Part shown: piece after piece, positions 1 to 64,000 of the stretch
How positions within the stretch are numbered: position 1 is the stretch's first letter
Layout of the letters: every line of letters begins with the position of its first letter
Assembly (NCBI GenBank): GCA_964355655.1
Contig: CAYHDT010000001.1
Span: forward strand, 21,588 to 85,587
Direction of reading: 5' to 3'
Length of the DNA: 64,000 bases
Origin: an uncultured Candidatus Saccharibacteria bacterium
GTDB taxonomy: Bacteria; Patescibacteriota; Minisyncoccia; Phycocordibacterales; SBAW01
Translations under genes and position numbers: made by a program
Notes under the pieces: model-generated
Database searches by the model: none
The model's input: the letters and a program-made list of their open reading frames with translations, nothing else
What the model was told of the DNA's origin: nothing

Positions 1-705
1 GCCCTCAGTGGGCCACGAAAGCAGCAGTTCTGACAGCGGCATGCTGAAAATATTTTTTGCGTCCGCACCGTCCGCTCGGGCAGTGTAGCCGTTTGCGCCG
101 GAGGCCGTTTTAAGCAAGTATGCGGCGTTTGCTCCGTCAGGAGATATCGCAAAACTTGTAATGCCCGCGGGGAGAAACCGGATACGCACCGGGGAAGTGG
201 TCGTGGCATCCGCGGCGGGCAGGGCAAAGTGCACCGTTTTAACCGCGCCGACGTCAATATATTGCATTAAGACACCTCTTCCTTTTTCGCTCCACTGTAC
301 CCGCGCGATGCCGGGGATAGTGGTGTTAGAGATTGCTTTAGGCACCGCGCCCGGCGAGTCCAAAACAAGGTCGAACGCGTGCCCGTTTGTTGCCATCACA
401 AACCGGGCAATAGTCGATGTAGCCGGGCGGAAAATTTGTACGAATGTAGCGCCGGCGACGGGGCCGTCAGCTATTTTAAAAACCTTTTTGGAACTGAGAA
501 CGCCGTTTGCTGCCGACCCCGGACCGTTGGCATCCGGCAACACTGTTACCCCGGTAGTTGCGCGTATATTGCTTTGCCCGAACGGAGGCTGTTCCTGCGC
601 CGGCGCAAAATCGGGAGTATTGAAATAGGCGAGCCAAATAACAATCCCCGCCGCGACTATCCCGCCGCCGACTATTCCCGCTATTATTTTCCAGTTTGTG
701 TTCAT
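1..705 (-). CDS. Partial CDS; the gene runs off the window start, so its C-terminal part is missing. N-terminal TM anchor followed by PD40/TolB-like beta-propeller repeats (ISPDGAKAAYL-type). Not present in the supplied ORF track.
   Basis: Reverse-complement translation of 1..705 is open throughout (MNTNWKIIAGIVGGGIVAAGIVIWLAYFNTPDF...FAISPDGANAAYLLKTASGANGYTARADGADAKNIFSMPLSELLL). The ATG at 705-703 overlaps the TAA stop of the upstream pilin-like gene (TAATG). Confidence 0.55.
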   Translation of the reverse strand, partial: MNTNWKIIAGIVGGGIVAAGIVIWLAYFNTPDFAPAQEQPPFGQSNIRATTGVTVLPDANGPGSAANGVLSSKKVFKIADGPVAGATFVQIFRPATSTIARFVMATNGHAFDLVLDSPGAVPKAISNTTIPGIARVQWSEKGRGVLMQYIDVGAVKTVHFALPAADATTTSPVRIRFLPAGITSFAISPDGANAAYLLKTASGANGYTARADGADAKNIFSMPLSELLLSWPTEG

Positions 706-1694
706 TATTTTATGCAAAAGAAGGATGTTGCGCCTGAGCCGGCATCGACCGACTTAACAGAACCCGATAAGTTATCTTGGCAATTTTTCCAGAAATTTTC
801 TATCTGCTGCAATTTTTCAGGAGTTGAGCCGCCGGGTATGGTAAGACTAGGACCCGTAGCGCCCACCGGAGTTGGCGCCGCGTAAATGGCCGGGCCGGAA
901 TTATTTCCGGGTAACATAGTACGAAGTTCCTCGAGTGCGTTAAGGTTAAATTCCAAAAGTTTCGGATTTATAGTGTTGAGTATAAGCCAGCTTCCGGCCA
1001 AAAGCAGCAGTCCCCAGAGCGCGGCTTGGGCGCGGTGCTTCGCTTTTTCGATGTCGACCGCCGACTCAGATATCATATATCCGATGCCCGCGACCACTAT
1101 CATAACAACCGCAAAGAGTCCGCCGATGGTAATGAGCGCCCGGAAGATGGCGGAGACAAAAGCCGGAAAGTTGGTCCCTGTTTGGCCGCAATTGCCGCTC
1201 GGGTCTTGGCACGGCAGAGGTTCGAGCGGAACATAGTCGCACCTTCCATTTTGTTTACAAAAAGCGTTAGGATTTGACGTTTGTTGCGTCGGTGTTGATG
1301 GGGTGGCGGGCGGAGCCGTAAGTTGTTGTACGGAGGGACCACTTCCTGTAGAACCAGCAGTGCTGCAATTACTGAGATATTGACTCACAGCAGGCCCGTC
1401 GGCTCCCAAGGGATCATTAACTGTTAGTGGAGCGAGTGTTGTTCCGGGACAAGTGTAGGTAGCAGGAGTAGAGCCAACAGGAACTGAGCAGCTACCCCAT
1501 GTGAACCAGCCAGATGCGTTCCAATTTCCGCCTCGAACAGTGCAGGCAGTTTGATTATCTGCCAACGCAACTATTGGAACCAAGAGGAGTCCGGAAAATA
1601 ATAGTGAAACGAGGAGTTTTTTCATCCCGTTAGAAACCCAGCCTGCACGCAGGTTGGCAAAAATTTTCAATTTTTGGTTTCTAACGGGATTCAT
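705..1694 (-). CDS. Secreted Cys-containing protein with a C-proximal TM segment. Pilin-like, T4SS-associated hypothetical.
   Basis: Signal peptide MKKLLVSLLFSGLLLVPIVALA, Cys-rich ectodomain, TM AIFRALITIGGLFAVVMIVVAGIGYMI. ATGA overlap with the upstream gene. Sits in the VirB4 cluster. Confidence 0.5.
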   Translation of the reverse strand: MNPVRNQKLKIFANLRAGWVSNGMKKLLVSLLFSGLLLVPIVALADNQTACTVRGGNWNASGWFTWGSCSVPVGSTPATYTCPGTTLAPLTVNDPLGADGPAVSQYLSNCSTAGSTGSGPSVQQLTAPPATPSTPTQQTSNPNAFCKQNGRCDYVPLEPLPCQDPSGNCGQTGTNFPAFVSAIFRALITIGGLFAVVMIVVAGIGYMISESAVDIEKAKHRAQAALWGLLLLAGSWLILNTINPKLLEFNLNALEELRTMLPGNNSGPAIYAAPTPVGATGPSLTIPGGSTPEKLQQIENFWKNCQDNLSGSVKSVDAGSGATSFFCIK

Positions 1695-3355
1695 AGGCCG
1701 ATGAAGTTAAACAATGAGTTGCTTTGCTCTGCGCCGAATACAAGTTGGAGCGATGTTTGCGCGGATTGTACGAGCTGGTTGGGGTTGTTGTTCTGCATCG
1801 AGACCCCTATATCGGCGCTCCCGCTGCCCGATCCTGTCTGCCGCAGTGTCAATATCCCCCGGGCGCTATCGGGGCCGGTCGTCTCAGTGCCGCTGAGCGT
1901 CCACACAAACGGAATAAGCCCGGATTTTGCCGTCGCCGTCGAAAAATAAAAGGCTTCCGCTTTGATGGTTATCTCTTTAGCGGCAAGCGATATAGCCGCG
2001 GGCAGAGCCGCCTCGTACAAAATGCCCCGCAGAGCATCGTACTGGTAGAGCAGGATAAAGGGCGCCGTCGCGGGGAGAAATAGTTCGGCATGGCCGACTT
2101 TATTGACACCATAATAAACATCGACGGCAACATCTTCTCCGGGCTGCAACTGATCGCCTGTGCGGGTAAAGATATTGCGTCCAAGGCCCGACACCTCGGG
2201 GACAGGATCGCCGCGATATATCCATTGATAAGACAACGCACTGTGGGCAACACGCGCTGAGCCTGAGTACACCGTGGGAAGCGCCACTACTTTGTAGTTA
2301 GAGCCCGCGCTGTAAAGGGCTTTCCCTTGGTAGAGCAGCGGGACGGTAGTGTCCGCTTCCCAAATAAGGTTTACGCGCGAAGGGTTAAAGGTAAAAGTCC
2401 TGGTAAAGACTCCCTGGCTTGAGTCTATTGTCGCGCGCACGGTCGTTTTTTCGCCCAATGCTCCGGTGACAAAAGTGTAAGAGCGCTCCCCAATGCCTTC
2501 TTTGACCACCTTGCCGTCCTTGCTCCAGGTAATGTTGGCGCTGCCGAGGAAGGAACCAACCCCTTGTATTTCGATCGCGACGTTTTCGCGCGCGCCCGGA
2601 GCCTCGGGCGCCACGATATATTGCACCGGCGCCGGGACGGTTTGCGCATGTACTTGCTTTGCCGGCAGGCAGGCCTGGATTCCGAACATCAGCAACAACG
2701 CCAATGCGGCGCCTCTTGCCGCGGGGCGGATATCATTAAAGCGACCGGCCAGGAGCGGCGCGCGTGAACGCTCTTTAGTTTGGATTTCTTTTTCCAACGC
2801 GACGGCGGGGGCAAAGCGGCGCTGTGCGGAGACTCCGGCAATATGTTTCAGCCCCCCCGGCCCTTTCCCGCGCGCGGTTACGAACGAAAGCGCTTGGCCG
2901 AACGTCCCCGCCGGAGCACTTTCCTCTTTTTGCTTTTCCCGGATGCACTTCCATACCATGTTGGTCCATATCGGGAGAAAGCCGAAGAAAGGCATTATCT
3001 CGCCGAGCATTCTTGGAATGATAACGCGCGGGTAGAACATGCCGTTCATGGCGAGCATCATAATAATGACGGCGCCGATGGTAATGCTGAGCGCCGTATC
3101 AACCGCGGCCCCCAGCGGTATGGCAAAGGCGCTCATGCCGGCGCCTATCAAAGCTCCTCCAATCGCGCATTTTGCGCCGGCAACAAGAGCGGCTATAGTG
3201 CCGGTCGTAGCGTTATAGCAATATGTTGCGCCGAGCGCGGCTCCCGAAAGACCTCCGCCTACCGGTGTTGCAAATTGAAGCGCGATAAAAGCCATGCCGA
3301 TAAAGAACTGGATGAAGTCGAGTATGGCCGCGGGGATAAGGTAGAAGTACCGCAT
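1691..3355 (-). CDS. Polytopic membrane protein with a large extracytoplasmic C-terminal domain (T4SS cluster member).
   Basis: Start reassigned to MRYFYLIPAAILDF (ATG at 3355) with a GGAGG RBS, 1 nt after the VirB4 stop. Three to four N-terminal TM helices are followed by an internal signal-peptide-like segment (ALALLLMFGIQACLPAKQVHAQ) and then about 320 aa of soluble domain. Confidence 0.55.
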   Translation of the reverse strand: MRYFYLIPAAILDFIQFFIGMAFIALQFATPVGGGLSGAALGATYCYNATTGTIAALVAGAKCAIGGALIGAGMSAFAIPLGAAVDTALSITIGAVIIMMLAMNGMFYPRVIIPRMLGEIMPFFGFLPIWTNMVWKCIREKQKEESAPAGTFGQALSFVTARGKGPGGLKHIAGVSAQRRFAPAVALEKEIQTKERSRAPLLAGRFNDIRPAARGAALALLLMFGIQACLPAKQVHAQTVPAPVQYIVAPEAPGARENVAIEIQGVGSFLGSANITWSKDGKVVKEGIGERSYTFVTGALGEKTTVRATIDSSQGVFTRTFTFNPSRVNLIWEADTTVPLLYQGKALYSAGSNYKVVALPTVYSGSARVAHSALSYQWIYRGDPVPEVSGLGRNIFTRTGDQLQPGEDVAVDVYYGVNKVGHAELFLPATAPFILLYQYDALRGILYEAALPAAISLAAKEITIKAEAFYFSTATAKSGLIPFVWTLSGTETTGPDSARGILTLRQTGSGSGSADIGVSMQNNNPNQLVQSAQTSLQLVFGAEQSNSLFNFIGL

Positions 3356-3356
3356 A

Positions 3357-5165
3357 TTATTGGGCCGCCTCCGCCTTTTTTTGGCGCAGGGCAAGGACTT
3401 GGGACGGGTCGGAAGTGATTATTTGGTCTTCGGTGTAGGAGGCTATTACTTTTATGGCAACATGCTTAAGGCCTGCGAAGAAGATTCCCTCCCCCACATC
3501 GGACTCAAGGAGCAAAAACTTCTCTTCGTCCGATAAGTTAAAAGTTTTCTGCAGATTGTCTATGGTAGTCGGCGACTGTTTAAGGAGTATCTGGATACTG
3601 GAGTTGGTAATCATCGGCAATCCGTACGGTGACTTCAAAAAGTCATCTACGTCTTGCGTGATGGTGGCAAGTCCTAAGTAGTATTTGCGGCCGCGCTTGG
3701 CCATCGAGTACAGGAAGCTCGCGGTGTCGTCCGACTTCATCATCCACCACGCCTCATCGATGACGAGTAGGCGTTTTTTAAGATTTTTGCGCACCGCGTT
3801 CCAGATGTAGTGCGTAATAAGGTACATTGCCACCGGCTTCAGGTCGTCTTCCATGTCGCGGACGGAAAAGACGACAAATTTTTTGTTTATATCGACGTTG
3901 GTCGGTTGGTTGATAAAGCCCGACCATGTGCCCTTGGTGTACTTGCTGAGGCGCTGCACCAGGGACTCCGAGCCCTGCAAGCCCGCGAGCACCAGCTCGA
4001 AGTCGGAAAGGAGCGGCGGCTCCACCTCGGCAAAGTTGCTGTCGATGGTAATGTCTTTAAGCGCGTATGTTTCGGTAATGGCGCGGTCAATAATGGCATC
4101 TTCTTCGGGTGTGAGCCCCCCGAGCATAATGCGGAACATTCCTACCAGCGCCACGATATTGGAGCGCAGAATATCGGCCGGCGACTCGTCTTCGCGCGGG
4201 ACAGCCAAGTCAAACGGGTTGATATGATTTTCCGAGTTGAGAGAAATGTTGAAGTATCGCCCGCCGACCGTTTGCGCCAAAAACTCGTACTCGCGCTCCG
4301 GGTCGATGACGATAACCTCGGTATCAAACATCAATGTGCGCAAGATTTCCAGCTTGGTGGCGTATGACTTGCCGGAACCGGACTTGGCAAAGATGACGGA
4401 GTTATAGTTCTCGAGACTGAAGCGGTCAAACAGCACCAGAGAAGCGTTGTGTCGGTTGACGCCGTAGAGTATGCCTTTGTCTGAAGTAAGGTCAAAAGAC
4501 ACGAACGGGAAGATGCTTGAAAGCGGGCTTGAGTTGAGTTTGGAGTTAACCTTCAACTCGTCGTGGCCGAGCGGGAGCACAGACTTAAAGCCCTGCTCCT
4601 GTTGGAAGAGCGCGGGTTTGACGTATACGAGGCGCGACTCCAGCATGGACTTTATTTCGCTCTCGGCTTTGTCCAACTCTTCGACCGAGGCGCCGTAGAT
4701 AGTAATGTAGACGCCGACGTCAAAAAGCTTTTCCTGCGCCTGCTGGAGCTGGTCGCGCAATGACTCCAGGTCTTGGTAGGCGGTGTCGAGTATCGGGTCG
4801 CGCACGAGGCCCTTCTCCTCCCGGGACATTATCTGGCTCTGCACCTCGGCCACCTTTTTTTGGAACTTTTTAAGTATCTCGGCGGAGTCTATCGGGTGGA
4901 TAAAGATAGAAATATCGAGCACGCGGTCGAGGTTGATGATGGGAGAGAACCACGAGTCGGTCAGGACTCTCGGGTAGGACATCACAAAAAACGTGCGCGC
5001 TATCTTGTCGCCGAGGTTTATCTCGCGGGGAGTTATTTTAAGCGCCGACGGGGCGATGACGTCCTGCAGCTCGAGTACCCCCTCTTTATATATTTGTTCG
5101 GGGAGTATAGACGCCATCGGCGCTAAGGTCTCTTTTTTTGGTTTTAGAAAATCTAAGAGTGCCAT
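3357..5165 (-). CDS. virB4: VirB4/TrbE/CagE-family type IV secretion ATPase.
   Basis: Walker A FAKSGSGKSY, Walker B LLVIDEAWWMM, 602 aa, typical VirB4 C-terminal ATPase architecture. Confidence 0.9.
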   Translation of the reverse strand: MALLDFLKPKKETLAPMASILPEQIYKEGVLELQDVIAPSALKITPREINLGDKIARTFFVMSYPRVLTDSWFSPIINLDRVLDISIFIHPIDSAEILKKFQKKVAEVQSQIMSREEKGLVRDPILDTAYQDLESLRDQLQQAQEKLFDVGVYITIYGASVEELDKAESEIKSMLESRLVYVKPALFQQEQGFKSVLPLGHDELKVNSKLNSSPLSSIFPFVSFDLTSDKGILYGVNRHNASLVLFDRFSLENYNSVIFAKSGSGKSYATKLEILRTLMFDTEVIVIDPEREYEFLAQTVGGRYFNISLNSENHINPFDLAVPREDESPADILRSNIVALVGMFRIMLGGLTPEEDAIIDRAITETYALKDITIDSNFAEVEPPLLSDFELVLAGLQGSESLVQRLSKYTKGTWSGFINQPTNVDINKKFVVFSVRDMEDDLKPVAMYLITHYIWNAVRKNLKKRLLVIDEAWWMMKSDDTASFLYSMAKRGRKYYLGLATITQDVDDFLKSPYGLPMITNSSIQILLKQSPTTIDNLQKTFNLSDEEKFLLLESDVGEGIFFAGLKHVAIKVIASYTEDQIITSDPSQVLALRQKKAEAAQ

Positions 5166-5271
5166 ATATATAGTTTAAGCTCCAAATCTCAAGCTCCAAA
5201 TCTCAAACAAGCTCCAATGTTTAAACTTTAGAAATTTAGGATTTTTCATTTTGTTTGTAATTTGAGGTTTG
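5166..5271. repeat. Intergenic AT-rich inverted-repeat element between virB4 and the upstream gene.
   Basis: AAGCTCCAAATCTCAAACAAGCTCC paired with its imperfect reverse complement AAGCTCCAAATAACAAACCTCAAATTA. There are also direct AAGCTCCAA(A)T repeats. Confidence 0.6.
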
Positions 5272-5931
5272 TTATTTGGAGCTTAGTTGTTCTACCTGCA
5301 GCGGCTTCTCCAGCTCGCCGGGGTTAAACAATTTGTAGAACAGCTCTATCACTTCTTCGGTGCCGAGCTTGACCACGCGCACCCCCGTGCGCACGAGCCC
5401 CTGCTCTATAACACTGACGCGCTGTTCGAGCTGAGTACGGTACTGCTCAAATTGCTCGTCATTTAAAGCGCCGGCGCCCTTGCCACTGCCGGGCAGCAGC
5501 GAGCCGAACATTCCTCCGCTGCGGTTAGCCAGCGCCGGGTCGTACGGCACGACAATAAAAAAGTTTTTTGTCATGATATTGGCGCGTTCGGTAAAATCTT
5601 TAATAAACGCCATGTACTCGCGTATCTGTATCTTCATCAACTCGTCGAGCTCCTTGGAGTATCGGTCCTGCAGGAGCGCGATGTAGGGGCGGATGTCGAG
5701 GTCGCGGCTTTGGATAAAAAATTCCACGGTAAACTCCAGTGAGTTAAGGAAGTTTTGGAACTGCCCGATGATGGCCTGCTGTTCGTCCTGGGACTTCAGC
5801 GCCAAGTTGATGCTCGAGGCCATTAGCAATACGCGCAACGAGCCGTCTTTAAGTATGATAACGCCGTCGCGCACTTCTTTAATAGGCACGAACTCCTGCG
5901 TCGCTTTAGATTTAATTTTTTGCTGGGGCAT
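5272..5931 (-). CDS. Hypothetical T4SS-associated protein, possibly a split VirB4 N-terminal domain.
   Basis: 219 aa soluble protein encoded between the PrgI/VirB3-like gene and virB4. The gene order VirB3-like, this ORF, VirB4 is an inference from synteny. Confidence 0.55.
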   Translation of the reverse strand: MPQQKIKSKATQEFVPIKEVRDGVIILKDGSLRVLLMASSINLALKSQDEQQAIIGQFQNFLNSLEFTVEFFIQSRDLDIRPYIALLQDRYSKELDELMKIQIREYMAFIKDFTERANIMTKNFFIVVPYDPALANRSGGMFGSLLPGSGKGAGALNDEQFEQYRTQLEQRVSVIEQGLVRTGVRVVKLGTEEVIELFYKLFNPGELEKPLQVEQLSSK

Positions 5932-6015
5932 AAAATTAACAAGTACAATACATACAACCAGAACAACAAGTACGATATTTTTTTATTGTATTTATTGTTT
6001 TCATTGTACTCGTTG
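5932..6015. repeat. Intergenic AT-rich inverted-repeat element. Paralog of 6466..6563.
   Basis: ACAACCAGAACAACAAGTACGATAT ... GTACTCGTTGTT, shared with the next spacer. Confidence 0.6.
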
Positions 6016-6465
6016 TTATATCTCGAATCCGCTGCGCTCGGCCGCAGTGACGCCCATTTGTGTACGGTCTTTTATGTTGAGCGACCAGGACAGGTCGCGG
6101 AGCTTGCTTTCGGACAGCTTTGGCACCGGCAGGTTTGATGGTTTTGCGGCCGGTACCGCCTTGCCTGCGGCGGGCACCCCTTCTTTATGGACTTTCCACA
6201 AGTAGAGTTTGCTCCCGAAAAAGTAGCCGGTCGCGTGCTCGACCGCGTGTATGAGCGGGCGGCCGTTTATCTCAAAAAAAGCGAGTCCGGCCGAAAAGGC
6301 CAGGACCGGGATGCCGAGGAGCACCGTTAGATACAGCGGCAGGAGCGTAAACATCAGCAGGCACAGGCCTCCCCCGCCGGCCAGCCAGATAAACTGCTTG
6401 AGCGTCAGCGGCCCGAAGATTTTATCCTCCACCTCGATAAATTGAGGAACCTGATACTGAGCCAT
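6016..6465 (-). CDS. PrgI/VirB3-like small membrane protein.
   Basis: N-terminus MAQYQVPQFIEVEDKIFGPLTLKQFIWL followed by two TM helices, located upstream of VirB4, as is typical of Gram-positive-type T4SS. Confidence 0.6.
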   Translation of the reverse strand: MAQYQVPQFIEVEDKIFGPLTLKQFIWLAGGGGLCLLMFTLLPLYLTVLLGIPVLAFSAGLAFFEINGRPLIHAVEHATGYFFGSKLYLWKVHKEGVPAAGKAVPAAKPSNLPVPKLSESKLRDLSWSLNIKDRTQMGVTAAERSGFEI

Positions 6466-6563
6466 CGCTATTAAGTATACAACCAGTACGACAAGTACGA
6501 TAAATACAATATAGGACAGCCTGAACTTCTTTGTACCTGTTGTTTATTGTACTTGTTGTTCTG
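6466..6563. repeat. Intergenic AT-rich inverted-repeat element. Paralog of 5932..6015.
   Basis: ACAACCAGTACGACAAGTACGATAAAT ... ATTGTACTTGTTGT. Confidence 0.6.
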
Positions 6564-7196
6564 TTACTCTGCTGGTTCGCGGTACGGGTCTGCGGTGTAA
6601 GGTTTTGGCGCAATTGGCGCAGCCGGAGAAGGGTTTGTTATTTGTGCCGGCGCCGTGCTGACAGTCTTTTGGGTCAGTATCATATCCGCAGGGTGGGGTG
6701 TGATGATTTTGGGGGCAGGAACCATAGGTTTTGGCGGTAAAGGCGCAGGGACAGGCGGCAATTTAGGTTGTGCCGGAGGAACTATCGGAGGTACAGGTGT
6801 GGAAATTTTGACGGACGCAGGGGCGATCGCCGGTCTGGTCACTTGAGCCGGGCTTGGCACAACTTTCTGTTTCTGGTAAGTTTTTTTCATCACCTCGCGT
6901 ATTTTTATAAACAAAAGATCATTTAAATCTCGAGCTATTGCATCCGCCTTGGTTGAATCGATACCCATGGTTTCTGCCAATACTGCTTGGAAGTCAGCGG
7001 TGTCGGTAAAACCAAGCATAACTGCGCTTGTTTCGTCCTCGAGCACCCCCGTTTGATCTAAATGGAGTTGGTATTTTTGAGCTATTTGTCGGATGGTCAT
7101 GAGCATCTCCGAGCTATATAACAGATATTTTATTTCCGGCGGCAAGGAATCATAGCGGGCTTTTGCTTCTTGAGGTGTGTAAGTTTTTTTTGTCAT
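6564..7196 (-). CDS. Hypothetical protein with a Pro-rich C-terminal half.
   Basis: 210 aa. N-terminal globular region, then a PxxP-rich tail (PVPPIVPPAQPKLPPVPAPLPPKPMVPAP). Confidence 0.55.
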   Translation of the reverse strand: MTKKTYTPQEAKARYDSLPPEIKYLLYSSEMLMTIRQIAQKYQLHLDQTGVLEDETSAVMLGFTDTADFQAVLAETMGIDSTKADAIARDLNDLLFIKIREVMKKTYQKQKVVPSPAQVTRPAIAPASVKISTPVPPIVPPAQPKLPPVPAPLPPKPMVPAPKIITPHPADMILTQKTVSTAPAQITNPSPAAPIAPKPYTADPYREPAE

Positions 7197-7202
7197 ACTT
7201 AC

Positions 7203-9395
7203 TTATACTTTTGGACTAATAATCTCTGCTTTATTTGTTTTTTCGATTTTCTTTTCAAGCTCTTTCACATGAGTGAGTCCATCATTTACTGTTTGTCTGG
7301 TTGCAGACAAAGTCGCCATGGTGGACGTGTCTCGGGCAAGTCGTGCGTCCTCAAATTGTTTGGTGACTTCTTTCAGTTTTGTTCCGAGTCCATCCTTTAG
7401 GTCTTTAATATTGGCATCCTTTATTGTAATGCCTGCCGCTAGCGTAGAGGTAAGAGTTGGAATTCCTCCCAGTTTTGTATTGATGTCTCGCAAAAGTTCA
7501 ATTTCTTTTTGCGCTTGGCGTACCATAGCGTGAGGAGAGTGGTTTTCATAATTGGCGTGCGCTTCATCTTTTTGTTGCTCATTCATTTTTTCGAGATCGC
7601 TCATTATCTTGCTCTGGCTTTCGGTAAAGATATGAGATAGGGTTTTTATGTGGTCGGCATCCAAGGTTCCCATTTGACGTTTATCCAGCGCTTGTAAACG
7701 CCCAAGGTCTGTTGCGTCAATACCTTTTTCAGCTTTATCGCCTGCGGCGATATTCCTTTCAATAATAGGCTTTATTTTTGAAGATAACTCACGATTCTCG
7801 ACGTCTCGTAGGTTGTTGCCCATCTCTTTGTTGCGGGTATCAAGGAACTCTTTTCGCACTTTGTAAGACGAAGCAACGGTTCCCAAAGACGTTTCAGTCA
7901 TGGGTTTAAGCACATTTTTGTTGAGCCGGTATCCTACCGTGCCCAGAGCTTTGCCCCATAGAGTTGAGCGATCGTTTGCCCATCTGCTGCCGGCTACACC
8001 CTTGCTGGCCGCATTTGCAAGTCGGCCACCCGTCTGACGGTATGCAGCGCCGGCAGCCCAGCCAGGGCCCCATTTGGCAGCAGATTTGCCGGCATTAAAT
8101 ACTCCACCACTGACAGTAGAGGCGATACTGCTTCCCTCTTTGACCACCCAGTCCGAAACCTTAAGCGCCACGTACATAAGCGCGATGATGAACCCCATGC
8201 GGATAAACACCGCCGCTATCGTACCCATCGAGGCTATTTCAGAGCCTCCGGCTGTGGCATTCCCCGCAGTGTTGGCGATGGCGTTCATAAGGCTGGTGCT
8301 GGCGCCGCCGGTGGTTCCTCCGGAGAGTATATCTCCCGAAAACCGGGTGAGAATAAGGAACATAAAGAGGAATATCGCCGGGTAGGCCGAAAATTCGATT
8401 AGCTTCCTCAACCATTGATGAAAAAAGTGCGCGGTCTGTGGCATCGTGCGTGCCACAAAAGCCAACGGCGAGGCTATAAGCAAAAACCACAGTCCCACGA
8501 TACGGAGCAAAAATTTGATTCCCACCTGTACAAAAATGAAGAAGAGCATCCACAACATGACCGCAACCGACAGATAAATGACGGTAAAGGTCCCCAGCGC
8601 TGCCCATGCTCCGCTGGAGAAGACAGATTGGTTTCCGCCTATTTGGTCGAACATTTGCTTGCTAAGCAACACCTGCGGGCCTACGGCCCCCATGATAGAG
8701 GTGCTTAGGTCTTTGACGCCGTTTATCTGCACTATTTTCCCGTCCGTCCCCGTCCCGGCGGGTATCGCATTATAAAATTGGAGAGCCAGGATGTTGCCGG
8801 TGTCTATCGCCACCCGGGTAAAAAAGAAGCTAAAGTTGACCAGGAGCGCGACAAGGACCACGACCGCAAGCGTTTTTATTGTCCCCGCGGTTTCCGCCTC
8901 TAGCATGACCATTACGGCGATGTAGATAAGGATAAAAATGAACGTCATGTTGGCGATATCGCGCACGGTCTCCCACCCTTTTGACAGGAAGTCCAGCGCG
9001 TAGGCGGTGCTGTTGAGCGACAGTTGTATGACGATGCTGAAAAAGTAGGCACCAATGTAGGCGACTTTGGTGGCCAGCATGGGCCCGACGTAGTACATAA
9101 GCACCGTAAGGCATTGCGTAATGCCGTTGCACTCAATTTGGGTAGAAGGTTCTTTGAAAGAGTTTTTAATAGCCTCTCCGGCTATATAACCAGTCGCCGA
9201 CCCGAGTAGTGGTACTGCATGAGCTTTTGGCGCACCAATAGGTGCCATGCTCGCTAAAAGCATCGCGAGCACAATACCGGGGATTATTTTTTTACTTAAA
9301 CGCATTGCATTGTTGGAGCTCGTCGGCGGTTTGTTGGTTGCGCGAGGCAAGCGCGCTTTGGAGCGTTGTCCGGTCTTGTGTCGCGTTGGTAACAT
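7203..9395 (-). CDS. VirB6/TrbL-like polytopic membrane protein with a long C-terminal coiled-coil/charged domain.
   Basis: At least 6 TM helices over about 400 aa, then a Lys/Glu-rich helical tail. An alternative start at 9305 (MRLSKKIIPGIV) is possible. Confidence 0.6.
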   Translation of the reverse strand: MLPTRHKTGQRSKARLPRATNKPPTSSNNAMRLSKKIIPGIVLAMLLASMAPIGAPKAHAVPLLGSATGYIAGEAIKNSFKEPSTQIECNGITQCLTVLMYYVGPMLATKVAYIGAYFFSIVIQLSLNSTAYALDFLSKGWETVRDIANMTFIFILIYIAVMVMLEAETAGTIKTLAVVVLVALLVNFSFFFTRVAIDTGNILALQFYNAIPAGTGTDGKIVQINGVKDLSTSIMGAVGPQVLLSKQMFDQIGGNQSVFSSGAWAALGTFTVIYLSVAVMLWMLFFIFVQVGIKFLLRIVGLWFLLIASPLAFVARTMPQTAHFFHQWLRKLIEFSAYPAIFLFMFLILTRFSGDILSGGTTGGASTSLMNAIANTAGNATAGGSEIASMGTIAAVFIRMGFIIALMYVALKVSDWVVKEGSSIASTVSGGVFNAGKSAAKWGPGWAAGAAYRQTGGRLANAASKGVAGSRWANDRSTLWGKALGTVGYRLNKNVLKPMTETSLGTVASSYKVRKEFLDTRNKEMGNNLRDVENRELSSKIKPIIERNIAAGDKAEKGIDATDLGRLQALDKRQMGTLDADHIKTLSHIFTESQSKIMSDLEKMNEQQKDEAHANYENHSPHAMVRQAQKEIELLRDINTKLGGIPTLTSTLAAGITIKDANIKDLKDGLGTKLKEVTKQFEDARLARDTSTMATLSATRQTVNDGLTHVKELEKKIEKTNKAEIISPKV

Positions 9396-11277
9396 CCGCT
9401 TCGGTAATAATAGTCCCCGAGGCGAGCGCGCTCTTGTAGGCGGCGGTCACCGCCGCGACATCCGCCGCCGAGGCCACGCTTAAAGCTTTTGTTTGCAGGT
9501 CTTGCAGGACTGCAATGCCCGTGTTGGCGCGCGTGATATTGGCGTTATACGCGTCTATCTTCGGGTCGTACTGGTGGAGCGCAAACACCGCGTTAAAGGC
9601 GTGCGTCTGCGCTATTTTTTGTTTGTCCTCGCTTAAGCTCGGGCTCGACGAAGCCGCTTCCCAGCAGTTGGCCAGCGACTGTAGCTGCGACTGTGCGCTT
9701 TGGATGTCCGCGATAGACCCCTGCTGTGTCGAGCCGTATTGCTGGGCTATTTGCACCTTGCCTTGCATGTCGGTCAAAAGAGCCTGCGCGTCGGCCTGCG
9801 CCTGCTGCTGCGCCGGGGTCAAAAAGTTGGACGCGTAGCCGCTCTGGCCGCTGAGTTCGGAAAGTCCGCCCTGCAAGGTCCTAGTCATAAGCTGGGTAAT
9901 AAGCGCGCTGATGATTTCGTCAAAGCTTTTGGCCAAGTTGAGCGAGTCTTGGCTCACGCCGAGCGTCTTGTTGAGCGACTCAGCAATGGTCGAGCCCGGG
10001 GTTGTCACAACGGTATTGCAGGTGCGATACTGGCCCCCTTCTATGGCGGTTGTCTTTTGGCCCGGTCTTGTACCGCCGGCCGGCGGCCCGCTGGTAACCG
10101 TGCAGTTGACCTCCTTGGTCGAAGAGATAAATCCTCTGCCCAGAATATAATCCTGCTGTCTCTGGCCTACCGCTTGGTTTTGCGCGTTTGTAAGCCCTAC
10201 CTGCGCGTAGGCAAATGCGCCGAAGGGGTTGTTGGTTGGTATGGAGGTAAATTGCAACAGGCCGCCCCACCCTCCTTGGGAGAAGTTGCCGTTCATAAAG
10301 CCGGTAACATTTTTTATGATGCTGGTAAGACTGCAGGACATCGCTCCTTGGCGCGCGTAGCTTTGCGCTATGGCGACGCGTATTTGCAACTGAAACGGCG
10401 AGCAGAGGAACGAGAGCGACGAGCCGCGGATAAACTCCCCCGCCGCTTGGTCGGCCACATTGGTAAAGAATTGCTGGTAGTTGCGCACGAACGACGGCTG
10501 GCCGTTAAAACCGGAGTTTATCCAGTTGACGACGCTCGCCGTTATTTGCTGTATGGCGGCGCGCGCAATGCCGCGCGCGATGCAGTTTAAAAAGTTGTCG
10601 CGCACCGTGTCGTTAGTTTTGAGCGTGTTGCCGTAGGCGGTTTGAGCGTTAAGCGCAATATCGTTGACCGGCACTGCCACGAGCGTGTTGCCAACGATCA
10701 GCGTTCCTCCTATGCCGCCGCCAAGAAGGGCGCTTCCAAATAAACTTGCCGTGCACGATACTGCGCCGGCAATACCGGCCCCCAAGAGCGCGGTGCCAAG
10801 CCCGAGCCCGCCGCCATTGTCGTCGCCGGGCCCTCCGCCGCCGGAGAATATATAAGGGGTGCCCGAAACATTGTTGTTGTTAAGGTCATTTATTGTTTTC
10901 GGGACAAAGTTTGTAGTCGGCCCTCCGCCTCCGCCGCCCGTCCCTCCGCCCCCTCCCCCGAGCCAGTCCACTCCGGGGATGTTTGCTATACCCCCGGCTC
11001 CGCCGGCTGCTCCACCCGCGCCGCCGGTACCACCCCCGCTGCTCTGTATCCCGGTTCCGACGTTAGTATTCGAGCCTGTCGGCAGGGTCCCGGAGGAGGA
11101 ATTGTTGGCGTTTGTACCGGTACCGGTCGAACTTCCCGGTTTTAGCTGCCCGGTGCCGAAGGTGCCGGTGGTTGCGGCGGGCTTTACCGTCGCGCGGAAG
11201 AAGAAAAACCAGACGAGCCCGACCACCAGCGCAAATAGTGCCGCGGCAATGATGATAATAAGAGTGCGCCTGTTCAT
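9292..11277 (-). CDS. Membrane-anchored protein with Gly/Thr/Asn-rich low-complexity regions (T4SS cluster).
   Basis: N-terminal TM IIIIAAALFALVVGLVWFFFF. Long GGGTGG/NNNN tracts, then a Cys-containing globular domain and a Q/A-rich C-terminus. ATGA overlap with the upstream gene. Confidence 0.6.
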   Translation of the reverse strand: MNRRTLIIIIAAALFALVVGLVWFFFFRATVKPAATTGTFGTGQLKPGSSTGTGTNANNSSSGTLPTGSNTNVGTGIQSSGGGTGGAGGAAGGAGGIANIPGVDWLGGGGGGTGGGGGGPTTNFVPKTINDLNNNNVSGTPYIFSGGGGPGDDNGGGLGLGTALLGAGIAGAVSCTASLFGSALLGGGIGGTLIVGNTLVAVPVNDIALNAQTAYGNTLKTNDTVRDNFLNCIARGIARAAIQQITASVVNWINSGFNGQPSFVRNYQQFFTNVADQAAGEFIRGSSLSFLCSPFQLQIRVAIAQSYARQGAMSCSLTSIIKNVTGFMNGNFSQGGWGGLLQFTSIPTNNPFGAFAYAQVGLTNAQNQAVGQRQQDYILGRGFISSTKEVNCTVTSGPPAGGTRPGQKTTAIEGGQYRTCNTVVTTPGSTIAESLNKTLGVSQDSLNLAKSFDEIISALITQLMTRTLQGGLSELSGQSGYASNFLTPAQQQAQADAQALLTDMQGKVQIAQQYGSTQQGSIADIQSAQSQLQSLANCWEAASSSPSLSEDKQKIAQTHAFNAVFALHQYDPKIDAYNANITRANTGIAVLQDLQTKALSVASAADVAAVTAAYKSALASGTIITEADVTNATQDRTTLQSALASRNQQTADELQQCNAFK

Positions 11278-12191
11278 TGTGGTGAGTATGAAGGAAGAAA
11301 AACGTCCCAGGCTGCTCCCGGCTCGTCTTTACTGAAAAGTATACCGCTCTTACGCAGTTGTTCGGCCAGCGTTGTCAACAAACGAGAGGCTTCGGTTCCG
11401 GAAGTTTGAAATAGCTGCAGGCCGGCAAGCCCCCGCATCGGGTCGTCTATAACAGTCTTCATTTCGCCCGCGGCAACCGACATTTTGGAAAGGTTATTAA
11501 GCAGCTGCAGATACAAAGGAGCAACGGTCGATGGAACCGGCATGCTTGCAAGGTCGTCGGCAAGCGCGGCATACGCCGCGCCTATGGCGGTAAGCGGGGC
11601 AAGCGCCGAAGCATCACCGTAATCGATCGCTTTTCCTATAGCCAGAAGAGCCTCGTCATTGTTGGCGCGCGGGTGGCCAAGAAAAGTTTTCATAACCCCG
11701 TTTCCCCACTCGTGCAGGCTGGTTGGTGTTTGGCTTATCATCGTGAGGTTGCTCGCCGTATATGCCGCCGACACGTTTTTCTCTACCTGCGCGGCGGCGT
11801 CGGCTATAAGCTTTTCTTGCGTCGGTAAATCACTCCCCAGTCCTTGCGCCCCCGCATCGCCGAGGTTAACAAACAGCGATCGGGCAATCGAGTTAGTGAC
11901 ATTGGAGCTTTGTGCCGCTGTAAGCATCGCCCGGACGGCCGTTTGGTCCGGCGCCGCGGGGAGCCCCGGCGCCTGCGCCTGTATTGCGTCTAGGGATGCC
12001 TGCCAATTTTCTGTTTGTGGAGCGCCGCTCGCGGTCAAAAGTACGGAGGTGGAGGCAGATTTGGGACTGGTCAGGTACTGCGCGCCGATAATAAGGCCCC
12101 CAGCAAGCGCTACCGATAAGACAATGCCTGAAAATCGCGAACTGGGGAGATAAGCACGAACGTCCATGCATCCAGTATATAATGGAAACAT
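11274..12191 (-). CDS. Hypothetical membrane-anchored protein (first gene of the minus-strand T4SS block).
   Basis: TM GIVLSVALAGGLIIGAQ near the N-terminus, then an Ala-rich soluble domain. An alternative start is possible at 12167. Confidence 0.5.
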   Translation of the reverse strand: MFPLYTGCMDVRAYLPSSRFSGIVLSVALAGGLIIGAQYLTSPKSASTSVLLTASGAPQTENWQASLDAIQAQAPGLPAAPDQTAVRAMLTAAQSSNVTNSIARSLFVNLGDAGAQGLGSDLPTQEKLIADAAAQVEKNVSAAYTASNLTMISQTPTSLHEWGNGVMKTFLGHPRANNDEALLAIGKAIDYGDASALAPLTAIGAAYAALADDLASMPVPSTVAPLYLQLLNNLSKMSVAAGEMKTVIDDPMRGLAGLQLFQTSGTEASRLLTTLAEQLRKSGILFSKDEPGAAWDVFLPSYSPQ

Positions 12192-12579
12192 GCTTCACTT
12201 CGCCCGTCTTTATACGATAGCTGCATTGCTGGTAGTTTTACTTATCCCGTCGCTCAGTTCGGCGAGCCTCGGCTCCAGTGTTACTCCCTGGCTCCCCGAC
12301 CCTTTTGGAGGTACTGTGATCTCTGTCCTCCCGTGTCTCACTGCCCCAGGCTTTTTTGCAGTCAACATGATAGAGCGCCTCTCCATACCGCCCTATTTTA
12401 CCTACAGCACTTACATACTGAGTCCACTTTCCCCGTTCCTCTCACATGTACCTCCACATCCAGGCCAGAACGTCATTGGTAAGTCTTTTGGTATGTACTC
12501 CTGTATTATCGACCTCAATCCGAAACATTACGTGGTCTGGTTTGAGCCGTTCTCAGTCTTTTATGGCAGCAGCCTCTAG
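12166..12579 (+). CDS. Possible small secreted protein, antisense to and flanking the T4SS block (speculative).
   Basis: ORF with a signal-peptide-like N-terminus (TIAALLVVLLIPSLSSASLG). No clear RBS. Lies in an AT-richer gap between minus-strand genes. Confidence 0.25.
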   Translation: MHPVYNGNMLHFARLYTIAALLVVLLIPSLSSASLGSSVTPWLPDPFGGTVISVLPCLTAPGFFAVNMIERLSIPPYFTYSTYILSPLSPFLSHVPPHPGQNVIGKSFGMYSCIIDLNPKHYVVWFEPFSVFYGSSL

Positions 12580-13346
12580 CCTTCGGCGAGTTTGAGCCAT
12601 TGCTCTAAAGGCACATCCTCCGCGCGCGCCTTGTCGTCTATTGCAGTCTTTTGCAAAACACTAGCATAGCCGGGGCCGAGGTTGTTCTTGAGAAATTTTC
12701 TTTTTTGAGCGAAACCTTTCTTCACCGTTTCAAAAAATCTTTTCTCGTGCGCGGCGTTGGTAAAGTTTTTCCGTGAAATATTTTCCACCGCGAGTATGGC
12801 GGAGTCGACTTTCGGCGGCGGGGAAAACGCGCCCGCCGGCACGGTCTTAATATATTTTGGCGTACCGTATGCCTTAATCGAAAGCGAGAGTATCGATTCT
12901 TTTTTTGAGCGCGCGATACGCTCCCCCACCTCTTTTTGGATTAAGAACACCAGCGTCGTAGGCTGATTGGTTCCGGATAGAAATTTTTTAAACAGCGCGC
13001 CCGTAATGTAGTACGGAATATTGCCGACTACTTTGTAGCCCCGACGCAAGGTCGGGACCCCGACCAAGGCGTCGGGGCTGCTGAGGTCAAACTCCAGCGC
13101 GTCGCCTTCTATCACTTCGAAATCTTTACCTGCAAACTTATCCCGCAAAAAAGAAATCAATCTTGAATCTTTTTCTATCGCGACGACCTTTGCGCCGCGC
13201 TCTAAAATGACGGAAGTCAGACTTCCGTCACCGGGGCCTATTTCCAATACCGTCTCCCCTTCCTTTATATGTGCGGCGTCGACAACCGCCGCAAGGTAAG
13301 CGTCCGAGTTCAAAAAATGCTGCCCGAGGGATTTTTTCTTAAACAT
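12576..13346 (-). CDS. rsmA: 16S rRNA (adenine1518/1519-N6)-dimethyltransferase.
   Basis: LGQHFL motif, SAM-binding VLEIGPGDGSLT, about 256 aa. Confidence 0.9.
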   Translation of the reverse strand: MFKKKSLGQHFLNSDAYLAAVVDAAHIKEGETVLEIGPGDGSLTSVILERGAKVVAIEKDSRLISFLRDKFAGKDFEVIEGDALEFDLSSPDALVGVPTLRRGYKVVGNIPYYITGALFKKFLSGTNQPTTLVFLIQKEVGERIARSKKESILSLSIKAYGTPKYIKTVPAGAFSPPPKVDSAILAVENISRKNFTNAAHEKRFFETVKKGFAQKRKFLKNNLGPGYASVLQKTAIDDKARAEDVPLEQWLKLAEG

Positions 13347-14214
13347 GAGTTAAGGTTTTAAGCGGAAACTGGCTGCTGTAGAGCTCTCCAAATTCCAATG
13401 GGATCACAGCGAGCAGAATATTTTTTTGAGCTAATAATGCGCGAGTTTTTTCAACATAGGCCAAAGGAACTTCAACATGAGTAAAACAATGCAGTGGAAT
13501 CCGCTTCGCCACGCGCACCTCAAATTGCCGCAAGAATGGGACAACCCCGTCTCCGGATACCGCATCTTTAGTGAGTCCTATTAAAACAGGGTGATTCCCC
13601 TCGATGTCAGAACGCAAATCATACGCCCGCCACCAAGGGATTACTTTGTAGGCGTCCATGTTACAGATGGCATTCGCCCAAATTCGCGCACGTTTAAGAA
13701 AGTTTCTATTAAGCACCGTCTGTTTTAGAAACTCACGCCCGCCTGGCCCCGGCTGTACGAGTAATGCTCGGGTAGCAAGAAAAAAGAAGAATCCCATCCA
13801 AAACCGAGTTCCTCCAAACACATAGTCGAGCCACACTCCTTTGTAAAGATGTATATGCGCGTAGAGGCGCGCGTGCATGCGCGATGGGGCAACCGACACG
13901 GTTTTTTTGAAATGGCTGTTGATTTGAACCCATAAGTCCTGATGACCGTTGAGGCCGCGGTTCGAAAGAATAGATTCGAGCACGTTGACGATATCGATGT
14001 GTTCCACAGCGCCATACCGGGTGTCATTAGGATGACGGTAATGGTAATGCCCGGTGCCGTGCCAATATACAGCCTGTTCGTAACATTTTTCTAGGAGCGG
14101 TAGATACTGGCTGTAGTCGCGCCAGCGCTCGTTTCGCACCCCCTCTGCCTGTTGGCGGTATTTGAGGAGGTGTTTTTCGCTATGATTTAAAAAAAGTCGA
14201 TACAACATCGTCAA
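13339..14214 (-). CDS. Hypothetical protein.
   Basis: 291 aa ORF, co-directional and overlapping with its neighbours (rsmA and the helicase). No motif recognised. Confidence 0.55.
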   Translation of the reverse strand: MTMLYRLFLNHSEKHLLKYRQQAEGVRNERWRDYSQYLPLLEKCYEQAVYWHGTGHYHYRHPNDTRYGAVEHIDIVNVLESILSNRGLNGHQDLWVQINSHFKKTVSVAPSRMHARLYAHIHLYKGVWLDYVFGGTRFWMGFFFFLATRALLVQPGPGGREFLKQTVLNRNFLKRARIWANAICNMDAYKVIPWWRAYDLRSDIEGNHPVLIGLTKDAVSGDGVVPFLRQFEVRVAKRIPLHCFTHVEVPLAYVEKTRALLAQKNILLAVIPLEFGELYSSQFPLKTLTHV

Positions 14215-16115
14215 TCCAAGTATATCGTCTTACCCAAGCGCTCGGGGCTTTCGGCCAGCAGGAGCTCTCTGGGCAGTTCGCTTAAAAACAGCGAGTTTTT
14301 CCGGATGTCGGTGTTGCCGAATACGGTGCGCATCATCGCGTAAGAGAGGAATACTTTCTTTTGCGCCCTCGTCAGCGCCACGTACATGAGCCGCCGCTCT
14401 TCTTCGAGACTGTCTTTGGTATCGTCTTCCCTTTCGTAGGGGAAGAGTCCTTCCTCCAGCCCGATAATAAACACGTAGGGGAACTCCAGTCCTTTGGCCG
14501 CGTGCACGGTCATAAGCCGCACTTGGTTTTTAGTTTCCTTCAGCTCGTCCTGGTCGGAGGCGAGTGCCGCCGACTCCAGAAATTTTTCCAGCCCTTCGGG
14601 CGGCGGGTACGCGTCGTACCGCGCCGCAAGCGACACCAGCTCCGCGAGGTTCTCCAGTCTTTCCGCGCCCTCGAGCTTATCTTCTTTGAGTGTTTTTTCT
14701 ATACCGCTCTCCGCTATTGTCTCGCGTATAAGCTTAGACGGCTGCACCGCCGCCGCGCCGGCGCCGATTTTTGCCAGCAGCCGGCGCATGCCCGCTACCC
14801 GCTCGCGCGTTTTGCCGGTAAGCGCGTGTTCTTGGCCGGACAGGATTTTTAGTTTAGTTACTTTGCCGATGCCCGGCAGGGTGTCTATGACGCGGCCGAT
14901 ATCGGCGGCATTTTCGCTCACGGCAGCACGGACAAATGACAGTACATCTTTGACTTCTTTGCGCTCAAAAAATCGCGTGCCCAGTACTTGGTACGGCACT
15001 CGCGCGTCAAGAAGCTTTTCCTCAACCGCGCGCGATTGGAAGTTGGCGCGGTACAGCACGGCAAAGTCTTGCGGTTTGCGTCCGGAGTCCAACAGCTCTT
15101 GGATTTTACGCGCGACAAACAGCGCCTCGTCGCCCCCGTCGCCGGCGATGTACAGTGACAGTGCTTCGCCGTCGGGGTTGCGCGTAAAAAGATTTTTATC
15201 CGGCCGGTTGGTATTGTTGCCTATCAGTTGGTTTGCCGCCGCGAGTATCGCTTTGGTTGAACGGTAGTTTTCTTCTAGCGTCACCACCGCGCCTCCGTAC
15301 TTTTTTTCAAACAAAAGCATGTTGGTAATCTGTGCTCCCCGCCATCCGTAGATAGTCTGGTCAATATCGCCGACCACGCAGATATTTTTTTCCGGCCCTA
15401 TGAGCAACTCCGTCAGGCGCGCTTGGATAACATTGGTATCCTGATACTCATCTACGTGTATGTAATTCCAGCGCTGATGGCAGCGTTCGCGGACTTCCGG
15501 ATACTTTTCCAACAGCTGTACGGCCCGCAGAAGCAGGTCGTCAAAGTCGAGCGCACCGTCCTGGTGCAGCGCGGACTCATACTTTAACCATGCTTGCGCT
15601 ATTTGTTTGTCGCGCCAAGAGACGGCCGCTTCCGCGTACATGCCGGCGGTTATTCCCTCGCCTTTGTTGCGCGAGGCAACTCCAAGCGCCGCTCTTGGCT
15701 CAATTTCATCGCCACTAGTGCTCTGCAGCGCCTGTTTCATTGTCCGCAAAGAATCCGCGCGGTCGTATATCGCCGGGGTGCGCTTAAATCCAAGCAACGT
15801 AGCATTCTCCTTTATAAGGGTCAGCCCAAGCGAATGAAAGGTCGAAATGAAAGGAGTATTTACAAGGCGAAACCTTGGAGAGTCCTGGTTTAAGGTTTCG
15901 CCTTGGATACGACTGCGCATCTCTCCGGCCGCTTTGTTGGTAAAAGTGATGGCGAGGATGCTCTCCGGCGCGGCGCCATGGCGGATAATATTGCGTATCC
16001 GTTCGGCAATGACCCTGGTTTTCCCCGCCCCGGCGCCCGCCAGTACCAACAAGGGGCCGGCTATTGACTCAACACAGGTTCGTTGTTGTGGGTTCAGTTG
16101 AGCAAGGCTGTCCAT
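14211..16115 (-). CDS. UvrD/PcrA/Rep-family ATP-dependent DNA helicase.
   Basis: Walker A GAGAGKT and superfamily-1 helicase motifs (e.g. TFHSLG). Confidence 0.9.
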   Translation of the reverse strand: MDSLAQLNPQQRTCVESIAGPLLVLAGAGAGKTRVIAERIRNIIRHGAAPESILAITFTNKAAGEMRSRIQGETLNQDSPRFRLVNTPFISTFHSLGLTLIKENATLLGFKRTPAIYDRADSLRTMKQALQSTSGDEIEPRAALGVASRNKGEGITAGMYAEAAVSWRDKQIAQAWLKYESALHQDGALDFDDLLLRAVQLLEKYPEVRERCHQRWNYIHVDEYQDTNVIQARLTELLIGPEKNICVVGDIDQTIYGWRGAQITNMLLFEKKYGGAVVTLEENYRSTKAILAAANQLIGNNTNRPDKNLFTRNPDGEALSLYIAGDGGDEALFVARKIQELLDSGRKPQDFAVLYRANFQSRAVEEKLLDARVPYQVLGTRFFERKEVKDVLSFVRAAVSENAADIGRVIDTLPGIGKVTKLKILSGQEHALTGKTRERVAGMRRLLAKIGAGAAAVQPSKLIRETIAESGIEKTLKEDKLEGAERLENLAELVSLAARYDAYPPPEGLEKFLESAALASDQDELKETKNQVRLMTVHAAKGLEFPYVFIIGLEEGLFPYEREDDTKDSLEEERRLMYVALTRAQKKVFLSYAMMRTVFGNTDIRKNSLFLSELPRELLLAESPERLGKTIYLD

Positions 16116-16291
16116 GGGACCACTATAACCTTTAAACCCTTATTTTCCAACGCTTTTTCATAGAATTTTCATGTTTTGTCCACAGGTGTGCTTTCAGGCG
16201 GTTGACGGCCGGAGAGTGACCTGCGTATAGTAAAAAAGTACAGGGATGGGAGCTAAAAAATGGCTCAATAGAGCCAATTTTTGGCGGAATC

Positions 16292-17410
16292 ATGCAGAAT
16301 ACAGCTTACTTTACCGCTTTGAAGTCTAAAAATTCAGTTCCTTCTCCGGCTAGGCCCTTCGCCACGGAGAAGCTCAAAAGGTCTCTTTGGTTCACGCTTG
16401 CATCATCAAGTGTTTCTTTGGCAATCTTCGCTCCTGCGCTCGTCTCGGCAAGCGTTTTTTCTATACCGGCGCTCCTAGCTACTTTTACAAAAGAGACCGC
16501 GGCCTATGGTACGCAACAAAATTCCCAAACAATAGCCCTACTCTCCCCTGCTACTAATTTAAATCCTAAACCTTCGGTCGGTGGAGGCGACATTACCTTA
16601 GTGGGCGGCAGCGCGCTCTTGTCTGAAGACGGACCGTCAGGCACCGCGGCCGATGTCGAGGTTGCCCCGCCCGAGGCGACCGCTATTTCCGTGTACACCG
16701 TGCACAAAAACGACACGCTTGCAGGCATAGCCAAAATGTTCAACGTAAGCATCAATACTATTAAAGGAGTCAATGACCTCAAAAACGGCACTATCCGCGA
16801 AGGCGATGTTCTTATTATTTTACCGATTACCGGTCTGCGGCATACTGTCGTCAAGGGAGACACGCTTGCTTCAATAGCCAAAAAATATAAAGCGGACGCC
16901 GTCGAAATCGCCCAGTACAATGATCTCGATAGCGATGCCGCGCTCGCGGCCGGCACTATTCTTGTGGTACCGGACGGCGAACTGGCGGTAAGCACCCCGG
17001 TACGCTCGACCGTATTCTCGAAGAATCCTCTCCGCGGCGCGGGCGGCCCGAGCCTCTCGGGCTACTATCAGTGGCCGGTCAACGGCGGCATCCTTACGCA
17101 GGGATTGCATGGCTATAACAGCATAGACATAGGGGCCTCTTCCGGCGTCGGCATATTGTCCGCCGCCGCCGGCACAGTCATTATCGCCAAGGGCGGCGGT
17201 GGCTGGAACGGCGGTTATGGAAACTACGTGGTTATCCAGCACGATAACGGCACGCAGACTTTGTACGCGCATGCGAGCAAAATATATGTAGTAAGCGGCC
17301 AGCGGGTGGCGCAGGGCGCTACTATCGGCACGATCGGCCGCACCGGCAAAGCAACCGGCAACCACCTCCATTTTGAAGTCCGCGGAGCGGTAAACCCGTT
17401 CGGGAAGTAA
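16292..17410 (+). CDS. Peptidoglycan DD-metalloendopeptidase with LysM domains plus an M23 peptidase domain.
   Basis: Two LysM-like repeats (YTVHKNDTLAGIAKMFNVSINTI, HTVVKGDTLASIAKKY). M23 signature HLHFEVR at the C-terminus. Confidence 0.85.
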   Translation: MQNTAYFTALKSKNSVPSPARPFATEKLKRSLWFTLASSSVSLAIFAPALVSASVFSIPALLATFTKETAAYGTQQNSQTIALLSPATNLNPKPSVGGGDITLVGGSALLSEDGPSGTAADVEVAPPEATAISVYTVHKNDTLAGIAKMFNVSINTIKGVNDLKNGTIREGDVLIILPITGLRHTVVKGDTLASIAKKYKADAVEIAQYNDLDSDAALAAGTILVVPDGELAVSTPVRSTVFSKNPLRGAGGPSLSGYYQWPVNGGILTQGLHGYNSIDIGASSGVGILSAAAGTVIIAKGGGGWNGGYGNYVVIQHDNGTQTLYAHASKIYVVSGQRVAQGATIGTIGRTGKATGNHLHFEVRGAVNPFGK

Positions 17411-17456
17411 AAATCTCCTCACCAAGGCTTCATGGCGGACCCGGTAGAGTGGTCCC

Positions 17457-17915
17457 ATGAATCGGTTTGGTCCTTTTGTCGCCGCCGTCGGGTCAGCTTT
17501 TTTTGCCTTTTCTCTCTTTGCTTTTCTCTTTTCATTTCCGCCGCAGAGCGCCGCCGCGCAGGAGAGCGTAGAATCCGCGAACACCGCGGCGGCGAGCAAG
17601 CACCTGCGCCCGCTGGAGATGCATATCGCCAACAACGGCCTTATATTGCTGCGCAGCGCCCGGGTTGTGGCGGTGGACGGAAAAACTATTACCGTCAGCA
17701 CCACGTGGGGCTCGGCGGAGTTTGTCTGGCTTATACGCACGAATGCTACCCGTTTTGAGTCCCGCGATTTCGGGACGCGCTTTATCGGCCGCGACAATCA
17801 AAAAAGCGCGCTTGGGGAGGTGCGCGTAGGAACCCTTGTCACCATCAACGGCACCCTTGATTCAACGGCAAAGGAGCCTACCATAGACGCTGACGCTTTC
17901 CGACTCTTGGAATAA
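17457..17915 (+). CDS. Secreted hypothetical protein.
   Basis: Signal peptide/TM FVAAVGSAFFAFSLFAFLF. 152 aa. Confidence 0.5.
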   Translation: MNRFGPFVAAVGSAFFAFSLFAFLFSFPPQSAAAQESVESANTAAASKHLRPLEMHIANNGLILLRSARVVAVDGKTITVSTTWGSAEFVWLIRTNATRFESRDFGTRFIGRDNQKSALGEVRVGTLVTINGTLDSTAKEPTIDADAFRLLE

Positions 17916-17977
17916 GGATTGCCGGAGGCGGAATTCATTAAACGTTCATGAAAGATTAAGTACAGTACTATATATCT

Positions 17978-18652
17978 ATGAGATTACTTATTGTCGAAGA
18001 TGAAGAGGGTCTCGCCAAAAATCTCAAAAAAATCCTTGAGTTGAAGGGTTTTGCGGTCGACTGGCTCTCCGACGGCGAAAAGGCGCATACCCGCATTCTC
18101 ATGTACCGCAATGAGTACGACGCCATTGTTCTCGATCTGGCGTTGCCGGGTATGGATGGAGCTACTCTGACCAAATTGCTCCGGACCGAGGGCATCACTA
18201 CCCCCATCATTATCCTTACCGGCCGGAGTGAGACGGAAAATAAAATAGCCTTGCTTAACGCCGGTGCGGACGATTATGTGGTTAAACCCTTTTCTTCCGC
18301 GGAGCTTATAGCCCGTATTATGTCCGTGGCGCGTCGGCCGGTCGCCGCGCAAAAGGTCGTGCATACCGTGGGCGATATTACTGTAGACACCGCTTCCCAT
18401 CGCGTGAGCATCAAAGACACCGATGTTCCGCTGACACTCAAAGAGTATGCTTTGCTTGAGTGCTTTATCCGCCGGCCGGGCGAGGTTTTTACCCGGGAGG
18501 AACTTTCCTCAAAAGTGTGGGACTTTAACGCCATGACGCTCAGCAACGTCCTCGATGTTCATATGAAGAACTTGCGCAAAAAACTCCAAGCAAGCGGAAA
18601 TAGCGCCCGTTTCGAAACGGTACGCGGCGTCGGATACCGCTTCGTGGCATGA
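17978..18652 (+). CDS. OmpR-family two-component response regulator.
   Basis: Receiver domain (LLIVEDEE...DAIVLDLALPGMDG) plus a winged-helix C-terminus (RGVGYRF). Confidence 0.9.
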   Translation: MRLLIVEDEEGLAKNLKKILELKGFAVDWLSDGEKAHTRILMYRNEYDAIVLDLALPGMDGATLTKLLRTEGITTPIIILTGRSETENKIALLNAGADDYVVKPFSSAELIARIMSVARRPVAAQKVVHTVGDITVDTASHRVSIKDTDVPLTLKEYALLECFIRRPGEVFTREELSSKVWDFNAMTLSNVLDVHMKNLRKKLQASGNSARFETVRGVGYRFVA

Positions 18653-20685
18653 CCCGCCTCAACTTTTTTAACTACATAAATCGGTTCGGTCTGGAGGCGG
18701 GGCTCTTCGCGGCGTATGTCCTCATCGGATATACCGAGCTCCATATTCATCCGGTTGAGACGTTCGCAACCCTTCTTTGGTTGCCGGCGGGCATCGCGCT
18801 CGCGGCTGTCATCCTGCGCGGATATCGTTTGTGGCCTGTTATTATGCTCGCCGCGTTTACGGTAAATATTTCCATAGGCGCCGGAGTAATTGTTTCTTTC
18901 GGCATAGCTCTCGGAGAAACGCTCCAAGTTCTTGCCGGCGCCTATTTTTTAAAGCAGTATGTCGGTTTTGACCTCGCGCTGGCGCGGTTGCGCGACAATC
19001 TCGGACTCATTGTGGTGGCATGCGCGGGCGCCTTTATAAGCGCCACTGCAGGAGCGGCAAGCGTGTGGTTTGGCGGGACAGTCTCTTCTTTCGAATCAAT
19101 CCGTACCCTATGGAGCGTTTGGTGGATTGGGAACGCGCTCGGCGTTCTTATAGTGGCGCCTCTTATTTTAAAATGGTTTTCCGGCCTGCCTTTCCGGAGA
19201 ACGCCGCTGCAATATATTGAAATGTCATTCATTAGCGCCGCGGTCTTCTTTACTTCCGTGTTTATTTTTTGGATGCCGCAAACGCATTTTATCTACTATC
19301 TTTTTATTCCGCTCACGTGGGCGGCGATGCGCGTCGGTCCCCGCGGTATAGCGCTCGCGCTCTTTATCGCGGCGGGAGTTGCTCTGTCGAGCGTGTTTGC
19401 CGGCAAAGGTCCCTATGTTGAGCAAGCGCTTTACCTTCAAATATTTATAGGCACCATGAGTGCCCTGTTTCTTATCCTCACCGCTATCATTGAGGAGCGT
19501 AAAAAAGCGCAGATATTCCTCGGGCATCATGTCGATGAGCTGGAGGAAGCTTTGCATAAAGTCAGCATCGAGGATCAGGCAAAAAAAGATTTTCTCGCCA
19601 TTCTTGCGCACGAGCTGCGTAATCCGCTGGCGGCGGTATTCAGCTCCGTGGAGCTCCTAAAATTGCAGGAGGTGCACGCGCCGGACACCATGGAGCTGCT
19701 TCAAACCATCGATGACCACGTCCATTCCATGGCGACTATGTTGGATGACCTGCTGGACGTCTCGCGCATTTCAAAAAATAAATTAAGCCTGCAAAAGGAG
19801 ACCGTTTCCCTGGACTCCGTGATAGACCGCTCCGTACGCTCCGCCCAGGCGCTTATACGGAGCCGCGGCCACACGTTTTCGGTCATAAAACCGGAGCATG
19901 AGTTATATCTCGACGCGGACCCGATACGGCTTGAGCAAATATTGGTAAATATTCTTAACAACGCGGCAAAGTACACGAAGCCAAACGGGACTATAGAGTT
20001 GGTCGCAAAGCGCGAGGAGAGTATGGCGGTCATCCGTGTACGCGATAATGGCATCGGTATTCCCAGAAACATGCTCAAGCTTATTTTTGAGCCGTTTTTT
20101 CAAGTGAAGCGCGGGAAATTGGCCACCGATGGGCTCGGCATCGGCTTGCCGCTGACGCGCCAGCTGGTCAGTATGCACGGCGGCACCGTCGAAGTAGTAA
20201 GCCAAGGCGAAGGAAAAGGCTCTGAGTTTATAGTCCGCCTTCCTCTGCCGGTACAGACACAGACACTGCCGACCGTTAAGCCCGGACTTCGCGGCGGGCC
20301 GTTGCGCCACGCCAAACACTCCCGCACTATTTTGGTTGTAGACGACAATGAGGTGGCCGCCGAGGCGCTCGGCCGGCTCCTGCAGCTGCGCGGTCATACA
20401 GTGGCTGTCGCTCACAACGGCTCCGAGGCGATAGAAAAGGCCAAGCATGTCAGCCCGGATATTATTATTCTCGACATTGGACTGCCCGACATGGACGGCT
20501 ATGAGGTCGCCCGCGTATTGAAGACACAAAAAAACTTTTCGTCTGCGCTTATTGCTCTTACCGGCTACGGCCAGCCGGGAGACAAAGAAAAAGCCCGCGC
20601 GGCGGGCTTTCAGGTGCACCTGACAAAACCGGTCAGTCTTAAGGAAGTCGAGGCGGCGTTCCGGAAACTGCCGCATGTTCTATAG
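18649..20685 (+). CDS. Hybrid sensor histidine kinase: membrane sensor domain, HisKA, HATPase_c, then a C-terminal receiver.
   Basis: Multiple TM helices, H-box HELRNPL, N/G boxes, and a receiver ILVVDDNEVAAE...ILDIGLPDMDG. ATGA overlap with the regulator gene. Confidence 0.85.
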   Translation: MTRLNFFNYINRFGLEAGLFAAYVLIGYTELHIHPVETFATLLWLPAGIALAAVILRGYRLWPVIMLAAFTVNISIGAGVIVSFGIALGETLQVLAGAYFLKQYVGFDLALARLRDNLGLIVVACAGAFISATAGAASVWFGGTVSSFESIRTLWSVWWIGNALGVLIVAPLILKWFSGLPFRRTPLQYIEMSFISAAVFFTSVFIFWMPQTHFIYYLFIPLTWAAMRVGPRGIALALFIAAGVALSSVFAGKGPYVEQALYLQIFIGTMSALFLILTAIIEERKKAQIFLGHHVDELEEALHKVSIEDQAKKDFLAILAHELRNPLAAVFSSVELLKLQEVHAPDTMELLQTIDDHVHSMATMLDDLLDVSRISKNKLSLQKETVSLDSVIDRSVRSAQALIRSRGHTFSVIKPEHELYLDADPIRLEQILVNILNNAAKYTKPNGTIELVAKREESMAVIRVRDNGIGIPRNMLKLIFEPFFQVKRGKLATDGLGIGLPLTRQLVSMHGGTVEVVSQGEGKGSEFIVRLPLPVQTQTLPTVKPGLRGGPLRHAKHSRTILVVDDNEVAAEALGRLLQLRGHTVAVAHNGSEAIEKAKHVSPDIIILDIGLPDMDGYEVARVLKTQKNFSSALIALTGYGQPGDKEKARAAGFQVHLTKPVSLKEVEAAFRKLPHVL

Positions 20686-21730
20686 ACACAGCGGTGCCTT
20701 TAGGGCTTGTTTTTGTTTCTACTGTCGCGCCCAATTGCCGAGCGAGTGAGCGCACAATTGTGGTCCCAAGCCCTCCCTTGTGCTCGGGATTGATAGTGAC
20801 TCCCACTCCGTCATCCGACACGGCCAGCCGCCACCCTCCTTTGGCGTTGTCATAGGATACGACAATAGCGCCCTGTTTCCCTTCGGGAAACGCGTGCTTG
20901 AGCGCATTGATAATTAATTCTGTCGTAATGAGTCCCAAACTTATCCCTTCGGCCGACGTAGTCGTTCCGTCCGCCGCTTTTACGCTGATGATGACCGGTT
21001 TATTGCTCCCTATCATGCTTTGCGACAGGCTCGCGCAGAGCCGGGTGAGGTAGGGGCCGACTTCAACCGCGCCGTCGAGGCTTGTAGTATAGAGATCCTG
21101 TTCTATCGTCGCTATCGATAAAATACGCTCATGGGCATCATGCAGATGCTTGCGGACCTCCACGCTTTCTGAAGCCTCCGACTTGAGTATCAATATGCTG
21201 GCGATGAGCTGCAGGCTGTTAGCCATGCGGTGTTTCATCTCCTGCATCATCAGGTCTTTTTGCTTCGACAATTTTTCCTTTTCGATATCCAACAGCTCCC
21301 GCTCCGATATATCGACGATGGTAAGCAGCAAGTGTTTGCGTTTATTTCCTTCGTGCATGACTTCGCGCGCGCTCAACATCATAGTGCGCCATCCGATGGT
21401 CAAAAAATTATGCGCAATCTTGTACTCGGTCATCACTTCGTGTCCGGAAATGATATGTTGGAGAAAGTGCCTCAATGCGGAAATGTTCCATTGTCCGTTG
21501 CCGATATCGTACAGCAACCTGCCCTGCGTCTCATTTTGACTGACCTGGAACTTCTCATAAAAAGACCGGCTGGCGACAACGACCCGCAGGTCCTCATCGA
21601 GCACTAAAAAAGGTTCGTGGATAGTGTCCACAATCGCCCGGGCGAGAGCGTTGCCAAGCTTAGTATCGGCAAAAGGGTCATCGCCGGCAGAATACGGAGT
21701 TAGTGCGTTCACGTGGTTTAAGTAGAACAC
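20639..21730 (-). CDS. PAS domain plus HisKA_2/HWE-type histidine kinase.
   Basis: HRMANSLQLIASIL H-box typical of the HisKA_2 family. C-terminal ATPase G-boxes. Convergent 47-nt overlap with the hybrid kinase gene. Confidence 0.75.
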   Translation of the reverse strand: MFYLNHVNALTPYSAGDDPFADTKLGNALARAIVDTIHEPFLVLDEDLRVVVASRSFYEKFQVSQNETQGRLLYDIGNGQWNISALRHFLQHIISGHEVMTEYKIAHNFLTIGWRTMMLSAREVMHEGNKRKHLLLTIVDISERELLDIEKEKLSKQKDLMMQEMKHRMANSLQLIASILILKSEASESVEVRKHLHDAHERILSIATIEQDLYTTSLDGAVEVGPYLTRLCASLSQSMIGSNKPVIISVKAADGTTTSAEGISLGLITTELIINALKHAFPEGKQGAIVVSYDNAKGGWRLAVSDDGVGVTINPEHKGGLGTTIVRSLARQLGATVETKTSPKGTAVSIEHAAVSGTPPRLP

Positions 21731-21738
21731 GTAGATGT

Positions 21739-22797
21739 TTATAAGTACAGAGAAAGCGCCGCGCGCGTAATAGGCCCTACATAACCCACCGCCGGTGTTA
21801 TGGTGCGCGCTATTTGGAATTTGATGACCGCCGCGCGCGTGGCCGGACCGAAGTAAGCGGTCTCGTTGCCGGGAGAACCCGCGCCGCTTGCCGCGATTAT
21901 AAATCCGTAAGCATTCAGGAGCTTTTGGAGCGCAAGCACATCCTGTCCGCTGATGCCGTAATAAAGGTTGCGGGCGATTATCGCCGTTCCACCGCCGGCA
22001 GGCGGCGAAGATGCAAACGCGAGAGCATTAATGACAGGCAAAGGCACAGTGATATTAGCGGCGAGCGCGTTGAGGAAGGTGCCGCGGAAGTTTGCCACCA
22101 AAAGCTTCGCGAGAGCAGCGCTATCGGAGTTCTGCAGAAGAATTGTGGAAAGAGATGCTATCTTTTCTGAAAGAGAGAACTGTGCCGTCAAACGCGGGAA
22201 GGGGTCGACCGGAGTTCCGGAGCTGCCGTGTATCTCGAAGTGGAGATGCGCGGCTCCGCCGGAGGCGTTTCCGGTATTTCCCACATAGCCGATGAGCGAG
22301 CCTTGCGCGAGTACCGCGCCCGACACCACTCCCTCGCCGATGCGGTCCAGATGCATATAGACAAAAGTTTCGCCGCCGGGGTTGGCGGTGTAGACGTAAT
22401 TGCCTTCGCCCGACCCGACCCCGGTGCGTAAAACGACTGCGGGCGTCGGGGACACAATCGGCGTGCCTTTAACCGCCATGATGTCCTCGCCTTCGTGCGT
22501 GCGTGCGCCGCCGTCGCGCGGGTCGCCGAAGTTCGGCGAAATGTCTTTGACCTCGATCCCAAAAAGCACCGGCATCAAGACCGCAAGCACGGCCGCCGCG
22601 GGGAGCGCGCTGATTTTTTGCTGCAAGTCACCCGATTGCCGCCATCCCCGGGACATGTACCGCTGCTCGGGCGTCGTCCCCGTAGTATCTGCCTGCGTTA
22701 CGGCGGATGTCGTTTGTGCAAAAGAGATAAACGGCAATGCCGATACAAGCAACACGGCTCCCACAAGAGCTCCGGCGTATCGGGGAAAATATTTCAT
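21739..22797 (-). CDS. M23 family peptidase with a C-terminal peptidoglycan-binding domain.
   Basis: HLHFEIH M23 motif. C-terminal PG_binding_1-like YFGPATRAAVIKFQ...GYVGPITRAAL. Confidence 0.8.
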   Translation of the reverse strand: MKYFPRYAGALVGAVLLVSALPFISFAQTTSAVTQADTTGTTPEQRYMSRGWRQSGDLQQKISALPAAAVLAVLMPVLFGIEVKDISPNFGDPRDGGARTHEGEDIMAVKGTPIVSPTPAVVLRTGVGSGEGNYVYTANPGGETFVYMHLDRIGEGVVSGAVLAQGSLIGYVGNTGNASGGAAHLHFEIHGSSGTPVDPFPRLTAQFSLSEKIASLSTILLQNSDSAALAKLLVANFRGTFLNALAANITVPLPVINALAFASSPPAGGGTAIIARNLYYGISGQDVLALQKLLNAYGFIIAASGAGSPGNETAYFGPATRAAVIKFQIARTITPAVGYVGPITRAALSLYL

Positions 22798-22836
22798 GAT
22801 GCCTCTTGTGCAGACGGAATAAAAGCACGCTGCTTA

Positions 22837-23088
22837 CTAGGCTTTTGGTTGGCGCAGGGCCCGCACGATGGCAATAAGAATGCACGCGCCAAGCACAGCT
22901 ACGAGGAAGCTGTAGAGGTTAAAACCTCCCACCCCGCTTTGTCCAAGCAGATTCATGATAAAACCGCCGATGACCGCTCCGACGATACCGACTCCGATAT
23001 CCCACAGCAGACCACCGCCGGTCCCCATCACCATCGACGCCACCCATCCGACCAATCCGCCAAATACAATCCACAATACAAGGTCCAT
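22837..23088 (-). CDS. GlsB/YeaQ/YmgE-family transglycosylase-associated small membrane protein.
   Basis: 83 aa, Gly-rich TM helices (IVFGGLVGWVASMVMG...GIVGAVIGGFI). Confidence 0.8.
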   Translation of the reverse strand: MDLVLWIVFGGLVGWVASMVMGTGGGLLWDIGVGIVGAVIGGFIMNLLGQSGVGGFNLYSFLVAVLGACILIAIVRALRQPKA

Positions 23089-23102
23089 ATATTTTATTTT
23101 TC

Positions 23103-23768
23103 TTAGGCGTTTAAATCACTCTTGTCTACAAGTTCGGCAGTAACAACGATTCTTTTCTCGTATACTTTATGTTCTCTGTTCCAGTCTCCGGTGCACGTAA
23201 TGAGATTGAGCCGGATTTTTGCCGAGTCGCCGAAAAATATATCATCCGTAGGCGCGTCATAATCGTACGTTTTGCTCCCGATGACCCGGAACTGTAATAT
23301 GTTTCCCTTATTGTCCGCTATTTCTACAAGGTCGCCGGTTTTAAGTTTGTCGAGGTTGTAGAAGACGGCCTGCGGGACGTCCTTCCCGTCGAGATGGCCG
23401 TTAATTACGGCAATGCCCGGCATGCCGGGCCTCGGACCTTGGTTGTACCAAGCTACGTCGGTGAAGTTACTGGGGATGCCCATGGTGCCGTCTCCTTTCC
23501 ACGAGAGCCCGACGCTTTGGACAACGGCATTCACGCTGATTGCGGGGATGATAAGTCTCGCGGGAAGACTCGGCGGCGCAAAGGAAGTGCCGCTGCCAAC
23601 GGGAGCAGGCATTGCGGAGAGCGCGGCTTCCTCCAAAGCCTGCACGGGTATGGCCCGAGTCTGCAGAAACAGCGAAAGGCCTGCGGCAAGCAGGCCTACG
23701 CTGAGAGATAGAAGAACCGCTTTTTTCCACGAAAATATTTTTGTAGAATTAACGTTCATCATACTCAA
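23103..23768 (-). CDS. Sortase family transpeptidase.
   Basis: N-terminal TM anchor. Catalytic LITCTG (TLXTC) motif and a conserved His (VINGHLD). Confidence 0.8.
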   Translation of the reverse strand: MSMMNVNSTKIFSWKKAVLLSLSVGLLAAGLSLFLQTRAIPVQALEEAALSAMPAPVGSGTSFAPPSLPARLIIPAISVNAVVQSVGLSWKGDGTMGIPSNFTDVAWYNQGPRPGMPGIAVINGHLDGKDVPQAVFYNLDKLKTGDLVEIADNKGNILQFRVIGSKTYDYDAPTDDIFFGDSAKIRLNLITCTGDWNREHKVYEKRIVVTAELVDKSDLNA

Positions 23769-23780
23769 GCACCTTAGTTT

Positions 23781-24413
23781 TTATTTTCCGTATCCGCCTC
23801 CCGTATCCGGCAAGCCCGGGATGACCGGAGGAATAACCGGAGGGACTGCGGCGCCGGTGAGCACATTGACCGCGCAGGTGTCGGTTATGCCTCCGCTGGT
23901 GACCGACATGGTCTTAAGTCCCGTTGACGCGTAGTTCGCGCTGAAGCCGACCCCGTTGGGGTTGGAGATAATCAGATCCGGGGACGACCAGACGTATGTG
24001 CCGGTGCCTCCCGTTGCTGCGAAGGTGGCGTTTTGCCCTAGCGTGACGTTTTGCGTTGCCGGAGAGCAGGTCAGTGCCCCGGCCGGCTGCGTTCCCGCGA
24101 CCGTCATGGTGCAGCTGGCCGACTGGCCCGCGCTCGTTACGGTGATAATGTAGGTTCCCGCGTTCGGGTAGCTGACCGCAAACTGGTTGCCCGACACGTT
24201 CGTTATATTAAGATTCGTGCCGGACCAAGTATAGATGCCGTTGCCGCCCGAGGCGTTAAAGATTGCCGCCTGATTCGGGAGCACGGACGACACGTTGACG
24301 CTGCAGGTTACCGGCGTGACCGCTTGCGCAAAACTCAGCGAGCCGGTGCTCATTGCCATGACCGCAACCGCGGTGATGAACGAAAGGAGCGCGTATTTTT
24401 GATTCATTTTCAT
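23781..24413 (-). CDS. Secreted tandem-domain protein ending in LPDTGGGYGK, a putative sortase substrate without a hydrophobic tail.
   Basis: Signal peptide. Two Cys-containing repeats of about 80 aa (CSVNVSS..., CSPATQNV...). The LPDTG motif lies 7 aa from the stop. The stop was verified in the DNA, and the sortase gene starts 12 nt downstream. Confidence 0.65.
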   Translation of the reverse strand: MKMNQKYALLSFITAVAVMAMSTGSLSFAQAVTPVTCSVNVSSVLPNQAAIFNASGGNGIYTWSGTNLNITNVSGNQFAVSYPNAGTYIITVTSAGQSASCTMTVAGTQPAGALTCSPATQNVTLGQNATFAATGGTGTYVWSSPDLIISNPNGVGFSANYASTGLKTMSVTSGGITDTCAVNVLTGAAVPPVIPPVIPGLPDTGGGYGK

Positions 24414-24530
24414 ACTGTTTCTATTTCTATTATTAATTTTTACTAATTATTTCGACCTTTATTCAACTTCACAATCCCATACACCCTGTGTGATTTTCAT
24501 GAAGATTGATCCCCATATTTTTGTTGTGAA

Positions 24531-25808
24531 TTAGTGCGTACTTAGGTAGCTCCTGGTTATCGGTCCAAAATTCCCCAGAGCAGGGCTAATCCCTACCTGT
24601 GTTTGGAATTCAGCCAGTGCCGCACGAGTGAGAGGGCCAAAGTAGCCGGTTGGGCCAACCGTGGCCAGAGTGCGGGCAGGTGAGCCTTTGTTTTGAGAGA
24701 TTAAGAATTGTTGGAGAATCGTCACGTTGTTGCTCCGGATTCCTTCTCCCAAGTTGACCGCTATCGCTTTGACCTGCTGTCCAAAAGCAGAAGCGGAAGG
24801 CGTGTATGCGGGAGTTTGATTCTCGGTTTGCATCTGCTGTATAGCATTGAGTGCGGCAGATTGGCCGGCCCCGGCGGAAATAAGCTGGTTGTACTGTTGC
24901 TGTTGCTGAGCAGTAAGCGTCGGAGTCGCGGTAGGCCCGGAGCTTCCTTGTGACCCTGTTTGTGTCGGGTTTGTTGAAGGAGTTTGTGCAGGTGTTGGAG
25001 TCGGAATAGGCGAAGGTGTAGGAGCGGGGGTTGGAGTTGGGGTTGGGGTTGCCGACTGGGCGTAAACAATAGTGACCGCATTTGAATCTAAAGTAACCGC
25101 AGTCTGTGCCAAGGCCCTGCCTTGCAGGCGCGCGCCGGTGTTTAGTACGATTGCTGTTTGGTCCAATATATTTCCGCTGAAGTCGGCGGTCGTACCGATG
25201 GTCGTCTGCCCGGCGACGACCCAGAATATGTTCCCTGCTTGCGCGCCGCCACTAAGGACTATGCGCACACCCGAGCTCACGGTAAGCGTCTGCGCTATCT
25301 GGAATATCCAGACATCGTTTGCGTTGCCGGAGAGTGTTACGTCCGTCGGTATGGTGACACCCGTACCCCATTTGTAGACACCGGGAGCCAGTGTCAGTCC
25401 GCCGATGTTTCCGGCGCCCAGTTCGGTAATTCCGGCGGCTCTTCCCGCGGCGTCGGTATAAGAGGTCTGCATGTCGAGCACTGCCGTGGTTAGGTTGGCA
25501 GGAGTCGGATTGGCGTAGTCAGACGCGTATACCTTTCCTGTTACTAGTGCCGAGGTTGAAAACGCGCTTGCCGCAGGAAGTATCAGCGCGAATCCGGTGA
25601 TATAGCTTGCGGCAGAGGGGCTTACGCCGATGTCGCCGACCACAGAAGTGGCTCCGGTGGTTGAGATTCCAGTTTTTGCAAGAATTACGAAGGCGCTGGC
25701 AGACCCAAGGTTGACAGTTGCAGGCGAGGCCGCGAGCGTAACCACCGGCAACAATCCCACAATGAGCGCAAGCGCGAGCGATCCAAGCGTGTAAGTGTAT
25801 TTTTTCAT
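24531..25808 (-). CDS. Secreted DUF3494 (ice-binding-like) domain protein with a Pro/Thr linker and a C-terminal PG-binding domain.
   Basis: N-terminal LGSASAFVILAKTGISTTGATSVVGDIGVSP matches the ice-binding-like family signature by eye. PTPTPTPAPTPSP linker. C-terminal GYFGPLTRAALAEFQ. Confidence 0.6.
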   Translation of the reverse strand: MKKYTYTLGSLALALIVGLLPVVTLAASPATVNLGSASAFVILAKTGISTTGATSVVGDIGVSPSAASYITGFALILPAASAFSTSALVTGKVYASDYANPTPANLTTAVLDMQTSYTDAAGRAAGITELGAGNIGGLTLAPGVYKWGTGVTIPTDVTLSGNANDVWIFQIAQTLTVSSGVRIVLSGGAQAGNIFWVVAGQTTIGTTADFSGNILDQTAIVLNTGARLQGRALAQTAVTLDSNAVTIVYAQSATPTPTPTPAPTPSPIPTPTPAQTPSTNPTQTGSQGSSGPTATPTLTAQQQQQYNQLISAGAGQSAALNAIQQMQTENQTPAYTPSASAFGQQVKAIAVNLGEGIRSNNVTILQQFLISQNKGSPARTLATVGPTGYFGPLTRAALAEFQTQVGISPALGNFGPITRSYLSTH

Positions 25809-25810
25809 TA

Positions 25811-26899
25811 CTACTTTGTTTTGAAGTTTATGACCTCGCCGCGGACAGTCCCGGCGGAGTTTTGCGCCACGGTGCGATAGTAGTAATTGGTGTTTGAGCG
25901 CAGAGCGGTGACATTCGCCTCAATCGAAACGGTAGTCGCGACTTTACCGGCCGAGCGGTGCGTGGTCGTCTTGAGCGCGCTGGCGAAAGAGGAGTCAGTA
26001 CTGTATTCGAACCAGTATGTTGTCTGGATGCTGGACGGGTTGACTGTGCCGCGCAAGGTGGCGGTGGTTGTGGCGACCGGTCCCGCGACCAGGGTTGTAA
26101 CCACCGGTACCGCGGTCAGCGGCGGACCCGCTGTCGTAAAGGTGAGTATGGTGCCGTTGGCGGTACCGAATTGATTTTGCGCGTTAAGGCGGAAGTAGTA
26201 GGTTGTCGCGGGAGCAAGACCGGAGAGCGACACTGACTCGGAAATTTTGGCGCTGCCGTCGCCGGCCGACCGGACCGTGCTGACTTCGCCCAGGTTGGCG
26301 GAAGTTCCGTACTCAAACCAATAGTTTGTCGCTACTTTATTCGGAGTTACTTCTCCGTTAATTTGAGCGGTCGTGCGAGACAGATTGGTTGCGGCTATTG
26401 TCTTGGCTACGGGCGCGCTGCCTACCGGAGCCGGAGTGCTTGCGTCGGTGCGGAAGGTGTAGGTCGTGCCGACAGATTTGCCGACCGAGTTTTGCGCAAC
26501 CAGACGGAAATAGTAGTTTGTACTTTTAGTAAGTCCCGCAATGTAGGCCGGTGCCGCAAGATTGGCGTATCCGGAGCCGATAGTCTGGGCGGTAGAGGTA
26601 AGCCCGAGGTTGGCCGATGTGCCGTATTCATACCAATAAGTCGTCAGTGCTCCGTTTGGCACTACTCCCCCGACAACGACAGCGCTGGTGGCGGTCGGGT
26701 TAACGGTTGCATTGGTCGTGGCGACCGGAGCGCCCGGCGTCTTAACCTGCGGTGTCGGCACGACCCCTCCTCCGGTAGTAGTGCCTACCGGCGTCGAGGT
26801 GGCGGTCGGAGACGGATTATTCTGCGTGTACCAAAAAACTCCCCCGATCAATATAAGCACCACTACAATTCCTCCTACGATAGCCGCGGTATTATTCAT
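25811..26899 (-). CDS. Membrane-anchored protein with 3-4 fibronectin-type-III-like repeats.
   Basis: N-terminal TM. A repeated unit of about 90 aa containing TTYW(F/Y)EYGTSANLG and ATTYYFRL. Confidence 0.6.
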   Translation of the reverse strand: MNNTAAIVGGIVVVLILIGGVFWYTQNNPSPTATSTPVGTTTGGGVVPTPQVKTPGAPVATTNATVNPTATSAVVVGGVVPNGALTTYWYEYGTSANLGLTSTAQTIGSGYANLAAPAYIAGLTKSTNYYFRLVAQNSVGKSVGTTYTFRTDASTPAPVGSAPVAKTIAATNLSRTTAQINGEVTPNKVATNYWFEYGTSANLGEVSTVRSAGDGSAKISESVSLSGLAPATTYYFRLNAQNQFGTANGTILTFTTAGPPLTAVPVVTTLVAGPVATTTATLRGTVNPSSIQTTYWFEYSTDSSFASALKTTTHRSAGKVATTVSIEANVTALRSNTNYYYRTVAQNSAGTVRGEVINFKTK

Positions 26900-27009
26900 A
26901 CAAAATACTTCCAGTTACTATTACGTTGTTTATAAACTCCTTACGAGTAACGCCATAGTGTGCCACCGGTGCTGAAGACCTCATGAAGTTTCGCGCCTTG
27001 GCGCAGCGA

Positions 27010-27306
27010 CTATAAAGAGAAGAAAAGCGTGCCGAGGAACACGACGACTATGCCCGCAAAGGCCGCCACGCTTTTGGTAAACAGGCTTACCGCCTCTTTC
27101 TTTTGCCCATCGAGATACATTTGGACCGGAGAGAAGAAGAAGCAGTAGCTCATCATAAGGACCGACAGCACCAGGAGCGAAATCATAGTGAGAGGAATCA
27201 GGAGTGTCTCCGGGCCGTCAAATCCGTCTAGTGAACTCATAAAAAGCACCACTGCGCCGATATAAACAGCCGCCGCCCCGGCATTAATTAAAGGGTTCTT
27301 TGTCAT
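27010..27306 (-). CDS. Small integral membrane protein.
   Basis: 98 aa, three predicted TM helices. Confidence 0.5.
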   Translation of the reverse strand: MTKNPLINAGAAAVYIGAVVLFMSSLDGFDGPETLLIPLTMISLLVLSVLMMSYCFFFSPVQMYLDGQKKEAVSLFTKSVAAFAGIVVVFLGTLFFSL

Positions 27307-27443
27307 ACTCTAGTGTAACCCCGCTGGGGTACAAAGGTGTCCTTGTTTAAATCTATTGACCCTACGCTCTACACCATAATAATGTTCGGGTTTTACTTTT
27401 TATCCCTTGGTAAGAAGCCTTGCGTTCACACGTCCTATAGGAT

Positions 27444-27459
27444 ATAACAGATATGTTAT
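27444..27459. promoter_or_regulatory. Palindrome ATAACAGATATGTTAT upstream of the HigBA-like pair, a candidate autoregulatory operator.
   Basis: Near-perfect inverted repeat about 20 nt upstream of the toxin ATG. Confidence 0.4.
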
Positions 27460-27479
27460 GCTCATAGCACATCACTGTT

Positions 27480-27854
27480 ATGGATTATAAATATTGGGAG
27501 GATAACCAAGGTCGATCTCCTGTGCTGGTGATGGTGCGTGAAATGGAGCAAACCGATGCTAGATCAGCAAAGTCCGTGACGAAGCACCTTCAAAAACTTC
27601 AAAAATATCCCTACGAACAGCTAACCAGACACAAGCTTGTGAAAAAACTGAAAGGAAAAAATCCTTTTAAAATTCATGAGTTGCGTCTAACTCTACCAAA
27701 TAAGTTCGCGCGGATATTTTTTATAGTAGCCCGAGACACAAAAGCATGGCTTCTGCACCTTATTGTCAAAAAAAGCGATAGCACTCCCCCGAAGGACATC
27801 CAAGTGGCGGAGGATCGAGCGGGAGATCTTGATCGTAGAATTAGATATTTGTAG
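27480..27854 (+). CDS. RelE/ParE-superfamily (HigB-like) toxin.
   Basis: Small basic protein with KIHELRL and ARIFFIV motifs. It is encoded upstream of an XRE-HTH antitoxin, the HigBA order. AT-rich islet. Confidence 0.6.
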   Translation: MDYKYWEDNQGRSPVLVMVREMEQTDARSAKSVTKHLQKLQKYPYEQLTRHKLVKKLKGKNPFKIHELRLTLPNKFARIFFIVARDTKAWLLHLIVKKSDSTPPKDIQVAEDRAGDLDRRIRYL

Positions 27855-27905
27855 CTGAGCTCAAATGCTGAAAAGATAGAATCTTAAGATAATAAAGATA
27901 AAAAC

Positions 27906-28340
27906 ATGAAAGCTAGTAAGATAGGTAAGAATAGAATTTTAAAGGAAAAACTGGATGACCTAAAAATAGATGTAGGGCTCCAGATTCTTGAGCTGCGTCT
28001 TATAAAAAATAAGACGCAAGATGCTTTGGCAAAAATGATTGGTACACAACAACCTAGCATTGCACGAGCTGAGAGAGGAGCCACTATTCCCAGTCTAGAT
28101 TTCTTGAACAAAATTGCTGTTGCACTAGGGACGGAACTTATAGCTCCAAAATTCTCTCTCGTCGAAGAAAACGAAAGACGTTTTCGGTCGGAAATGGCTG
28201 CTGTAAAAATCCAAACTAGGGGAGATGCTCATGCAAGCATTATGAAATTCGCACTTCCTAACGCAATACATCCGACTGTGTCTTTAGATTATGCCTCGAC
28301 TAGTCCGGGAGCAAATATATCGCACTCACTTGGTAACTAA
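27906..28340 (+). CDS. XRE-family HTH antitoxin (HigA-like).
   Basis: HTH LRLIKNKTQDALAKMIGTQQPSIARAERG. Confidence 0.7.
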   Translation: MKASKIGKNRILKEKLDDLKIDVGLQILELRLIKNKTQDALAKMIGTQQPSIARAERGATIPSLDFLNKIAVALGTELIAPKFSLVEENERRFRSEMAAVKIQTRGDAHASIMKFALPNAIHPTVSLDYASTSPGANISHSLGN

Positions 28341-28351
28341 CGAAAATTATT

Positions 28352-28825
28352 ATGAAAAAAAATAACATTCGCTACATGGGTGGTATAATCTCGAACTCAT
28401 CTACTGTAGACCAGATGTCTCAAGCTCTTTCGGTCTTTAACGTTATTGATCAAATTGACGTTGACCTAAAAGCTAAAGAGTTAAATAAAGTAAATCTAGA
28501 TTCTGTAGAAAAAATACCTGTCCCGATTAACTTTCAAGTCATTTCTATGTGGAAAAGAAATAACTTGTCTGATGAAAATAAATCTGTTAATTCTAAGCTC
28601 CATATAGAATTTGTGGACCCTATTGGAGAAAAACTTAATGAAACAACTTTTGATCTTCCTATAGCAGAAGGAAAAAAAAGAACGCGCTATATACTCAATG
28701 TTAATGGGATGTTTGTAACCAGAACTGGCGAATATCTTGTTCAGTTTAGAGAAATGTTCTCTAAGGATGAGAAGTCGGAAGTACTGGGTACCTTGATTCT
28801 TGACGTGGTGGTTAACAAGAGTTAA
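28352..28825 (+). CDS. Hypothetical protein in the AT-rich islet.
   Basis: 157 aa, low-GC codon usage like the adjacent TA genes. No motif recognised. Confidence 0.45.
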   Translation: MKKNNIRYMGGIISNSSTVDQMSQALSVFNVIDQIDVDLKAKELNKVNLDSVEKIPVPINFQVISMWKRNNLSDENKSVNSKLHIEFVDPIGEKLNETTFDLPIAEGKKRTRYILNVNGMFVTRTGEYLVQFREMFSKDEKSEVLGTLILDVVVNKS

Positions 28826-28863
28826 GCCAAAGATTTGCCATAGCCTTCCGCTTCCCAGAGTGT

Positions 28864-29508
28864 TTAATTGCTGTCTAAGGTGCGCCAGAGGTAGAAGCAG
28901 GCTACCGTTCGGTGGCCTGACCAGCACCTTGCCAGCTTCTCCATTTTCTTTGGAGTGGGTTTGTGCCGGAGATGAAACACTTTTTGGAATGCTTTTTGAA
29001 TACCAAGGTCGCCTGTGGGCAGCACGTCGGGTCGCGCGAGCGTAAACATGAGGAACATCTGCGCTGTCCACTCCCCTATGCCCTTAACCGCGACGACATG
29101 CTCGATAATCTCGGTATCGGACATCGCGTGGAACAGAAGCGGGTTGATAGTGCCGTCTTTAAACTTTGCCGCAAGGTCTTTCAAGTAGCTCGCCTTTTGT
29201 CCCGACAGTCCGGCGGCGCGCAACTTCTCGGTTTTTATTTCGAGGACATTTTCCGGAGTAGGAAAATTCCTCGCCCTACGAAGCCTTGGCGAAGTAGGGT
29301 TGAATAGGTCCACAAATCTTTTTAAAATGGTCGCCGCTGCCTTGCCCGACAACTGCTGGTAGACAATAGCTTCGGCCAGCGATTGAAACGCGTCCATCGA
29401 GTGCTCGCGCCGGAAGGTAATAGGCCCGTGTTTTTTAACAAATGCCCCGAGGTGTTTGTCTTTGGATAAGTATTTTATCGAAACAGCATGAGGGTTGCCT
29501 TTAGTCAT
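28864..29508 (-). CDS. DNA-3-methyladenine glycosylase II-like (HhH-GPD family, AlkA).
   Basis: HhH motif VKGIGEWTAQMF followed by a catalytic Asp (PTGDLGIQK). Start reassigned to MTKGNPH (29508). The 5' extension in the ORF track is Cys-rich and not protein-like. Confidence 0.8.
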   Translation of the reverse strand: MTKGNPHAVSIKYLSKDKHLGAFVKKHGPITFRREHSMDAFQSLAEAIVYQQLSGKAAATILKRFVDLFNPTSPRLRRARNFPTPENVLEIKTEKLRAAGLSGQKASYLKDLAAKFKDGTINPLLFHAMSDTEIIEHVVAVKGIGEWTAQMFLMFTLARPDVLPTGDLGIQKAFQKVFHLRHKPTPKKMEKLARCWSGHRTVACFYLWRTLDSN

Positions 29509-29575
29509 GGGTGCATAATACACGCCTGGCAAAAAATACGGTACACAAATAAAAAAACCGCGGCACCCGCCGCAG

Positions 29576-30103
29576 TTAAAAGTATTGCAGTTTGAGGATG
29601 CACGATACGGTGGGCTTTTCCGTCCACCGGTTGAAGAGCCACATTTCAACATCGCGCTCAATCACGGTGCCTTTGCCGCTTGGTGCGGCGTATACATCTC
29701 GTATTTTTGCGCGCACCCAAGGCTGGTCCCCCACATACGCTGGCGATGGGAGTCGGAGCCGATCCATCCCTCTAACAATTCGGACCGAGTGGCCGGTCAG
29801 TACAAAGAAGTCGTCGGGTAACAAGCCAGGAATGAGCGAGACCAGCAATAGTCCGTGGGCGATGCGTGCGCCGTACGGACTCTGAGTCTGTGCGACGAGA
29901 TCGAGTTCTTCGTGGATCCACTGATGATTGCAGGTAAGCGCCCCGAACTGGTCGATCATTGGGCCGCTTATCCAGGAGACCTTCCCGAAGTCGTGTTTGA
30001 GTGCGCTCCAGTCTTCGGTAATGAATGTTTTGAGCGCCTCAATATCGCGGTAGTCTGCTCTCGGTTTTTCGAACATGGGTGTTTGCAGCATGTCATCCTC
30101 CAT
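29576..30103 (-). CDS. MaoC-like (hotdog-fold) dehydratase.
   Basis: RIAHGLL and hotdog-fold motifs, 175 aa. Confidence 0.7.
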   Translation of the reverse strand: MEDDMLQTPMFEKPRADYRDIEALKTFITEDWSALKHDFGKVSWISGPMIDQFGALTCNHQWIHEELDLVAQTQSPYGARIAHGLLLVSLIPGLLPDDFFVLTGHSVRIVRGMDRLRLPSPAYVGDQPWVRAKIRDVYAAPSGKGTVIERDVEMWLFNRWTEKPTVSCILKLQYF

Positions 30104-30144
30104 GGTTGAAAAAAGGCCGCGGCGGATGCCGCGGCCTGTAGTTG

Positions 30145-31392
30145 TTAGGCGACCGCATAGCCGCCCGTCTTGGTGTCGAGGTCGAAGTTGGCCTCGATGA
30201 AGTTGATGACTTCCTGCGGGTCGATGTCCTTGTTAAAGACAAGGTTCGGCCCATGGTGTTCAAGATACACCGCGAGCAAGTTGCCGAAGCACCGCAGCCC
30301 GCGGCTGGTGTTGCGACCGCACTCGTGGCTGCCGCACTCGTACTCGCGCTGCGAGATAGTCGGCACGCGCGAGCCCGGCTTCTTTTCGCAGTGGAAGTGG
30401 ACGATGCAGTCCGCCTCCGAATGCTCGGTAAACACAATCCGCTGTGACTGCCCGCCGACCGACGGCTTGCTGCCGTACGCGATGACCGAATCCGGCCCGT
30501 CCGTCCGCACCTTTACCAGCCCGACGTTCCTCATATCGTTGAAGTCCGTCTTGCGTCGCGAGGTAAGAAAGGTCTTCTCATCGAGCTTGGCCGCAAAGTG
30601 TCCGGCCGTGACGCCACGCACTTTTTTGTAGGCGCCCCTGCCGATGCAGTAGTCGACGACCGCCCGCAGACTTGCCGGCACTTCAGCCGACTCCCACGCC
30701 ACGGGCTCGCCGGCAACGACCGTCGAGCGGGTAAATGTGAGATGCGAGCGCAAGTACGCCATCTCGACCAGCTCCTGCAGAGCAGCGTCGCGGTCGGTGG
30801 TGACCGCATACGTTGCCTCTTCCGGCACGATGATCATGTTGGCCTTCGACTTGCCGTCGTTTGCGAGCACCAGGTTGGCGCTCGCGCGCTTGAGCATGTT
30901 GAGTCCTTGGCGGTATTGCTCTTCCTGCGAAGCGCCGTAGGTCTGCTTGAATGCGACGAGGAAGATATCCTTGCGCTCTTTGCGGATCATTTGCACGATC
31001 TTTTCGCTCGGAGTAAGCATCAGGCGGTATGTCTGCGGAGTGCCCGCGTCGTCCGACGTACGGAGCCTGCCCGCACTCTTGCCGCTCTCCAGCTCGTCCG
31101 CACTGCCGTCGAAATCCACGATTGCCGGATTAAAGAAGACAATCTTGGTTGTTGGATTGCCGACGAGCCCTGAAACAAACCTCTTCATGTCCTCGTTGGT
31201 GTCGACGAGGCTTGCGGAGTCGGCCATGTTCGTGAGCGTCAGCCGCACGTCCATGGTTTGGTCGTGCGCCTGGTACAGCTCGGCAATCTGCCTTGCCGTG
31301 TTGCCCATGGCTTTGGAGCCCAAGTACAGATGCGAGTCGATATGGAAGCGGGTGCCTCCGCCGATGACATGCACAACCTTGTTGGTAGCCAT
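30145..31392 (-). CDS. Two-domain protein: an N-terminal DFP/CoaB-like Rossmann domain fused to a C-terminal class II aldolase/adducin-like domain. The function is uncertain.
   Basis: N-terminal VVHVIGGGTRFHIDS..LGSKAMG and NPAIVDF resemble the CoaB motifs ITAGPTxExIDPVR..SSGKMG and AAVADY. The C-terminal part has KPSVGG and HSEAD..IVHFHCE, like class II aldolase metal ligands. Start at MATNK (31392) with a GGAGA RBS. Confidence 0.6.
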   Translation of the reverse strand: MATNKVVHVIGGGTRFHIDSHLYLGSKAMGNTARQIAELYQAHDQTMDVRLTLTNMADSASLVDTNEDMKRFVSGLVGNPTTKIVFFNPAIVDFDGSADELESGKSAGRLRTSDDAGTPQTYRLMLTPSEKIVQMIRKERKDIFLVAFKQTYGASQEEQYRQGLNMLKRASANLVLANDGKSKANMIIVPEEATYAVTTDRDAALQELVEMAYLRSHLTFTRSTVVAGEPVAWESAEVPASLRAVVDYCIGRGAYKKVRGVTAGHFAAKLDEKTFLTSRRKTDFNDMRNVGLVKVRTDGPDSVIAYGSKPSVGGQSQRIVFTEHSEADCIVHFHCEKKPGSRVPTISQREYECGSHECGRNTSRGLRCFGNLLAVYLEHHGPNLVFNKDIDPQEVINFIEANFDLDTKTGGYAVA

Positions 31393-31394
31393 GA

Positions 31395-31787
31395 TTAGTC
31401 TCCTTTGGTTTGAGTTCTTCGCATCAGAATCTGTTCTTTCCAGAGCTGTTCGAACGCCTCCCTGTCGATGGGGTGCACATTCGAGCCCTCTTTGCATTGA
31501 AAGAAGACTCTTCCCCAGTCCAGCACCGCGAGTCCTTTGTTCATCAGAGTGCTGTAATTGCAGTCGATCCCCAGGATTCGAACGCCTTCTGCTTTGGAGT
31601 TGAAGATTGACCCCAAAACGTCGAATCCGAATGCGTAAGGTAGCTCGCCGCCCTTCAGTTTGATGAGATTGGCCCATCCGGGCTTCTTCTTGTCGAGCAA
31701 GGCTGCTCCCTTCAGGACATAGGAGCGTTGGTCGTCCTTTTGTTCCTCCAAAGCACTTTGTTGGCTCATCGTGGCCTCCTGTTTCAA
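31395..31787 (-). CDS. Hypothetical protein.
   Basis: 130 aa ORF immediately upstream of the fusion gene. Confidence 0.5.
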   Translation of the reverse strand: MKQEATMSQQSALEEQKDDQRSYVLKGAALLDKKKPGWANLIKLKGGELPYAFGFDVLGSIFNSKAEGVRILGIDCNYSTLMNKGLAVLDWGRVFFQCKEGSNVHPIDREAFEQLWKEQILMRRTQTKGD

Positions 31788-31916
31788 TGAACTGTCTTCT
31801 GAACGAAGAATAGGCCTCTCAGTATAGGATTACAATAGTTGTTTATAATCCAGCTGAACACTTGCCAAAATACGTTGTATTATATAGGATAAGAGTTATA
31901 ATTCTATATTGACACT

Positions 31917-32684
31917 ATGCAAGAAACTGCCTCATCCCTTATAGCCTTGGGCCTCACTCCTACCGAAGCGGCCGTCTACCTTGCGGGCCTCTCCTACGAG
32001 TCGGTCACGGTCCAGGACCTGGTTCGGTCGACCAAGGTCAAGCGGCCCACTATTTACCACGCGCTCTCGCGATTGCAGGAGCGCGGGCTCGCCGCAGAAA
32101 AGCGCGTGGGCGAGCGGCTGCGCTTTTATATGTCGCCGCCCCAGAACCTCCATGTATTAGTAGAGGCGCAAAAGCAGCGGGTTGTCGCGCAGGAGAAGCT
32201 GCTCCAGGAGCTCCTGCCCTCTTTGTCCGCCCGGCAAAAGCGGGTCAAGCAAGACGGCGTAGGTGTTGTGCACTACAGTGGCATCGAGGGGATGAAGATG
32301 GTGATGGACATGGCTTTTTACTGCAAGACCAAGCGCTGGGATGTTATCGCCCCCTTTAACAACTTCCTTCGCGAGTACGACTCGGAGTATGCCAAGCAGT
32401 ACTTGCAGTCGCGCAAGTATCACGGCATCATCTCGCGCACTCTGTGGGAGAACACCAAAGATGGGAAACCCCTTTCTGAAGAAGAGAGGAGCGAGCGCAA
32501 TCCGCGGCTCATGCCCTGGGTCATGCACGGCAAGTTTAAGTCGATGATGGTACTTTTTGACGATAAGGTCGCTGTCTTTTCCCCGTATGACAAACTTTCC
32601 GCGGTGCTCATCACCAGCACAGAACTGCACGCGCTCTTCGCGTCGATGTTCGAAGGACTGTGGGAATTTTCGGAGCGATATTAA
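31917..32684 (+). CDS. TrmB-family transcriptional regulator (paralog 1 of 4).
   Basis: N-terminal wHTH LGLTPTEAAVYLAGL..VQDLVRSTKVKRPTIYHALSRLQERGL, and a C-terminal effector-binding domain. Confidence 0.75.
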   Translation: MQETASSLIALGLTPTEAAVYLAGLSYESVTVQDLVRSTKVKRPTIYHALSRLQERGLAAEKRVGERLRFYMSPPQNLHVLVEAQKQRVVAQEKLLQELLPSLSARQKRVKQDGVGVVHYSGIEGMKMVMDMAFYCKTKRWDVIAPFNNFLREYDSEYAKQYLQSRKYHGIISRTLWENTKDGKPLSEEERSERNPRLMPWVMHGKFKSMMVLFDDKVAVFSPYDKLSAVLITSTELHALFASMFEGLWEFSERY

Positions 32685-32757
32685 AAGATATTGTATAAAA
32701 TACACCACCGTGCTACATTGTGGTGGAACTAGTTCTCCAACAGGAAAGGATTCTGCT

Positions 32758-33294
32758 GTGGACCTCAAACGGTTTATCCGCAATATCCCCGACTTCCCCA
32801 ACCCGGAGATTATGTTCCGGGATGTGTCTACTCTGCTTCAAAATCCTGCGGCTCGCCGCCAAGTAATTAAGGATTTTGTCGCAGCGTGGGAGGGACATGT
32901 TGACGTCATCGTGGGCCTCGAATCGCGGGGGTTTATTTTCGGCAGCATTCTTGCCGACAGGCTAGACCTCCCCTTTGTCATGATCCGCAAGAAGGGCAAG
33001 CTCCCGGGCGAGGTCATTAGTCAAGCCTACGGGCTCGAGTACGGCAGCGATATCTTCGAGATCCAGGTCGACGCTTTTGCTCCCGGTGCGCGCGTGCTGA
33101 TTGTCGACGATCTGCTCGCCACCGGCGGCAGTGCGGCTGCGGCTGCGGCTCTCATTAAAAAGGCCCGCGGCACGGTTGCCGGCTGCGCCTTTGTGATTGA
33201 GCTGCGCGAGCTCAATGGAGCGGCCAACCTCCCTGGGCTCAGCATCCAAACCCTCGCCGTCTATAAGAAGGAAGACGCTCTCACGGCGGCGTAA
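32758..33294 (+). CDS. apt: Adenine phosphoribosyltransferase.
   Basis: PRPP-binding motif VLIVDDLLATGGSA. GTG start at 32758 preceded by an AGGAAAGGA RBS. Confidence 0.85.
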   Translation: MDLKRFIRNIPDFPNPEIMFRDVSTLLQNPAARRQVIKDFVAAWEGHVDVIVGLESRGFIFGSILADRLDLPFVMIRKKGKLPGEVISQAYGLEYGSDIFEIQVDAFAPGARVLIVDDLLATGGSAAAAAALIKKARGTVAGCAFVIELRELNGAANLPGLSIQTLAVYKKEDALTAA

Positions 33295-33336
33295 GTCGTT
33301 GCCCAAGGCTCCGGAATTTCCGGAGCCTTTTTCTTT

Positions 33337-34926
33337 TTATTGTTTCTTCTCGCGGTACTGCAAGGCCTCCAGCACATGGCTTTCGTTTATATCTTCGGTG
33401 TAGTCGAGGTCGGCGATGGTGCGCGCGACTTTTATGACTCGGTGGAATGCGCGCGGACTAAGCGCCATGCGGGTTCCCGCCTTTTCCAGCAGCTCGCGCA
33501 CTTTTGTTGAAAGCGGTATGAGGTCATCCAGCTCACGCGGAGAGAGGTCGCTGTTGGTCTTGCCAGGATGCTTGGTTTTTGAAAATCTTTTTTTCTGCGC
33601 TTCGCGCGCTTTGAGCACGCGCGCTCGTGCCGCGCGTGTTTGCGCACCTTCGGTATCGCGTTTGCCCAACTCGCCAAGCTCTACCGGCCCCATCACGCTC
33701 CACAGGTCGATACGGTCGGCAATCGGGCCGGAGATTTTGCGCCGATATCGCTCTAGGCTCATAGGCGTGCAGGTGCAGGCAACTTCCGGATGCCCGTAGT
33801 TGCCGCAGGGGCATGGGTTCATTGCCGCCACCAGCGTAAACCGCGCGGGAAATTGCGCCGTGCCTTTGGCGCGCGACACTGAGATGACGCGGTCCTCCAT
33901 CGGCTGGCGCAGAGCCTCGATCACGCGCCTCTCAAACTCGGGGAACTCGTCTAAAAACAATACGCCGCGGTGCGCGAGCGTCGCTTCGCCGGGGCGCGGG
34001 TTGGCGCCCCCGCCGACTATCGATACGTACGAGCTGGTGTGGTGCGGGCTGCGGAACGGCGGCATGGTCAAAAGTTCTCCGCGCAAAACTCCCGCAACCG
34101 AGTGTATCGAGTTTACCTCCAATACGTCGTCGAAAGACAGTGGCGGGAGTATTGAAGCGAGTGCCCGTGCCAGCATGGTCTTGCCTGTGCCGGGTGGCCC
34201 CGACAGTCCTAAATTGTGCCCGCCGGCCGCCGCGATAATCGCGGCGCGTTTTGCCGACTCTTGTCCGCGGATATCCTCAAAGGCAAACTGCGACTCGCCG
34301 AAGTCGTAAGAGAGCTGGGTAGGCGCAGCGGGTTTGAGCCGGCTGCCTAAGGACCGTCCTTTGGAGCCCTGGTTTAAGGACGGTCCTTTTCCGGCCGGAC
34401 CTTTCTTGGTATTCAAATGCTCTATCACTTGCCCGAGGGTCTCCGCGCCGTACACCACTATCCCCTGTACCAGCGCCGCCTCGGCGACATTTTCCATCGG
34501 GACAAAGACCGCCTTTTTCTTTTTGCGCTTGGCCTCGGCCACCAGCGGCAAAATTCCGCGCACTGGCTGGAGCGCACCGTCGAGCGACAGCTCGCCTACA
34601 AATAAATATGGGTCGGGGTCAAACTTGATGTCGCCCGCGGCTAAAAGGTATGACAAAGCGATAGGCAGGTCGAACATCGGTCCCTCTTTTTTTAAATCTG
34701 CAGGCGCGAGCGATATGACAGTCTTCTCGTTCTTTTGTTTTGGCGACTTAAAACCCGCGTGTTTAATGGCGGAGGCTACCCTATCCCAAGCCTCTTCTAC
34801 CGCTTTGTCGGGCAACCCGATGATATCGAATTTATGTAATTGTCCCGCTGAAATATCCGTCTCGACTGATACTATATACGGCGTCAAAACGCTCGTTTGC
34901 GCCCCAAACACCTTGGCGTAATGCAT
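33337..34926 (-). CDS. comM: YifB/ComM-family Mg-chelatase-like AAA+ ATPase.
   Basis: Lon-like N-terminal domain, AAA+ Walker A GPPGTGKT, and a C-terminal ChlI-like domain. Confidence 0.9.
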   Translation of the reverse strand: MHYAKVFGAQTSVLTPYIVSVETDISAGQLHKFDIIGLPDKAVEEAWDRVASAIKHAGFKSPKQKNEKTVISLAPADLKKEGPMFDLPIALSYLLAAGDIKFDPDPYLFVGELSLDGALQPVRGILPLVAEAKRKKKKAVFVPMENVAEAALVQGIVVYGAETLGQVIEHLNTKKGPAGKGPSLNQGSKGRSLGSRLKPAAPTQLSYDFGESQFAFEDIRGQESAKRAAIIAAAGGHNLGLSGPPGTGKTMLARALASILPPLSFDDVLEVNSIHSVAGVLRGELLTMPPFRSPHHTSSYVSIVGGGANPRPGEATLAHRGVLFLDEFPEFERRVIEALRQPMEDRVISVSRAKGTAQFPARFTLVAAMNPCPCGNYGHPEVACTCTPMSLERYRRKISGPIADRIDLWSVMGPVELGELGKRDTEGAQTRAARARVLKAREAQKKRFSKTKHPGKTNSDLSPRELDDLIPLSTKVRELLEKAGTRMALSPRAFHRVIKVARTIADLDYTEDINESHVLEALQYREKKQ

Positions 34927-34945
34927 CCCCAGATTCTACTATGAG

Positions 34946-35200
34946 TTATTCATACAGCTCCGCGTGGGTACCTATGGCAATAAAATTGAGTGAGCCGTCG
35001 GGATACTTCTCGTAGATAAGGCGGAAGTCGCCCGTGATGTTTATGCTCCGGCAGCCTGCATAGACACCGTGTAAGAGATGATTGTTCAATGCAGGGTCGA
35101 ATTCATTTTGCAGAAAAAGCGCCACTCGTGCCTTTGTTTTGAGATGCAACGATTTAGACAATTTTTTGTACTGTCTGCGAAAGCGGCTCGAATAATGCAT
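34946..35200 (-). CDS. RelE/ParE-family type II toxin.
   Basis: 84 aa, with FDPALNNHLL...GDFRLIYE motifs. The antitoxin gene is immediately upstream. Confidence 0.7.
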   Translation of the reverse strand: MHYSSRFRRQYKKLSKSLHLKTKARVALFLQNEFDPALNNHLLHGVYAGCRSINITGDFRLIYEKYPDGSLNFIAIGTHAELYE

Positions 35201-35206
35201 GGAGGG

Positions 35207-35476
35207 CTATTTATTGAGCGACTTAAACATCTCTTCTACATTTCGGTACGGTCCGTGCGCTTTTCCTGCCGCAAATTCCCTGCGCGCTTCGTCTATTATT
35301 TTGCGGGTGCGGGCATTGGGCACCAAGGGTACCGTGAGCTCAAGTCGCTGGTCCTCGGCGAACTTACGAAGTCCCGCGTTGACTACGAGCGAGAGCGGCA
35401 CCCCCATCTTTTTGGCGGTCTTGCGGGCACGGTCGCGCACATCCTTATCCACTTTGATACTGATAACAGTTTTCAT
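35207..35476 (-). CDS. RelB/DinJ- or ParD-like antitoxin.
   Basis: 89 aa, RHH-like N-terminus (KTVISIKVDKDVRDRARKTAKKMGV). There is a 6-nt gap to the toxin gene. Confidence 0.65.
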   Translation of the reverse strand: MKTVISIKVDKDVRDRARKTAKKMGVPLSLVVNAGLRKFAEDQRLELTVPLVPNARTRKIIDEARREFAAGKAHGPYRNVEEMFKSLNK

Positions 35477-35604
35477 ATAACCAAAGTATATACTATGGTA
35501 GCATTAAATCAAGGAGACCCGAAATCTGATGTTGTAGCAAAAATAGAACCGGCGGCCCGCCCGGAAATTTTCTGCGTTCCTGGAAACTTCGTTTTACGGA
35601 GCCT

Positions 35605-35919
35605 CTACTCCATGTGGAGCCGGCACGTAGCGGCCGCGGGGTTTGCTTCAAGGCGGTCGTTCTCTATTTTTTCTCCGCATTCCTCGCAAAAGCCGTAGGT
35701 GCCGGCGGCCATGCGTGCCATAGCGGCGGTTATTTCTTTTTTGCGCGCCAATAGAGTCGCGGTCTCGGACGCGTGCTCCTCGCTCTCCTCCATCCGGTCG
35801 GCCAACTCGTCGGGCTCGGTCGCGGTCGGATCAATATCTTCGTGTCCAAGGTCGGCAAGCTCCTGCACCACGGTATCCAGCTCCTCCTCCAGCTTCATTT
35901 TTAATTCGTCGTTTGTCAT
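35605..35919 (-). CDS. DksA/TraR-family C4 zinc-finger protein.
   Basis: C-terminal CEECGEKIENDRLEANPAAATCRLHME four-Cys motif after an acidic coiled-coil. Confidence 0.75.
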   Translation of the reverse strand: MTNDELKMKLEEELDTVVQELADLGHEDIDPTATEPDELADRMEESEEHASETATLLARKKEITAAMARMAAGTYGFCEECGEKIENDRLEANPAAATCRLHME

Positions 35920-36037
35920 CCCGTTAGAAGTTTAAATATATAAAATTACTAAATAAAATTAAATCCCATTATTTTGTTTACCTGACTTCTAACGGGATCA
36001 TATTTAAAAGAGTATACACTACCTATCCTGGCCGGGG

Positions 36038-37219
36038 CTATTGTCCCGGGATAGGAACCAGCGGGGTGGTGTCGAGCCGCGAGAGGACCTCGCGGAGCGT
36101 GTATTCGTTGGTGGTAATAAGTATGGTATTGCGCCCGAGGAACGTCCACAACAGGAGTATGTCCCCCTCCGCGTTTAAGTAAGCGCGCGTGTCGCGGTTT
36201 TCGACTATCTTGTCCACAAAACCGGTATTGATAAGCTGTGGAGTCGTACTTGCGGGAGCCGGCGTACCGGTTTGTTTTGGGCTGGGGGTGCGGCCAAAAA
36301 GCGGCAACAGCTCCCCGCGGAGCGTGTACTCCCACTGAAGCATCGCCCGATAAGCGGTTTCATACGACTCTATCTGCAACAGGAGAAAAGCCTGATTTTC
36401 CTCGAATGAGTGCAGGCCTAAAAGATAGACAGGGGCAAGCGTGCGCAGGAGTTCAGGGGGAGTTTGAGGAGCAATAAGCTGCAACAGTTCGGCTGCGCTC
36501 AATTGCCGCGGCGCTCCATTGTCTTGTATCGCCGGCTCGGCTATATATACCCACTCAATAAGTCCCACCGAGAGCTTCATGCTCCGGCGCGCGGCCTCCA
36601 AGCTTGCCATCACGGTGTCACGGGTACTTACCGCGGCCGGCACCTCAACGGATACGCTTTCGTCTACGGTCAAAAACGGAGCGTTGGGCGCCTGCGATGC
36701 CGGTACGGTTGTGTTCCGCAAAATAACAAAACCCGCCGCACAAAGCGCGATAATAACCAGTACTATGCCGCCGGCAATCATAGTCCAACTCAACCGGCGG
36801 GAGCTTTTTTCTTCCGCGGTTTGAGGGTCGAGCGGCTTAGTTCCCCTGCGGGTAGCTTCGGCGGACGCGATAGACACGACCGAGGCACCATGTCCGCTGC
36901 TTACCACTTTTTCTATATCCCCCTGATAAGTTTGTAACGGCCTTATCGCGGACTCTGCGGGAGCGGAGGCAAAGACGGGTGTTTTTGTCGGCGCAGGCGC
37001 CGCGGCGTCGGGCTTCAACAAGGTAGCCTCTTCTTCCTGGCGAAGAAGCGCCCCCGCGTTTATCCTGCTCGCGCTCGTGACCAGCCCGCCGGCCGGCGGA
37101 TCTTTTTTAGGGAGCAATATGCTCTGTATATCAACGGGGTCCGGTTTCTTTTCGGGGGAAGGAGGCATGAGGTTGTGTAGAAGGCTGGATGCCTTTGCGA
37201 GACGCAAACTCCGGGTCAA
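36038..37219 (-). CDS. Hypothetical membrane-anchored protein. The true start may be downstream of 37219.
   Basis: One TM (WTMIAGGIVLVIIALCAAGFVIL) between a Pro/Ala-rich N-terminal region and a C-terminal domain. The 5' end overlaps the pnp 3' end by up to 89 nt. Confidence 0.5.
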   Translation of the reverse strand: MTRSLRLAKASSLLHNLMPPSPEKKPDPVDIQSILLPKKDPPAGGLVTSASRINAGALLRQEEEATLLKPDAAAPAPTKTPVFASAPAESAIRPLQTYQGDIEKVVSSGHGASVVSIASAEATRRGTKPLDPQTAEEKSSRRLSWTMIAGGIVLVIIALCAAGFVILRNTTVPASQAPNAPFLTVDESVSVEVPAAVSTRDTVMASLEAARRSMKLSVGLIEWVYIAEPAIQDNGAPRQLSAAELLQLIAPQTPPELLRTLAPVYLLGLHSFEENQAFLLLQIESYETAYRAMLQWEYTLRGELLPLFGRTPSPKQTGTPAPASTTPQLINTGFVDKIVENRDTRAYLNAEGDILLLWTFLGRNTILITTNEYTLREVLSRLDTTPLVPIPGQ

Positions 37220-39323
37220 CCGCCTTAATGGAGAGATTGATGCGGCCTTTGTCGTCTATCTCCTTTATCATAACCCGAACCTTCTCCCCTACCGACACCG
37301 CGTCGGATGCTTTGTTAATTCTGAATGGCGCAATTTCAGAAACATGCACCAAGCCCTCGGCGTCTTTGCCGGGTCCGACACGCACAAATGCCCCAAAGTC
37401 CATCAGCCGCGTGACCTCGCCGTCATATATTTCACCCGCTTTGTATTCTTTAACTATAGCCTCTATCATCTCTTTTGCTTTTTGCGCGGAACCGTTTTTG
37501 CCGGTAATAAATATCGAACCATCGTCCTCTATCGATATTTCATCGACCTTGCACACGTCTTTAATGCCGTTGATTGTTTTGCCGCCGCCGCCGATAACCA
37601 TGCCTATCTGGTCGGGCTTTACCTTCATCGAAATAATTTCAGGCGCGCGCGGCGAGAGTTGCGCCCGCGGCGCGGCGAGCTCCGCGGCTATCACGCCGAG
37701 TATTTGCAGACGGGCTTTCTTTGCCTGGGCAAATGCTTCCGACAAAACCGCAAGCGGCACGCCCTCTACTTTGACGTCCATTTGCACGGCCGTCACTCCG
37801 CTGTCGGTGCCGGCAACTTTAAAGTCCATGTCGCCGTGATGGTCTTCGGGTCCTTGGATATCGGTCAATACTTTATACGCGCCCGCTTTAGCGTCCGACA
37901 TCATGCCCATGGCAATGCCCGCGACCGGTTTGGTAATAGGGACCCCGGCGTCCATAAGCGCGAGCGTGCCGGCGCAGACCGAGGCCATCGAGGTGGAACC
38001 GTTGCTGGCCAAGCTCTCGCAGACGATGCGGATGGTGTAGGGGAAGTTATCTTTCTGGGGGATAACCGCGCGCAGCGCTTTTTCGGCGAGCGCGCCGTGT
38101 CCTATCATGCGGCGGTTCATGCCGCCAACGCGGCCGGTTTCGCCCACGGAAAAGGGCGGGAAGTTGTAGTGGAGCATAAAGCGTTTTTTGCCGTCTTGCA
38201 CTTCGATGCTGTCGATTATCTGCGCGGCTTCGGGCCCGCCGAGCGTCAATGCGCCCAGCACGTGTGTCGCGCCGCGGTAAAACAATCCGGTGCCATGTAT
38301 CATCGGCGAGATACCGCCGGCTTTGGCATACAGCGGACGGATTTCATCGAGCGCGCGGCCGTCCACGCGCTTGCCCTCCTTGATAGCGAGGTCGTGCACG
38401 TAAGCGTCCAGACGGTGCTCAAAATAGGTGTCGAGCTTGGCCGGTTCGATGTCGGGAAATTGCGCGGCCGCGTGCGCCGCCCACTCCTTTTTAAACATTC
38501 CGAGGTCTTCTTTTTCGAACATGCCGTTTTTAGTTTTGATAAGCGACATGACGACCTCTTCAAACACCGGAGCAAGACGGCCGTCGTCCTCAAACGGCGG
38601 CACAAACTTAGACTTCTCGACGCCGCGGTCTTTAATTATTTCTTTTTGCCAAGCTTGGATTTTTTCTATCTCCTCGGAGGCGCGCATGAGCGCTTTTTCC
38701 AGTACGTCCTCGCCCACTTCCCGGGCGCCGACCTCTATCATGTTTATGAGTCCGTCTTTGCCGCAGGCGGTTAAGTCCATTTTTGCTTTTGGCGGCAACT
38801 CCTCATCGCGCTGACGGTAGGTCGGATAGACGATATAATCCGGCGTCCCCTCTTCGAGCCCCAAGCGCACCGCCGATACAGGGCCGTTAAACGGGATGTT
38901 GGAAGTTGAAAGCGCCAATGATGCGGCAGTGACCGCCAATACGTCGGTGTCGTAGTCTTCTATCGCGAGCACGGACAATATTACTTGCACATCGCGCTTA
39001 AGCCCTTTGGGGAACAGCGGGCGGATGGTGCGGTCGACAATGCGGCCGGAAAACACAGCCTCGTCGGACGGCCGGCCCTCGCGGCGCATAAAGCGGGAGC
39101 CCAGTATCGCGCCGGCGGCGTAAAACTTTTCTTCGTACTCGACCGACAATGGGAAGTAGTCGAGGTTCGACTCTTTGCTCCCCATGACCGCGGTCGCCAG
39201 TACTGCGGAGTTGCCGTAGCGCACCAAAACCGAGCCGTTGGCTTGGTCGGCCCAGTCGTTAAACTCGGCGCTCAATGTCTTGCCGCCGATGTCGACGGAA
39301 TATGTCTTACTTTGCATCGCCAA
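37131..39323 (-). CDS. pnp: Polyribonucleotide nucleotidyltransferase (PNPase).
   Basis: Two RNase PH domains plus KH and S1 domains. 730 aa. Confidence 0.95.
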   Translation of the reverse strand: MAMQSKTYSVDIGGKTLSAEFNDWADQANGSVLVRYGNSAVLATAVMGSKESNLDYFPLSVEYEEKFYAAGAILGSRFMRREGRPSDEAVFSGRIVDRTIRPLFPKGLKRDVQVILSVLAIEDYDTDVLAVTAASLALSTSNIPFNGPVSAVRLGLEEGTPDYIVYPTYRQRDEELPPKAKMDLTACGKDGLINMIEVGAREVGEDVLEKALMRASEEIEKIQAWQKEIIKDRGVEKSKFVPPFEDDGRLAPVFEEVVMSLIKTKNGMFEKEDLGMFKKEWAAHAAAQFPDIEPAKLDTYFEHRLDAYVHDLAIKEGKRVDGRALDEIRPLYAKAGGISPMIHGTGLFYRGATHVLGALTLGGPEAAQIIDSIEVQDGKKRFMLHYNFPPFSVGETGRVGGMNRRMIGHGALAEKALRAVIPQKDNFPYTIRIVCESLASNGSTSMASVCAGTLALMDAGVPITKPVAGIAMGMMSDAKAGAYKVLTDIQGPEDHHGDMDFKVAGTDSGVTAVQMDVKVEGVPLAVLSEAFAQAKKARLQILGVIAAELAAPRAQLSPRAPEIISMKVKPDQIGMVIGGGGKTINGIKDVCKVDEISIEDDGSIFITGKNGSAQKAKEMIEAIVKEYKAGEIYDGEVTRLMDFGAFVRVGPGKDAEGLVHVSEIAPFRINKASDAVSVGEKVRVMIKEIDDKGRINLSIKAVDPEFASRKGIQPSTQPHASFPRKETGPR

Positions 39324-39337
39324 ACTTTAGCAAGAAA

Positions 39338-39366
39338 GCCCTGTCTCCGCTAGGGAGACCAGGGCT
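39338..39366 (-). promoter_or_regulatory. Stem-loop in the pnp leader / NYN-gene terminator region.
   Basis: GCCCUGGUCUCC...GGAGACAGGGC hairpin between the NYN gene stop and the pnp start. An RNase III-processed leader hairpin occupies the analogous position in E. coli (established knowledge, used here as analogy). Confidence 0.4.
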
Positions 39367-39398
39367 TTCACTTGTATAAAACTTATTTTACGGAGCCT

Positions 39399-40064
39399 TT
39401 ACTCCCCGCTCATCTTTATCGCCGGGTCTTCGCCTTCGCCGTCCCAATCGGGAGCCTCAGTGGTCTCCATGCTGGTGTCGGCATTGACGCGGCCGGCGTT
39501 GCTGTCGGCTCCGGACTTTCCGCCGAAGCCCGGGATGTACCCTCGGACTCCCCCGCGGTAGCCGATAAGGAAGTTGCGCGGGTCCTCGCAGATGTCTATA
39601 AAGTCGTCCACTGCCTCGCGCAGTTGGCCGGAAGATGATTTGCCGAAGGCGATAACCTCGACCTGCACGCCATAAGTGTACTTAAGGTACTCGACCAGCG
39701 GCACAAAGTCGCCGTCGCCGGTGGCGAGAATAATTGTGTCGAGCTTCTGGCCCATGGCCACGGCGTCTATCGCCATGCCGATGTCCCAGTCGGCCTTTTT
39801 GGCCCCGCCGGCAAAGACGCGGATGTCTTTAACCTTCGTTTCGATGCCGAGCTTGTTGAGCGCTTCGAAGAAGCCTTTTTCGTCTTCACTTTCGGTGCGG
39901 ATAACATAGGCTATCGCGCGGATAAGTTGGCGTCCCGCGACCGCTTCTTTGACTATCTGCCCGAAGTTTACCTTTGCCTTATAAAGATTCTTGGCGCTGT
40001 GATAAAGGTTTTGCGTGTCTATAAAAATGCCGACACGCTGGCTTTTGTGTTTGATGATTGCCAT
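39399..40064 (-). CDS. NYN (LabA-like) domain protein.
   Basis: VGIFIDTQNLY...ILATGDGDF motifs of LabA/NYN. Acidic C-terminal tail. Confidence 0.75.
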   Translation of the reverse strand: MAIIKHKSQRVGIFIDTQNLYHSAKNLYKAKVNFGQIVKEAVAGRQLIRAIAYVIRTESEDEKGFFEALNKLGIETKVKDIRVFAGGAKKADWDIGMAIDAVAMGQKLDTIILATGDGDFVPLVEYLKYTYGVQVEVIAFGKSSSGQLREAVDDFIDICEDPRNFLIGYRGGVRGYIPGFGGKSGADSNAGRVNADTSMETTEAPDWDGEGEDPAIKMSGE

Positions 40065-40156
40065 ATATAAATAACTAACTTAATAACGATGAAAACAACT
40101 GGAACGGCGCAAAACAAAAAATGCCTCCCCTATAATACACCCGAAGGCGCAAAAGA

Positions 40157-40432
40157 TTACTTCTTCAAATTGAGCTTCTTAACGAGCGCATTGTAGCGGC
40201 GCTTATCCTTGCCCTCCAAGTATTTCAAATGAGTCCGGCGGTCAGCCACCATCTGCAAAAGTCCGCGGCGGCTGTGCTTATCTTTAAGATGTTTCTTCAA
40301 ATGAGAGGCAAGCTCGTCTATTTGTTTAGACAATAACGCAACTTGGACCTCCGGCGAGCCGGTGTCCTTGTCGTGAACCGCTACTTCCTTAACGGCCTTA
40401 GCCTTTTTCTGCTTGGTAAGCATGTACCGCAT
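40157..40432 (-). CDS. rpsO: 30S ribosomal protein S15.
   Basis: MRYMLTKQKKAKAVKEVAVHDKDTGSPEVQVALLSKQIDELASHLKKHLKDKHSRRGLL. The upstream part of the tracked ORF is spurious. Confidence 0.9.
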   Translation of the reverse strand: MRYMLTKQKKAKAVKEVAVHDKDTGSPEVQVALLSKQIDELASHLKKHLKDKHSRRGLLQMVADRRTHLKYLEGKDKRRYNALVKKLNLKK

Positions 40433-40506
40433 AGTATCACACCCGCATAAATTGCGCAAGGGGTATGGGTGTGGTGTAACCAAGATGAAGAAAAACGACC
40501 CGGGTA

Positions 40507-41151
40507 TTACCGGGCCGTTGTAGTCGTCTTTTTCTTCGGTTTTTCTGGTCCACACTCCTCCACGTCCTTTTTTTTGGGGAGAGCATTACGTTCCCGCTCG
40601 TTCTTTGGTTCGCGGTAGAAGACATGCTGGCTCTCATTTTCAGCCTTGCCGAGTTCGACAAGGCTAGTTTTAAACCAGCAGATATTCTTACGTATCCCGC
40701 GCACGGGGGCATCGGGATTAAGATAGTTCGTCGCCCCCACCAAGTGCGCGGGCGGAACGAACTTGCCCTTGAGCTCTTCTTTCGCGATGCGCAAGGACAG
40801 ATTCCAAAAGCCCGGTATCGCCGGCTCCCGCTTGGCGGCATCTAAGCACGTCCAGGAAAATTGGCAGACGATGGCACCACTTGCCTTTGACTTGCGGGCA
40901 TAGACCACTGCGTGGATGTCCGCGCCGCCCCACACCTTACGCTTGGTTTGTGCGCGCACGCTTGTCACGTGCGCCACCATCCGAGCGCTCAGCTCCGGTT
41001 CGCGAGCCACTACTGCTTCCCAGTAGACATTCTTCGCGAGCGCGTTGAGCGCGCGCGTGTTCGAAGACCACCAGTCCGCCACCATTGCAATACTTATCGC
41101 AATAAGAGCGGCGCCGATGGCCAGCTTCAGAGCATTCTTTCGAAGCCACAT
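40507..41151 (-). CDS. Cell wall hydrolase (SleB/CwlJ Hydrolase_2 family)-like protein.
   Basis: N-terminal TM. NVYWEAVVAREPELSARMVAHVTSVRA...IHAVVYARKS..QFSWTC matches the family pattern (EARGE...QFS). Confidence 0.6.
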   Translation of the reverse strand: MWLRKNALKLAIGAALIAISIAMVADWWSSNTRALNALAKNVYWEAVVAREPELSARMVAHVTSVRAQTKRKVWGGADIHAVVYARKSKASGAIVCQFSWTCLDAAKREPAIPGFWNLSLRIAKEELKGKFVPPAHLVGATNYLNPDAPVRGIRKNICWFKTSLVELGKAENESQHVFYREPKNERERNALPKKKDVEECGPEKPKKKTTTTAR

Positions 41152-41242
41152 GGCCCGCTCCTTTCTGTTGATTGGTTATATGAAGAACGTAACCTTTATA
41201 TCATATACTAAAATACAACTTCTGTCAACCCCCTGCGTCAGG

Positions 41243-41285
41243 CAAAGAAAAAGCCCCGCATCCGTCGGCTGACGGAGCGGGGGCT
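41243..41285 (-). terminator. Rho-independent terminator after the small membrane protein gene.
   Basis: GC-rich hairpin (GCCCCGC..GCGGGGC) followed on the minus strand by UUUUUCUUU. Confidence 0.6.
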
Positions 41286-41295
41286 TGGCCGGAGT

Positions 41296-41580
41296 TCAGC
41301 GGTGTCTGAGGCGGCTTGTCATCCCGATGGCTTGGATGACCTTTTTATGCTTTGAGGCGGCGGTCGGCTTTCCGGGCTCGGCTGGCGCGGCTTCGGCGGC
41401 AATTACCTCGGCCACCTCTGCGGCCTTGCCGGCGCCGGCAAGGCCGCCAGTCGCGCCCAGCATCGCAATTTCCGTATCGCTAGCATTTTGCTTGCTTGGC
41501 CAGGCAAAAGCCCGGATCAGGATCAGCAAAACGATGAAAATAACTCCCCCTAAAATATATGGTGCCCACTCTTCCGACAT
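41296..41580 (-). CDS. Small membrane protein.
   Basis: 94 aa, N-terminal TM, Ala-rich tail. Confidence 0.45.
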   Translation of the reverse strand: MSEEWAPYILGGVIFIVLLILIRAFAWPSKQNASDTEIAMLGATGGLAGAGKAAEVAEVIAAEAAPAEPGKPTAASKHKKVIQAIGMTSRLRHR

Positions 41581-41684
41581 CGGTTTGTTCCCTTCGGTTA
41601 GGACTAAGCTGATTACTTTATATCTTAAAGTAAAAATATGTCAATCCTGACACGTCGCACAATATTTAGCGGTACAATAGCCAA

Positions 41685-42605
41685 ATGGCGGAGCTTAAAA
41701 ACCTCAAGACCCAGTTTTTGGAATATTTAGAGATAGAGAAGGGGCGCTCTGTTAAGACGGTCGAAAATTATGACCGCTATCTGACGCGCTACCTTGCTCA
41801 CTCCAAGGTTACCTCCCCCCAGAAAATCACCGAGCAGTCGGTGCGCGAGTTCCGCATACATTTAAACCGGCAAGCCGGTACGAGCGGGACGATGAAGCAC
41901 AAAACGCAGAACTATTACATGATTTCACTCCGCGCGTTTCTTAAGTTCCTCCGCAAGCGCGATATAGAAAGCTTAAACCCCGAACGCATCGAGCTGGCCA
42001 AGGTCGGCCAGCGCGACCTCGACCTTATAACCTCCGATGAGCTTAACCGCCTTATCAACGGGCCCAAAGGCGACCCATCTTTGGCGGGCCTGCGCGACCG
42101 CGCCATACTGGAGCTTTTTTTTAGCACCGGTCTGCGCGTCTCGGAGCTATGCGCTCTTAACCGCGACATCGACCTGACACGCGACGAGTTTAGCGTGCGC
42201 GGCAAGGGCGAGAAAGTCCGCGTCGTTTTCCTATCCCCCGCGGCCAAGCAAGCTATTAAGGACTACGAGCAGAAGCGCGGCGACGTGGATGAGGCGCTGT
42301 TTATACAGATGGGCCCCTCCTCCGCCAAGGCTTCGGAGGGCGGGCGCGACTTGCGCTTAACGCCTCGGTCAATTGAGCGGATTGTAAAAGGCTACGCAAT
42401 CAAAGCCGGCATCACGCGCAAAGTAACCCCGCACGTCATAAGACATTCTTTCGCGACTGATTTATTGGAAAACGGCGCCGACCTGCGCGCAGTCCAGGCA
42501 CTCTTAGGCCACGCCAACATAGCAACCACACAGGTTTACACCCACATAACCGACAAGCACCTGCGCGAAGTCCACAAAAAGTTCCACGGCCAGCGGAGGA
42601 AATAA
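41685..42605 (+). CDS. Tyrosine recombinase XerC/XerD family.
   Basis: Catalytic residues R..HxxR..Y (HVIRHSFAT...LLGHANIATTQVYTHI). Confidence 0.85.
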   Translation: MAELKNLKTQFLEYLEIEKGRSVKTVENYDRYLTRYLAHSKVTSPQKITEQSVREFRIHLNRQAGTSGTMKHKTQNYYMISLRAFLKFLRKRDIESLNPERIELAKVGQRDLDLITSDELNRLINGPKGDPSLAGLRDRAILELFFSTGLRVSELCALNRDIDLTRDEFSVRGKGEKVRVVFLSPAAKQAIKDYEQKRGDVDEALFIQMGPSSAKASEGGRDLRLTPRSIERIVKGYAIKAGITRKVTPHVIRHSFATDLLENGADLRAVQALLGHANIATTQVYTHITDKHLREVHKKFHGQRRK

Positions 42606-42613
42606 AAACCCGC

Positions 42614-42925
42614 CTAGGTGGCGGGGGCAGATGCAGATAGGCGGAGCTTGTTGATCTCGCGGTAGTAGCGGGCGATACAGAATTTCCGGACCCCGCCTTC
42701 TTCTTTTGGGTAAAGACGGTATTTTTTATGAGCCCGTAGCCCGGTGCCCTCGTCGCCGTAAGTGGCGGCAAATACGGCCTCTTCGGATTGGTTGTCGGCG
42801 AAGTTCGGATCGTGCTCCAGCACCAAAGCAACGAGTTCTGAAAGAGACATTGTCGAAGGGTCCCGGGGGCTCTTTGCCACTTCAGCCTCTGACTCAGCGA
42901 TCGTATTGAAAGGCTCTACTTTCAT
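42614..42925 (-). CDS. Hypothetical protein.
   Basis: 103 aa ORF convergent with xer. Confidence 0.4.
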   Translation of the reverse strand: MKVEPFNTIAESEAEVAKSPRDPSTMSLSELVALVLEHDPNFADNQSEEAVFAATYGDEGTGLRAHKKYRLYPKEEGGVRKFCIARYYREINKLRLSASAPAT

Positions 42926-43020
42926 ATACCAACTCCCCCTAAAGTTACGTGCAGTCTGGATACAGTAGTACCACAGATTTCTAAAGTTCTTATGAAGCCA
43001 GGCTATGTTATCCTGCCGAT

Positions 43021-43824
43021 ATGAAGCTCGTCAGCTGGAACGTCAACGGCATCCGCGCGGTGGTTAAAAAGGGTACTTTTCAGTCTTTTATAAAAGACCA
43101 CAAGCCCGATGTCCTGTGCCTGCAGGAAACCAAGGCCGAGCGCGGGCAGGCCGAGATAGATTTGCCGGAGTACGAGGAGTATTGGAACAGCGCTACAAAA
43201 AAGGGCTACAGCGGCACGGCCATTTTTGTTAAAAAAGATATTACGGTGCACGAAGTGTTGATGGGCCTGCCGGAAGATCTGTGCAAAAAATACAAGCTCC
43301 ACGAAGACGGCTACGGCGACCCGAACAAAGAGGGCCGCGTGGTTGCGGTGGAACTGGACGATATATATGTAGTAACCGCTTACACACCCAATTCTAAAAA
43401 CGATCTTTCACGCCTCAAGCTCCGCCACAAACAGTGGGACCCGGCGTTTTTGGAGTATATGTTTCAGCTCGAGGAGACGAAGCCGGTGGTCTTTAGCGGC
43501 GATCTCAACGTGGCGCATACTGCCGACGACTTGGCCAACCCTAAGGCAAACGAGGGCGAGCACGGCTTTACCGCCGAGGAGCGCGAGGGTATCGACAATA
43601 TTCTAGAGGCCGGGTTTGTAGATTCCTTCCGCCGTTTTATCCCCAAGGGCAACGGCCATTACACTTACTGGACGCCGTGGCGCATGGCGCGCGAGCGCAA
43701 CGTCGGCTGGCGCATAGACTACTGGTTTGTTTCCAAAAAACTCCTCCCCCGCCTTAGGTCAGCCAAAATCCTGGCCGAAGTAATGGGCTCCGACCACTGC
43801 CCGGTGATTATTGAGTTTAAATAG
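43021..43824 (+). CDS. xth: Exodeoxyribonuclease III (Xth/APE1 family).
   Basis: MKLVSWNVNGIRA...LCLQETK...SDHCPV motifs. Confidence 0.9.
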   Translation: MKLVSWNVNGIRAVVKKGTFQSFIKDHKPDVLCLQETKAERGQAEIDLPEYEEYWNSATKKGYSGTAIFVKKDITVHEVLMGLPEDLCKKYKLHEDGYGDPNKEGRVVAVELDDIYVVTAYTPNSKNDLSRLKLRHKQWDPAFLEYMFQLEETKPVVFSGDLNVAHTADDLANPKANEGEHGFTAEEREGIDNILEAGFVDSFRRFIPKGNGHYTYWTPWRMARERNVGWRIDYWFVSKKLLPRLRSAKILAEVMGSDHCPVIIEFK

Positions 43825-43856
43825 AAATTCACGATGCCCTGTGGTATAGTCGGCAC

Positions 43857-44144
43857 ATGAAACATGCATTTAATGCTCAGTTGCAGGTGCAATTTCTCAA
43901 GCAGGGAAAGTACACTGTTGCCTACTCACCTGCCCTAGATATTTCAACTTCCGGTAAAAACCAAACGCAGGCGCGCAAGCGTTTTGCCGAGCTCGCGAAC
44001 ATCTTTATACGCGAAATAATGGAGAGGGGTACGGCACACCAGATACTCACAGAGCTGGGCTGGACTCATCGTGCCCATGCCGGTTGGGCGCCACCTAAAA
44101 TGACTAAAAGCCCCGTGTCTGTACGCATCCCTGTCGCCGCGTAA
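43857..44144 (+). CDS. HicB-like antitoxin.
   Basis: 95 aa, YTVAYSPALDISTSGKNQTQARKRFAE matches the HicB N-terminal fold pattern. Immediately upstream of hicA. Confidence 0.55.
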   Translation: MKHAFNAQLQVQFLKQGKYTVAYSPALDISTSGKNQTQARKRFAELANIFIREIMERGTAHQILTELGWTHRAHAGWAPPKMTKSPVSVRIPVAA

Positions 44145-44150
44145 TCTTTC

Positions 44151-44378
44151 ATGGCCCGTATTGGGACTATTCATTGGAAGAAGTTCGAAAAGTTTCTTCT
44201 TGCCGTGGGTTGCTCTTTTGAACGCGAGGAAGGAGACCATCGCATTTATTGGAAAGAAGGATTAAAAAGACCGATAGTGGTGCCCCGCGACACCCTCCCG
44301 CCTTTTATTGTGTTGAACAATCTGCGAACTTTGGGCGTATCGCGTGACGAGTATTTAAAAATCATCGGCAGAAAATGA
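44151..44378 (+). CDS. hicA: HicA-family mRNA interferase toxin.
   Basis: 75 aa, GDHRIY...PIVVP...IVLNNLRTLGVSRDEY motifs. Confidence 0.7.
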   Translation: MARIGTIHWKKFEKFLLAVGCSFEREEGDHRIYWKEGLKRPIVVPRDTLPPFIVLNNLRTLGVSRDEYLKIIGRK

Positions 44379-44415
44379 ACTATAGGCTCCGGCCGCTGTT
44401 TGAGTTAAAAGATTA

Positions 44416-44448
44416 AAGCCGCGCTTGGGAGCGCGGCTTGGTGTTGTC
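44416..44448 (+). terminator. Candidate terminator after hicA.
   Basis: AAGCCGCGC-UUGGGA-GCGCGGCUU hairpin, followed by a weak U-tract. Confidence 0.45.
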
Positions 44449-44696
44449 TACAGGTCTACCTCAACTATCTGCAGGTGGTCGTGCTCTCCTCTTGGCAGGC
44501 TCATTGCATCTTGAGCTTCTTTGTAAGAGTCGCCTGACCTCACCACAAACAGGTGTAGATTTTGCAGCTCGGGGACTGCCTCCGATTCTTCATCCCACGC
44601 GCCCCGAGATTGGTGGGTAATCGTCAGTTTGAGAGTAGCGGCGACGATGAGGTATTTCGTAGTCATAGTGTCCTCCCTGGTTGCGATATTCATCAC
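44448..44696 (-). CDS. Hypothetical protein.
   Basis: 82 aa ORF. Confidence 0.35.
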   Translation of the reverse strand: MMNIATREDTMTTKYLIVAATLKLTITHQSRGAWDEESEAVPELQNLHLFVVRSGDSYKEAQDAMSLPRGEHDHLQIVEVDL

Positions 44697-44792
44697 GAAC
44701 CCGAAGAATCATCATGCCGCGGCCTCTCGATGAGAATTCGAACGAATCAAATTCTCAATAGAGGGGAGAAATTTCTTTCTCCCAGTTCCCGA

Positions 44793-44987
44793 TCAGTCCA
44801 GGTCATCCTCCCAGAACTGTTCGTCGTCCCAGCGGTCCTTCTTGTCGTAAAATTCTTGGCGCTGCTCCCGAGTGTAGGCGTTGTCCTCAACGGGGACGTC
44901 GAGGTCGGTCGAGTAGTAGTACTCCGGTGTCATGTTGGCCTCCAGTTGGTTTCGATGAACTTTGACTCTCTGCGATAAGTGTAGCAC
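44793..44987 (-). CDS. Small acidic hypothetical protein.
   Basis: 64 aa, D/E/W-rich. Confidence 0.35.
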   Translation of the reverse strand: MLHLSQRVKVHRNQLEANMTPEYYYSTDLDVPVEDNAYTREQRQEFYDKKDRWDDEQFWEDDLD

Positions 44988-45000
44988 AATGAGTGAATAA

Positions 45001-45019
45001 TGTCAAGTTATATTGATGA
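45001..45019. promoter_or_regulatory. TGTCAAGTTATATTGATGA imperfect inverted repeat upstream of TrmB paralog 2, with a TATAAT box at 45031-45036.
   Basis: Shares the TGTCA-N-TGAYR pattern with the sites at 48310, 48355 and 62300. Confidence 0.4.
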
Positions 45020-45066
45020 TAAAAATTTGATATAATTGCTTTGTAAAATAAGCTTTAAATACATGT

Positions 45067-45840
45067 ATGTCAAAAATTATTGATGAAATAGGAAACAAAG
45101 CTTTGTCAGATAAGCTCCAAGAACTCGGTTTGAGCGAAAAGGAGGCTGCTGTGTACTTGGCCCTTTTGCCTCGGCAAGATACGGGTACGAGTGTACTAAT
45201 TAAGACGACGGGTCTACATGGGCAGTTTGTATATGATGCTTTGGCTAAACTGGAGGTCCTAGGTCTTGCCAAACATGTAGTCCAGGCAGGCCGGAAGAAG
45301 TTTTCGGCCAACCCACCCCAGCGCTTACTCTCGCTAATAGAAGAAAAGCGCCTTTCGGCGCAGTCGGTGGCCAAAGAGCTCCAAGCTCGCTTTGCGGGTA
45401 AGCACGAACAGAGCTTCGAAGTCCATCAGGGAGACTCGGCTTTTATTGCACATCAAATGGATCTACTGCGTCGGGCACCGCAGGGCGGCACGTTGGACGC
45501 CATTGCAACCGAGACAGAGCGGTTTCAAAAAACGTTTGAAGAGTATGGCATGTGGGACGAATACTTGCGATTGCAGGTGGAAAAGGAGATAAAGATCCGT
45601 TACTTAGGATCGGAGGCACAGCGGGGCCGTCTGCAAAAGCGTGAGCAAAGCGAACTATCCTGGACCTATAAAATCCTGCCGGGGCAGTCGACCGGCAACA
45701 TCAGTATCGAAGTGCATGCCGAGACGGTCACCTTTGTTACCTACGGCGAGCCGGTACTCTGTTTTACTCTCTCCAGCAAAGAAGTTGCACGAGGCTACCG
45801 TGAGTTTTTCAATTCTGTTTGGGCGTTGGCTAAGAAATAA
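45067..45840 (+). CDS. TrmB-family transcriptional regulator (paralog 2).
   Basis: N-terminal LGLSEKEAAVYLALL wHTH. Confidence 0.7.
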   Translation: MSKIIDEIGNKALSDKLQELGLSEKEAAVYLALLPRQDTGTSVLIKTTGLHGQFVYDALAKLEVLGLAKHVVQAGRKKFSANPPQRLLSLIEEKRLSAQSVAKELQARFAGKHEQSFEVHQGDSAFIAHQMDLLRRAPQGGTLDAIATETERFQKTFEEYGMWDEYLRLQVEKEIKIRYLGSEAQRGRLQKREQSELSWTYKILPGQSTGNISIEVHAETVTFVTYGEPVLCFTLSSKEVARGYREFFNSVWALAKK

Positions 45841-45857
45841 AAATAGAGCTGCAGTAG

Positions 45858-46160
45858 CTAATGCAGGTTCTCCGGAGATTTTTTGTAGCTCCGTATTTTG
45901 TTAAGGAGTTCTTTTGCCGCAGCCAGATTTTTTGCATCAAAAAGCGCTAGCTCATGGGAATGCGCGCTATCTTCAAAATAGTCGCTAAAATGGGTCGAGA
46001 GTCCGTCTTCATTCCACTGTTTCATCAGAGCATTGCCGGCAAGGTCCGGGTATGCTGCTTGGGCGAGCGCAATCTGCGCTCTATTTCTTATGAGCATCAT
46101 GTCCGGAGGCGGAGGCTGCCCCTGCGACTGTTCCTGCTGTACCCTCTCCATACCTGTCAT
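45858..46160 (-). CDS. Hypothetical protein.
   Basis: 100 aa. Confidence 0.4.
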   Translation of the reverse strand: MTGMERVQQEQSQGQPPPPDMMLIRNRAQIALAQAAYPDLAGNALMKQWNEDGLSTHFSDYFEDSAHSHELALFDAKNLAAAKELLNKIRSYKKSPENLH

Positions 46161-46374
46161 ATCCTAAGCATATCAAATTCCTGTGTTGCGCAAACTCGAT
46201 AAGCCAACCAGTAATGACAAGCTTAATAGAGTCCTCGAATTTACGCGTCGAGGAGCCGCGCCCTTTGCGGGAGTACTTCTTTTTGTCGCAGACCACGCGG
46301 TTTTTGTACCGAGGGTCGGCGAGCACGCGTGCCGCATCACTGCGGCGCTTCGGGGCTTGGATGGTGATTTGCAT
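46081..46374 (-). CDS. Small basic protein (MQITIQAPKRRSDAARVLADPRYKNRVVCDKKKYSRKGRG...). Weak resemblance to ArfA-type ribosome rescue factors.
   Basis: Strong RBS AGAGGAAAG 6 nt before the ATG at 46374. Overlaps a neighbouring ORF by 38 nt. Confidence 0.3.
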   Translation of the reverse strand: MQITIQAPKRRSDAARVLADPRYKNRVVCDKKKYSRKGRGSSTRKFEDSIKLVITGWLIEFAQHRNLICLGYDRYGEGTAGTVAGAASASGHDAHKK

Positions 46375-46795
46375 AATTTCTTTCCTCTGCATCGGCACAC
46401 CACGATTGATGTGTCGAAAAAAGGAGGCGACACTGGGTCGCCTCGACGAATCCTGCATGGCGGAACACCTGGGTCTTTTTGACGGACCCGTCGGGGAGTT
46501 TTTCGTCCCGCGACTCCCGAACCGAGAAGGCGTAGAGAACTTTTATTCCCCGCTCTTGCAACGCCGCCTGCAACACCGGCATAAAGAACGGGGCACCGCC
46601 GATCATTACCGAATCAAAGCCATCCTGGCGGGCCATCTGCGCGAGTGTTTGTGCATAAGCCTTGAGCCGGATTTGATCAGGCAGCTCATCGAACGTAATG
46701 AGTGCCTGTACGAGCACCTTGTCGGCAGGCTCGACGACGCCGGCAGCAATTTGGTCAGCAGTCGCTGCGTGCTGGGTCAAATTTAAAATTCGCAT
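46337..46795 (-). CDS. Hypothetical protein.
   Basis: 152 aa, no motif recognised. Confidence 0.5.
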   Translation of the reverse strand: MRILNLTQHAATADQIAAGVVEPADKVLVQALITFDELPDQIRLKAYAQTLAQMARQDGFDSVMIGGAPFFMPVLQAALQERGIKVLYAFSVRESRDEKLPDGSVKKTQVFRHAGFVEATQCRLLFSTHQSWCADAEERNYANHHPSPEAPQ

Positions 46796-46799
46796 GAAA

Positions 46800-48130
46800 G
46801 AACCCCTTGTTTCTCAATAAGCCAACGAACCATTCGCGGGCTGAGTAAAGAGGGCGAGCACGAAGGCTCGCCCGGAAGTTTGAACAATCACTGAAAGAAC
46901 AAAATTAATGGGTGGTAGCGCTAGGTCTTCGCCACCATGATGCTGTCACTCCCCGAAGCTTGTGGAGAGTCGGACCGCAGCTGTTGGGCTGCCAGCACCT
47001 TTGATCACACATCCCGATGTCGCCACCGGGTTAGAGGAATGTGTCTCCCTCTTATCCGGACTGAGCTTATTGGCTCCAGGGCTGGCCGGCCCCTTTACCA
47101 TGCGGTTGGTTGACCGCTCCCCCTTTGCACCACCAGCTTCCCAGACCGATGGATTGGGGTATGATCCGACGCTCATGTCCTTACCTCAGGTTTAACCATT
47201 CAACAGGATCTGTGCTGATCATGTGATTCTGGTTGGTACTGAGGAGGTCCCCACCACAGGCTTGCGGCCCATAGCAGTTTCCACCAACTTTCTGCCCGTA
47301 TACCGTTGGCGACGGCACACAAACTTCTGACTCCCTTTGCCCCGCCAAGGGCTCGGACCGTTGCATAGTGCAAGCCTTGCGACTCGACACCCGGGAGAAA
47401 ACCCTTTTCATCGGGCTCCGTTTAGCTTCGGTGGAGATTTGGATGCTTGCGCACCCGGCCGTAGCGGAATCAACACTACAACCTATCAACCCCTTGCGGG
47501 GGTATCTGGCTCTCCACAGCCATAACATTGGCGCCGAATGTTCGGCGGCACTGTTATGGCAATGGAGCATTTTCAAACAACTTCTCAATCAACCCACGAT
47601 CCGCCAGTAGGCAGGCTCACGAGCTGAGTAGAGGTGCGGATATAAAGGCTCCGCACTAGTGCCCTCTCACTTTGAGCGACGCCACTCGGGGCGGCGGCCG
47701 GTGGGGGTGGTAATAAGGCGCCGCTCGAAAGCGGCCTGTCCCCTATCAACACCGCACCGCTTGGGCCGTCCGTCCGCCCGGAATCCCTTTTGATGGAGGA
47801 ATTTCGTCGCGGCGTCCTCCAGGGTGTGAGACCCTGCATTCGTCCGGCTATTCATCATTTGTAACCCCCCTGGTTGTGTGATGATTGAAAGATCTAATTC
47901 TCTTTTGTTTGAAAAAGAATTGCAGGAGTGTGGGCTGCCCTGGCAACCCTTTGGAGCCCAGCTGGGGTCCGCGGCTACTCCAAGCCACACCTAGCCACGC
48001 GGCCGCGCGCTAGGATTACGATGAGGTCCTCTTTTTATGGAACCCCTCCTCCCAAGTCCTTGCGGTCTCGGGCCCCTCTCAGCCATCGTTCGTGGCTGCT
48101 TGGTACGCTTTTCTAGAGCGCCCAAGGGAG
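46800..48130. ncRNA. Long ORF-free, GC-rich region with many hairpins. Candidate structured non-coding RNA(s) or a degraded element. Its class could not be identified.
   Basis: No protein-like ORF on either strand. The tracked ORFs in this region have RNA-like R/S/P/G composition. GNRA-type hairpins are present (CCCCUUGCGGGG at 47490-47506, GCCGCUCGAAAGCGGC at 47735-47752). Confidence 0.35.
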
Positions 48131-48309
48131 GTAATGGAATCAATACGATCCCAGCCGCCCTGCCCAAATACAAACCGGCGCCCCATATGTATTGCAGGGC
48201 GGGCTGAGTAGCCTGTGGCGTATCTAGAGCAAGGCGAAGGAATCACATTCTTCGCACTTTTTCAGTATTAAACTGTCAAAGTTCGTCCCCGGGACCCCTC
48301 GCCTCCGGG

Positions 48310-48327
48310 TGTCAAACTTGATTGACA
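48310..48327. promoter_or_regulatory. TGTCAAACTTGATTGACA inverted repeat, an operator-like site.
   Basis: Perfect TGTCAA/TTGACA arms. One of three such sites in 48270-48380. Confidence 0.45.
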
Positions 48328-48354
48328 AAGCCATTATAGTCAGTTCTTTAAATT

Positions 48355-48372
48355 TGTCAAGCGGTTTTGACA
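48355..48372. promoter_or_regulatory. TGTCAAGCGGTTTTGACA inverted repeat, an operator-like site.
   Basis: TGTCA-N8-TGACA. Confidence 0.45.
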
Positions 48373-48757
48373 GATTGAAAACTTACATACAGAAAATAGC
48401 CTTAAATATAGCCATTTTTTACATATTGATATTCAATCGAGTATGACATAAAAATAGTGTTGATAGCCAGCTGCTTGACTTTATGTGCTGACTATAGTAA
48501 CCTAATTAGCGACCGGGGTGGTACTCATCCTGGCCCGGGTTTTCTGCCCAGCCCGCAGTCAATTGGGCTTGTACCTCGGCCGGCAAAGTGCCGGTTAGAC
48601 TCAGGAGCTACTTATGAAGAAGCTCAAACTGTTCGGTGACGGCTGGTAAGCCTTTAGTCGGACAATGTGGAATCGATCTCAGCGTCTGAAGTTTCGTCGC
48701 TGTAGGTTGATATCTCGAAAAGCAGAAGCGCACCGCAGTCAAAAGGTGCAAGACGTC

Positions 48758-48806
48758 GGGCGGTTGCAAGGTTCAAACCTCTGCAACCGCCCTACTTGTT
48801 TTTATG
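48758..48806. terminator. Rho-independent terminator, shared with the convergent TrmB gene.
   Basis: GGGCGGUUGCA...UGCAACCGCCC hairpin followed by UUGUUUUUA on the plus strand. The stop of the minus-strand TrmB gene abuts it. Confidence 0.6.
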
Positions 48807-49548
48807 CCTCAGCTATTTCCCAAAGCGTATTAAATATGGCTCTAAAGCTGTCTGCGATTTCTTTGCTGTCTATGATGATGCCGAATACCGGTCCTTTGAG
48901 TGCCATAACGGCGACGCAGTTTCTATAAACAAAAATGTCGGAACTCATGGGCATGCGGTCGGGTGATATATATCTGCGCTCGGTGTTTGGCGGTATCTCG
49001 GAACCCGACTTGCCTCCCTGGCGTGTATAGATGTAGCGCGAGTGGATTCCGTTCCTAACTCTTTTATCAGAAAAATCGTCCAGTTCCTTTTGTGTGTATA
49101 TGGTTGCCAAGGAGTCCCGAGAGAACAAAATAAATATTTCCTCCCCTTTTTTTAAGGTTAAAACCTCTTCGCGCATAGCGGTAATTCCTTCTTTGCCGCT
49201 AAAGAACCTCACCAGCGGTCGCTCGCCGGCGCCTTCGAACTTTTTGAGCAGCTCAGGCAGAAAGTCGTTGAGTTCAAGCTCCTTGGCCTCGAACTCTTTT
49301 TTCTTTAGTTCAAAAATACGCTTCAGATATTCAGGAGATTCTGGGGCAAAGTATGTTTTCTTACCCTCTTCGTAGGTGCTCATGAGACCCTTCTTCATCA
49401 AGCTTTCCAGTTGCACATAGGCGGTTGAGCGCACTATTTTTGCTTGCTTAGCTAGCTGGTCGGCCGTGGCGCGCCCTATTTCCAGAGCGGCAATGTAAAT
49501 TTTGGCCTCTTTTTCCGACAGCCCAACATCCTGGAGCTCTTTTAGCAT
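48802..49548 (-). CDS. TrmB-family transcriptional regulator (paralog 3).
   Basis: Start reassigned to MLKELQDVGLSEKEAKIYIAALEIG (ATG at 49548). The palindrome GTACATTGTAC lies at 49552-49562. Confidence 0.7.
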   Translation of the reverse strand: MLKELQDVGLSEKEAKIYIAALEIGRATADQLAKQAKIVRSTAYVQLESLMKKGLMSTYEEGKKTYFAPESPEYLKRIFELKKKEFEAKELELNDFLPELLKKFEGAGERPLVRFFSGKEGITAMREEVLTLKKGEEIFILFSRDSLATIYTQKELDDFSDKRVRNGIHSRYIYTRQGGKSGSEIPPNTERRYISPDRMPMSSDIFVYRNCVAVMALKGPVFGIIIDSKEIADSFRAIFNTLWEIAEA

Positions 49549-49904
49549 GAGTACATTGTACGGCACAAAACCAAATTTTGGGTACGAATAACCCCCGCAA
49601 TGGAGGTGGCGGGGGTTTGTGTGTAAGCCTTCAGAACCGGCTTTCAAGAGTTAGGATTGCCTCTTGTTTTCAATTTATTGTCGAAGTTTGTCGGTAATCC
49701 GCAATATCTCGACAGTGAGTTTAGAAGGTTACACATTGGTGCAGCTGCAATGCACAGAAAGAACATTTTTGTTATGTCGTTCGCGACAGGGTAGAACGCG
49801 CTCGCACAACATTGGTCTGAAGTAACTATACTCCCATCAAGGACAGTGTAAAGGACATAGGTGGGGATAACCTGCCTCTGCCGGCAAGGCGGGCTGTCCT
49901 TTAG

Positions 49905-51377
49905 CTAATCAACGAAGTATTTCCTATGTATGTCCTTTATTTCAGCTTCCTCCGCAACCTCCTTAGCCTCTTTGGCCTCCTCCCCTATCTTACGCAGCTC
50001 TTTGTCGGTCAAATTGAGCAGCTCCAGCGCTTTTTGCTCCAAATAGTCGGCTGTATTTTTTGCAGGGTCTTCCAATACCTCCTCTAGCAGCGCGTGGAGC
50101 GTCCAGCCTATGCGAGGGCCCGGCCGCTCCCCCAACTCAATGATTTTTCGGCCATCTATTTTGAGCATGCCGACCGATATCGGGTCGCGCATTGCCTGCT
50201 CTATCATGGCCTGGTACTTGCGCAGGCGAAAAGGTTGCTCTTTGGGGCGCCCGGTGCCTATCCGGTCGCATATGCGGAGGTTTATAAGGTCCCAAATATG
50301 TTCCCGCCCCACGTTAGCTACTATCCGGCGCACTGCGGACAAGGTTACCTTCTCCGGGTCGCTAAAAAACATATGCCAGCGAACCAGCGAGGCAGCCCGG
50401 TCTATCGTTTCACGTGGAAACTTAAGGTTTTCGAGTATCTTTTTGGTCATCCGCGCTCCAACCACGTCGTGTCCGTGGAAAGTCCAATCGCGTTTTTCAT
50501 CCGACCAGCGGCGGCTCTTTGGCTTTCCTACATCGTGAAACAAGGCGGACAAGCGGATGATGAAACTCCAGTTTTTATCGGCAGCGTGCTGGGTTGAGCG
50601 CAGGTTGTGCTCAAAAACATCAAAGCTATGGGCCTGATTTTGCTCAACCCCTATCCCCTCCTCGATTTCGGGGGCTATATAGCGTAAAATCCCTAATTTA
50701 TGGCTTAAAATAAGGGCTTTCATGGGTTCTGCAGAGTTTAATATCCGGATAAATTCATCCCGGATACGCTCTTTAGAAATCTTCTCCAACTGAGTGGCCG
50801 ACTCCCCTATGGCAGTCTGCGTTTTTGGCTCTAGCTGGAAGTCGAGCTCGGCCGAAAGTCGTACCGCGCGCATAATTCGCAAAGCATCCTCGTCAAAACG
50901 CTCCCCCGGCTCCCCCACGGCTCTTATCCAGCGACTACCCATGTCCTTTATGCCATCGTAGGGATCCAAAAGCTGTCCTTTAGATGGACTATAGGCTAAG
51001 GCATTGATTGTAAAGTCTCGGCGCTTCAAGTCGTCCTCTATCTTTTGACTAAAAACAACGCTGTCCGGGCGCCGGGCGTCACTGTACTTGCCCTCAAGCC
51101 TATAAGGCGTTACTTCTACAACCTTGAGACGCTCATCGGTAACGGTGTCATTGACTACCCCGACAGTCCCGAACTCGTTGGTGTAGTAGGTATGCTCAAA
51201 AATACCTTGAATTCGCTCGGGCGTGGCGTTAGTGGTTACATCCCAGTCTTTGGGCGTGTGGCCTAGCAAAAGGTCCCGTATGCACCCCCCTACTATCCAG
51301 GCTTCGAATCCTGCATTTTCCAGGCCTTCTGTTACCCGCGCTACCTCCGGAGGTATTTGGCTGGGACTTATTTGCAT
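49905..51377 (-). CDS. cca: CCA-adding tRNA nucleotidyltransferase with an HD domain.
   Basis: GGCIRDLLLG..DWDV nucleotidyltransferase motif plus an HD domain (HDVGK). Confidence 0.9.
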   Translation of the reverse strand: MQISPSQIPPEVARVTEGLENAGFEAWIVGGCIRDLLLGHTPKDWDVTTNATPERIQGIFEHTYYTNEFGTVGVVNDTVTDERLKVVEVTPYRLEGKYSDARRPDSVVFSQKIEDDLKRRDFTINALAYSPSKGQLLDPYDGIKDMGSRWIRAVGEPGERFDEDALRIMRAVRLSAELDFQLEPKTQTAIGESATQLEKISKERIRDEFIRILNSAEPMKALILSHKLGILRYIAPEIEEGIGVEQNQAHSFDVFEHNLRSTQHAADKNWSFIIRLSALFHDVGKPKSRRWSDEKRDWTFHGHDVVGARMTKKILENLKFPRETIDRAASLVRWHMFFSDPEKVTLSAVRRIVANVGREHIWDLINLRICDRIGTGRPKEQPFRLRKYQAMIEQAMRDPISVGMLKIDGRKIIELGERPGPRIGWTLHALLEEVLEDPAKNTADYLEQKALELLNLTDKELRKIGEEAKEAKEVAEEAEIKDIHRKYFVD

Positions 51378-51414
51378 TGGATAATTCTAACAGATAAAGC
51401 TATTATTAAGTTCT

Positions 51415-51487
51415 GCGCCCGTAGCTCAATGGATAGAGTACTTGGCTTCGAACCAAGGGGTTGGGAGTTCGAATCTCTCCGGGCGCA
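51415..51487 (+). tRNA. tRNA-Arg (anticodon TCG).
   Basis: Cloverleaf: acceptor GCGCCCG/CGGGCGC, anticodon loop CUUCGAA, T-loop GGGAGUUCGAAUCUCUC. Confidence 0.85.
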
Positions 51488-51541
51488 CAAAAGTGCTCAT
51501 TGTGGATAAATGAACTACCGTTCTGTCCTATATAGTATCAT

Positions 51542-52216
51542 GTGCTTATGAGGAAAGACAAAGAGTTGGCCATCGAATTAAGAAGAGCCGGTAAAAGCTA
51601 TCGGGAAATTAAGAAAGAGATAGGAGTCTCACTCAGTACGCTTTCTCTATGGTTTAAAGATCTCGAATGGTCTAAGGATGTTGGTAGAAAGCTTATTTTT
51701 CAACACATTTCAGATAGTACAACTAGGATATTTGAACTGAATAAAGTCAGAGGTAAGAGACTCGACACCATTTATGAATTGGGGCGCAAGGTTGCGGCTA
51801 AAGAGTTTGATAAACTAAAAACTGATCCCCTCTTTGTAGCCGGTGTGGTGGCCTATTGGGGAGAAGGAGACAAGACTACAAAACATCTATGTCGATTGGC
51901 AAACAGCGACCCGGCGATGATAAGGCTATTTTGGTTGTTTTTGACTAAGAAATGTAGAATTCCAGAGAACAAAATAGCCTGTTGGCTGATCCTTTATCCC
52001 GATTTGGACGAACAGATCGTAAAAAAACAATGGAGCCTAGAAAGCGGAATCCCCGAGAGTAACTTTAGAAAAGCGGTTTTTATAAAAGGTAGACATCCAA
52101 CCAAAAGAAACAAGTATGGTGTCTGTAGTATAGTCGTCCCCAGTCGATTTTTTAAAGAAAAAATGCTACTATGGCTTCGTTTGATAGCAGAGGAGTTCAA
52201 TGCGGATATGGTCTAA
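51542..52216 (+). CDS. HTH-containing hypothetical protein in an AT-rich insert between tRNA genes. Possibly homing-endonuclease-like (weak).
   Basis: N-terminal HTH KSYREIKKEIGVSLSTLSLWFKDL. FVAGVVAYWGEGDK weakly resembles a LAGLIDADG-type motif. The 3' end overlaps the tRNA-Gly start by 15 nt. Confidence 0.45.
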   Translation: MLMRKDKELAIELRRAGKSYREIKKEIGVSLSTLSLWFKDLEWSKDVGRKLIFQHISDSTTRIFELNKVRGKRLDTIYELGRKVAAKEFDKLKTDPLFVAGVVAYWGEGDKTTKHLCRLANSDPAMIRLFWLFLTKKCRIPENKIACWLILYPDLDEQIVKKQWSLESGIPESNFRKAVFIKGRHPTKRNKYGVCSIVVPSRFFKEKMLLWLRLIAEEFNADMV

Positions 52217-52272
52217 TGGTATGACAACTGGTTGCCAATCAGTTAGCGGGAGTTCGATTCTCCCTATCCGCA
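52202..52272 (+). tRNA. tRNA-Gly (anticodon GCC).
   Basis: Acceptor GCGGAUA/UAUCCGC, anticodon loop UUGCCAA, T-arm GGGAGUUCGAUUCUCCC. Confidence 0.8.
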
Positions 52273-52460
52273 CTAAGAAACAGATATTAAAAGACATCCA
52301 GAGTGTGGATAATCAATCCCCTATAAATAAAGGAATATTTAGCATTTCTGTGGATAAGTATGGGGATATGTGCATTAAAGGACACAAAAATACTGTCCTT
52401 CACCTGCCCGACAGGCAATGTGAGTGCCTTTTTAGTGCAAAAACACCAATTTATGTTTCA

Positions 52461-52521
52461 TATGTAACGTTTTACGTGAACCATGTGAACGCGAAATGAG
52501 TGAACGGGAACCATGTGAACG
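52461..52521 (+). repeat. Five tandem copies of (T)GTGAAC(G) immediately upstream of yraN.
   Basis: tatGTAACG, acGTGAACc, atGTGAACG, gaGTGAACG, atGTGAACG within 61 nt. The run ends 7 nt before the ATG at 52528. Confidence 0.6.
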
Positions 52522-52527
52522 AGAATC

Positions 52528-52908
52528 ATGCCTAGTCCAAAGCGCAAAATAGGAGATATCGGGGAGGAGGTTGTGTGTAAATACCTAGAAAGAAAGGGAT
52601 TTCGGGTATTGGAGCGTAATTACCTTAGAAAATGGGGCGAAATAGATATTGTTGCCGAAAAGGGCCCATTGCTTAGTTTTATCGAGGTAAAGAGCGTTAC
52701 ACGTGAAAATGGTTCACGTGCAACATATAGGCCGGAAGAGAACGTGCACCCGGCAAAGCTTAAAAGGCTGCACCGGGCTATACAGACCTACTTATTGGAC
52801 CGAAGGGTACCGGAAGACAGGCCGTGGCAGGTGGATGTGGCTTGTGTTTACTTGGATTTTTCGACCAGAAAGGCTAGAGTAGAGGTATTGGAGAATGTAA
52901 TTCTCTAA
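52528..52908 (+). CDS. yraN: YraN (UPF0102) family endonuclease.
   Basis: IGDIGEEVVCKYLERKGFRVLERNYL..GEIDIVAEKGPLLSFIEVKS signature. Confidence 0.8.
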   Translation: MPSPKRKIGDIGEEVVCKYLERKGFRVLERNYLRKWGEIDIVAEKGPLLSFIEVKSVTRENGSRATYRPEENVHPAKLKRLHRAIQTYLLDRRVPEDRPWQVDVACVYLDFSTRKARVEVLENVIL

Positions 52909-52957
52909 AAGACAAAATAAAAGACACCATTCGTCGCTAAAGCTATGAAGGGCACAG

Positions 52958-53028
52958 CGGGGCGTAGTATACCGGTAGTACAACTGCTTTGGGAGCAGTT
53001 AGACCGAGTTCAATTCTCGGCGCCCCGA
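52958..53028 (+). tRNA. tRNA-Pro (anticodon TGG).
   Basis: Acceptor CGGGGCG/CGCCCCG, anticodon loop UUUGGGA, T-arm CCGAGUUCAAUUCUCGG. It overlaps the 5' extension of the tracked methyltransferase ORF, which was therefore trimmed. Confidence 0.8.
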
Positions 53029-53036
53029 CAAAAGTT

Positions 53037-53900
53037 ATGGAAAAGATAACGCTTATAACCAAGCCTTCCGCCGGATACGAGCTGTTGGACTCAGGGTTTG
53101 AAGAGAAGCTTGAGCGTTTTGGCGAGGTTATTTTGGCGCGCCCGGACCCGCAGGCTTTATGGGAGAAGGACAGGGAAGAGAAGTGGCAAAATGCCGCCGG
53201 CCGGTTTGAGAGAGAGGGGAAGGATGGGAAATGGTCAGGAAAGTCTTTGCCAAAACAATGGGAGACAGAATTTGGTGGATTAAAGTTTTTGATTAAGCCG
53301 ACCAGTTTTAAACACACAGGCCTCTTCCCTGAGCAATTGTCCAACTGGCAGTGGGGGAGCGAGTTGATAAAAAATGCCGGAAGGGAAATCTCGATTTTAA
53401 ATATTTTTGGTTACACCGGCGGGGCGACGCTTGCTGCCGCAGCCGCCGGAGCAAAAGTTACGCATGTCGATGCAAGCAAGACAGCCGTCGCCTGGGCGCG
53501 GGAAAATGCAAAGCTGTCGGGGTTGGAGGGCGCACCCATCCGCTGGATAACCGAAGATGCAATCACTTTTTTGAAGCGCGAGGTAAGCCGCGGCAACAAG
53601 TACGACGCCGTCGTGATGGACCCGCCGGCATTCGGGCATGGGCCCGATGGGGAAGTGTGGAAGTTTGAGGAGCATTTTTTGCAGCTTCTTGAGTTGGTGC
53701 AAAAACTGCTCTCCAATAAGCCGCTGTTTGTACTGATTAACGGCTATGCTGCGGGCTACTCGCCGCTTGCCTTTGCCTACAATCTGGAGAGTTTTGTAAA
53801 AAAGTTCGGCGGTACTATTGAGTATGGGGATCTGGCGATAGCAGAAAAGGATAGCGAACGAGTTTTGCCCGCCGGTATCTTCGCCAGGTGGAAAGCATAG
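53037..53900 (+). CDS. Class I SAM-dependent rRNA methyltransferase (RlmI/RlmK-like).
   Basis: DPPAFG motif and SAM-binding GYTGGATLAAAAAGA. Start at MEKITLITK (53037), after tRNA-Pro. Confidence 0.75.
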   Translation: MEKITLITKPSAGYELLDSGFEEKLERFGEVILARPDPQALWEKDREEKWQNAAGRFEREGKDGKWSGKSLPKQWETEFGGLKFLIKPTSFKHTGLFPEQLSNWQWGSELIKNAGREISILNIFGYTGGATLAAAAAGAKVTHVDASKTAVAWARENAKLSGLEGAPIRWITEDAITFLKREVSRGNKYDAVVMDPPAFGHGPDGEVWKFEEHFLQLLELVQKLLSNKPLFVLINGYAAGYSPLAFAYNLESFVKKFGGTIEYGDLAIAEKDSERVLPAGIFARWKA

Positions 53901-53902
53901 TC

Positions 53903-55699
53903 ATGAAGTTTTTTACCGCGATAGCCCAAGAGCCGACTATCTTCCTAACAAGAAAATATTGGCAATTTTCAAAAGGTCGGCACGGCGTCTTGCTGCTGTA
54001 CGTCACGATGTTTGTCATCGCGAACCTTATCATCCTTTTGCCGCCGCTCATTTTCGGAGCATTCGTGCGCGAGATACAAAATTCGGGAATTACCTCGGAC
54101 ACTATGCCGTATCTGTTGCTGCTGCTCGGTCTGCTGTTCTTCAACGAAGTCGCCTTTTGGGCGTTCCATGGCCCGGCCCGAGTGATTGAACGGGCGGTCG
54201 CGTTTTGGGCCGATATCAATTACCGCACCCATTTGCTGAGGGGAGTGCTCGACCTCGGGCTTTCGTGGCACGGCGAACACGACTCGGGCGATACTATCGA
54301 CAAGGTCAACAAGGCGGCCGATGCGTTGGCCAACTTTGGACGCAACACCTTCCAGGTCTTGCAGCTCCTGGTCAAGCTTGTGGGTACGTCGGTCGTGCTC
54401 TACATATTTTCGCCGGCAGTGGGCCTCTCGGTGCTTGCGCTCATGCTACTCTCGTTTGTTGCGATATTCCAGTTCGACCGCTACCTGATGCCGCAATATC
54501 GAAAGATCAACGAGTTTAGCAACAAATCCATGGGGCGTGTGTTCGATGCGCTCTCCAATATTACAAGCGTCAAGATACTCCACATTGAGAGGCCGGTACT
54601 CGACGGCATCGTCGCACGGCTCAGGGCGCCACACGCGGTCTCGTACGCCAACTGGAAGCTTAATGAGGAGAAGTGGTTTACCGGAGCGATGTTCTACCAA
54701 GTGATAGCAGTCATACCCATTGCATTCTACTTGTTTACGGGGGTTCGCTCTGGCAAACCGGTAGATGCGGGGACTATCTCGACGCTGTACCTGTATCTCT
54801 CGAGCCTTATATACGTCTACTTCGGATTTACGGACTACTACCAAAAGTTAGCTACGTTCAAAAGCGGCGTGCAAAATGCCAAGCCGATAGAGGACGCATT
54901 TATATCTAAAAGCAATGTGCACCGGCACGCGGCTGCGGAGTGGCAGACTCTTGCCATAGAAGACCTCTCTTTTGCCTACGAGGGTGTCGGCGAGGTACCC
55001 AACCTAAATAAGGTCGCCTTGCAAGTGCACAAAGGCGAGCGCATTGCGCTTATCGGCGAGTCGGGGTCGGGTAAAACGACCTTTTTAAAGGTGCTGCATG
55101 GTCTGTATCCTACAGCGCGCGCCACATTGGTGCTTGGTGATATGCCCCCGACAGCAACGTCATTCGCGGACCTCGACCTCAAGACCATGTTGGTGCCGCA
55201 AGAGCCGGAAATATTTTCCTCAACGATACGGGAGAACATTACACTCGGTGTTGAGTACTCACAGGAGGATGTCGAGGAGGCGGTACGCATTGCGCGCTTC
55301 GACATGGTAGTCAGGGACCTGCCGCGCGGGTTCGACTCGGTCATCAACGAAAAGGGCGTCAACCTTTCAGGCGGCCAAAAGCAGCGGCTCGCGCTGTCGC
55401 GTGCACTCCTGTTCTCCAAGGAGAAGGACATCATCCTGCTAGACGAGTCCACCAGCTCGGTCGATTCTGAAAACGAGACCCGTATCTACTCCAACATCTG
55501 GAAGGCCTTCGAAGGAAAAACGGTCATCGCCTCGATACATAAAATGAACCTGCTCAAGCTCTTTGATCGCATCTACGTATTCGACAAGGGCCGCATAACC
55601 GACGAGGGCTCCTTCGACGACCTTTTGCAGCGCAACGCGTCCTTCAAAAAATCCTGGGAACAATTTGTCGCAACACAGCCGGAGCATGTCTCAGAGTAG
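53903..55699 (+). CDS. ABC exporter, fused permease and ATPase (MsbA-like).
   Basis: Six-TM N-terminal domain. Walker A GESGSGKTT, signature LSGGQKQR, Walker B ILLDEST. Confidence 0.9.
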   Translation: MKFFTAIAQEPTIFLTRKYWQFSKGRHGVLLLYVTMFVIANLIILLPPLIFGAFVREIQNSGITSDTMPYLLLLLGLLFFNEVAFWAFHGPARVIERAVAFWADINYRTHLLRGVLDLGLSWHGEHDSGDTIDKVNKAADALANFGRNTFQVLQLLVKLVGTSVVLYIFSPAVGLSVLALMLLSFVAIFQFDRYLMPQYRKINEFSNKSMGRVFDALSNITSVKILHIERPVLDGIVARLRAPHAVSYANWKLNEEKWFTGAMFYQVIAVIPIAFYLFTGVRSGKPVDAGTISTLYLYLSSLIYVYFGFTDYYQKLATFKSGVQNAKPIEDAFISKSNVHRHAAAEWQTLAIEDLSFAYEGVGEVPNLNKVALQVHKGERIALIGESGSGKTTFLKVLHGLYPTARATLVLGDMPPTATSFADLDLKTMLVPQEPEIFSSTIRENITLGVEYSQEDVEEAVRIARFDMVVRDLPRGFDSVINEKGVNLSGGQKQRLALSRALLFSKEKDIILLDESTSSVDSENETRIYSNIWKAFEGKTVIASIHKMNLLKLFDRIYVFDKGRITDEGSFDDLLQRNASFKKSWEQFVATQPEHVSE

Positions 55700-55700
55700 T

Positions 55701-56333
55701 ATGATAAAAGCGATTATTTTTGATTTGGACCGGTGTATCCTAAACCCGAAATCGCTCGATGTTGATATTCTCGACCCTGTTTTGGCGCCTTTATATGCGT
55801 CGAATGTATCAGCTGAACTAAAACAGAAAATGAGCGAGGTGTTGTGGCACACTGCGTTTGAGGACGCAGTTGTGCTATATGGAGTACCGGCAGATATTGC
55901 GCAGCGCATGCGTGTTGAGTGCCGCCGGCTCGAGATACCTGCGGGAAAGGAAATATATTCTTATGGTGACGAATCGTACATACCGGCCTTGCCGGTCAAG
56001 AAATTTTTAGTGACCAGCGGTTTTAGGAACTTTCAAACTTCAAAAATCACTAAGTTGGGTATTGCAGGTATGTTTGATGGAATTTTTATTGACGAAAGTG
56101 ATGATTTGACTATCCGAAAGAAAAAGAAAAAGATTTTTGAGGAAATATTAGGAGCTAATGATTTGCAAAAGGAAGAGGTTTTGGTAGTGGGTGACAATCC
56201 TATTTCTGAATTGAAAGCGGCTAAGGAGCTTGGCATTGTCGCTATACAGACCCTCCGTCCGGGCGTGCAAAAATGGGACCAGGCCGACTACCATGTTACT
56301 TCGTTGTCCGAATTAGCTGAGCTTATTAAATAA
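55701..56333 (+). CDS. HAD-superfamily hydrolase.
   Basis: Motif I IIFDLD, C-terminal VGDNPISE..A. Start at MIKAII (55701). Confidence 0.75.
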   Translation: MIKAIIFDLDRCILNPKSLDVDILDPVLAPLYASNVSAELKQKMSEVLWHTAFEDAVVLYGVPADIAQRMRVECRRLEIPAGKEIYSYGDESYIPALPVKKFLVTSGFRNFQTSKITKLGIAGMFDGIFIDESDDLTIRKKKKKIFEEILGANDLQKEEVLVVGDNPISELKAAKELGIVAIQTLRPGVQKWDQADYHVTSLSELAELIK

Positions 56334-56367
56334 AAACCCCGAGCCGAAATTTGGGCTCGGGGTTATG

Positions 56368-56895
56368 CTAGGCGGCGCGTACCGGCATGACAACAGGCAA
56401 GCGGACCCGCAGCATGACCTCGGCGCGTTGACCGAATTGCGTGCGCATGCCGCACACCCCGTCGGTAAAGTCTTTGGCATAAACGCTGATCGCGTTGAAA
56501 TTCAGCACGTATGCCCAGACGATGAAGGCGATGTGGCTTTCGATGCGATTGTCTTTCTTTTTGAGCCATTCGGCAAGCTCCCGCATGCCGTAGCGGGTAA
56601 GCTGCGGTGCGAGTTGGTTTCCTTGATACGCGGGGTCGATGCCGATTTGATCGAGTTCGACAACCGGCTCCGCTCGGTGGAATCCGCCGTGCATCTGCCA
56701 GCCGGCATATCCCGCTACAGCGCCGTCGATTTCGACGATGAAGTATTGGTAGACTGGGTAAGACTTGTAGAGCGCCTCCACCCATTCGCGCGCTCCCTCG
56801 GCGCGGTCGCGGTCGCCCAAAAATACCGTCGAGTTGATATGCGCGATAACGGCCAAGTCGCGCTCTTCGGCACGGCGTAGTAATACTTCACCCAT
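56368..56895 (-). CDS. GNAT-family N-acetyltransferase.
   Basis: 175 aa. Acetyl-CoA-binding-like Q/R-x-x-G-x-G/A region (IDPAYQGNQLAPQL). Confidence 0.7.
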   Translation of the reverse strand: MGEVLLRRAEERDLAVIAHINSTVFLGDRDRAEGAREWVEALYKSYPVYQYFIVEIDGAVAGYAGWQMHGGFHRAEPVVELDQIGIDPAYQGNQLAPQLTRYGMRELAEWLKKKDNRIESHIAFIVWAYVLNFNAISVYAKDFTDGVCGMRTQFGQRAEVMLRVRLPVVMPVRAA

Positions 56896-57337
56896 GGTTG
56901 CACCCTTTTGTTACTTCCAAGGAATACAACGTCCGATGATTACCGGTAGTTTCTAGTTACTCTTTAACATCGCTTTAAGCGGGACGGCGGGGGACTGTTT
57001 GACAAGAATACGCGTCATGCTAAGCTCTAAGTATGCAACTTGCGCAGGCAATTAATCGTCGTCACTGGCTTATCTTTTCGAAAGCCGGTGTTTGTCGCGC
57101 GTAAATTTTTAAAATAAAGTTTAAGAGACAGGAACCGGCTTTTGAAGAAGCCGGTTTTGCGTTACTACGCAAAAAACAAACAGAGGAGGGCTTGATGCAC
57201 CGTCACTGGCGTTAATTGCCCGGCCGTAATGCCGACAGGCTGCTACGGTATTCCTGAATAAGATTCGGAGAGGGCTGACATCCCGCTCGGCAACAGAAAA
57301 AAACTGTCACCCGTTCTTTCAACCTGCGGAGTGAAAC

Positions 57338-57535
57338 ATGCGCAAGCAAGAGTTTCCAGAAGACTCCACTGGCGAAGTGTATGGTCCCGACGGTCCGGTA
57401 CGACGCACGCGTGCTCACACAATCGCGGGCTATACTGAGCCGGTTTTGTCCCACGCGGGCCGGCACCAAGCCATGATGGACGAAGAGGGCGCCTGGCTCA
57501 ACGCGGCCTTTATGGAGCCCGATGAGCCATTGTAG
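57338..57535 (+). CDS. Small hypothetical protein (65 aa).
   Basis: RBS GGAGTGAAAC before the ATG. Immediately followed by a strong terminator. Confidence 0.4.
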   Translation: MRKQEFPEDSTGEVYGPDGPVRRTRAHTIAGYTEPVLSHAGRHQAMMDEEGAWLNAAFMEPDEPL

Positions 57536-57541
57536 AAAAGT

Positions 57542-57570
57542 AACCGCCGCAACACTGCGGCGGTTTTTTT
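57542..57570. terminator. Bidirectional rho-independent terminator.
   Basis: CCGCCGC-AACACU-GCGGCGG flanked by AA and UUUUUUU. It serves both the plus-strand small ORF and the minus-strand protease gene. Confidence 0.75.
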
Positions 57571-58693
57571 AATTCCCGCTCAACACCGCTTCAAGTTGCG
57601 CGGTGAGGCCCGGAGCTATTTTTGTATTAAAATCGGCCGCTTTTGCGGCAAGGTCGCCGGAGAGCAAACCGACAATGCCTCCTTTGCCGGCAGCTATCAG
57701 CGTGTCGTCTATGTGGGCGAGCGAAACTGCACGCAGGTCGCGCGCATCCGTCGTTGCTCCTGCGGTAGATGTGGTGATAATCCCCGCCAGTTTGCCGTCG
57801 GACAGTCGCACGGCTGCTCCGCCGGAGGAGCCGCCTTGAGAAAGGATGGTACCGCCTATCGAAAAGAGCTCTACGTTGTTGTTGCCGCCGAACGAAAAAA
57901 GCTGTGTTACATACGTGACGGCCGAACTCGCATAGAGATTTTTTTGAACGGTCTGGCTGCCCAAAAACCCCGCTGGGTACGAGGCAAGCAGCATCTCCTC
58001 GCCGAGGCCAACCAGCCCGCGGTTCATCTCCATCCGGGAGAATGTCGCCGGCAACGAGGCGGCGGGGTCTGTCCTGCCGGTAATAAACAGGAAGGCATAG
58101 TCATTTTCTCCCGTGCCGGTTGCCTGGACAGCTTTCAATTGCGCGGCGTTTGCGGCGACCCATGCCGGCGGCGTGTATAAAAGAGTTGCGGTGTAGCGCT
58201 CTTGTGCGGGCGAGCCGACGCGTACAGTGCAGGTAATGTTGTCCGGAGTAAGGTAGTTGCGCAATAGGAAATACTGCGCGATGTGCGCGTTAGTAAGTAT
58301 GACGCCGCGATTGTCGATTATGATGCCGCTGCCGCTTATCCCGTTGATGCCTGTTCGCGGCAGACACAAAATATTTACCAGCGCCGAGCGGGTTTCTTCA
58401 TTTATTTGTTCCTGAGACTTCAGAGGCTGTGCTACAGGAGGAGTTGTCACAGGCGCTGGAACAGGAGGTGCTACCGGTTTTTGAGCAATGGGTGCCGGAG
58501 AGGACTTTATCGTGCTCGTTGTGGCTACGGGCGCGGTGGGGAATTGTGCGGTAGTGGTAGCGGCCGGTTGCGCGGGCAGGGGCGTGTTTGATATTTCTTC
58601 CGACAACAGCCCCGAAAATATTGATCCAAAAAACAGCAACAATGAGGCAATGATGCCAAAAGTCATAGTGAGGATGCCTTGTAGAACTTCCAT
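57569..58693 (-). CDS. Trypsin-like serine protease (S1C/HtrA-like catalytic domain without an evident PDZ domain), membrane-anchored.
   Basis: N-terminal TM, Pro-rich linker, GSGIIIDNRGVILTNAHI (His), and GGSSGGAA (Ser) motifs. Confidence 0.75.
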   Translation of the reverse strand: MEVLQGILTMTFGIIASLLLFFGSIFSGLLSEEISNTPLPAQPAATTTAQFPTAPVATTSTIKSSPAPIAQKPVAPPVPAPVTTPPVAQPLKSQEQINEETRSALVNILCLPRTGINGISGSGIIIDNRGVILTNAHIAQYFLLRNYLTPDNITCTVRVGSPAQERYTATLLYTPPAWVAANAAQLKAVQATGTGENDYAFLFITGRTDPAASLPATFSRMEMNRGLVGLGEEMLLASYPAGFLGSQTVQKNLYASSAVTYVTQLFSFGGNNNVELFSIGGTILSQGGSSGGAAVRLSDGKLAGIITTSTAGATTDARDLRAVSLAHIDDTLIAAGKGGIVGLLSGDLAAKAADFNTKIAPGLTAQLEAVLSGN

Positions 58694-58764
58694 GTGCGGG
58701 ATGGGAGAATCGAACTCCCAACTACAGTTTGGAAAACTGTCGTTTTGCCACTAAACTAATCCCG
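58694..58764 (-). tRNA. tRNA-Gly (anticodon TCC).
   Basis: The reverse complement gives GCGGGAU...UUUCCAA...GGGAGUUCGAUUCUCCCAUCCCGCA. Confidence 0.8.
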
Positions 58765-58824
58765 CTTGCCCTTTCGAAACTTTAGCGAAGTAGGGCGTAC
58801 CCCGTTATACTAAACCATATCAAC

Positions 58825-58851
58825 GAAAAAATCCCCTGATGGGGATTTTTT
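58825..58851. terminator. Bidirectional terminator downstream of hup.
   Basis: AAAAAAUCCCC-UGAU-GGGGAUUUUUU. Confidence 0.7.
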
Positions 58852-58868
58852 CGTCTCGAGAGGATATT

Positions 58869-59144
58869 TTACTGCTTGACGGCCTCCTTCAGTGCCTTAG
58901 CGGCCTGGAACTTAGGCACGCGCATGGTGGGGACCTGTACCGTGGCGCCGGTGCGGGGGTTGCGCGCGGTGCGGGCGGCCCTCATTTTGGTCTTAAAGAT
59001 GCCAAGGCCTGCGATGGAGACATCGTTGCCTTTCTTAAGTTCGCTAACGATAGAGTCGATCATCGACTCCACGGCGCGCTCCGCATCCGCCTTGGTGGTG
59101 CCAAGTACCGTGTGCACCTTTTCCGCAATATCCTGTTTATTCAT
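58869..59144 (-). CDS. hup: DNA-binding protein HU.
   Basis: MNKQDIAEKV...GFGxF...RNPRTG signature. Confidence 0.9.
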   Translation of the reverse strand: MNKQDIAEKVHTVLGTTKADAERAVESMIDSIVSELKKGNDVSIAGLGIFKTKMRAARTARNPRTGATVQVPTMRVPKFQAAKALKEAVKQ

Positions 59145-59309
59145 AGCGTTAATTAATAGCTTGTAATGGGAAGCCCCTGTAGGGGGAAGTATACCCCTCT
59201 CAAAAAACCTTGCAATAGAGCCATTGCGGATAGATAAGCGGTAAAAATGGCTCTATTGTAGGGGCCAAAGGAGTACAAATAAAAACTCCCCGGGAGGGGA
59301 GTGGTGGGT

Positions 59310-59729
59310 TTATGGAATCAGTTGACCCCGAAATGCGTTGTCCAGTAGTCTTTCGATTTCTTTCATTGGCAGGATTTCACCGGCGGCAAAACTTGAACCG
59401 CTCGCCGAAAACAAATGTTCGCTTGCGGTCGCAGCCTCGATCCAGCCATCGTTTTGAAGGAGCAGGCCGGTTCTGCTTTGGTAAAATCCCACTCCGACGA
59501 ACGCCTGCGTTACTTTTTTCGTGGAGAGAGCTTTTTGGGCAAAATAGTGAGCCGTCTGCCCGATCGCCAGCTCAGTTCGCGGTTTAAAGAATTGTGTCCG
59601 TACCACCCTGCATTCGATAAGGGCGAAAGTCCCCTCGGACAGATACTTCAACACCGCTTTTTGCACGGTCTGCAGCCCGCCTGGAATAAGAGCCGGATTG
59701 GCGACGACGACGACTTTCTTTGCTTCCAC
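59310..59729 (-). CDS. Hypothetical protein.
   Basis: 139 aa. Confidence 0.5.
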   Translation of the reverse strand: MEAKKVVVVANPALIPGGLQTVQKAVLKYLSEGTFALIECRVVRTQFFKPRTELAIGQTAHYFAQKALSTKKVTQAFVGVGFYQSRTGLLLQNDGWIEAATASEHLFSASGSSFAAGEILPMKEIERLLDNAFRGQLIP

Positions 59730-59777
59730 TAATGCCTCCTATGTGGCAAGTCTTTGCAGACAGTAACAAGAACGCTC

Positions 59778-61307
59778 TTACCGCGCAAATTCGATCGCGC
59801 GGGTTTCGCGGAAGACGATAACCTTTATTTCGCCGGGATATTTAAGCTCATTTTCTATGCGCAGCGCTATTTCGCGCGCTACTTCGCGGGCCTGGAAGTC
59901 GGTCATCTTGTCGGGTCTGACAAAGACCCGCACCTCGCGGCCGGCGCTTATGGCGTAGGACTTTTCGACGCCCTCAAACGAGTTGGCGATAGCCTCGATG
60001 TCAGAGAGGCGTTTGATGTACTGCTCGACAGAGTCGCGCCGCGCGCCTGGGCGGCCACCCGAAATAGCGTCGGCCACTTGGACAATGTAGGACTCCGGTG
60101 TTTCATACGGGTATTCTTCGTGGTGGGCCTGCATGGCTTTTATTACCTCCTCTTGTACTCCGAATTTTTGGAGGATGCGGCGGCCTATCTCGACATGCGT
60201 CCCTTGTACCTCGTGGTCGAGCGCCTTGCCGATGTCATGCAGGAGCGCGCCGGCGCGTGCAACAGCCGGGTTGGCGCCGACCTCCTCGGCTATCATGCCC
60301 GCGATGTGCGCCATCTCCACCGAGTGCTGCAGCACGGACTGCCCGTAGCTGGTGCGGAAGTGGAGTCTGCCGAGTATCATAAGCAGTCGCGGGTCGAGGT
60401 TAAGCACGCCCACCTCAAAAGCCGCGGCCTCGGCCTTTTCTTTAATAATTTTGTTTACGTCCGCTTTGGCCTTCTCCACCGTTTCTTCAATTTTTGCCGG
60501 CTGGATGCGTCCGTCGATAATCAGGTTTTCAAGAGCGACGCGGGCAATGGCGCGGCGCAGCGGGTCGTATGAAGAAAAGAGTATAGAGCCCAGCGTGTCG
60601 TCGATAATAACCTCTACCCCCGTTTCACGCTCAAACGCTTTGATGTTGCGGCCCTCTTTGCCGATAATCTTACCCTTAAGGTCATCGTTGGGGATAGTAA
60701 TAGCGGTCGCCATGGTGTCGGAGGCTACCGAGTTGCCGAGGCGGTGTATGGCGGTAACGAGGATATCTTTAGCTTTGCGGTCGAGTCGGTCCATGCCATC
60801 GCGCTCGAGCTTGGTGACACGCATCATCATATCTTCGCTGTTTTCGCGCTCGAGCTCCGCATAAAGTTGCTCCTTGGCCTGCTCTTTAGAGAGCCCGGCG
60901 ACTTTTGCCAGCTCGGTGGCGCGCTCCTCTAGCAATGCTTCGGCGCGCTCTTTTATTTGGCGGACTTCCTCTATTTTTCCTTTGACCGCCTGGACTTCCG
61001 AGTCGAGTTCTCCCTGCTTTTTGTCCAGCGACTCCTCACGCTTAAAGACGCGCTCTTCCTGGCGCGTTACTTTCTCTTCTTTTTCGGCAATCGTGGTCTC
61101 GAGCGCGGAAAGGACCTCGGCGGCCTTGTTCTGCGCCTCTCCGGTTATTTTTTTAGCTTCTTCTCTGGCGTCAAGCAAGATGTGCTTGACTTCGACTTCT
61201 ATCGAACCTTTACGCGATAAAACGAGCAGCCATCGGAATACAAATCCTATTACCGCACCCCCGAGCGCGGAGAGCGCCAGCAGGGCAAACACTATTTTTA
61301 ATGACAT
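59778..61307 (-). CDS. rny: Ribonuclease Y.
   Basis: N-terminal TM, coiled-coil, KH domain, HD domain (HDIGK). Confidence 0.9.
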   Translation of the reverse strand: MSLKIVFALLALSALGGAVIGFVFRWLLVLSRKGSIEVEVKHILLDAREEAKKITGEAQNKAAEVLSALETTIAEKEEKVTRQEERVFKREESLDKKQGELDSEVQAVKGKIEEVRQIKERAEALLEERATELAKVAGLSKEQAKEQLYAELERENSEDMMMRVTKLERDGMDRLDRKAKDILVTAIHRLGNSVASDTMATAITIPNDDLKGKIIGKEGRNIKAFERETGVEVIIDDTLGSILFSSYDPLRRAIARVALENLIIDGRIQPAKIEETVEKAKADVNKIIKEKAEAAAFEVGVLNLDPRLLMILGRLHFRTSYGQSVLQHSVEMAHIAGMIAEEVGANPAVARAGALLHDIGKALDHEVQGTHVEIGRRILQKFGVQEEVIKAMQAHHEEYPYETPESYIVQVADAISGGRPGARRDSVEQYIKRLSDIEAIANSFEGVEKSYAISAGREVRVFVRPDKMTDFQAREVAREIALRIENELKYPGEIKVIVFRETRAIEFAR

Positions 61308-61492
61308 ATTGGGATTTCATGAAATATATATTGAGAACGCCCTTACAATACCAGACAAATTACTTAACCGCAAATTGGCTCGTACGGAGAAAAAGTAGGT
61401 TTTCGGGAGTGTTTCGCAGGCTGACGAGCCGAGAATCAGCAAATTTCCAGCAGGAAATTATGCGACTCCCGAAGGCCTAGCTTTTTCGGAGA

Positions 61493-61560
61493 TTTATTTC
61501 TTAGCCGGGACGGCTTGGTGGGTCAAAATGTCGTCCACAATGCCGTACTTTTTAGCCTAT
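61493..61560. repeat. Direct repeat copy A: a duplicated clpP 3' end (last about 20 codons plus stop).
   Basis: 66 of 68 nt identical to 63692..63759. Copy A still encodes ...[20 protein letters not shown] on the minus strand. Confidence 0.8.
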
Positions 61561-62295
61561 TTCCGGCCCCAACCTTTCCCAAAGTTGTTGCCACACCACG
61601 CGCATAGTGTCGGCCAGATGCCGGTTTTCTACCAAGACGGCAAAAGGGGACGGACCCTCCAGGTCAATAAGGGCAACCTTGTCACCATAGATATTTATAT
61701 CGGTTTTGAACTTGGGCGCGGTAATAAACTTGGTTTTACGCAAAAATTTTAGATTGTCTTTTGAAAAGTTGCGCGCAAAGGGTACATCTCGAGAGATGGA
61801 GCGGATAAGTATGTCGCGCCGCGCGCGCTCCTTTGGGAACCAATCAAAAATCCTAGGCGGCAACTCCGCCCGCAGGTCTTCCAAATCTTCATACGCCAGT
61901 ATCTCCTTTTTTTCTCGCAACATGTCCGCGTACACCTCCTCGACCCCCTGCATTCCGTCATAAAAAGTGACGCGAGGTTTTTTTGCGGATTTGTTATTGA
62001 TTGCGAGCAAGTCCGGCAGTATGCGCTCAAGCCCGCTGAGGCGGACTTTTTGCATCTCAACCAACCGCTCTGGATTGACCGCGCTGTAGACGTGCCGCTT
62101 GCCGCGCTTGGTTTCGTTGATATATCCGCGCTCGCGTAGCTCATCAATGAAAGTATAGATAGTGGAGCGGTTAACCCCGGACTTGCCGGCAAGAGCAAGC
62201 ATGGTCGCCTCGCCGAGCTCTAATGCCGCCAAATAAACTTTGGCCTGCATCGAGGTCATGCCGAGCAAAGGGAGCAAATTCTCGTCTATTTCCAC
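61552..62295 (-). CDS. TrmB-family transcriptional regulator (paralog 4).
   Basis: N-terminal LPLLGMTSMQAKVYLAALELG wHTH. GTG start at 62295. Confidence 0.7.
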   Translation of the reverse strand: MEIDENLLPLLGMTSMQAKVYLAALELGEATMLALAGKSGVNRSTIYTFIDELRERGYINETKRGKRHVYSAVNPERLVEMQKVRLSGLERILPDLLAINNKSAKKPRVTFYDGMQGVEEVYADMLREKKEILAYEDLEDLRAELPPRIFDWFPKERARRDILIRSISRDVPFARNFSKDNLKFLRKTKFITAPKFKTDINIYGDKVALIDLEGPSPFAVLVENRHLADTMRVVWQQLWERLGPEIG

Positions 62296-62299
62296 AATA

Positions 62300-62315
62300 T
62301 GTCAATTTTATGACA
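62300..62315. promoter_or_regulatory. TGTCAATTTTATGACA perfect inverted repeat immediately upstream of TrmB paralog 4.
   Basis: TGTCA-N6-TGACA, 5 nt upstream of the start codon. Confidence 0.5.
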
Positions 62316-63262
62316 CTTATTATATCTTTGCAATAGGCCAGTTTTTCCCACTTCCATAAGCTTTTACAGAGATTATGTTTGACTTTTACTCTTATAATGT
62401 TATAATCATGACAGTTAAAAGTTCATCAAAAACAGATTGGGTACTGGCGGCTCCCTTTGTTTTGCCGAACATCGGCAGAAGAGAGGGGGTCGTCATAACA
62501 CGAGCATATACCGATCGGGCAACCGATGTGCTTATCGAGCGTAGGTAGTTCCTGCGTACGACTCCATGGGCCCCTTGAAAAACGGGGGATGAGCCAGCTT
62601 GGTTGGCTACCGCGCTGAAAGAGGCGGTTAAGTAGAAACACGGAAGTGTGTAATAGATAGGAAGAGTGGAAGGTTGTGAGAGAAGACCCAGCAGGGAAGC
62701 CTGCTGGCAATTAGCAACCGAACTCGGGTAAGTTGTACCACGTCTAGCTTCTGTGTGACGAAAAGGAGGCACACTCTCTCGGTGAGCGTGACCTCTAACT
62801 AGAAAGTTTTCCGGTCGTCAGAGGGTCCTAAATCGAACGCATCGAAACTCTTCTAGGTTTTGATGTAGTAGGGAATCCCGAGTACTTCGCAATTTCATCC
62901 CAAGTCAGTTGAAGCTGATGTTGTGGTGCGATGGAGCAAACTGCGCGAAGCAAACGACGTACTAGCCAATACCCTGGAGTGGGCCCAGGTGGCCATAATT
63001 GGTTGGCCAAGGCAATCCGACGACAGCGGTACCAGCCGTCTATCGGATGACGATGCGACCAAAAGGCTTTAGGGCTTGTTTGGTTGAAATACATAAGGGA
63101 GAAGTGACGTGTCGATCGCTGCTTCTCCCAACCAATATTGTTCTTTTTAGTTAGCTATAGATTTATAGGCGGAAACGAAAGCTTCCGCCCTCTACTGAGA
63201 ACCCGATTCATTCGGATTCTCATCGAGAAAGTTCGTTGATACAAATGAGGAGAGGGTAAGCC
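62316..63262. ncRNA. ORF-free region of about 950 nt with extensive potential secondary structure. Candidate structured ncRNA or intron-like element. Its class could not be identified.
   Basis: No ORF of 60 aa or more on the plus strand. The minus-strand ORFs are not protein-like. Hairpins are present, e.g. GGCGGAAACGAAAGCUUCCGCC at 63169-63190. Confidence 0.3.
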
Positions 63263-63655
63263 ATGCCGCCTGAATCGAAGCAAATACTCTGCCTCCTCAT
63301 ATTCGGTCCCATTCTCGCATTTGGGATTGCATACGGTAGCGAACGCTACAACGAGTCGAGATGGAGCGAACAAGACTTGGTGTATATCCAAAAAATGCGC
63401 CAGGAGTATGCCTACGGAGATATTCCTGACGGGACTCTGCTTGTCCGCCGGGATGGAAGCATCTTTATGGTGCCGCACGGTCCGTATCATCGCTACATCG
63501 TTCTTGTGGCACCTGGCCAGACTCGTCGCATGGCATACCTGTTCGGTGGCGGTGGTCAGGACGACAATATGTACAACATCCTGCGACTCATCCGACCAGG
63601 CGAACTAGACTATAACGAGTACGCCGCCAAGTTTCTGCAACAGACGCTAGATTAG
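63263..63655 (+). CDS. Hypothetical protein.
   Basis: 130 aa, RBS GAGGAGAGGG before the ATG, followed by a terminator. Confidence 0.5.
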   Translation: MPPESKQILCLLIFGPILAFGIAYGSERYNESRWSEQDLVYIQKMRQEYAYGDIPDGTLLVRRDGSIFMVPHGPYHRYIVLVAPGQTRRMAYLFGGGGQDDNMYNILRLIRPGELDYNEYAAKFLQQTLD

Positions 63656-63660
63656 CCAAG

Positions 63661-63697
63661 GAAGCCCCGGATTTTTCCGGGGCTTCTCTTTTATTTC
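63661..63697. terminator. Rho-independent terminator, bidirectional (clpP and the small gene).
   Basis: GAAGCCCCGG-AUUUUU-CCGGGGCUUC followed by UCUUUUAUUU. Confidence 0.75.
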
Positions 63698-64000
63698 TTA
63701 GCCGGGACGGCTTGGTGGGTCAAAATGTCGTCGACAATGCCGTACTTCTTAGCCTCGTCCGCCATCATAAAGTAGTCGCGGTCAACGTCCTTCTCTATCT
63801 TCTCGAGCGGTTGGCCCGTGGCTTTGGAGAGTATTTTGTTAAGCCGCTCGCGGGTGGCGACGATATGCTTGGCCGTAATTTCGATGTCGGTGGCCTGACC
63901 CTGCGCCCCGCCCCATGGCTGATGGATCATCACCTCGGCGTTCGGCAGAGCAAAGCGCTTGCCCTTTTGGCCCGCCGCCAAAATAACCGCCGCCGCGGAG
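63691..64000 (-). CDS. clpP: ATP-dependent Clp protease proteolytic subunit. C-terminal part only, as the gene continues beyond the window end.
   Basis: ...[23 protein letters not shown]...[21 protein letters not shown], a ClpP signature around the catalytic His. Confidence 0.85.

Follow-up and report, generated by a model that had tools for sequence, protein, structure and literature searches.

[quoted passage not shown]

Gene layout of the block

The window, by which we mean the whole 64 kb stretch of DNA analysed here, begins with an unbroken run of ten open reading frames (ORFs) on the minus strand (positions 1-12191). Read in their own direction, they encode a 305-aa bitopic protein, a 661-aa Gly-rich protein, a VirB6-like protein, a Pro-rich protein, a PrgI/VirB3-like protein, a TrsD-like protein, the VirB4 ATPase, a 554-aa fusion protein, a pilin and a 406-aa anchored protein. 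The preliminary description had seen eleven co-directional and tightly coupled genes here. The shared orientation was borne out by the ORF listing; the count became ten ORFs, or eleven modules, because most relatives have two adjacent genes in place of the 554-aa ORF. Tight coupling held for six of the nine junctions, while the other three have spacers of 84-106 nt. Specifically, ATGA overlaps link the 305-aa gene with the 661-aa Gly-rich gene and the 554-aa gene with the pilin gene, a TAATG overlap links the pilin gene with the 406-aa gene, the Gly-rich and VirB6 genes overlap by 14 nt, and only 1 nt and 6 nt separate VirB4 from the 554-aa gene and VirB6 from the Pro-rich gene, respectively. 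The wider spacers lie between the Pro-rich and PrgI genes (98 nt), PrgI and TrsD (84 nt), and TrsD and VirB4 (106 nt).

The spacer from PrgI to TrsD (5932..6015, minus strand) is predicted to form a hairpin (MFE -22.9 kcal/mol, z -5.1), and a related spacer at 6466-6563 has the motif TATCGTACTTGTYGT in common with it. Most relatives lack the spacer, and there these genes abut. A scan for promoters and terminators gave counts no higher than the shuffled expectation, and the only Rfam matches were four tRNAs.

Core secretion proteins and the pilin

The VirB4 ATPase (3357..5165, minus strand, 602 aa) lacks the usual N-terminal domain, matches PF19044 with 93 bits as well as AAA_10 and DUF87, and carries the Walker A motif GSGKS and the Walker B motif LLVIDEAW. 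Against the NCBIfam model NF045971 (conju_CD1110) it scored 395 bits, above the cut-off of 325, over profile positions 180-733 of 752, so the VirB4 call of the preliminary description passed the HMM thresholds at which it was to be judged. More than 8000 homologues were found, the best 120 of which are 92-100% identical, and the protein is 92-98% identical to proteins named Kaiser-, Adler-, Nomurabacteria or Paceibacterota. The nearest plasmid VirB4s belong to the CD1110 family, come from Firmicutes and Actinobacteria, and share 29-37% identity. Because of this near-identity to many Patescibacteria VirB4s and the ceiling of 37% to any plasmid VirB4, the protein very likely falls inside a monophyletic Patescibacteria clade.

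The domain that VirB4 lacks is encoded by the gene before it (5272..5931, minus strand), whose 219-aa TrsD/TraC-like product matched NCBIfam VirB4_plasma over positions 99-233 (E 1e-10) and TrsD NF041427 (E 8.7e-9, 35.5 bits, under the cut-off of 200), and aligns to positions 2-117 of conju_CD1110. An identical gene in locus L001 matches PF26593 (TraC-like), and in plasmid pCDC3875, whose VirB4 is unsplit (797 aa), the family HMM matches residues 20-169 of that protein. The suspected split VirB4 N-domain was thereby confirmed.

The PrgI/VirB3-like protein (6016..6465, minus strand, 149 aa) was also recognised correctly at first reading, with 36.6 bits against PF12666 (gathering score 27). It has two TM-like segments (residues 24-44 and 45-67) and is present in 77 of 79 loci. 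The next core gene encodes an extended VirB6 (7203..9305, minus strand) of 700 aa counted from Met31, in which a membrane domain of ~400 aa is followed by a coiled-coil/helical C-terminal domain of ~270 aa. In the Pfam scan the window protein itself gave no TrbL match, so that, of the two assignments put to the threshold test, VirB4 lay above its curated cut-off and VirB6 below. TrbL was matched by 18 of 46 members of the VirB6 family, and the best fold match of the structure model was TrwI/VirB6, which upholds the VirB6/TrbL-like label; the family profile returned only coiled-coil noise from PDB sequences. The VirB6 and TrsD assignments thus rest on family-level and structural evidence, their own HMM scores being under the curated cut-offs.

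A single pilin gene, not an array, is present in the block (705..1694, minus strand). Its 329-aa VirB2-like product scored 27.1 bits against PF18895 (T4SS_pilin; gathering score 26.6), and among 33 syntenic orthologues PF18895 was matched by 30 and PF04956 (TrbC/VirB2) by 8, in line with the earlier description of a pilin-like protein. In the protein, a signal/anchor and a variable region rich in Cys, Pro and Thr precede the two-helix pilin hairpin at residues 178-242, which is followed by a C-terminal tail; TM-like segments lie at 23-47, 176-215 and 224-242. Between species, conservation is confined to the ~100-aa hairpin, and the family profile found nothing significant among PDB sequences.

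Envelope proteins without a family model

For six of the eleven modules, neither Pfam nor NCBIfam offers a family; these are the 305-aa bitopic protein, the Cys-domain protein, the Pro-rich protein, a small polytopic module, an Ig-like protein and a TolB-like protein. This agrees with the earlier estimate that half of the components lack a family, and the Gly-rich, Pro-rich and anchored character attributed to the block proteins was confirmed as well.

The first block gene (11274..12191, minus strand) encodes the 305-aa bitopic membrane protein, with one TM-like segment at residues 17-41. Homologues align from residue 9, and the start is probably at 12167. The gene is syntenic in 30 loci, and searches of Pfam, NCBIfam and PDB profiles gave no match. 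Next to it lies the gene of the 661-aa Gly-rich anchored protein (9292..11277, minus strand), which comprises an N-terminal TM helix, a Gly-rich linker, a conserved Cys-containing domain at ~220-480 and a C-terminal helical bundle. The family alignment has invariant Cys, Trp and Gly columns, and the Cys-domain profile finds 5184 cluster representatives, the named ones all being hypothetical proteins of Parcubacteria. Neither Pfam nor NCBIfam matched the protein, and the Cys-domain profile found nothing significant in PDB. Its AlphaFold model is confident in the C-terminal bundle only, the Cys domain having pLDDT below 50, and the Foldseek matches are generic helical bundles, which speak neither for nor against a VirB5-like or hydrolase-like protein. 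A DUF4141 label for this family was dropped as too thin, since it came from 1 of 28 homologues (E 1.3e-5).

The Pro-rich soluble protein (6564..7196, minus strand, 210 aa) is syntenic in 54 loci. Its N-domain of ~105 aa is conserved (alignment A10), its tail is Pro-rich, and a DPYREP motif lies at the C-terminus. It had no match in Pfam, NCBIfam or the PDB profile search, and in locus L037 it is fused in frame to PrgI. Pfam scans of the individual homologues of this protein and of the 305-aa protein likewise yielded no family.

The 554-aa ORF (1691..3355, minus strand) had been described as a polytopic membrane protein. A small polytopic membrane module is indeed present at residues ~1-170 (nt ~2846-3355), but the ORF as a whole is a fusion, with residues ~205-554 forming a signal-anchored, beta-rich surface domain that is probably Ig-like. 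The two parts are separate genes in most related loci, where the unfused counterparts measure 115-255 aa and about 340 aa. The alignment of the small TM module (A5) has the motif GExIPxxxxLPxWT. No Pfam family was found for either part, including a per-member scan of the small TM module; 7 of 30 homologues of the C-domain weakly match BiPBP_C, and the domain profile gave a weak match to Ig-like Hoc in PDB that was not significant (E 0.1).

The last block gene, of which positions 1..705 (minus strand) hold the first 235 codons, is complete as L001:5517-6737 and encodes a 406-aa protein whose homologues are syntenic in 43 loci. It is anchored at the N-terminus by a single TM-like segment (residues 5-29), in agreement with the anchor proposed in the PD40-like assignment. 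The PD40 part is weakly supported: TolB proteins were the best PDB matches of the family profile (13 of the top 20, E 0.008-0.18), and neither the protein nor its homologues matched Pfam. None of the block proteins was identified as VirB8-like or VirB1-like.

Genomic setting, relatives and proposed role

The block is real and strongly conserved, which supports its first interpretation as a secretion apparatus. In 78 of the 79 species-level loci of Paceibacteria the genes are colinear, with pcrA-ksgA on one side and the dnaA region on the other, which points to vertical inheritance. VirB4 identity across loci was 77-97% and exceeded that of KsgA in 47 of 47 loci and that of PcrA in 36 of 36, by a mean of about 30 percentage points; selection of the loci on VirB4 similarity somewhat inflates VirB4 identity relative to the other genes. 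This high identity suggests purifying selection, with the ATPase under stronger constraint than the adjacent housekeeping genes. Median identity was 79 for VirB4, 61 for TrsD, 49 for PrgI, 36 for the pilin and 26-31 for the others, which is consistent with a gradient that falls from cytoplasmic to surface parts.

Such a gradient bears on the idea that the block builds only an adhesion pilus like the T4CP-less Bartonella Trw, with a variable pilus and adhesins but without substrate transfer. The Trw precedent (PMC12857230), the long variable extracellular region of the pilin, and the combination of a highly conserved engine with a fast-evolving pilin and surface proteins (26-36% median identity) would all fit. 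Patescibacteria, however, already adhere by type IV pili (PMC10633639), the block has one pilin gene rather than an array, and it would be left unexplained why an extended VirB6 channel protein has been kept, so we regard this as an improbable account.

The surroundings of the block are chromosomal. Left of the window edge, 10 kb hold jag, yidC, dnaA and dnaN, and the other flank has ksgA and pcrA, the rest of the window (52 kb) being housekeeping DNA. A 291-aa ORF between ksgA and pcrA (13339..14214) occurs in none of the compared loci and does not belong to the conserved block; a LysM-M23 peptidase gene is found at 16292-17410, 4 kb from the block. An ordinary ICE or integrated plasmid, with its relaxase and coupling protein beyond the examined stretch, was considered on account of the CD1110 conjugative family of VirB4, the resemblance of the core gene order to a mobilisable Clostridium plasmid, and a tyrosine recombinase gene at 41685-42605. 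The recombinase, however, sits 29 kb from the block amid housekeeping genes, the GC content is even without anomaly, and the same order between dnaA/yidC and ksgA/pcrA recurs across species. Relaxase, VirD4 and VirB11 domains, already reported missing from the window, were found neither in its ORFs of at least 140 aa nor in the left 10 kb just outside it, and tblastn with a CD1115 VirD4 was blank in the window and in 80 loci. In addition, divergence is greater in the accessory block genes than in the housekeeping genes, which excludes recent transfer. With neither a linked relaxase or T4CP in the window and the left 10 kb nor signs of mobility, we rejected a conjugative element, and an ICE in particular is highly improbable. 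Since T4CP homologues lie far from virB4 in most genomes (PMC12102498), a VirD4-like gene may be present elsewhere in the source genome.

The same lack of relaxase and T4CP in the window would also suit a DNA-import machine like H. pylori ComB or archaeal Ced, with host DNA as a nucleotide source, and PMC12102498 favours the hypothesis that DNA or other macromolecules are imported. Weak NCBIfam matches to CedB and CedD point the same way, but at 36 bits (cut-off 700) and 18 bits (cut-off 600) they are far under the cut-offs and reflect only the shared ATPase fold. Moreover, DNA uptake in Southlakia is performed by comEC, which is not required, unlike the essential T4SS (PMC12857230), and none of the block proteins was recognised as DNA-binding. 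We therefore consider DNA import unlikely, and DNA uptake or attachment, the functions first proposed for the block, are speculative.

The closest described counterpart is the Patescibacteria-clade T4SS, for which Quinonero-Coronel et al. 2025 (PMC12102498) reported the same TrsD/PrgI/VirB6/VirB2 repertoire, without a relaxase and in the dnaA/ksgA neighbourhood. Both have VirB4 with adjacent TrsD, PrgI/VirB3, VirB6 and a PF18895 pilin, and both are chromosomal, near dnaA/dnaN and ksgA in Paceibacteria, with no relaxase and no nearby T4CP. Nothing essential differs. The window block contains no VirB1 homologue, although the paper reports an association with VirB1 for Paceibacteria. In Southlakia epibionticum ML1 (Saccharimonadia), the T4SS cluster SEML1_0006-0019 and the pilins are essential (Wang et al. 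2023, PMC10633639; PMC12857230); essentiality has been shown in this one Saccharibacterium only (PMC10633639). That cluster likewise has Gram-positive-like subunits and VirB2-like pilins and lacks a recognisable coupling protein or relaxase, but it has an array of six divergent pilins where the window has one, and peptidase and lysozyme genes adjoin its virB4, whereas the window block has no hydrolase.

The MPF_FATA system of CTn2/CD1110 type on C. botulinum pCDC3875 resembles the block in its CD1110-family VirB4 (33% identity) and in its core, where VirB6, PrgI and VirB4 come in this order ahead of a small protein and a large surface protein. Unlike the window, the plasmid has VirD4 (CD1115) and a MOBP relaxase, an unsplit VirB4 of 797 aa (219 + 602 aa in the window), a short VirB6 of 260 aa (700 aa in the window), and an SLT hydrolase but no pilin. 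HMMs of the no-family block proteins found no counterpart among the pCDC3875 proteins. Compared with VirB-type systems (MPF_T) of R388 and Agrobacterium, Pfam and NCBIfam searches placed no VirB7/9/10 outer-membrane core, VirB11, VirB5, VirB8 or VirD4 in the block. The early characterisation as a minimal, VirB4-centred apparatus of Gram-positive/CPR type, distinct from classical conjugative elements, agrees with both PMC12102498 and PMC10633639.

Taken with these comparisons, the block is very probably the form taken in Paceibacteria by the vertically inherited chromosomal T4SS of most Patescibacteria, derived from monoderm MPF_FATA conjugation machinery. The system is already known from papers of 2023-2025 (PMC12102498, PMC10633639), and the window offers a clean Paceibacteria example rather than a new kind of system. 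Its inner-membrane engine consists of VirB4 with its separate TrsD-like N-domain, a PrgI/VirB3 anchor and the extended VirB6, and it is joined by the VirB2-like pilin and six no-family envelope proteins that are predicted to be co-transcribed. VirB4 would power the building of a channel based on VirB6 and of a VirB2 pilus or conduit across the cell wall. Its outer, host-facing part may be formed or decorated by the anchored proteins that evolve fast (TolB-like, Ig-like, Cys-domain and bitopic). Such a machine would serve the epibiotic interaction with the host cell, by protein export or by import of host macromolecules, rather than conjugative transfer of its own DNA. More tentatively, and with less than even confidence, the six no-family envelope proteins could be lineage-specific parts that replace VirB8, VirB1, VirB5 and adhesins in a wall-spanning, host-contacting conduit unlike any solved T4SS, possibly working in the import direction.

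Beyond PMC12102498, the locus adds six no-family proteins at fixed operon positions, one fused pair and an extended-type VirB6. Unannotated envelope proteins thus accompany the core as a constant set, and the fast evolution of the surface parts fits the expectation for host-contact structures. The remaining interest lies in these conserved accessory families without a match, which are natural structural targets. No T4SS before that of Patescibacteria had been reported as essential to the bacterium carrying it, and this system is among the few machines linked to the obligately epibiotic way of life in a very large radiation of mostly uncultured bacteria.

A co-directional T4SS block beside dnaA

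Ten ORFs form an unbroken co-directional series over window positions 1-12191 on the minus strand, confirming the T4SS block proposed in the preliminary description. In transcription order, they encode a 305-aa bitopic membrane protein (11274-12191), a 661-aa anchored protein with a Gly-rich linker (9292-11277), the 700-aa polytopic VirB6 (7203-9305), a 210-aa Pro-rich protein (6564-7196), a 149-aa two-helix membrane protein (PrgI/VirB3, 6016-6465), a 219-aa soluble TrsD-like protein (5272-5931), the 602-aa VirB4 ATPase (3357-5165), a 554-aa membrane protein (1691-3355), a 329-aa pilin (705-1694) and a last product cut by the window edge at position 1. This last gene was completed to 406 aa by L001, a Hainich groundwater metagenome contig 100% identical to the window over 6221 bp, and its product appears weakly TolB-like at best. 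Past it, L001 carries jag (R3H), yidC, dnaA and dnaN; the flank on the far side from dnaA holds ksgA (12576-13346), a 291-aa ORF of unassigned function (13339-14214) and pcrA/uvrD (14211-16115). The region separating ksgA from the start of the T4SS operon holds a divergent plus-strand ORF of 137 aa with a signal/anchor (12166-12579), which may be a real small gene and has weak same-position homologues in four related loci (L003, L008, L057 and L063; tblastn E 2.6e-4 to 8e-3).

Six of the nine gene junctions overlap or are spaced by at most 6 nt, and the three around PrgI and TrsD have spacers of 84-106 nt. On the minus strand, the PrgI-TrsD (5932-6015) and Pro-rich-PrgI (6466-6563) spacers contain long hairpins (z -5.1 and -2.3) and share the motif TATCGTACTTGTYGT, which occurs five times in the window against 0.12 expected, four of them within these spacers. 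Since the same genes abut in most related species (median spacers 8 and 4.5 nt, respectively), the hairpins are lineage-specific inserts.

A split VirB4 and a known kind of system

The 602-aa ATPase passed Pfam P-loop_TraG (93 bits) and scored 395 bits, above the cut-off of 325, for the NCBIfam 'VirB4-like conjugal transfer ATPase, CD1110 family', covering only positions 180-733 of 752. The 219-aa protein encoded upstream matches positions 2-117 of that profile, the N-terminal part absent from the 602-aa VirB4, as well as VirB4_plasma positions 99-233 (E 1e-10) and the TrsD model (E 8.7e-9); its family HMM matches residues 20-169 of the unsplit 797-aa VirB4 of Clostridium botulinum plasmid pCDC3875. 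Because it corresponds to both the missing part and the N-region of an unsplit VirB4, the earlier idea of a split N-domain was correct, and the protein is the TrsD/TraC-like component (PF26593). The 149-aa protein matched PF12666 (36.6 bits vs 27), and residues 178-242 of the 329-aa protein matched the T4SS_pilin hairpin (27.1 bits vs 26.6), a family also matched by 30 of its 33 syntenic orthologues, with TrbC/VirB2 matched in 8 of 33.

No relaxase, VirD4 or VirB11 domain was found in any ORF of at least 140 aa in the 64-kb window, and a CD1115 VirD4 query returned nothing. The initial interpretation, a VirB4-centred apparatus without these three, is thus supported, with the VirB4, TrsD, PrgI and pilin identities holding. 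Conjugation is unlikely as its role because no relaxase or T4CP was found; protein export, macromolecule import and pilus display are all candidate roles.

The nearest plasmid VirB4s, at 29-37% identity, come from Firmicutes and Actinobacteria. The CD1110-type system of pCDC3875 has the same core order VirB6 > PrgI > VirB4; it lacks the pilin found here and additionally carries VirD4, a MOBP relaxase and an SLT hydrolase. The block shows the exact combination of features published for Patescibacteria T4SS, whose VirB4 is nested in MPF_FATA and accompanied by TrsD, PrgI, VirB6 and PF18895 pilins, with relaxase absent, T4CP usually distant and, in Paceibacteria, a location near dnaA/dnaN/ksgA (PMC12102498). 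In Southlakia epibionticum, a homologous cluster and pilins are essential for epibiotic growth and comEC is not (PMC10633639; PMC12857230).

The remaining window is housekeeping, including PNPase, ComM, the CCA enzyme, RNase Y, four tRNAs, two-component systems and cell-wall enzymes. A downstream envelope and signalling cluster (16292-26899) contains a LysM-M23 peptidase (16292-17410), a possible VirB1 stand-in, together with a response regulator and a MASE1 hybrid kinase. It further encodes an M23 peptidase bearing a PG-binding domain, a sortase (23103-23768) and surface proteins of the PKD, ice-binding-like and FN3 types. Four TrmB-family regulator genes (31917-32684, 45067-45840, 48802-49647, 61552-62295) and a Xer-like tyrosine recombinase (41685-42605) were also observed.

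Conservation across Paceibacteria

Scanning one genome per species gave 80 Paceibacteria loci, and the order pcrA-ksgA-305-Cys domain-VirB6-Pro-PrgI-TrsD-VirB4-(small TM)-Ig-like-pilin-TolB-like was colinear in 78 of 79. VirB4 was 77-97% identical to the window copy and, in every comparable locus (L003-L082), more conserved than KsgA (47/47) and PcrA (36/36) by about 30 points, a contrast somewhat inflated by choosing loci on VirB4 similarity, although its size and consistency rule out an artefact. Median identity fell from 79% for VirB4 through 61% for TrsD, 49% for PrgI and 36% for the pilin to 26-31% for other envelope proteins. Colinearity, the VirB4 excess and this gradient together mean vertical inheritance, a strongly constrained engine and a rapidly changing surface.

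Proposed assembly and accessory proteins

These data establish the parts list, gene order and conservation of the block. TrsD, VirB4 and PrgI would form a membrane-docked ATPase, VirB6, as in R388, may act as a channel or as the platform on which the pilus is assembled, and the pilin would build a filament or conduit outside the cell, an unusual feature in a monoderm. Wall-spanning and host-facing parts would come from the anchored proteins, which evolve fast.

The 554-aa ORF is, on comparison with relatives, a fusion of two genes separate in most of them, one encoding a 115-255-aa polytopic protein with the motif GExIPxxxxLPxWT, the other a signal-anchored beta-rich protein of ~340 aa with only weak Ig-like signals. 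The fusion also occurs in the related loci L003 and L007. In the corresponding stretch of L002 (3443-5147), a replicate-sample contig (99.84% identical, one gap), a frameshift splits the small polytopic module, owing either to variation between strains or to a mistake in assembly.

In the 661-aa protein, residues 219-479 (9841-10623, minus strand) form a strongly conserved Cys-containing domain that defines a very large family: its profile retrieved 5184 cluster representatives at E <= 1e-3, with 1916 reaching E <= 1e-30, the named ones being hypothetical Parcubacteria proteins. We found no Pfam or NCBIfam model and no PDB relative for this family; IPT/TIG, Ig-like, F5/8-C or PG_binding_1 domains occur in part of its members, and the structure model of the 661-aa protein was informative for the C-terminal helical bundle only. 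The 305-aa and Pro-rich proteins gave no match in Pfam, NCBIfam or PDB. In one related species, a homologue of the Pro-rich protein is joined in frame to PrgI (residues 294-378) in a 426-aa product (L037:950-2230), which hints that the two act together. The T4SS block belongs to an already known kind and brings no new principle; what value remains is in its conserved accessory proteins without a family match.

Follow-up and report, generated by a model that had tools for sequence, protein, structure and literature searches.

Palindromic spacers at three junctions of a Patescibacterial T4SS operon as probable lineage-specific repeat insertions

Three AT-rich spacers within the T4SS operon of a Parcubacteria (Patescibacteria) organism from Hainich groundwater are probably small, interspersed palindromes of the REP/MITE type that were inserted in particular lineages, and not conserved regulatory parts of the T4SS. 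They are read as insertions because most relatives are nearly gap-free at these junctions. The suggestion in the initial annotation that the spacers are remnants of a MITE-like mobile repeat is backed by the empty junctions in relatives, by the dispersed family to which two of the spacers belong, and by the patchy distribution of filled junctions on the VirB4 tree.

The T4SS operon and its spacers

The genes that border the spacers in the window, the whole 64-kb stretch of DNA that was analysed, are as follows.

3357-5165, minus strand: VirB4 ATPase part, 602 aa (Pfam P-loop_TraG, 1.9e-26, and AAA_10)
5272-5931, minus strand: VirB4 N-terminal/TraC-like protein (virB4N), 219 aa (PF26593, from precomputed annotation)
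6016-6465, minus strand: PrgI/VirB3-like protein (prgI), 149 aa (Pfam PrgI, 6.8e-09)
6564-7196, minus strand: protein of 210 aa upstream of prgI, with no family assigned and poorly conserved (25-50% identity in relatives)

The VirB4 ATPase part shares 92-98% amino-acid identity with its relatives. We designate the junction between the 210-aa gene and prgI as A (spacer S3), that between prgI and virB4N as B (spacer S2), and that between virB4N and the VirB4 ATPase as C (spacer S1). The gaps measure 106 nt for S1 (5166-5271, GC 0.28), 84 nt for S2 (5932-6015, GC 0.25) and 98 nt for S3 (6466-6563, GC 0.36), which agrees with their first description as three AT-rich gaps of about 85-105 nt; the whole 64-kb window has a GC content of 52.8%, which is moderate and not GC-rich, as the genome had been called. 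Each spacer had also been described as a long imperfect inverted repeat, and both the fold z-scores and the repeat search bear this out. The further proposal that all three are paralogous survives for one pair only: S2 and S3 are alike, with a local similarity score of 42 against 16 ± 2.7 for shuffled sequences, whereas S1 shows no homology to either, its score of 16 giving no excess over shuffles (17.5 ± 2.4). Small open reading frames cross the spacers at 5823-5969 (minus strand) and 5920-6138 (plus strand).

The 9-nt-unit family of S2 and S3

The following features were located at junctions A and B.

5932-6015, no strand assigned: S2, an 84-nt palindromic element filling the entire prgI/virB4N junction (repeat search at 9-nt spacing, folding)
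5954-5977, plus strand: 24-nt core ACAACCAGAACAACAAGTACGATA in S2 (exact match)
6474-6479, minus strand: -10-like hexamer TATACT, 8 nt upstream of the prgI ATG, a putative promoter (junction A alignment)
6479-6502, plus strand: 24-nt core ACAACCAGTACGACAAGTACGATA in S3 (exact match)
6480-6563, no strand assigned: S3, a palindromic element of the 9-nt-unit family, with the 210-aa gene's stop codon on one side and the -10-like box before prgI on the other (repeat search, folding)

A core common to two of the spacers had been noticed at the outset. The 24-nt core, ACAACCAGWACRACAAGTACGATA, is found exactly at 5954-5977 and 6479-6502; the chance expectation is none, and exactly two occurrences are observed. 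The arms of S2 each consist of about four tandem 9-nt units, which read on the sense strand CAACGAGTA CAATGAAAA CAATAAATA CAATAAAAA ... GTACTTGTT GTTCTGGTT GTATGTATT GTACTTGTT. Across the family the unit is TTGTAYTTR on one strand and its complement on the other, with some 3-4 tandem 9-nt units per arm and a variable loop. Successive GTWYT anchors lie exactly 9 nt apart in 55 of 79 cases in the Parcubacteria-type copies, and the vocabulary of units is small; the number and order of units differ between copies. Family members are found in both orientations relative to the flanking genes, and also between convergent genes.

Folding gave z-scores of -5.1 (sense) and -4.8 (antisense) for S2 and of -2.3 (sense) and -5.2 (antisense) for S3. 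The antisense strand folds better in 9 of 13 copies, leaving no sense-strand advantage, and the duplex energy of a copy's own arms is no better than that with the arms of other copies (p = 0.32; p = 0.97 and 0.99 in a second test). Palindromy is a property of the family and not of the single copy. In comparison with Rfam, four tRNAs alone reach the gathering threshold in the window, and in 5100-6650 the highest-scoring models, of miRNA precursors, reach 20-28 bits where 89-195 would be required. A literature search by sequence words and keywords yielded no account of interspersed repeat families in Patescibacteria. On the evidence of their sequences, we consider S2 and S3 to be members of one REP/MITE-like repeat family, apparently previously undescribed.

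S1 at the virB4N/VirB4 junction

Two features define junction C.

5172-5177, minus strand: -10-like hexamer TAAACT at the S1 edge, 6 nt upstream of the VirB4 ATPase ATG (read from the sequence; speculative)
5176-5285, no strand assigned: S1, a 110-nt palindromic element at the virB4N/VirB4 ATPase junction (repeat search, folding)

The palindrome of S1 extends 14 nt into the upstream gene, beyond the intergenic gap. Its outer arms are the perfect 12-nt pair TAAGCTCCAAAT / ATTTGGAGCTTA. The arm at 5177-5217 (plus strand) contains two exact copies of a 14-nt unit, AAGCTCCAAATCTC, and a third partial copy, while the other covers the last four sense codons and the stop codon of virB4N (5272-5285). 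The extent of the element matters for its folding, which is weak inside the gap only (z = -1.4) and strong over 5166-5290 (sense, -30.8 kcal/mol, z -5.2; antisense, -35.6 kcal/mol, z -6.1); the inverted-repeat score was matched by 1 of 1000 shuffles. In relatives junction C measures 1-9 nt, and virB4N there ends ...LATK* or ...MAAK*, as against ...LSSK* here. No second copy of S1 was found in the approximately 1 Mb of loci searched. Matches to the S1 unit on viral contigs proved to be solely coding tandem repeats and were rejected. The consensus promoter scan did not flag the TAAACT at the S1 edge. Built on 14-nt instead of 9-nt units, S1 is a separate element that shares the architecture of S2 and S3.

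Filled and empty junctions among relatives

The three junctions were compared in 80 species-level relatives, whose loci are denoted here by L-numbers. In about 75 of the 80 the junctions are merely 0-12 nt long (~21-40 nt before prgI), and gaps filled by 60-100 nt occur in only a few lineages. Relatives that lack S3 have ~21-24 nt at junction A, and at junction B relatives have 0-12 nt. Junctions A, B and C are all filled in the window genome; A alone is filled in L141, L133 and L142, B alone in L014, L135 and L205, C alone in L005 and L123, and none in L003 and L004. Filled and empty lineages are interleaved on the VirB4 tree, and contigs with an identical VirB4N protein differ in the filling of junction A.

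In other lineages the same junctions hold unrelated palindromes, a GIY-YIG gene or toxin-antitoxin genes, which implies that these junctions tolerate insertions. In S1, at junction C of L005 and at junction B of L135, the upstream reading frame is fused at its 3' end with the insertion, and several insertions replace a few junction bases.

Dispersal and conservation of the family

A two-arm pattern matching S2 and S3 was found in 53 metagenome stretches, about 10 of which are T4SS junction copies in relatives. Further copies in relatives separate ftsZ from a thioredoxin-reductase-like gene and nusB from rnc, and others are placed between rpmB, an M50 peptidase gene and rpsL or in the vicinity of rnpA/yidC/jag; open reading frames around the metagenome copies were called automatically, and these noisy calls are used only qualitatively. 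About 35 of the 53 matches belong to a palindromic repeat family of rumen Bacteroidota (beside LptD, a SusC-like receptor and a C10 peptidase), not Patescibacteria, and were excluded from the evidence for dispersal. The two-arm pattern was adopted after a one-arm 20-nt pattern, RACAAGTACRATRMATACMA, gave 20 matches on viral contigs, all of them chance coding matches of the NKYNEY type. The copies recovered are skewed towards T4SS and origin-proximal junctions; the search pattern was itself derived from T4SS copies. Density ranges from two S2/S3-family copies in 81 kb of the window's own genome (the 64-kb window and 17 kb of flanks, where no copies beyond the three T4SS spacers were found) to four in 14 kb at L141.

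The sequence of the S2/S3 family is far more conserved than neutral sites. Fourfold-degenerate sites are just 0.5-0.6 identical between the window genome and the relatives compared here, so that synonymous sites are saturated. S2 is 95% identical to the copy that L123 carries at a different junction (C) and 90% identical to the junction-B copy of L014; S3 is 87% identical to the same-junction copies of L141 and L133, which are 96% identical to each other, and 81% identical to that of L142. Between the window genome and L014 the S2 region is 0.80-0.90 identical, compared with 0.47 for the adjacent 3' end of prgI, and four lineages share an almost unchanged promoter-proximal arm in their junction-A copies. 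In a sliding-identity search for a recent recombination tract around S3 and S2, the outer flanks were not unusually similar, and simple transfer of the whole junction is thus unsupported. The strong conservation of the elements could equally reflect a function at the level of the host.

Several features expected of MITEs are present. The elements are small (84-110 nt), have no conserved open reading frame and bear terminal inverted repeats, which are the perfect 12-nt ends in S1 and the inverted 9-nt arrays in S2 and S3. Dispersed copies with filled and empty sites are seen for the S2/S3 family but not for S1, a single copy. No clear target-site duplication was found; the ends of S1, S2 and S3 can be read as TA-flanked, but 2 nt in AT-rich DNA are too few to count as proof. 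No transposase or RAYT-type gene was detected among the ~50 window proteins scanned or beside the copies in relatives. As in REP and REPIN sequences, the palindromes are extragenic and imperfect, with sequence kept across copies; no RAYT (Y1 HUH) gene flanked by REPs is present within the 64-kb window.

Alternative explanations

Folding far better than shuffled sequences, with start codons just 3' of their stems, the three spacers could be taken for selected cis-acting RNA hairpins of the T4SS mRNA that act as RNase III sites, 3'-exonuclease barriers or attenuators and set the PrgI/VirB4N/VirB4C ratio. PNPase and RNase Y are encoded in the genome, and RNase III in a relative; element conservation well above neutral sites and the filling of three consecutive junctions of one operon would also fit. 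We nevertheless judge this improbable, given that most of the 80 related species, with T4SS proteins 90-98% identical, lack the hairpins, that the same family lies at unrelated junctions, that copy-specific compensatory pairing is absent and that the sense strand has no folding advantage. In L014, same-junction substitutions weaken the stem (-14.6 compared with -22.9 kcal/mol). The initial annotation had favoured a processing element, an attenuator or a site for a dedicated regulator, and none of these gains positive support, since the spacers are not conserved in the operon. It is a little harder still to see the elements as operators and not mobile DNA, that is, as arrays of 9-bp sites for a DNA- or RNA-binding protein of regulator, nucleoid-associated or partition type. 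No candidate protein is linked to the elements, their patchiness among close relatives fits a conserved regulon poorly, and the units of S1 are entirely different; this reading would nonetheless account for the strict 9-nt phasing with its small conserved unit vocabulary, for the conservation of primary sequence rather than pairing, and for the variation of unit number and order among copies. Several copies lie near the replication-origin gene cluster, and the window encodes four TrmB-family regulators.

Very unlikely, in our estimate, is the insertion of transcription signals that would divide the operon into separate transcription units, by terminating the upstream gene and/or supplying the downstream one with an outward promoter. 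The consensus scan of the spacers found neither a promoter nor an intrinsic terminator (a short GC-rich stem with a U tract), and the spacer stems are AU-rich and 25-35 bp long, in contrast to the GC-rich terminator-like hairpins recognisable in this genome, for example at 39324-39398. S2 has no -10-like hexamer at leaderless distance, and elements also lie between convergent genes. What speaks for such signals is chiefly position: independently inserted copies stop no more than 3-4 nt from the following start codon, lineages with a filled junction A keep the -10 box and its 8 nt to the ATG along with the element, and their homology to an empty relative stops precisely at the prgI ATG. A TATAAT/TATACT box is kept at the prgI position in all relatives inspected; S1 ends in TAAACT-N6-ATG, the geometry of other putative leaderless promoters, TAnAAT-N6-ATG recurring at other genes of the window. 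A guide-RNA array of the TIGR type, or a CRISPR-like array, is scarcely conceivable. The spacers of TIGR arrays are 9 nt long, parasitic bacteria are reported to carry such arrays, and TIGR-Tas occurs in Patescibacteria (PMC12045711); the array units, however, are ~36 nt long with alternating edge and loop repeats, begin with UG and end with CCA, usually number 5-15 repeats, and adjoin a Nop-domain Tas gene (PMC12045711). The anatomy seen here, with inverted arrays of uniform 9-mers, T4SS neighbours, no edge or loop repeats and no Tas gene, led us to reject this assignment.

Proposed origin and consequences

Under the preferred reading as lineage-specific insertions, the repeats would have entered a Patescibacterial T4SS operon, elsewhere tightly packed, at the stop/start junctions of its genes, and the family would spread, or be homogenised, faster than the host genomes diverge. 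Spread might depend on an enzyme acting in trans, or on DNA uptake and recombination, a route that is plausible because Patescibacteria are reported to be naturally competent (PMC12455944). Constraint on the family sequence would come from whatever recognises the 9-nt units, and not from the T4SS. The elements are probably co-transcribed within the operon and would then form AU-rich hairpins of 25-35 bp that replace the ancestral stop/start overlap, with the following start codon lying immediately beyond the stem. The processing or stability of the mRNA may be affected secondarily; effects on expression, such as a barrier to RNase III or PNPase, lost translational coupling or a new -10 box at the S1 edge, would be a by-product and not the reason for the presence of the elements.

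We give a small chance to a stronger proposal, in which the 9-nt palindromes are a constrained cis element recognised by a Patescibacterial protein or RNase. The element would have been recruited time after time to junctions in origin-proximal, strongly expressed housekeeping operons (T4SS, rnpA-yidC-jag, rpsL, ftsZ), and would spread between lineages by natural transformation and recombination, not by a transposase. If correct, it would reveal an undescribed way to rewire operon expression in ultra-small, transposase-poor genomes, and it would explain how elements can be 87-96% identical between genomes with saturated synonymous sites.

Patescibacteria have tiny, streamlined genomes. These results indicate that groundwater Parcubacteria nonetheless contain repeats of this sort, which move within the group or pass from one member to another and can break stop/start overlaps in one of the phylum's most conserved operons. 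The T4SS is reported to be essential for the epibiotic growth of a Saccharibacterium, as cited in PMC12102498. The filled and empty junctions would offer a natural allele set for studying intercistronic hairpins and leaderless starts, and the elements may serve as a marker of recent genetic exchange between lineages. Annotators should be wary of reading such hairpins as conserved T4SS regulatory RNAs.

Comparison with known systems

The Correia elements (CREE/NEMIS) of Neisseria are non-coding sequences of ~100-150 nt with inverted arms that insert close to genes. They are co-transcribed as hairpins, are reported to be RNase III substrates with promoters at their ends, and are TA-flanked; to our knowledge, no transposase has been found near them in the genome. 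The present elements are likewise non-coding, have inverted arms and lie close to genes, with no transposase found nearby in the window. The terminal repeats of Correia elements are fixed at 26 bp and a genome carries hundreds of copies, whereas here the arms are phased 9-nt (or 14-nt) tandem units of variable number, copies are few per 64-80 kb and TA duplication is unproven.

REP, BIME and REPIN sequences of gamma-proteobacteria are extragenic palindromes that occupy the junctions of operons or separate convergent genes, and REP elements within operons, such as that of malE-malF, stabilise the upstream mRNA. Shared with them are the extragenic palindromes, the primary sequence kept across copies and the dispersal among housekeeping genes. 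REP elements, however, are GC-rich 20-40-mers in hundreds of copies, linked to a RAYT transposase; those described here are AU-rich, modular and few, with no RAYT in the window.

Pneumococcal BOX elements also have a modular structure with a variable count of short internal units, an intergenic location and stem-loop potential, but their modules are 45-59 nt long and are not simple inverted 9-mer arrays such as those seen here, and their host belongs to another phylum. Rickettsia palindromic elements (RPEs) are in-frame insertions within genes that extend reading frames, and mycobacterial MIRUs are direct tandem repeats with small coupled open reading frames, located at operon junctions. Both show, as do the present elements, that small repeats are tolerated in or between essential genes, and S1 and the insertions at junction C of L005 and junction B of L135 fuse with the upstream reading frame; the elements here are nevertheless neither in-frame gene insertions nor direct repeats with coupled open reading frames. 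Unlike TIGR arrays, finally, they are inverted and not tandem, with no UG...CCA boxes, no edge/loop alternation and no Tas gene, the resemblance lying in the 9-nt length scale and the occurrence in Patescibacteria (PMC12045711).

Palindromic spacers in the T4SS operon

Every gene between positions 700 and 16100 of the window is carried on the minus strand. The T4SS genes and the three gaps under study, S1, S2 and S3, are arranged as follows.

705–1694, minus strand, T4SS pilin-like gene
3357–5165, minus strand, virB4C, the VirB4 ATPase part (P-loop_TraG, AAA_10)
5166–5271, S1 gap at junction C (virB4N/virB4C), 106 nt, GC 0.28
5272–5931, minus strand, virB4N, TraC-like/VirB4 N-terminal protein of 219 aa (PF26593)
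5932–6015, S2 gap at junction B (prgI/virB4N), 84 nt, GC 0.25
6016–6465, minus strand, prgI (PrgI/VirB3)
6466–6563, S3 gap at junction A (before prgI), 98 nt, GC 0.36
6564–7196, minus strand, 210-aa protein without a family match

As the initial annotation proposed, these are AT-rich inverted-repeat gaps (84–106 nt; GC 0.25–0.36, against 0.528 for the whole window), and two of them share a core; this 24-nt sequence lies at 5954–5977 and 6479–6502 and at no third site in the window, where chance alone would give none. The predicted folds are stable. S2 gives −22.9 kcal/mol on the mRNA strand (z −5.1) and −20.9 on the opposite strand (z −4.8), and S3 gives −21.7 (z −2.3) and −30.8 kcal/mol (z −5.2). 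Confined to its gap, S1 folds weakly (z −1.4); its inverted-repeat arms, 5176–5210 and 5251–5285, reach into the final codons of the gene upstream, and refolding over 5166–5290 gives −30.8 kcal/mol (z −5.2; other strand −35.6, z −6.1); the outer stem, TAAGCTCCAAAT/ATTTGGAGCTTA, is perfect over 12 bp. Its inverted-repeat score was equalled in one of 1000 shuffles. Because the folds and this score exceed those of shuffled sequences, all three spacers are genuine palindromes. They are not, however, three paralogues as first described: S2 and S3 align significantly (score 42 against 16 ± 2.7 in shuffles) and are built of 9-nt units, whereas S1, with 14-nt units, resembles either only at the shuffled level (16 against 17.5 ± 2.4).

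The spacers match no Rfam family, and a consensus scan found no promoter or terminator inside them. Ordinary terminators were rejected as an identity, the genome's own terminator-like hairpins being GC-rich, and a TIGR array was likewise rejected. An ordinary terminator of this genome is exemplified between an NYN-domain gene and pnp, where 39324–39398 forms a canonical GC-rich hairpin with a T-rich tail behind it (GAAAGCCCTGGTCTCC…GGAGACAGGGCTTTCTTG).

A genome scan gave 80 species-level relative loci (L003–L082), all from Patescibacteria MAGs except L067, labelled Nanoarchaeia archaeon; the labels include Adlerbacteria, Paceibacterota, Parcubacteria, Nomurabacteria, Kaiserbacteria and Saccharibacteria. 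Hainich groundwater well H52 is the source of contigs identical to the window. VirB4 is split in all 80 into a TraC-like ORF of ∼219 aa, whose close homologues number in thousands, and a P-loop ORF of ∼600 aa. VirB4C proteins are 92–98% identical among lineages, yet fourfold-degenerate sites are only 0.5–0.6 identical between the window and these relatives, which is essentially saturation; taken together, these values indicate extreme purifying selection on the P-loop part. The operon adjoins jag (R3H), yidC, rnpA, dnaA and dnaN (L193:6788–11130, same genome, beyond window position 1) and so lies beside the probable replication origin, in agreement with the published observation that patescibacterial T4SS loci are often near the origin (PMC12102498).

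Filled and empty junctions

Junctions B and C are mostly 0–12 nt long in the 80 relatives (for example, ATATAA abutting ATG, or AAATAA-t-ATG), and junction A is ∼21–40 nt. On this comparison S1, S2 and S3 are to be read as insertions. Window-type filling occurs in only two species representatives: L014, whose junction B holds a copy resembling S2, and L005, whose S2/S3-type element lies at junction C, the site that S1, unrelated to it, fills in the window. In L005, L135 and S1 the element is fused to the upstream reading frame, altering its final residues.

In a rough neighbour-joining tree of VirB4, filled and empty lineages are intermixed: L014 (B filled) is the partner of L141 (A filled), L004 (empty) that of L133 (A filled), and L003 that of the window, and L142 (A filled) falls in a distant clade. 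Among loci with an identical VirB4N protein, L201 has an element at junction A, whereas L197–L200 and L204 keep this junction in its short ancestral form, and the prgI ATG is precisely where homology between L201 and L197 (92.5% over 4.2 kb) begins. Over 76 nt, S2 shares 95% identity with the L123 copy, which occupies another junction, and its identity to the junction B copy of L014 is 90%; S3 is 87% identical to the junction A copies of L141 and L133, themselves 96% identical. In sliding windows against L014, the S2 region is 0.80–0.90 identical and the adjacent prgI 3′ end 0.47. Set against the nearly saturated fourfold-degenerate sites, these identities mean either that the elements spread far later than their hosts diverged or that their primary sequence is strongly constrained, and possibly both.

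The region before prgI is an insertion hot spot. In L003, junction A carries a 308-nt insert (L003:2253–2560) between inverted repeats, whose opposite strand encodes a GIY-YIG protein of 86 aa (Pfam 1.1e-16). Toxin-antitoxin/abortive-infection genes (HicA; ParE, AbiEii) replace the 210-aa gene immediately 5′ of prgI in two loci (L201:210–675; L205:4170–5620).

Unrelated palindromes occupy the same T4SS junctions in more distant Parcubacteria, at junction B in L068 (2892–2994), L078 (2824–2994), L065 (2775–2994) and L069 (2754–2991), and at junction C in L048 (3670–3729). In one, the arms consist of TATAAAGTA-type units; a second is a perfect palindrome of 40 nt. Palindrome families would seem to be particular to each lineage.

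A dispersed family of 9-nt units

The two-arm pattern CAAGTACRAT N8–38 TYGTAYTTATYGTW, which matches S2, S3 and the L005 and L014 copies, was found in 53 stretches of the metagenome collection. About ten of these are T4SS junction copies of further relatives; copies at unrelated housekeeping junctions come from groundwater-type samples.

Junction A: L108/L141, L133, L142
Junction B: L106/L135/L144, L150
Junction C: L120, L123
ftsZ/thioredoxin-reductase-like gene: L143/L129/L148
nusB-NUDIX/rnc: L121
rpmB/M50 peptidase/rpsL: L149/L152/L155
Around rnpA, yidC and jag, three more copies: L141

In 55 of 79 cases across these copies, the step from one GTWYT anchor to the next is exactly 9 nt. Copies draw on a small vocabulary of units (TTGTATTTA, TTGTACTTG, TCGTACTTG, TTGTTCTAG) and vary in their order and number. 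The initial annotation proposed a search of the genome for further copies; the genome itself yielded only S2 and S3 in the 64-kb window and 17 kb of flanks. No second copy of S1 was found anywhere searched.

A multi-copy palindromic repeat (…GAAAACAACAAGTACAATAAATACAA-loop-TTGTATTTATTGTACTTGTTGTTTTCC…) lies between convergent or tandem genes on rumen-type contigs (L103, L105, L107, L109–L112, L114, L116, L118, L124–L128, L130–L132, L137, L139, L140, L145–L147, L151, L153, L154), which are assigned to Bacteroidota because they encode LptD, a SusC-like receptor and a C10 peptidase. It has 9-mers and 9-nt phasing in common with the Parcubacteria family, a resemblance forced in part by the search pattern, and may reflect homology, transfer or convergence.

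Other features of the window

A TATAAT/TATACT box 6–9 nt 5′ of the prgI ATG (6474–6479, minus strand) is conserved in all relatives inspected. Boxes also precede the genes starting at 34926, 41685, 51377, 17978 and 16115. Since TAnAAT-N6-ATG occurs at several window genes and Shine-Dalgarno sequences are rare (a loose motif in 15 of 70 genes), the sequence points to leaderless transcription as a widespread mode in this organism.

A 66-nt stretch is duplicated with 97% identity; one copy (63690–63755) is the 3′ end of a clpP-like gene, and the other (61493–61558), just 3′ of a TrmB-family gene, is probably a gene-fragment duplication. Four TrmB-family regulators (31917–32684, 45067–45840, 48802–49647, 61552–62295) lie in these 64 kb of a reduced genome. 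A 425-aa protein (24531–25808) with a strong Ice_binding-like domain (7e-77) and a peptidoglycan-binding domain is clustered with sortase, fibronectin-type-III and PKD-domain surface proteins.

Origin and possible function

The spacers are best explained as interspersed palindromic repeats of the REP/MITE type, inserted at stop/start junctions that tolerate them. A small MITE-like repeat had been raised initially as one alternative, and the empty junctions of most relatives, the dispersed family and the patchy occupancy all favour it. Spread could depend on a trans-acting enzyme encoded elsewhere in the genome; no transposase or RAYT was seen among the ∼50 window proteins, where the sole recombinase seen is XerC/D-like (41685–42605), or beside the copies in relatives. 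No clear target-site duplication was found: S1, S2 and S3 can each be read as TA-flanked, which counts for little, and at some insertions the element takes the place of junction bases. DNA uptake and recombination would be another route, since natural competence and the retention of recombination genes have been reported for Patescibacteria (PMC12455944).

Three other readings, a selected RNA element of the T4SS operon, an operator array for a protein, and inserted promoter/terminator units, are possible, mainly because the conservation of sequence is unexplained and because copies cluster at T4SS and origin-proximal junctions. The constraint is not on copy-specific pairing. A left arm pairs with right arms from other copies as well as it does with its own (mean energies −24.8 and −24.4 kcal/mol, p = 0.32; p = 0.97 and 0.99 for the comparison inside groups), substitutions in the L014 junction B copy are uncompensated (−14.6 against −22.9 kcal/mol), and the transcribed strand is not favoured, the antisense folding better in 9 of 13 copies of known gene direction. 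The palindromy thus belongs to the family, in which one motif forms inverted arrays as in terminal repeats or operator arrays, and does not mark an RNA structure preserved in each individual copy. That the family is a functional element, spread by recombination and rewiring housekeeping operons, we consider improbable.

If the spacers are inserted repeats, AU-rich hairpins of 25–35 bp would take the place of ancestral stop/start overlaps, and the next start codon would sit just past the stem. S1 ends in TAAACT-N6-ATG, and junction A elements retain the conserved TATACT-N8-ATG. Given these hairpins, start codons and boxes, altered termination, processing by RNase III, RNase Y or PNPase, and promoter creation are plausible as secondary outcomes.

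Interspersed palindromic repeats are a well-known kind of element; sequence-word and keyword literature searches returned no published account of the phased 9-nt family or of its presence in Patescibacteria, and both appear to be undescribed. Secondary effects of the kind proposed here, on termination, processing and promoters, have been described for Correia and REP elements.

Follow-up and report, generated by a model that had tools for sequence, protein, structure and literature searches.

The window analysed here is a stretch of 64,000 nucleotides from an uncultured Candidatus Saccharibacteria bacterium, an ultra-small organism from groundwater. A sortase gene is found in it next to the gene of a secreted protein that ends shortly after an LPXTG-type pentapeptide, and both are surrounded by further genes of putative surface and membrane proteins (Table 1).

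Table 1. Genes and features of the sortase locus, in positions of the window.
Feature	Position	Strand	Basis
Transgly_assoc/GlsB-YeaQ small membrane protein, 83 aa	22837..23088	(-)	PF04226, E = 3.7e-14
Sortase, probably dedicated, 219 aa from ATG 23762 or 221 aa from TTG 23768	23103..23768	(-)	PF04203
Putative sortase substrate, 210 aa	23781..24413	(-)	ORF and translation
Putative C-terminal sorting motif LPDTGGGYGK, aa 201-210	23784..23813	(-)	sequence, family consensus
DUF3494 / ice-binding-like and PG-binding protein	24531-25808		PF11999 and PG_binding_1 profile matches
Fibronectin type III repeat protein	25811-26899		fn3 profile match

The putative substrate is composed of an N-terminal signal peptide (aa 1 to about 30, ...SFAQA), two beta domains of Ig/PKD type (aa 36-105 and aa 115-185) with one conserved Cys pair in each (C37-C101 and C116-C180 in alignment A1), and a Pro-rich linker which joins the second domain to the tail-less sorting motif. 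Its AF2 model (pLDDT 80) consists of an N-terminal helix and two all-beta domains; Foldseek relates the model to tandem Ig/PKD/Big proteins and Pfam returns weak PKD matches. In the mature protein the N-terminal QTVTP is, like the C-terminal motif, flexible and conserved as seen in the alignment and the AF2 model. The protein ends with ...PPVIPGLPDTGGGYGK before the stop codon TAA at 23781-23783, and its candidate sortase peptide is PGLPDTGGGYGK. LPDTG occupies aa 201-205 and is followed by just five residues (GGYGK). A hydrophobic stretch past LPDTG was looked for and none was found, the final Lys is the sole basic residue there, and the LPXTG-anchor profiles PF00746 and TIGR01167 did not match the protein at E <= 0.01. 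The initial annotation, which had described a verified stop after LPDTGGGYGK and neither a hydrophobic segment nor a charged tail, is thus borne out by the sequence. The same 210-aa gene lies upstream of the sortase in two independent public assemblies of the organism, an ENA Hainich groundwater assembly (L020) and a Logan assembly (L021).

The short ending is a property of the whole family. In a comparison of the window protein with the 120 homologues listed from the database (60-91% identity, Patescibacteria/Paceibacterota), the motif G is followed by five residues in 102 of the 121 sequences, by six in 18 and by seven in one, and the family consensus of the ending is (L/F)PxTGGG(Y/F)G(Q/K). 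All 121 sequences have the P and the G of the motif, 120/121 have the T, and at the fifth position after the motif G as many as 77/121 sequences have Gln, not a basic residue. No other segment of the substrate is as conserved as the motif, whose mean column identity over the 121 sequences is 0.84. The short tail is also present in all complete copies across about 80 loci, the exceptions being L071, where it is even shorter (LPNTGGQ), and L067, where the called ORF is without the motif. Synonymous variation is seen at each codon of the motif (eight codons for L, four for P, four for T and three to four for G), therefore selection acts on the peptide and not on the DNA. By these sequence comparisons the LPDTG ending is not a chance occurrence, and the short ending is read as a real, conserved variant of the classic cell-wall sorting signal. 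Such a variant has apparently been undescribed so far: searches of the literature on sortases of Patescibacteria, CPR and Parcubacteria, on class F sortases and on truncated sorting signals gave no report of tail-less LPXTG substrates.

Several trivial explanations of the ending were rejected. A local truncation, frameshift or assembly error is contradicted by orthologues that are all equally short and by the agreement of the two independent assemblies. Conservation of the motif merely as a ribosome-binding site for the sortase gene is excluded by the synonymous variation of all codons. In the window the substrate and sortase genes are in the same frame with a single TAA between them; readthrough of this stop was dismissed, as the relative frame of the two genes is distributed 29/22/18 across loci and the topology of such a fusion would be wrong, with the sortase domain facing the wrong membrane side.

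The sortase ORF opens at TTG 23768, 12 nt past the substrate stop, as had been annotated initially. ATG 23762, which follows AAGGTG, is the likelier start, and a public protein of 219 aa with the identical sequence (P0121) begins at it. The sortase is anchored in the membrane by its N-terminus (FSWK and a transmembrane helix, aa about 12-35); a disordered linker of roughly 30 aa leads to a catalytic domain which matches the superfamily profile PF04203 (E = 1.3e-18, 67.4 bits against a cutoff of 26.6). The catalytic triad His123, Cys190 (LITC) and Arg204 is intact and invariant in the 30 sequences of alignment A2. The AF2 model has the sortase fold and matches solved sortases of classes E, D, C and A at E about 1e-9, the nearest being E, D and C at 20-28% identity. 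Among the NCBIfam classes the best is class F (NF033748) with 117.5 bits, which is under its cutoff of 166, and class GN (26.3 bits) and class E (15.9 bits) score far lower; class C models gave no match at E <= 0.01. Several close relatives carry the NCBI name "class F sortase". The enzyme is treated here as class-F-like.

An orthologous sortase gene is situated immediately downstream of the substrate gene, on the same strand, in all 70 related loci whose downstream DNA is long enough. The gap measures about 0-45 nt, and TAAATG stop-start junctions occur in the closest clade. The best reading of this arrangement is a translationally coupled two-gene cassette in which the sortase would be dedicated to its neighbour. 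No other link among the genes of the locus is invariable, and the four-gene surface module supposed in the initial annotation finds no support. Neighbours were counted over 28 comparable loci, each flanked on either side by 3 kb or more. The Transgly_assoc gene, directly downstream of the sortase in the window, neighbours the pair in 12/28 of them (within 1.5 kb downstream in 12/47 loci), and its membership in the system is uncertain because it accompanies the pair often but not always. The profile search upheld the DUF3494 assignment (PF11999, Ice_binding/DUF3494, 258 bits, E = 7e-77, full model covered), so the protein is ice-binding-like by profile, and also the C-terminal PG_binding_1 domain (26.4 bits against a cutoff of 23); the gene is nevertheless present in 0/28 loci and was ruled out as a part of the cassette. 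The third neighbour was annotated as an anchored protein with four Fn3 repeats. Its Fn3 nature (32.5 bits against a cutoff of 25, with matches to related Fn3-like N-domain models) and its anchoring stand, the anchor being an N-terminal transmembrane helix and not a sorting signal, but the mutually alignable repeats, each with YW[YF]EY and YY[FY]R anchors, number three. This gene is near the pair in 9/28 loci and lies directly upstream of the substrate gene in the closest relative, L015. PG-binding domains in the DUF3494 protein and in a neighbouring M23 peptidase are consistent with the organism having peptidoglycan.

Relatives with complete tails exist. Canonical tails are carried by homologous Ig-domain proteins (P0320, P0432-P0437, P0441-P0446), therefore a truncation occurred at some point in evolution; the longer transmembrane endings named initially as a possible sign of local truncation belong to distant paralogous relatives (P0320, P0432-P0437) and to no orthologue. 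Two genomes with the short-tail protein (L007, L014) also have canonical substrates with LPxTG, transmembrane segment and basic tail beside a paralogous sortase, so the short tail is specific to this substrate family and is not a general trait of the lineage. A second short-tail clade ends with LPNTG[FY]APxx and again has its own sortase directly downstream. Adjacent sortases accompany the canonical-tail relatives too, and adjacency alone therefore fails to explain how the tail became dispensable. Between the clades, without exception, the sortases share about 35-48% identity, and by pairwise identity those of the short-tail proteins form no obviously separate group.

The textbook sortase signal has three parts, of which the transmembrane segment and charged tail are considered necessary to hold the protein in the membrane until the sortase acts. 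In the experiments of Schneewind et al. on S. aureus protein A, removal of the hydrophobic/charged tail reportedly led to secretion without sorting, thus a tail-less substrate might simply escape. Sortases handle soluble LPXTG-plus-short-tag substrates in vitro, and it follows that the transmembrane tail serves retention, not catalysis. The tripartite signal has been summarised in PMC8225981.

It is proposed, with about an even chance of being correct, that the cassette encodes a secreted surface protein of two Ig domains which is sorted by its own membrane-anchored sortase through a signal independent of a membrane anchor. The shortened signal would be extended and sequence-specific, (T/V)P(G/S)LPxTGGG(Y/F)G(Q/K)-COOH. 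Substrate and sortase would be translated from a single mRNA and would reach the membrane, by insertion or export, at one common site, where the sortase would recognise the extended motif, perhaps by the conserved aromatic residue four positions past the cut and by the fixed distance to the free C-terminus. Cleavage of the T-G bond would free a peptide of 5-6 residues (GGGYGK), and the C-terminal Thr of the substrate would be passed to an amine of the cell envelope, most likely of a peptidoglycan precursor or stem peptide. Tight recognition and co-localised synthesis would stand in for membrane retention by a transmembrane tail, and the still-uncleaved signal peptide possibly also helps to retain the substrate. 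The anatomy, the conservation and the gene linkage are observed; cleavage, transfer, acceptor and retention are inferred.

Other fates of the substrate have to be considered. It is unlikely, though conceivable, that the sortase links the substrate Thr to an amine of another protein and so builds a covalent surface assembly instead of a wall-anchored monomer; the acceptor could be another copy of the substrate, which would give a head-to-tail fibre, the membrane-anchored three-repeat Fn3 protein, or a component of an S-layer or pilus. In pilus and other specialised sortase systems a sortase gene is typically paired with the gene of its own substrate, the two termini of the mature substrate are flexible and conserved, and the Fn3 gene accompanies the pair in some loci, in L015 directly upstream of it. 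Most loci, however, lack the Fn3 gene, and nothing that marks a sortase-assembled pilin (Lys nucleophile, CnaA/CnaB domains, class C sortase) is present: in 15/121 sequences H, Q or R stands in place of K167, 15/121 mature substrates contain no Lys whatever, the fold is generic Ig/PKD and not the CnaA/CnaB pilin fold, and the class C models are not reached at E <= 0.01. Polymerisation that depends on Lys is excluded by this lack of conservation. Against the N-terminus as nucleophile, A-Q-T is the general signal-peptidase context in these organisms and an N-terminal Gln would tend to cyclise.

The sortase might also act mainly as a C-terminal protease with water as nucleophile, or as a transient holder, leaving the substrate as a soluble secreted factor that binds, for example, the host cell or the own envelope non-covalently. 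Release is the default fate after Sec export of a protein without a membrane tail, as is known from tail-deletion experiments, in the absence of a nucleophile sortases hydrolyse their substrates, and these organisms are thought to live on host cells, where secreted binders would help. Such an outcome is nonetheless improbable, for one would hardly expect a dedicated transpeptidase to be retained in 70/70 loci if all it did were to trim five residues, and the degree of conservation of the substrate (mean column identity 72% across candidate orders) is unusual for a secreted factor of host interaction and fits a structural envelope component better. That the LPxTG ending is a decaying, disused remnant, or an assembly or annotation artefact, can scarcely be believed. 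The canonical-tail relatives speak for a remnant, but the ending is kept in 121/121 sequences from many independent assemblies, it forms the most conserved part of the protein with codons varying synonymously, and the two assemblies of the organism give identical gene calls. Decay, which the initial annotation had listed beside an unusual sorting signal, is effectively refuted by the conservation data and by selection on the peptide. Of its options the unusual signal is the supported one; a released or secreted substrate is the less likely alternative.

Sorting without a membrane anchor may be compared with known systems. With the canonical LPXTG signal (TIGR01167 / PF00746) the substrate shares a Sec signal peptide, a Pro-rich stalk, the LPxTG pentapeptide and a His-Cys-Arg sortase, and canonical-tail substrates of the same organisms share with the short-tail family the upstream context PGLPNTG. 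The hydrophobic segment (about 15-20 residues) and basic tail of the canonical signal are both missing here, whereas GGG[YF]G[QK] after the motif is conserved; to our knowledge the residues after G in canonical signals are not usually regarded as conserved. The characterised class F sortase (NF033748) is the LPXTG-specific housekeeping enzyme of Cutibacterium acnes. Class F sortases resemble the window sortase in being single-pass and N-terminally anchored, but the window enzyme appears dedicated and not a housekeeping sortase with many substrates, is linked to its substrate in an operon and stays below the NF033748 cutoff. Cassettes of one sortase and one substrate are known from class B (SrtB-IsdC), class D and the class C pilin sortases, and the Gram-negative "marine" class GN sortase (TIGR03784) has a single adjacent substrate. 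In these, as here, the two partner genes stand strictly side by side on one strand, an arrangement that many genomes conserve; the substrates of all these systems, as far as we know, keep the transmembrane tail which is missing here, and the pilin Lys and class C features are absent from the window cassette. There is also a likeness to engineered sortagging substrates (LPETGG-tag), soluble proteins ending with LPxTG and a short Gly-rich tag, a format that sortases process efficiently in vitro. The window substrate differs in being natural, and it would have to function in vivo, at the cell surface, at concentrations that are not artificially raised.

More tentatively, and with more doubt than confidence, it may be suggested that Patescibacteria, probably more than once, evolved a sortase pathway without a membrane anchor, in which a C-terminal peptide of 10-11 residues is by itself enough to let a dedicated sortase capture and covalently ligate a freely secreted protein. 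Because the substrate is soluble and these cells live attached to hosts, the acceptor could even be on the wall of another cell, which would result in covalent attachment of epibiont to host. If true, a widespread tail-less family with its motif and private sortase under strong selection would mean that retention is achievable in another way, and it would provide a first practical way into the construction of the envelope of ultra-small CPR bacteria, which is poorly understood. With a recognition sequence as long and specific as LPxTGGG[YF]G, such a natural sortase would also be an attractive orthogonal tool for protein ligation.

Two smaller observations may be added. The A-Q at the end of the substrate signal peptide is invariant, but SFAQT is also found in the M23 peptidase of the window and the AQT context in canonical-tail substrates of relatives; because other secreted proteins there have A-Q, it gives retention by the signal peptide no specific support, and its role as a special nucleophile was dropped as specific evidence. 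In one relative (P0438) a DUF3494 domain is fused to this Ig domain and to a canonical anchor.

The 210-aa LPDTG protein ends in ...PPVIPGLPDTGGGYGK and its stop codon (TAA at 23781-23783) was confirmed. The initial annotation had described an LPDTG end without a membrane tail, and this short end turned out to be characteristic of the family. From 5.8 billion proteins searched, 191 matches were obtained, and among the best 120 of them (60-91% identity, nearly all 200-215 aa) the C-terminus lies a few residues past the motif in 120/120; orthologues with a longer transmembrane tail, the outcome which the initial annotation had proposed to look for, were absent from this set. In the 121 sequences made up of these 120 homologues and the window protein, the motif starts with L (115) or F (6), followed by P (121/121), a variable position (N 63, D 35, A 11, E 5, S 5, P 2), T (120/121) and G (121/121). 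The two residues after the motif G are G (114/121) and again G (120/121), the third is Y (80) or F (40), and the chain closes with G (108/121) and then Q (77) or K (30). Most tails past the motif G are 5 residues long (102 sequences); 18 have 6 residues and one has 7. No part of the substrate is better conserved than the C-terminal motif stretch, whose mean column identity is 0.84 compared to 0.75-0.80 in the two folded domains and about 0.5 in the linkers. Since each motif position is written with several synonymous codons (8 for Leu/Phe, 4 for Pro, 4 for Thr, 3-4 for Gly), it is the peptide that is constrained, rather than a nucleotide signal serving the downstream gene. The idea that the LPxTG ending is a decaying relic or an artefact is refuted by these conservation data and deserves hardly any credence. 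Readthrough fusion of the substrate with an in-frame sortase was also excluded, because the relative frame of the two genes varies across loci (29/22/18). In the window and 56 distinct related loci the substrate stop codon is TAA (32) or TAG (24) and never TGA, the stop used by about 10% of likely genes in the window and by about 20% of those in the loci; this avoidance may reflect selection for efficient termination or high expression, although the loci are related and the counts give no clean statistic.

The substrate belongs to a stretch of five genes, all on the minus strand, which is followed by an M23 peptidase gene. The sortase ORF opens with TTG at 23768, 12 nt past the substrate stop; the likelier start is ATG at 23762, which is preceded by AAGGTG and is where the identical 219-aa public protein P0121 begins. 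No second sortase and no other LPxTG-type C-terminus were found within the 64-kb window. The DUF3494 protein, whose assignment in the initial annotation is borne out by a full-length profile match, additionally contains a Pro/Thr-rich linker and a PG_binding_1 domain, while in the Fn3 protein three repeats can be aligned with one another instead of the four first counted.

Genes of the surface-protein locus and the adjoining peptidase gene (window coordinates)
Feature	Position	Strand	Characteristics
Fn3-type repeat protein, 362 aa	25811-26899	-	N-terminal transmembrane helix and Fn3-type repeats
DUF3494 protein, 425 aa, secreted	24531-25808	-	full-length Ice_binding/DUF3494 (PF11999, E = 7e-77)
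LPDTG protein (substrate), 210 aa	23781-24413	-	
Sortase	23103-23768	-	PF04203, E = 1.3e-18
Transgly_assoc membrane protein, 83 aa	22837-23088	-	
M23 peptidase with PG-binding domain	21739-22797		next after the five-gene stretch

Gene order was compared in 16 loci from species-representative genomes, 75 from metagenomes and several obtained by exact look-up. In all loci with at least 300 nt of downstream sequence (70/70), an ortholog of the window sortase (47-84% identity) directly follows the substrate on the same strand. The spacing is short overall and in the closest clade the junction reads TAAATG, which indicates that the two genes are translationally coupled. Other neighbours were counted in those loci (28) where the pair is flanked by 3 kb or more on each side: a Transgly_assoc gene is found near the pair in 12, a three-repeat Fn3 gene in 9, and neither a DUF3494 gene nor an M23 peptidase gene in any (0/28 each). 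In the closest relative (locus L015) the Fn3 gene occupies the position held by the DUF3494 gene in the window. According to these frequencies the conserved unit is the pair and not the four-gene surface module proposed at first, of which the substrate-sortase association stands whereas the DUF3494 gene and, for the most part, the Fn3 gene fall away. When flanking ORFs were clustered all against all, the further neighbours that recurred often were limited to histidine kinases and a sigma factor, more likely owing to shared gene order than to function. Homologues of the window hybrid histidine kinase/response regulator at 18649-20685 (+) are located near the cassette in 22 other loci and those of the PAS-HisKA_2 kinase at 20639-21730 (-) in 38, which places both among its most frequent neighbours; a common gene order could account for this, or the kinases could regulate the cassette.

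The AF2 model of the substrate (pLDDT 80) consists of an N-terminal helix (signal peptide), two all-beta domains and 25 disordered C-terminal residues. In a structure search this model matched tandem Ig/PKD/Big domains of a generic kind (phage Hoc, GhpA, SbsC, LigA); a Gram-positive pilin fold was not among the matches. Each of the two domains contains an invariant Cys pair, which fits extracytoplasmic oxidative folding, as MdbA/VKOR-like machinery has been reported in CPR bacteria (PMC6744442). In the sortase, a conserved N-terminal FSWK with a transmembrane anchor is connected by a disordered linker to the catalytic domain, in which His123, Cys190 (LITC) and Arg204 are invariant. The sortase model can be superposed on solved sortases of classes E, D, C and A, with which it shares 20-28% identity, and by sequence the enzyme is distant from all solved structures; the best NCBIfam class is F, but at 117.5 bits against a curated cutoff of 166.

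Ordinary sorting signals are, judging by sequence, used by the same organisms. In loci L007 and L014, small proteins that end with FPETG or LPNTG, a hydrophobic segment and a basic tail have as neighbour a sortase paralogue of about 40% identity. These paralogous sortases of about 370 aa (L007 3117-4232 (-); L014 7326-8813 (-)) have a C-terminal extension resembling, by BLAST matches only, the PG-binding regions of the window DUF3494 and M23 proteins, and also a C-terminal hydrophobic segment, which in the L014 copy is preceded by its own LPNTG. The Ig-like domain of the substrate, used in a profile search of 1.8 billion representatives, occurs in small proteins with one, two or three domains and in giant repeat proteins. 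Among the top 150 relatives scored, 18 have short tails and 11 an LPxTG-like motif with a hydrophobic tail (loose regular expression), the clear canonical cases being P0320 (a 234-aa two-domain relative), P0358 and P0365. A second short-tail clade comprises three-domain proteins (P0266, P0391-P0398) ending LPNTG[FY]AP[AV]x, 5 or 6 residues past G, with their own sortase directly downstream (loci L098 4001-5592 and L099 3001-4767). Canonical relatives end with LPNTGFAPVS or LPNTGMGGASS followed by a transmembrane segment and basic residues, and in some of them, too, a sortase gene comes next downstream. Both kinds of short tail resemble what would be left of a canonical signal, its membrane-proximal piece, after a cut about five residues past G; this suggests at least two independent truncations, and the sortase adjacency in the second clade and in some canonical relatives implies that the one-substrate/one-sortase layout predates tail loss. 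The sortase clades are about 35-48% pairwise identical, and such identities do not resolve their history. The 320-aa relative P0438 joins a DUF3494/ice-binding-like domain and one substrate-type Ig-like domain to a canonical LPNTG, transmembrane and basic anchor, so DUF3494 surface proteins can be sortase substrates in this lineage; the window DUF3494 protein carries a PG-binding domain, whereas P0438 has a canonical sorting anchor. Many giant multi-repeat relatives (P0241, P0243, P0252, P0272, P0274, P0277, P0278 and others) end with a conserved [IV]APKTGADT..., a hydrophobic segment and YRKRxLLxxLILNN, an APKTG-type C-terminal signal outside the LPxTG pattern used for scoring.

Sortases cut LPXT|G and then pass the Thr carboxyl to an amine. 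The tail of the sorting signal is generally held to serve retention rather than catalysis, and soluble proteins with an LPXTG tag are good sortase substrates in vitro. The canonical signal consists of LPXTG, a hydrophobic stretch and a charged tail (PMC8225981). In the present family there is a conserved coupled gene pair with an intact catalytic triad, a strongly selected LPxTG and a tail of fixed length and conserved sequence. The dedicated sortase may recognise an extended motif including the conserved aromatic residue, and perhaps a free C-terminus at a fixed distance. It would release GGG(Y/F)G(Q/K) and couple the protein with its two Ig domains to the envelope, where peptidoglycan is the most plausible acceptor; the PG-binding domains in neighbouring genes agree with the presence of peptidoglycan. 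Synthesis of both proteins at one site from a shared mRNA, tight recognition or a still-attached signal peptide might stand in for membrane retention. As a whole, this reading, from extended-motif recognition and tail-peptide release to envelope attachment and replaced retention, is given about an even chance.

The sortase might instead ligate the substrate to a protein partner or polymerise it head to tail, but no Lys is conserved, 15/121 sequences lack any Lys in the mature protein and the fold is not that of a pilin, which makes this explanation rather improbable. A similarly low probability is assigned to the alternative in which the sortase only processes or releases a soluble factor, as neither the retention of a transpeptidase in all loci nor the strong conservation of the substrate is easily squared with it.

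Sortases are common in CPR genomes (PMC6744442); in full-text literature searches neither tail-less LPXTG substrates nor the substrate-sortase cassette were found described, and public records annotate the substrate homologues as 'hypothetical' or 'PKD domain-containing'. What is new is a candidate sortase system with an anchor-independent sorting signal, its biochemistry being putative. The window comes from a Patescibacteria (CPR) bacterium. A sortase identical to that of the window is present on contigs from 0.1-µm-filtered Hainich groundwater, and homologues carry labels such as Paceibacterota, Kaiserbacteria, Liptonbacteria and Adlerbacteria.

Elsewhere in the window, a VirB4/TraG-type P-loop ATPase at 3357-5165 (-) adjoins two large ORFs of 730 and 661 aa (7203-9395 (-) and 9292-11277 (-)) for which no Pfam match was found; this region may be type IV secretion-like or conjugative. 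The small gene pair 27480-27854 (+) / 27906-28340 (+) resembles, by eye, a putative RelE/HigB-type toxin and a helix-turn-helix (XRE-like) protein. The C-terminal region of the protein at 16292-17410 (+) resembles the M23 peptidase's PG-binding domain (tblastn, 41% over 68 aa), which makes it the third protein of this kind in the window, and non-covalent PG binding seems to be a common route of surface-protein retention in the source organism.
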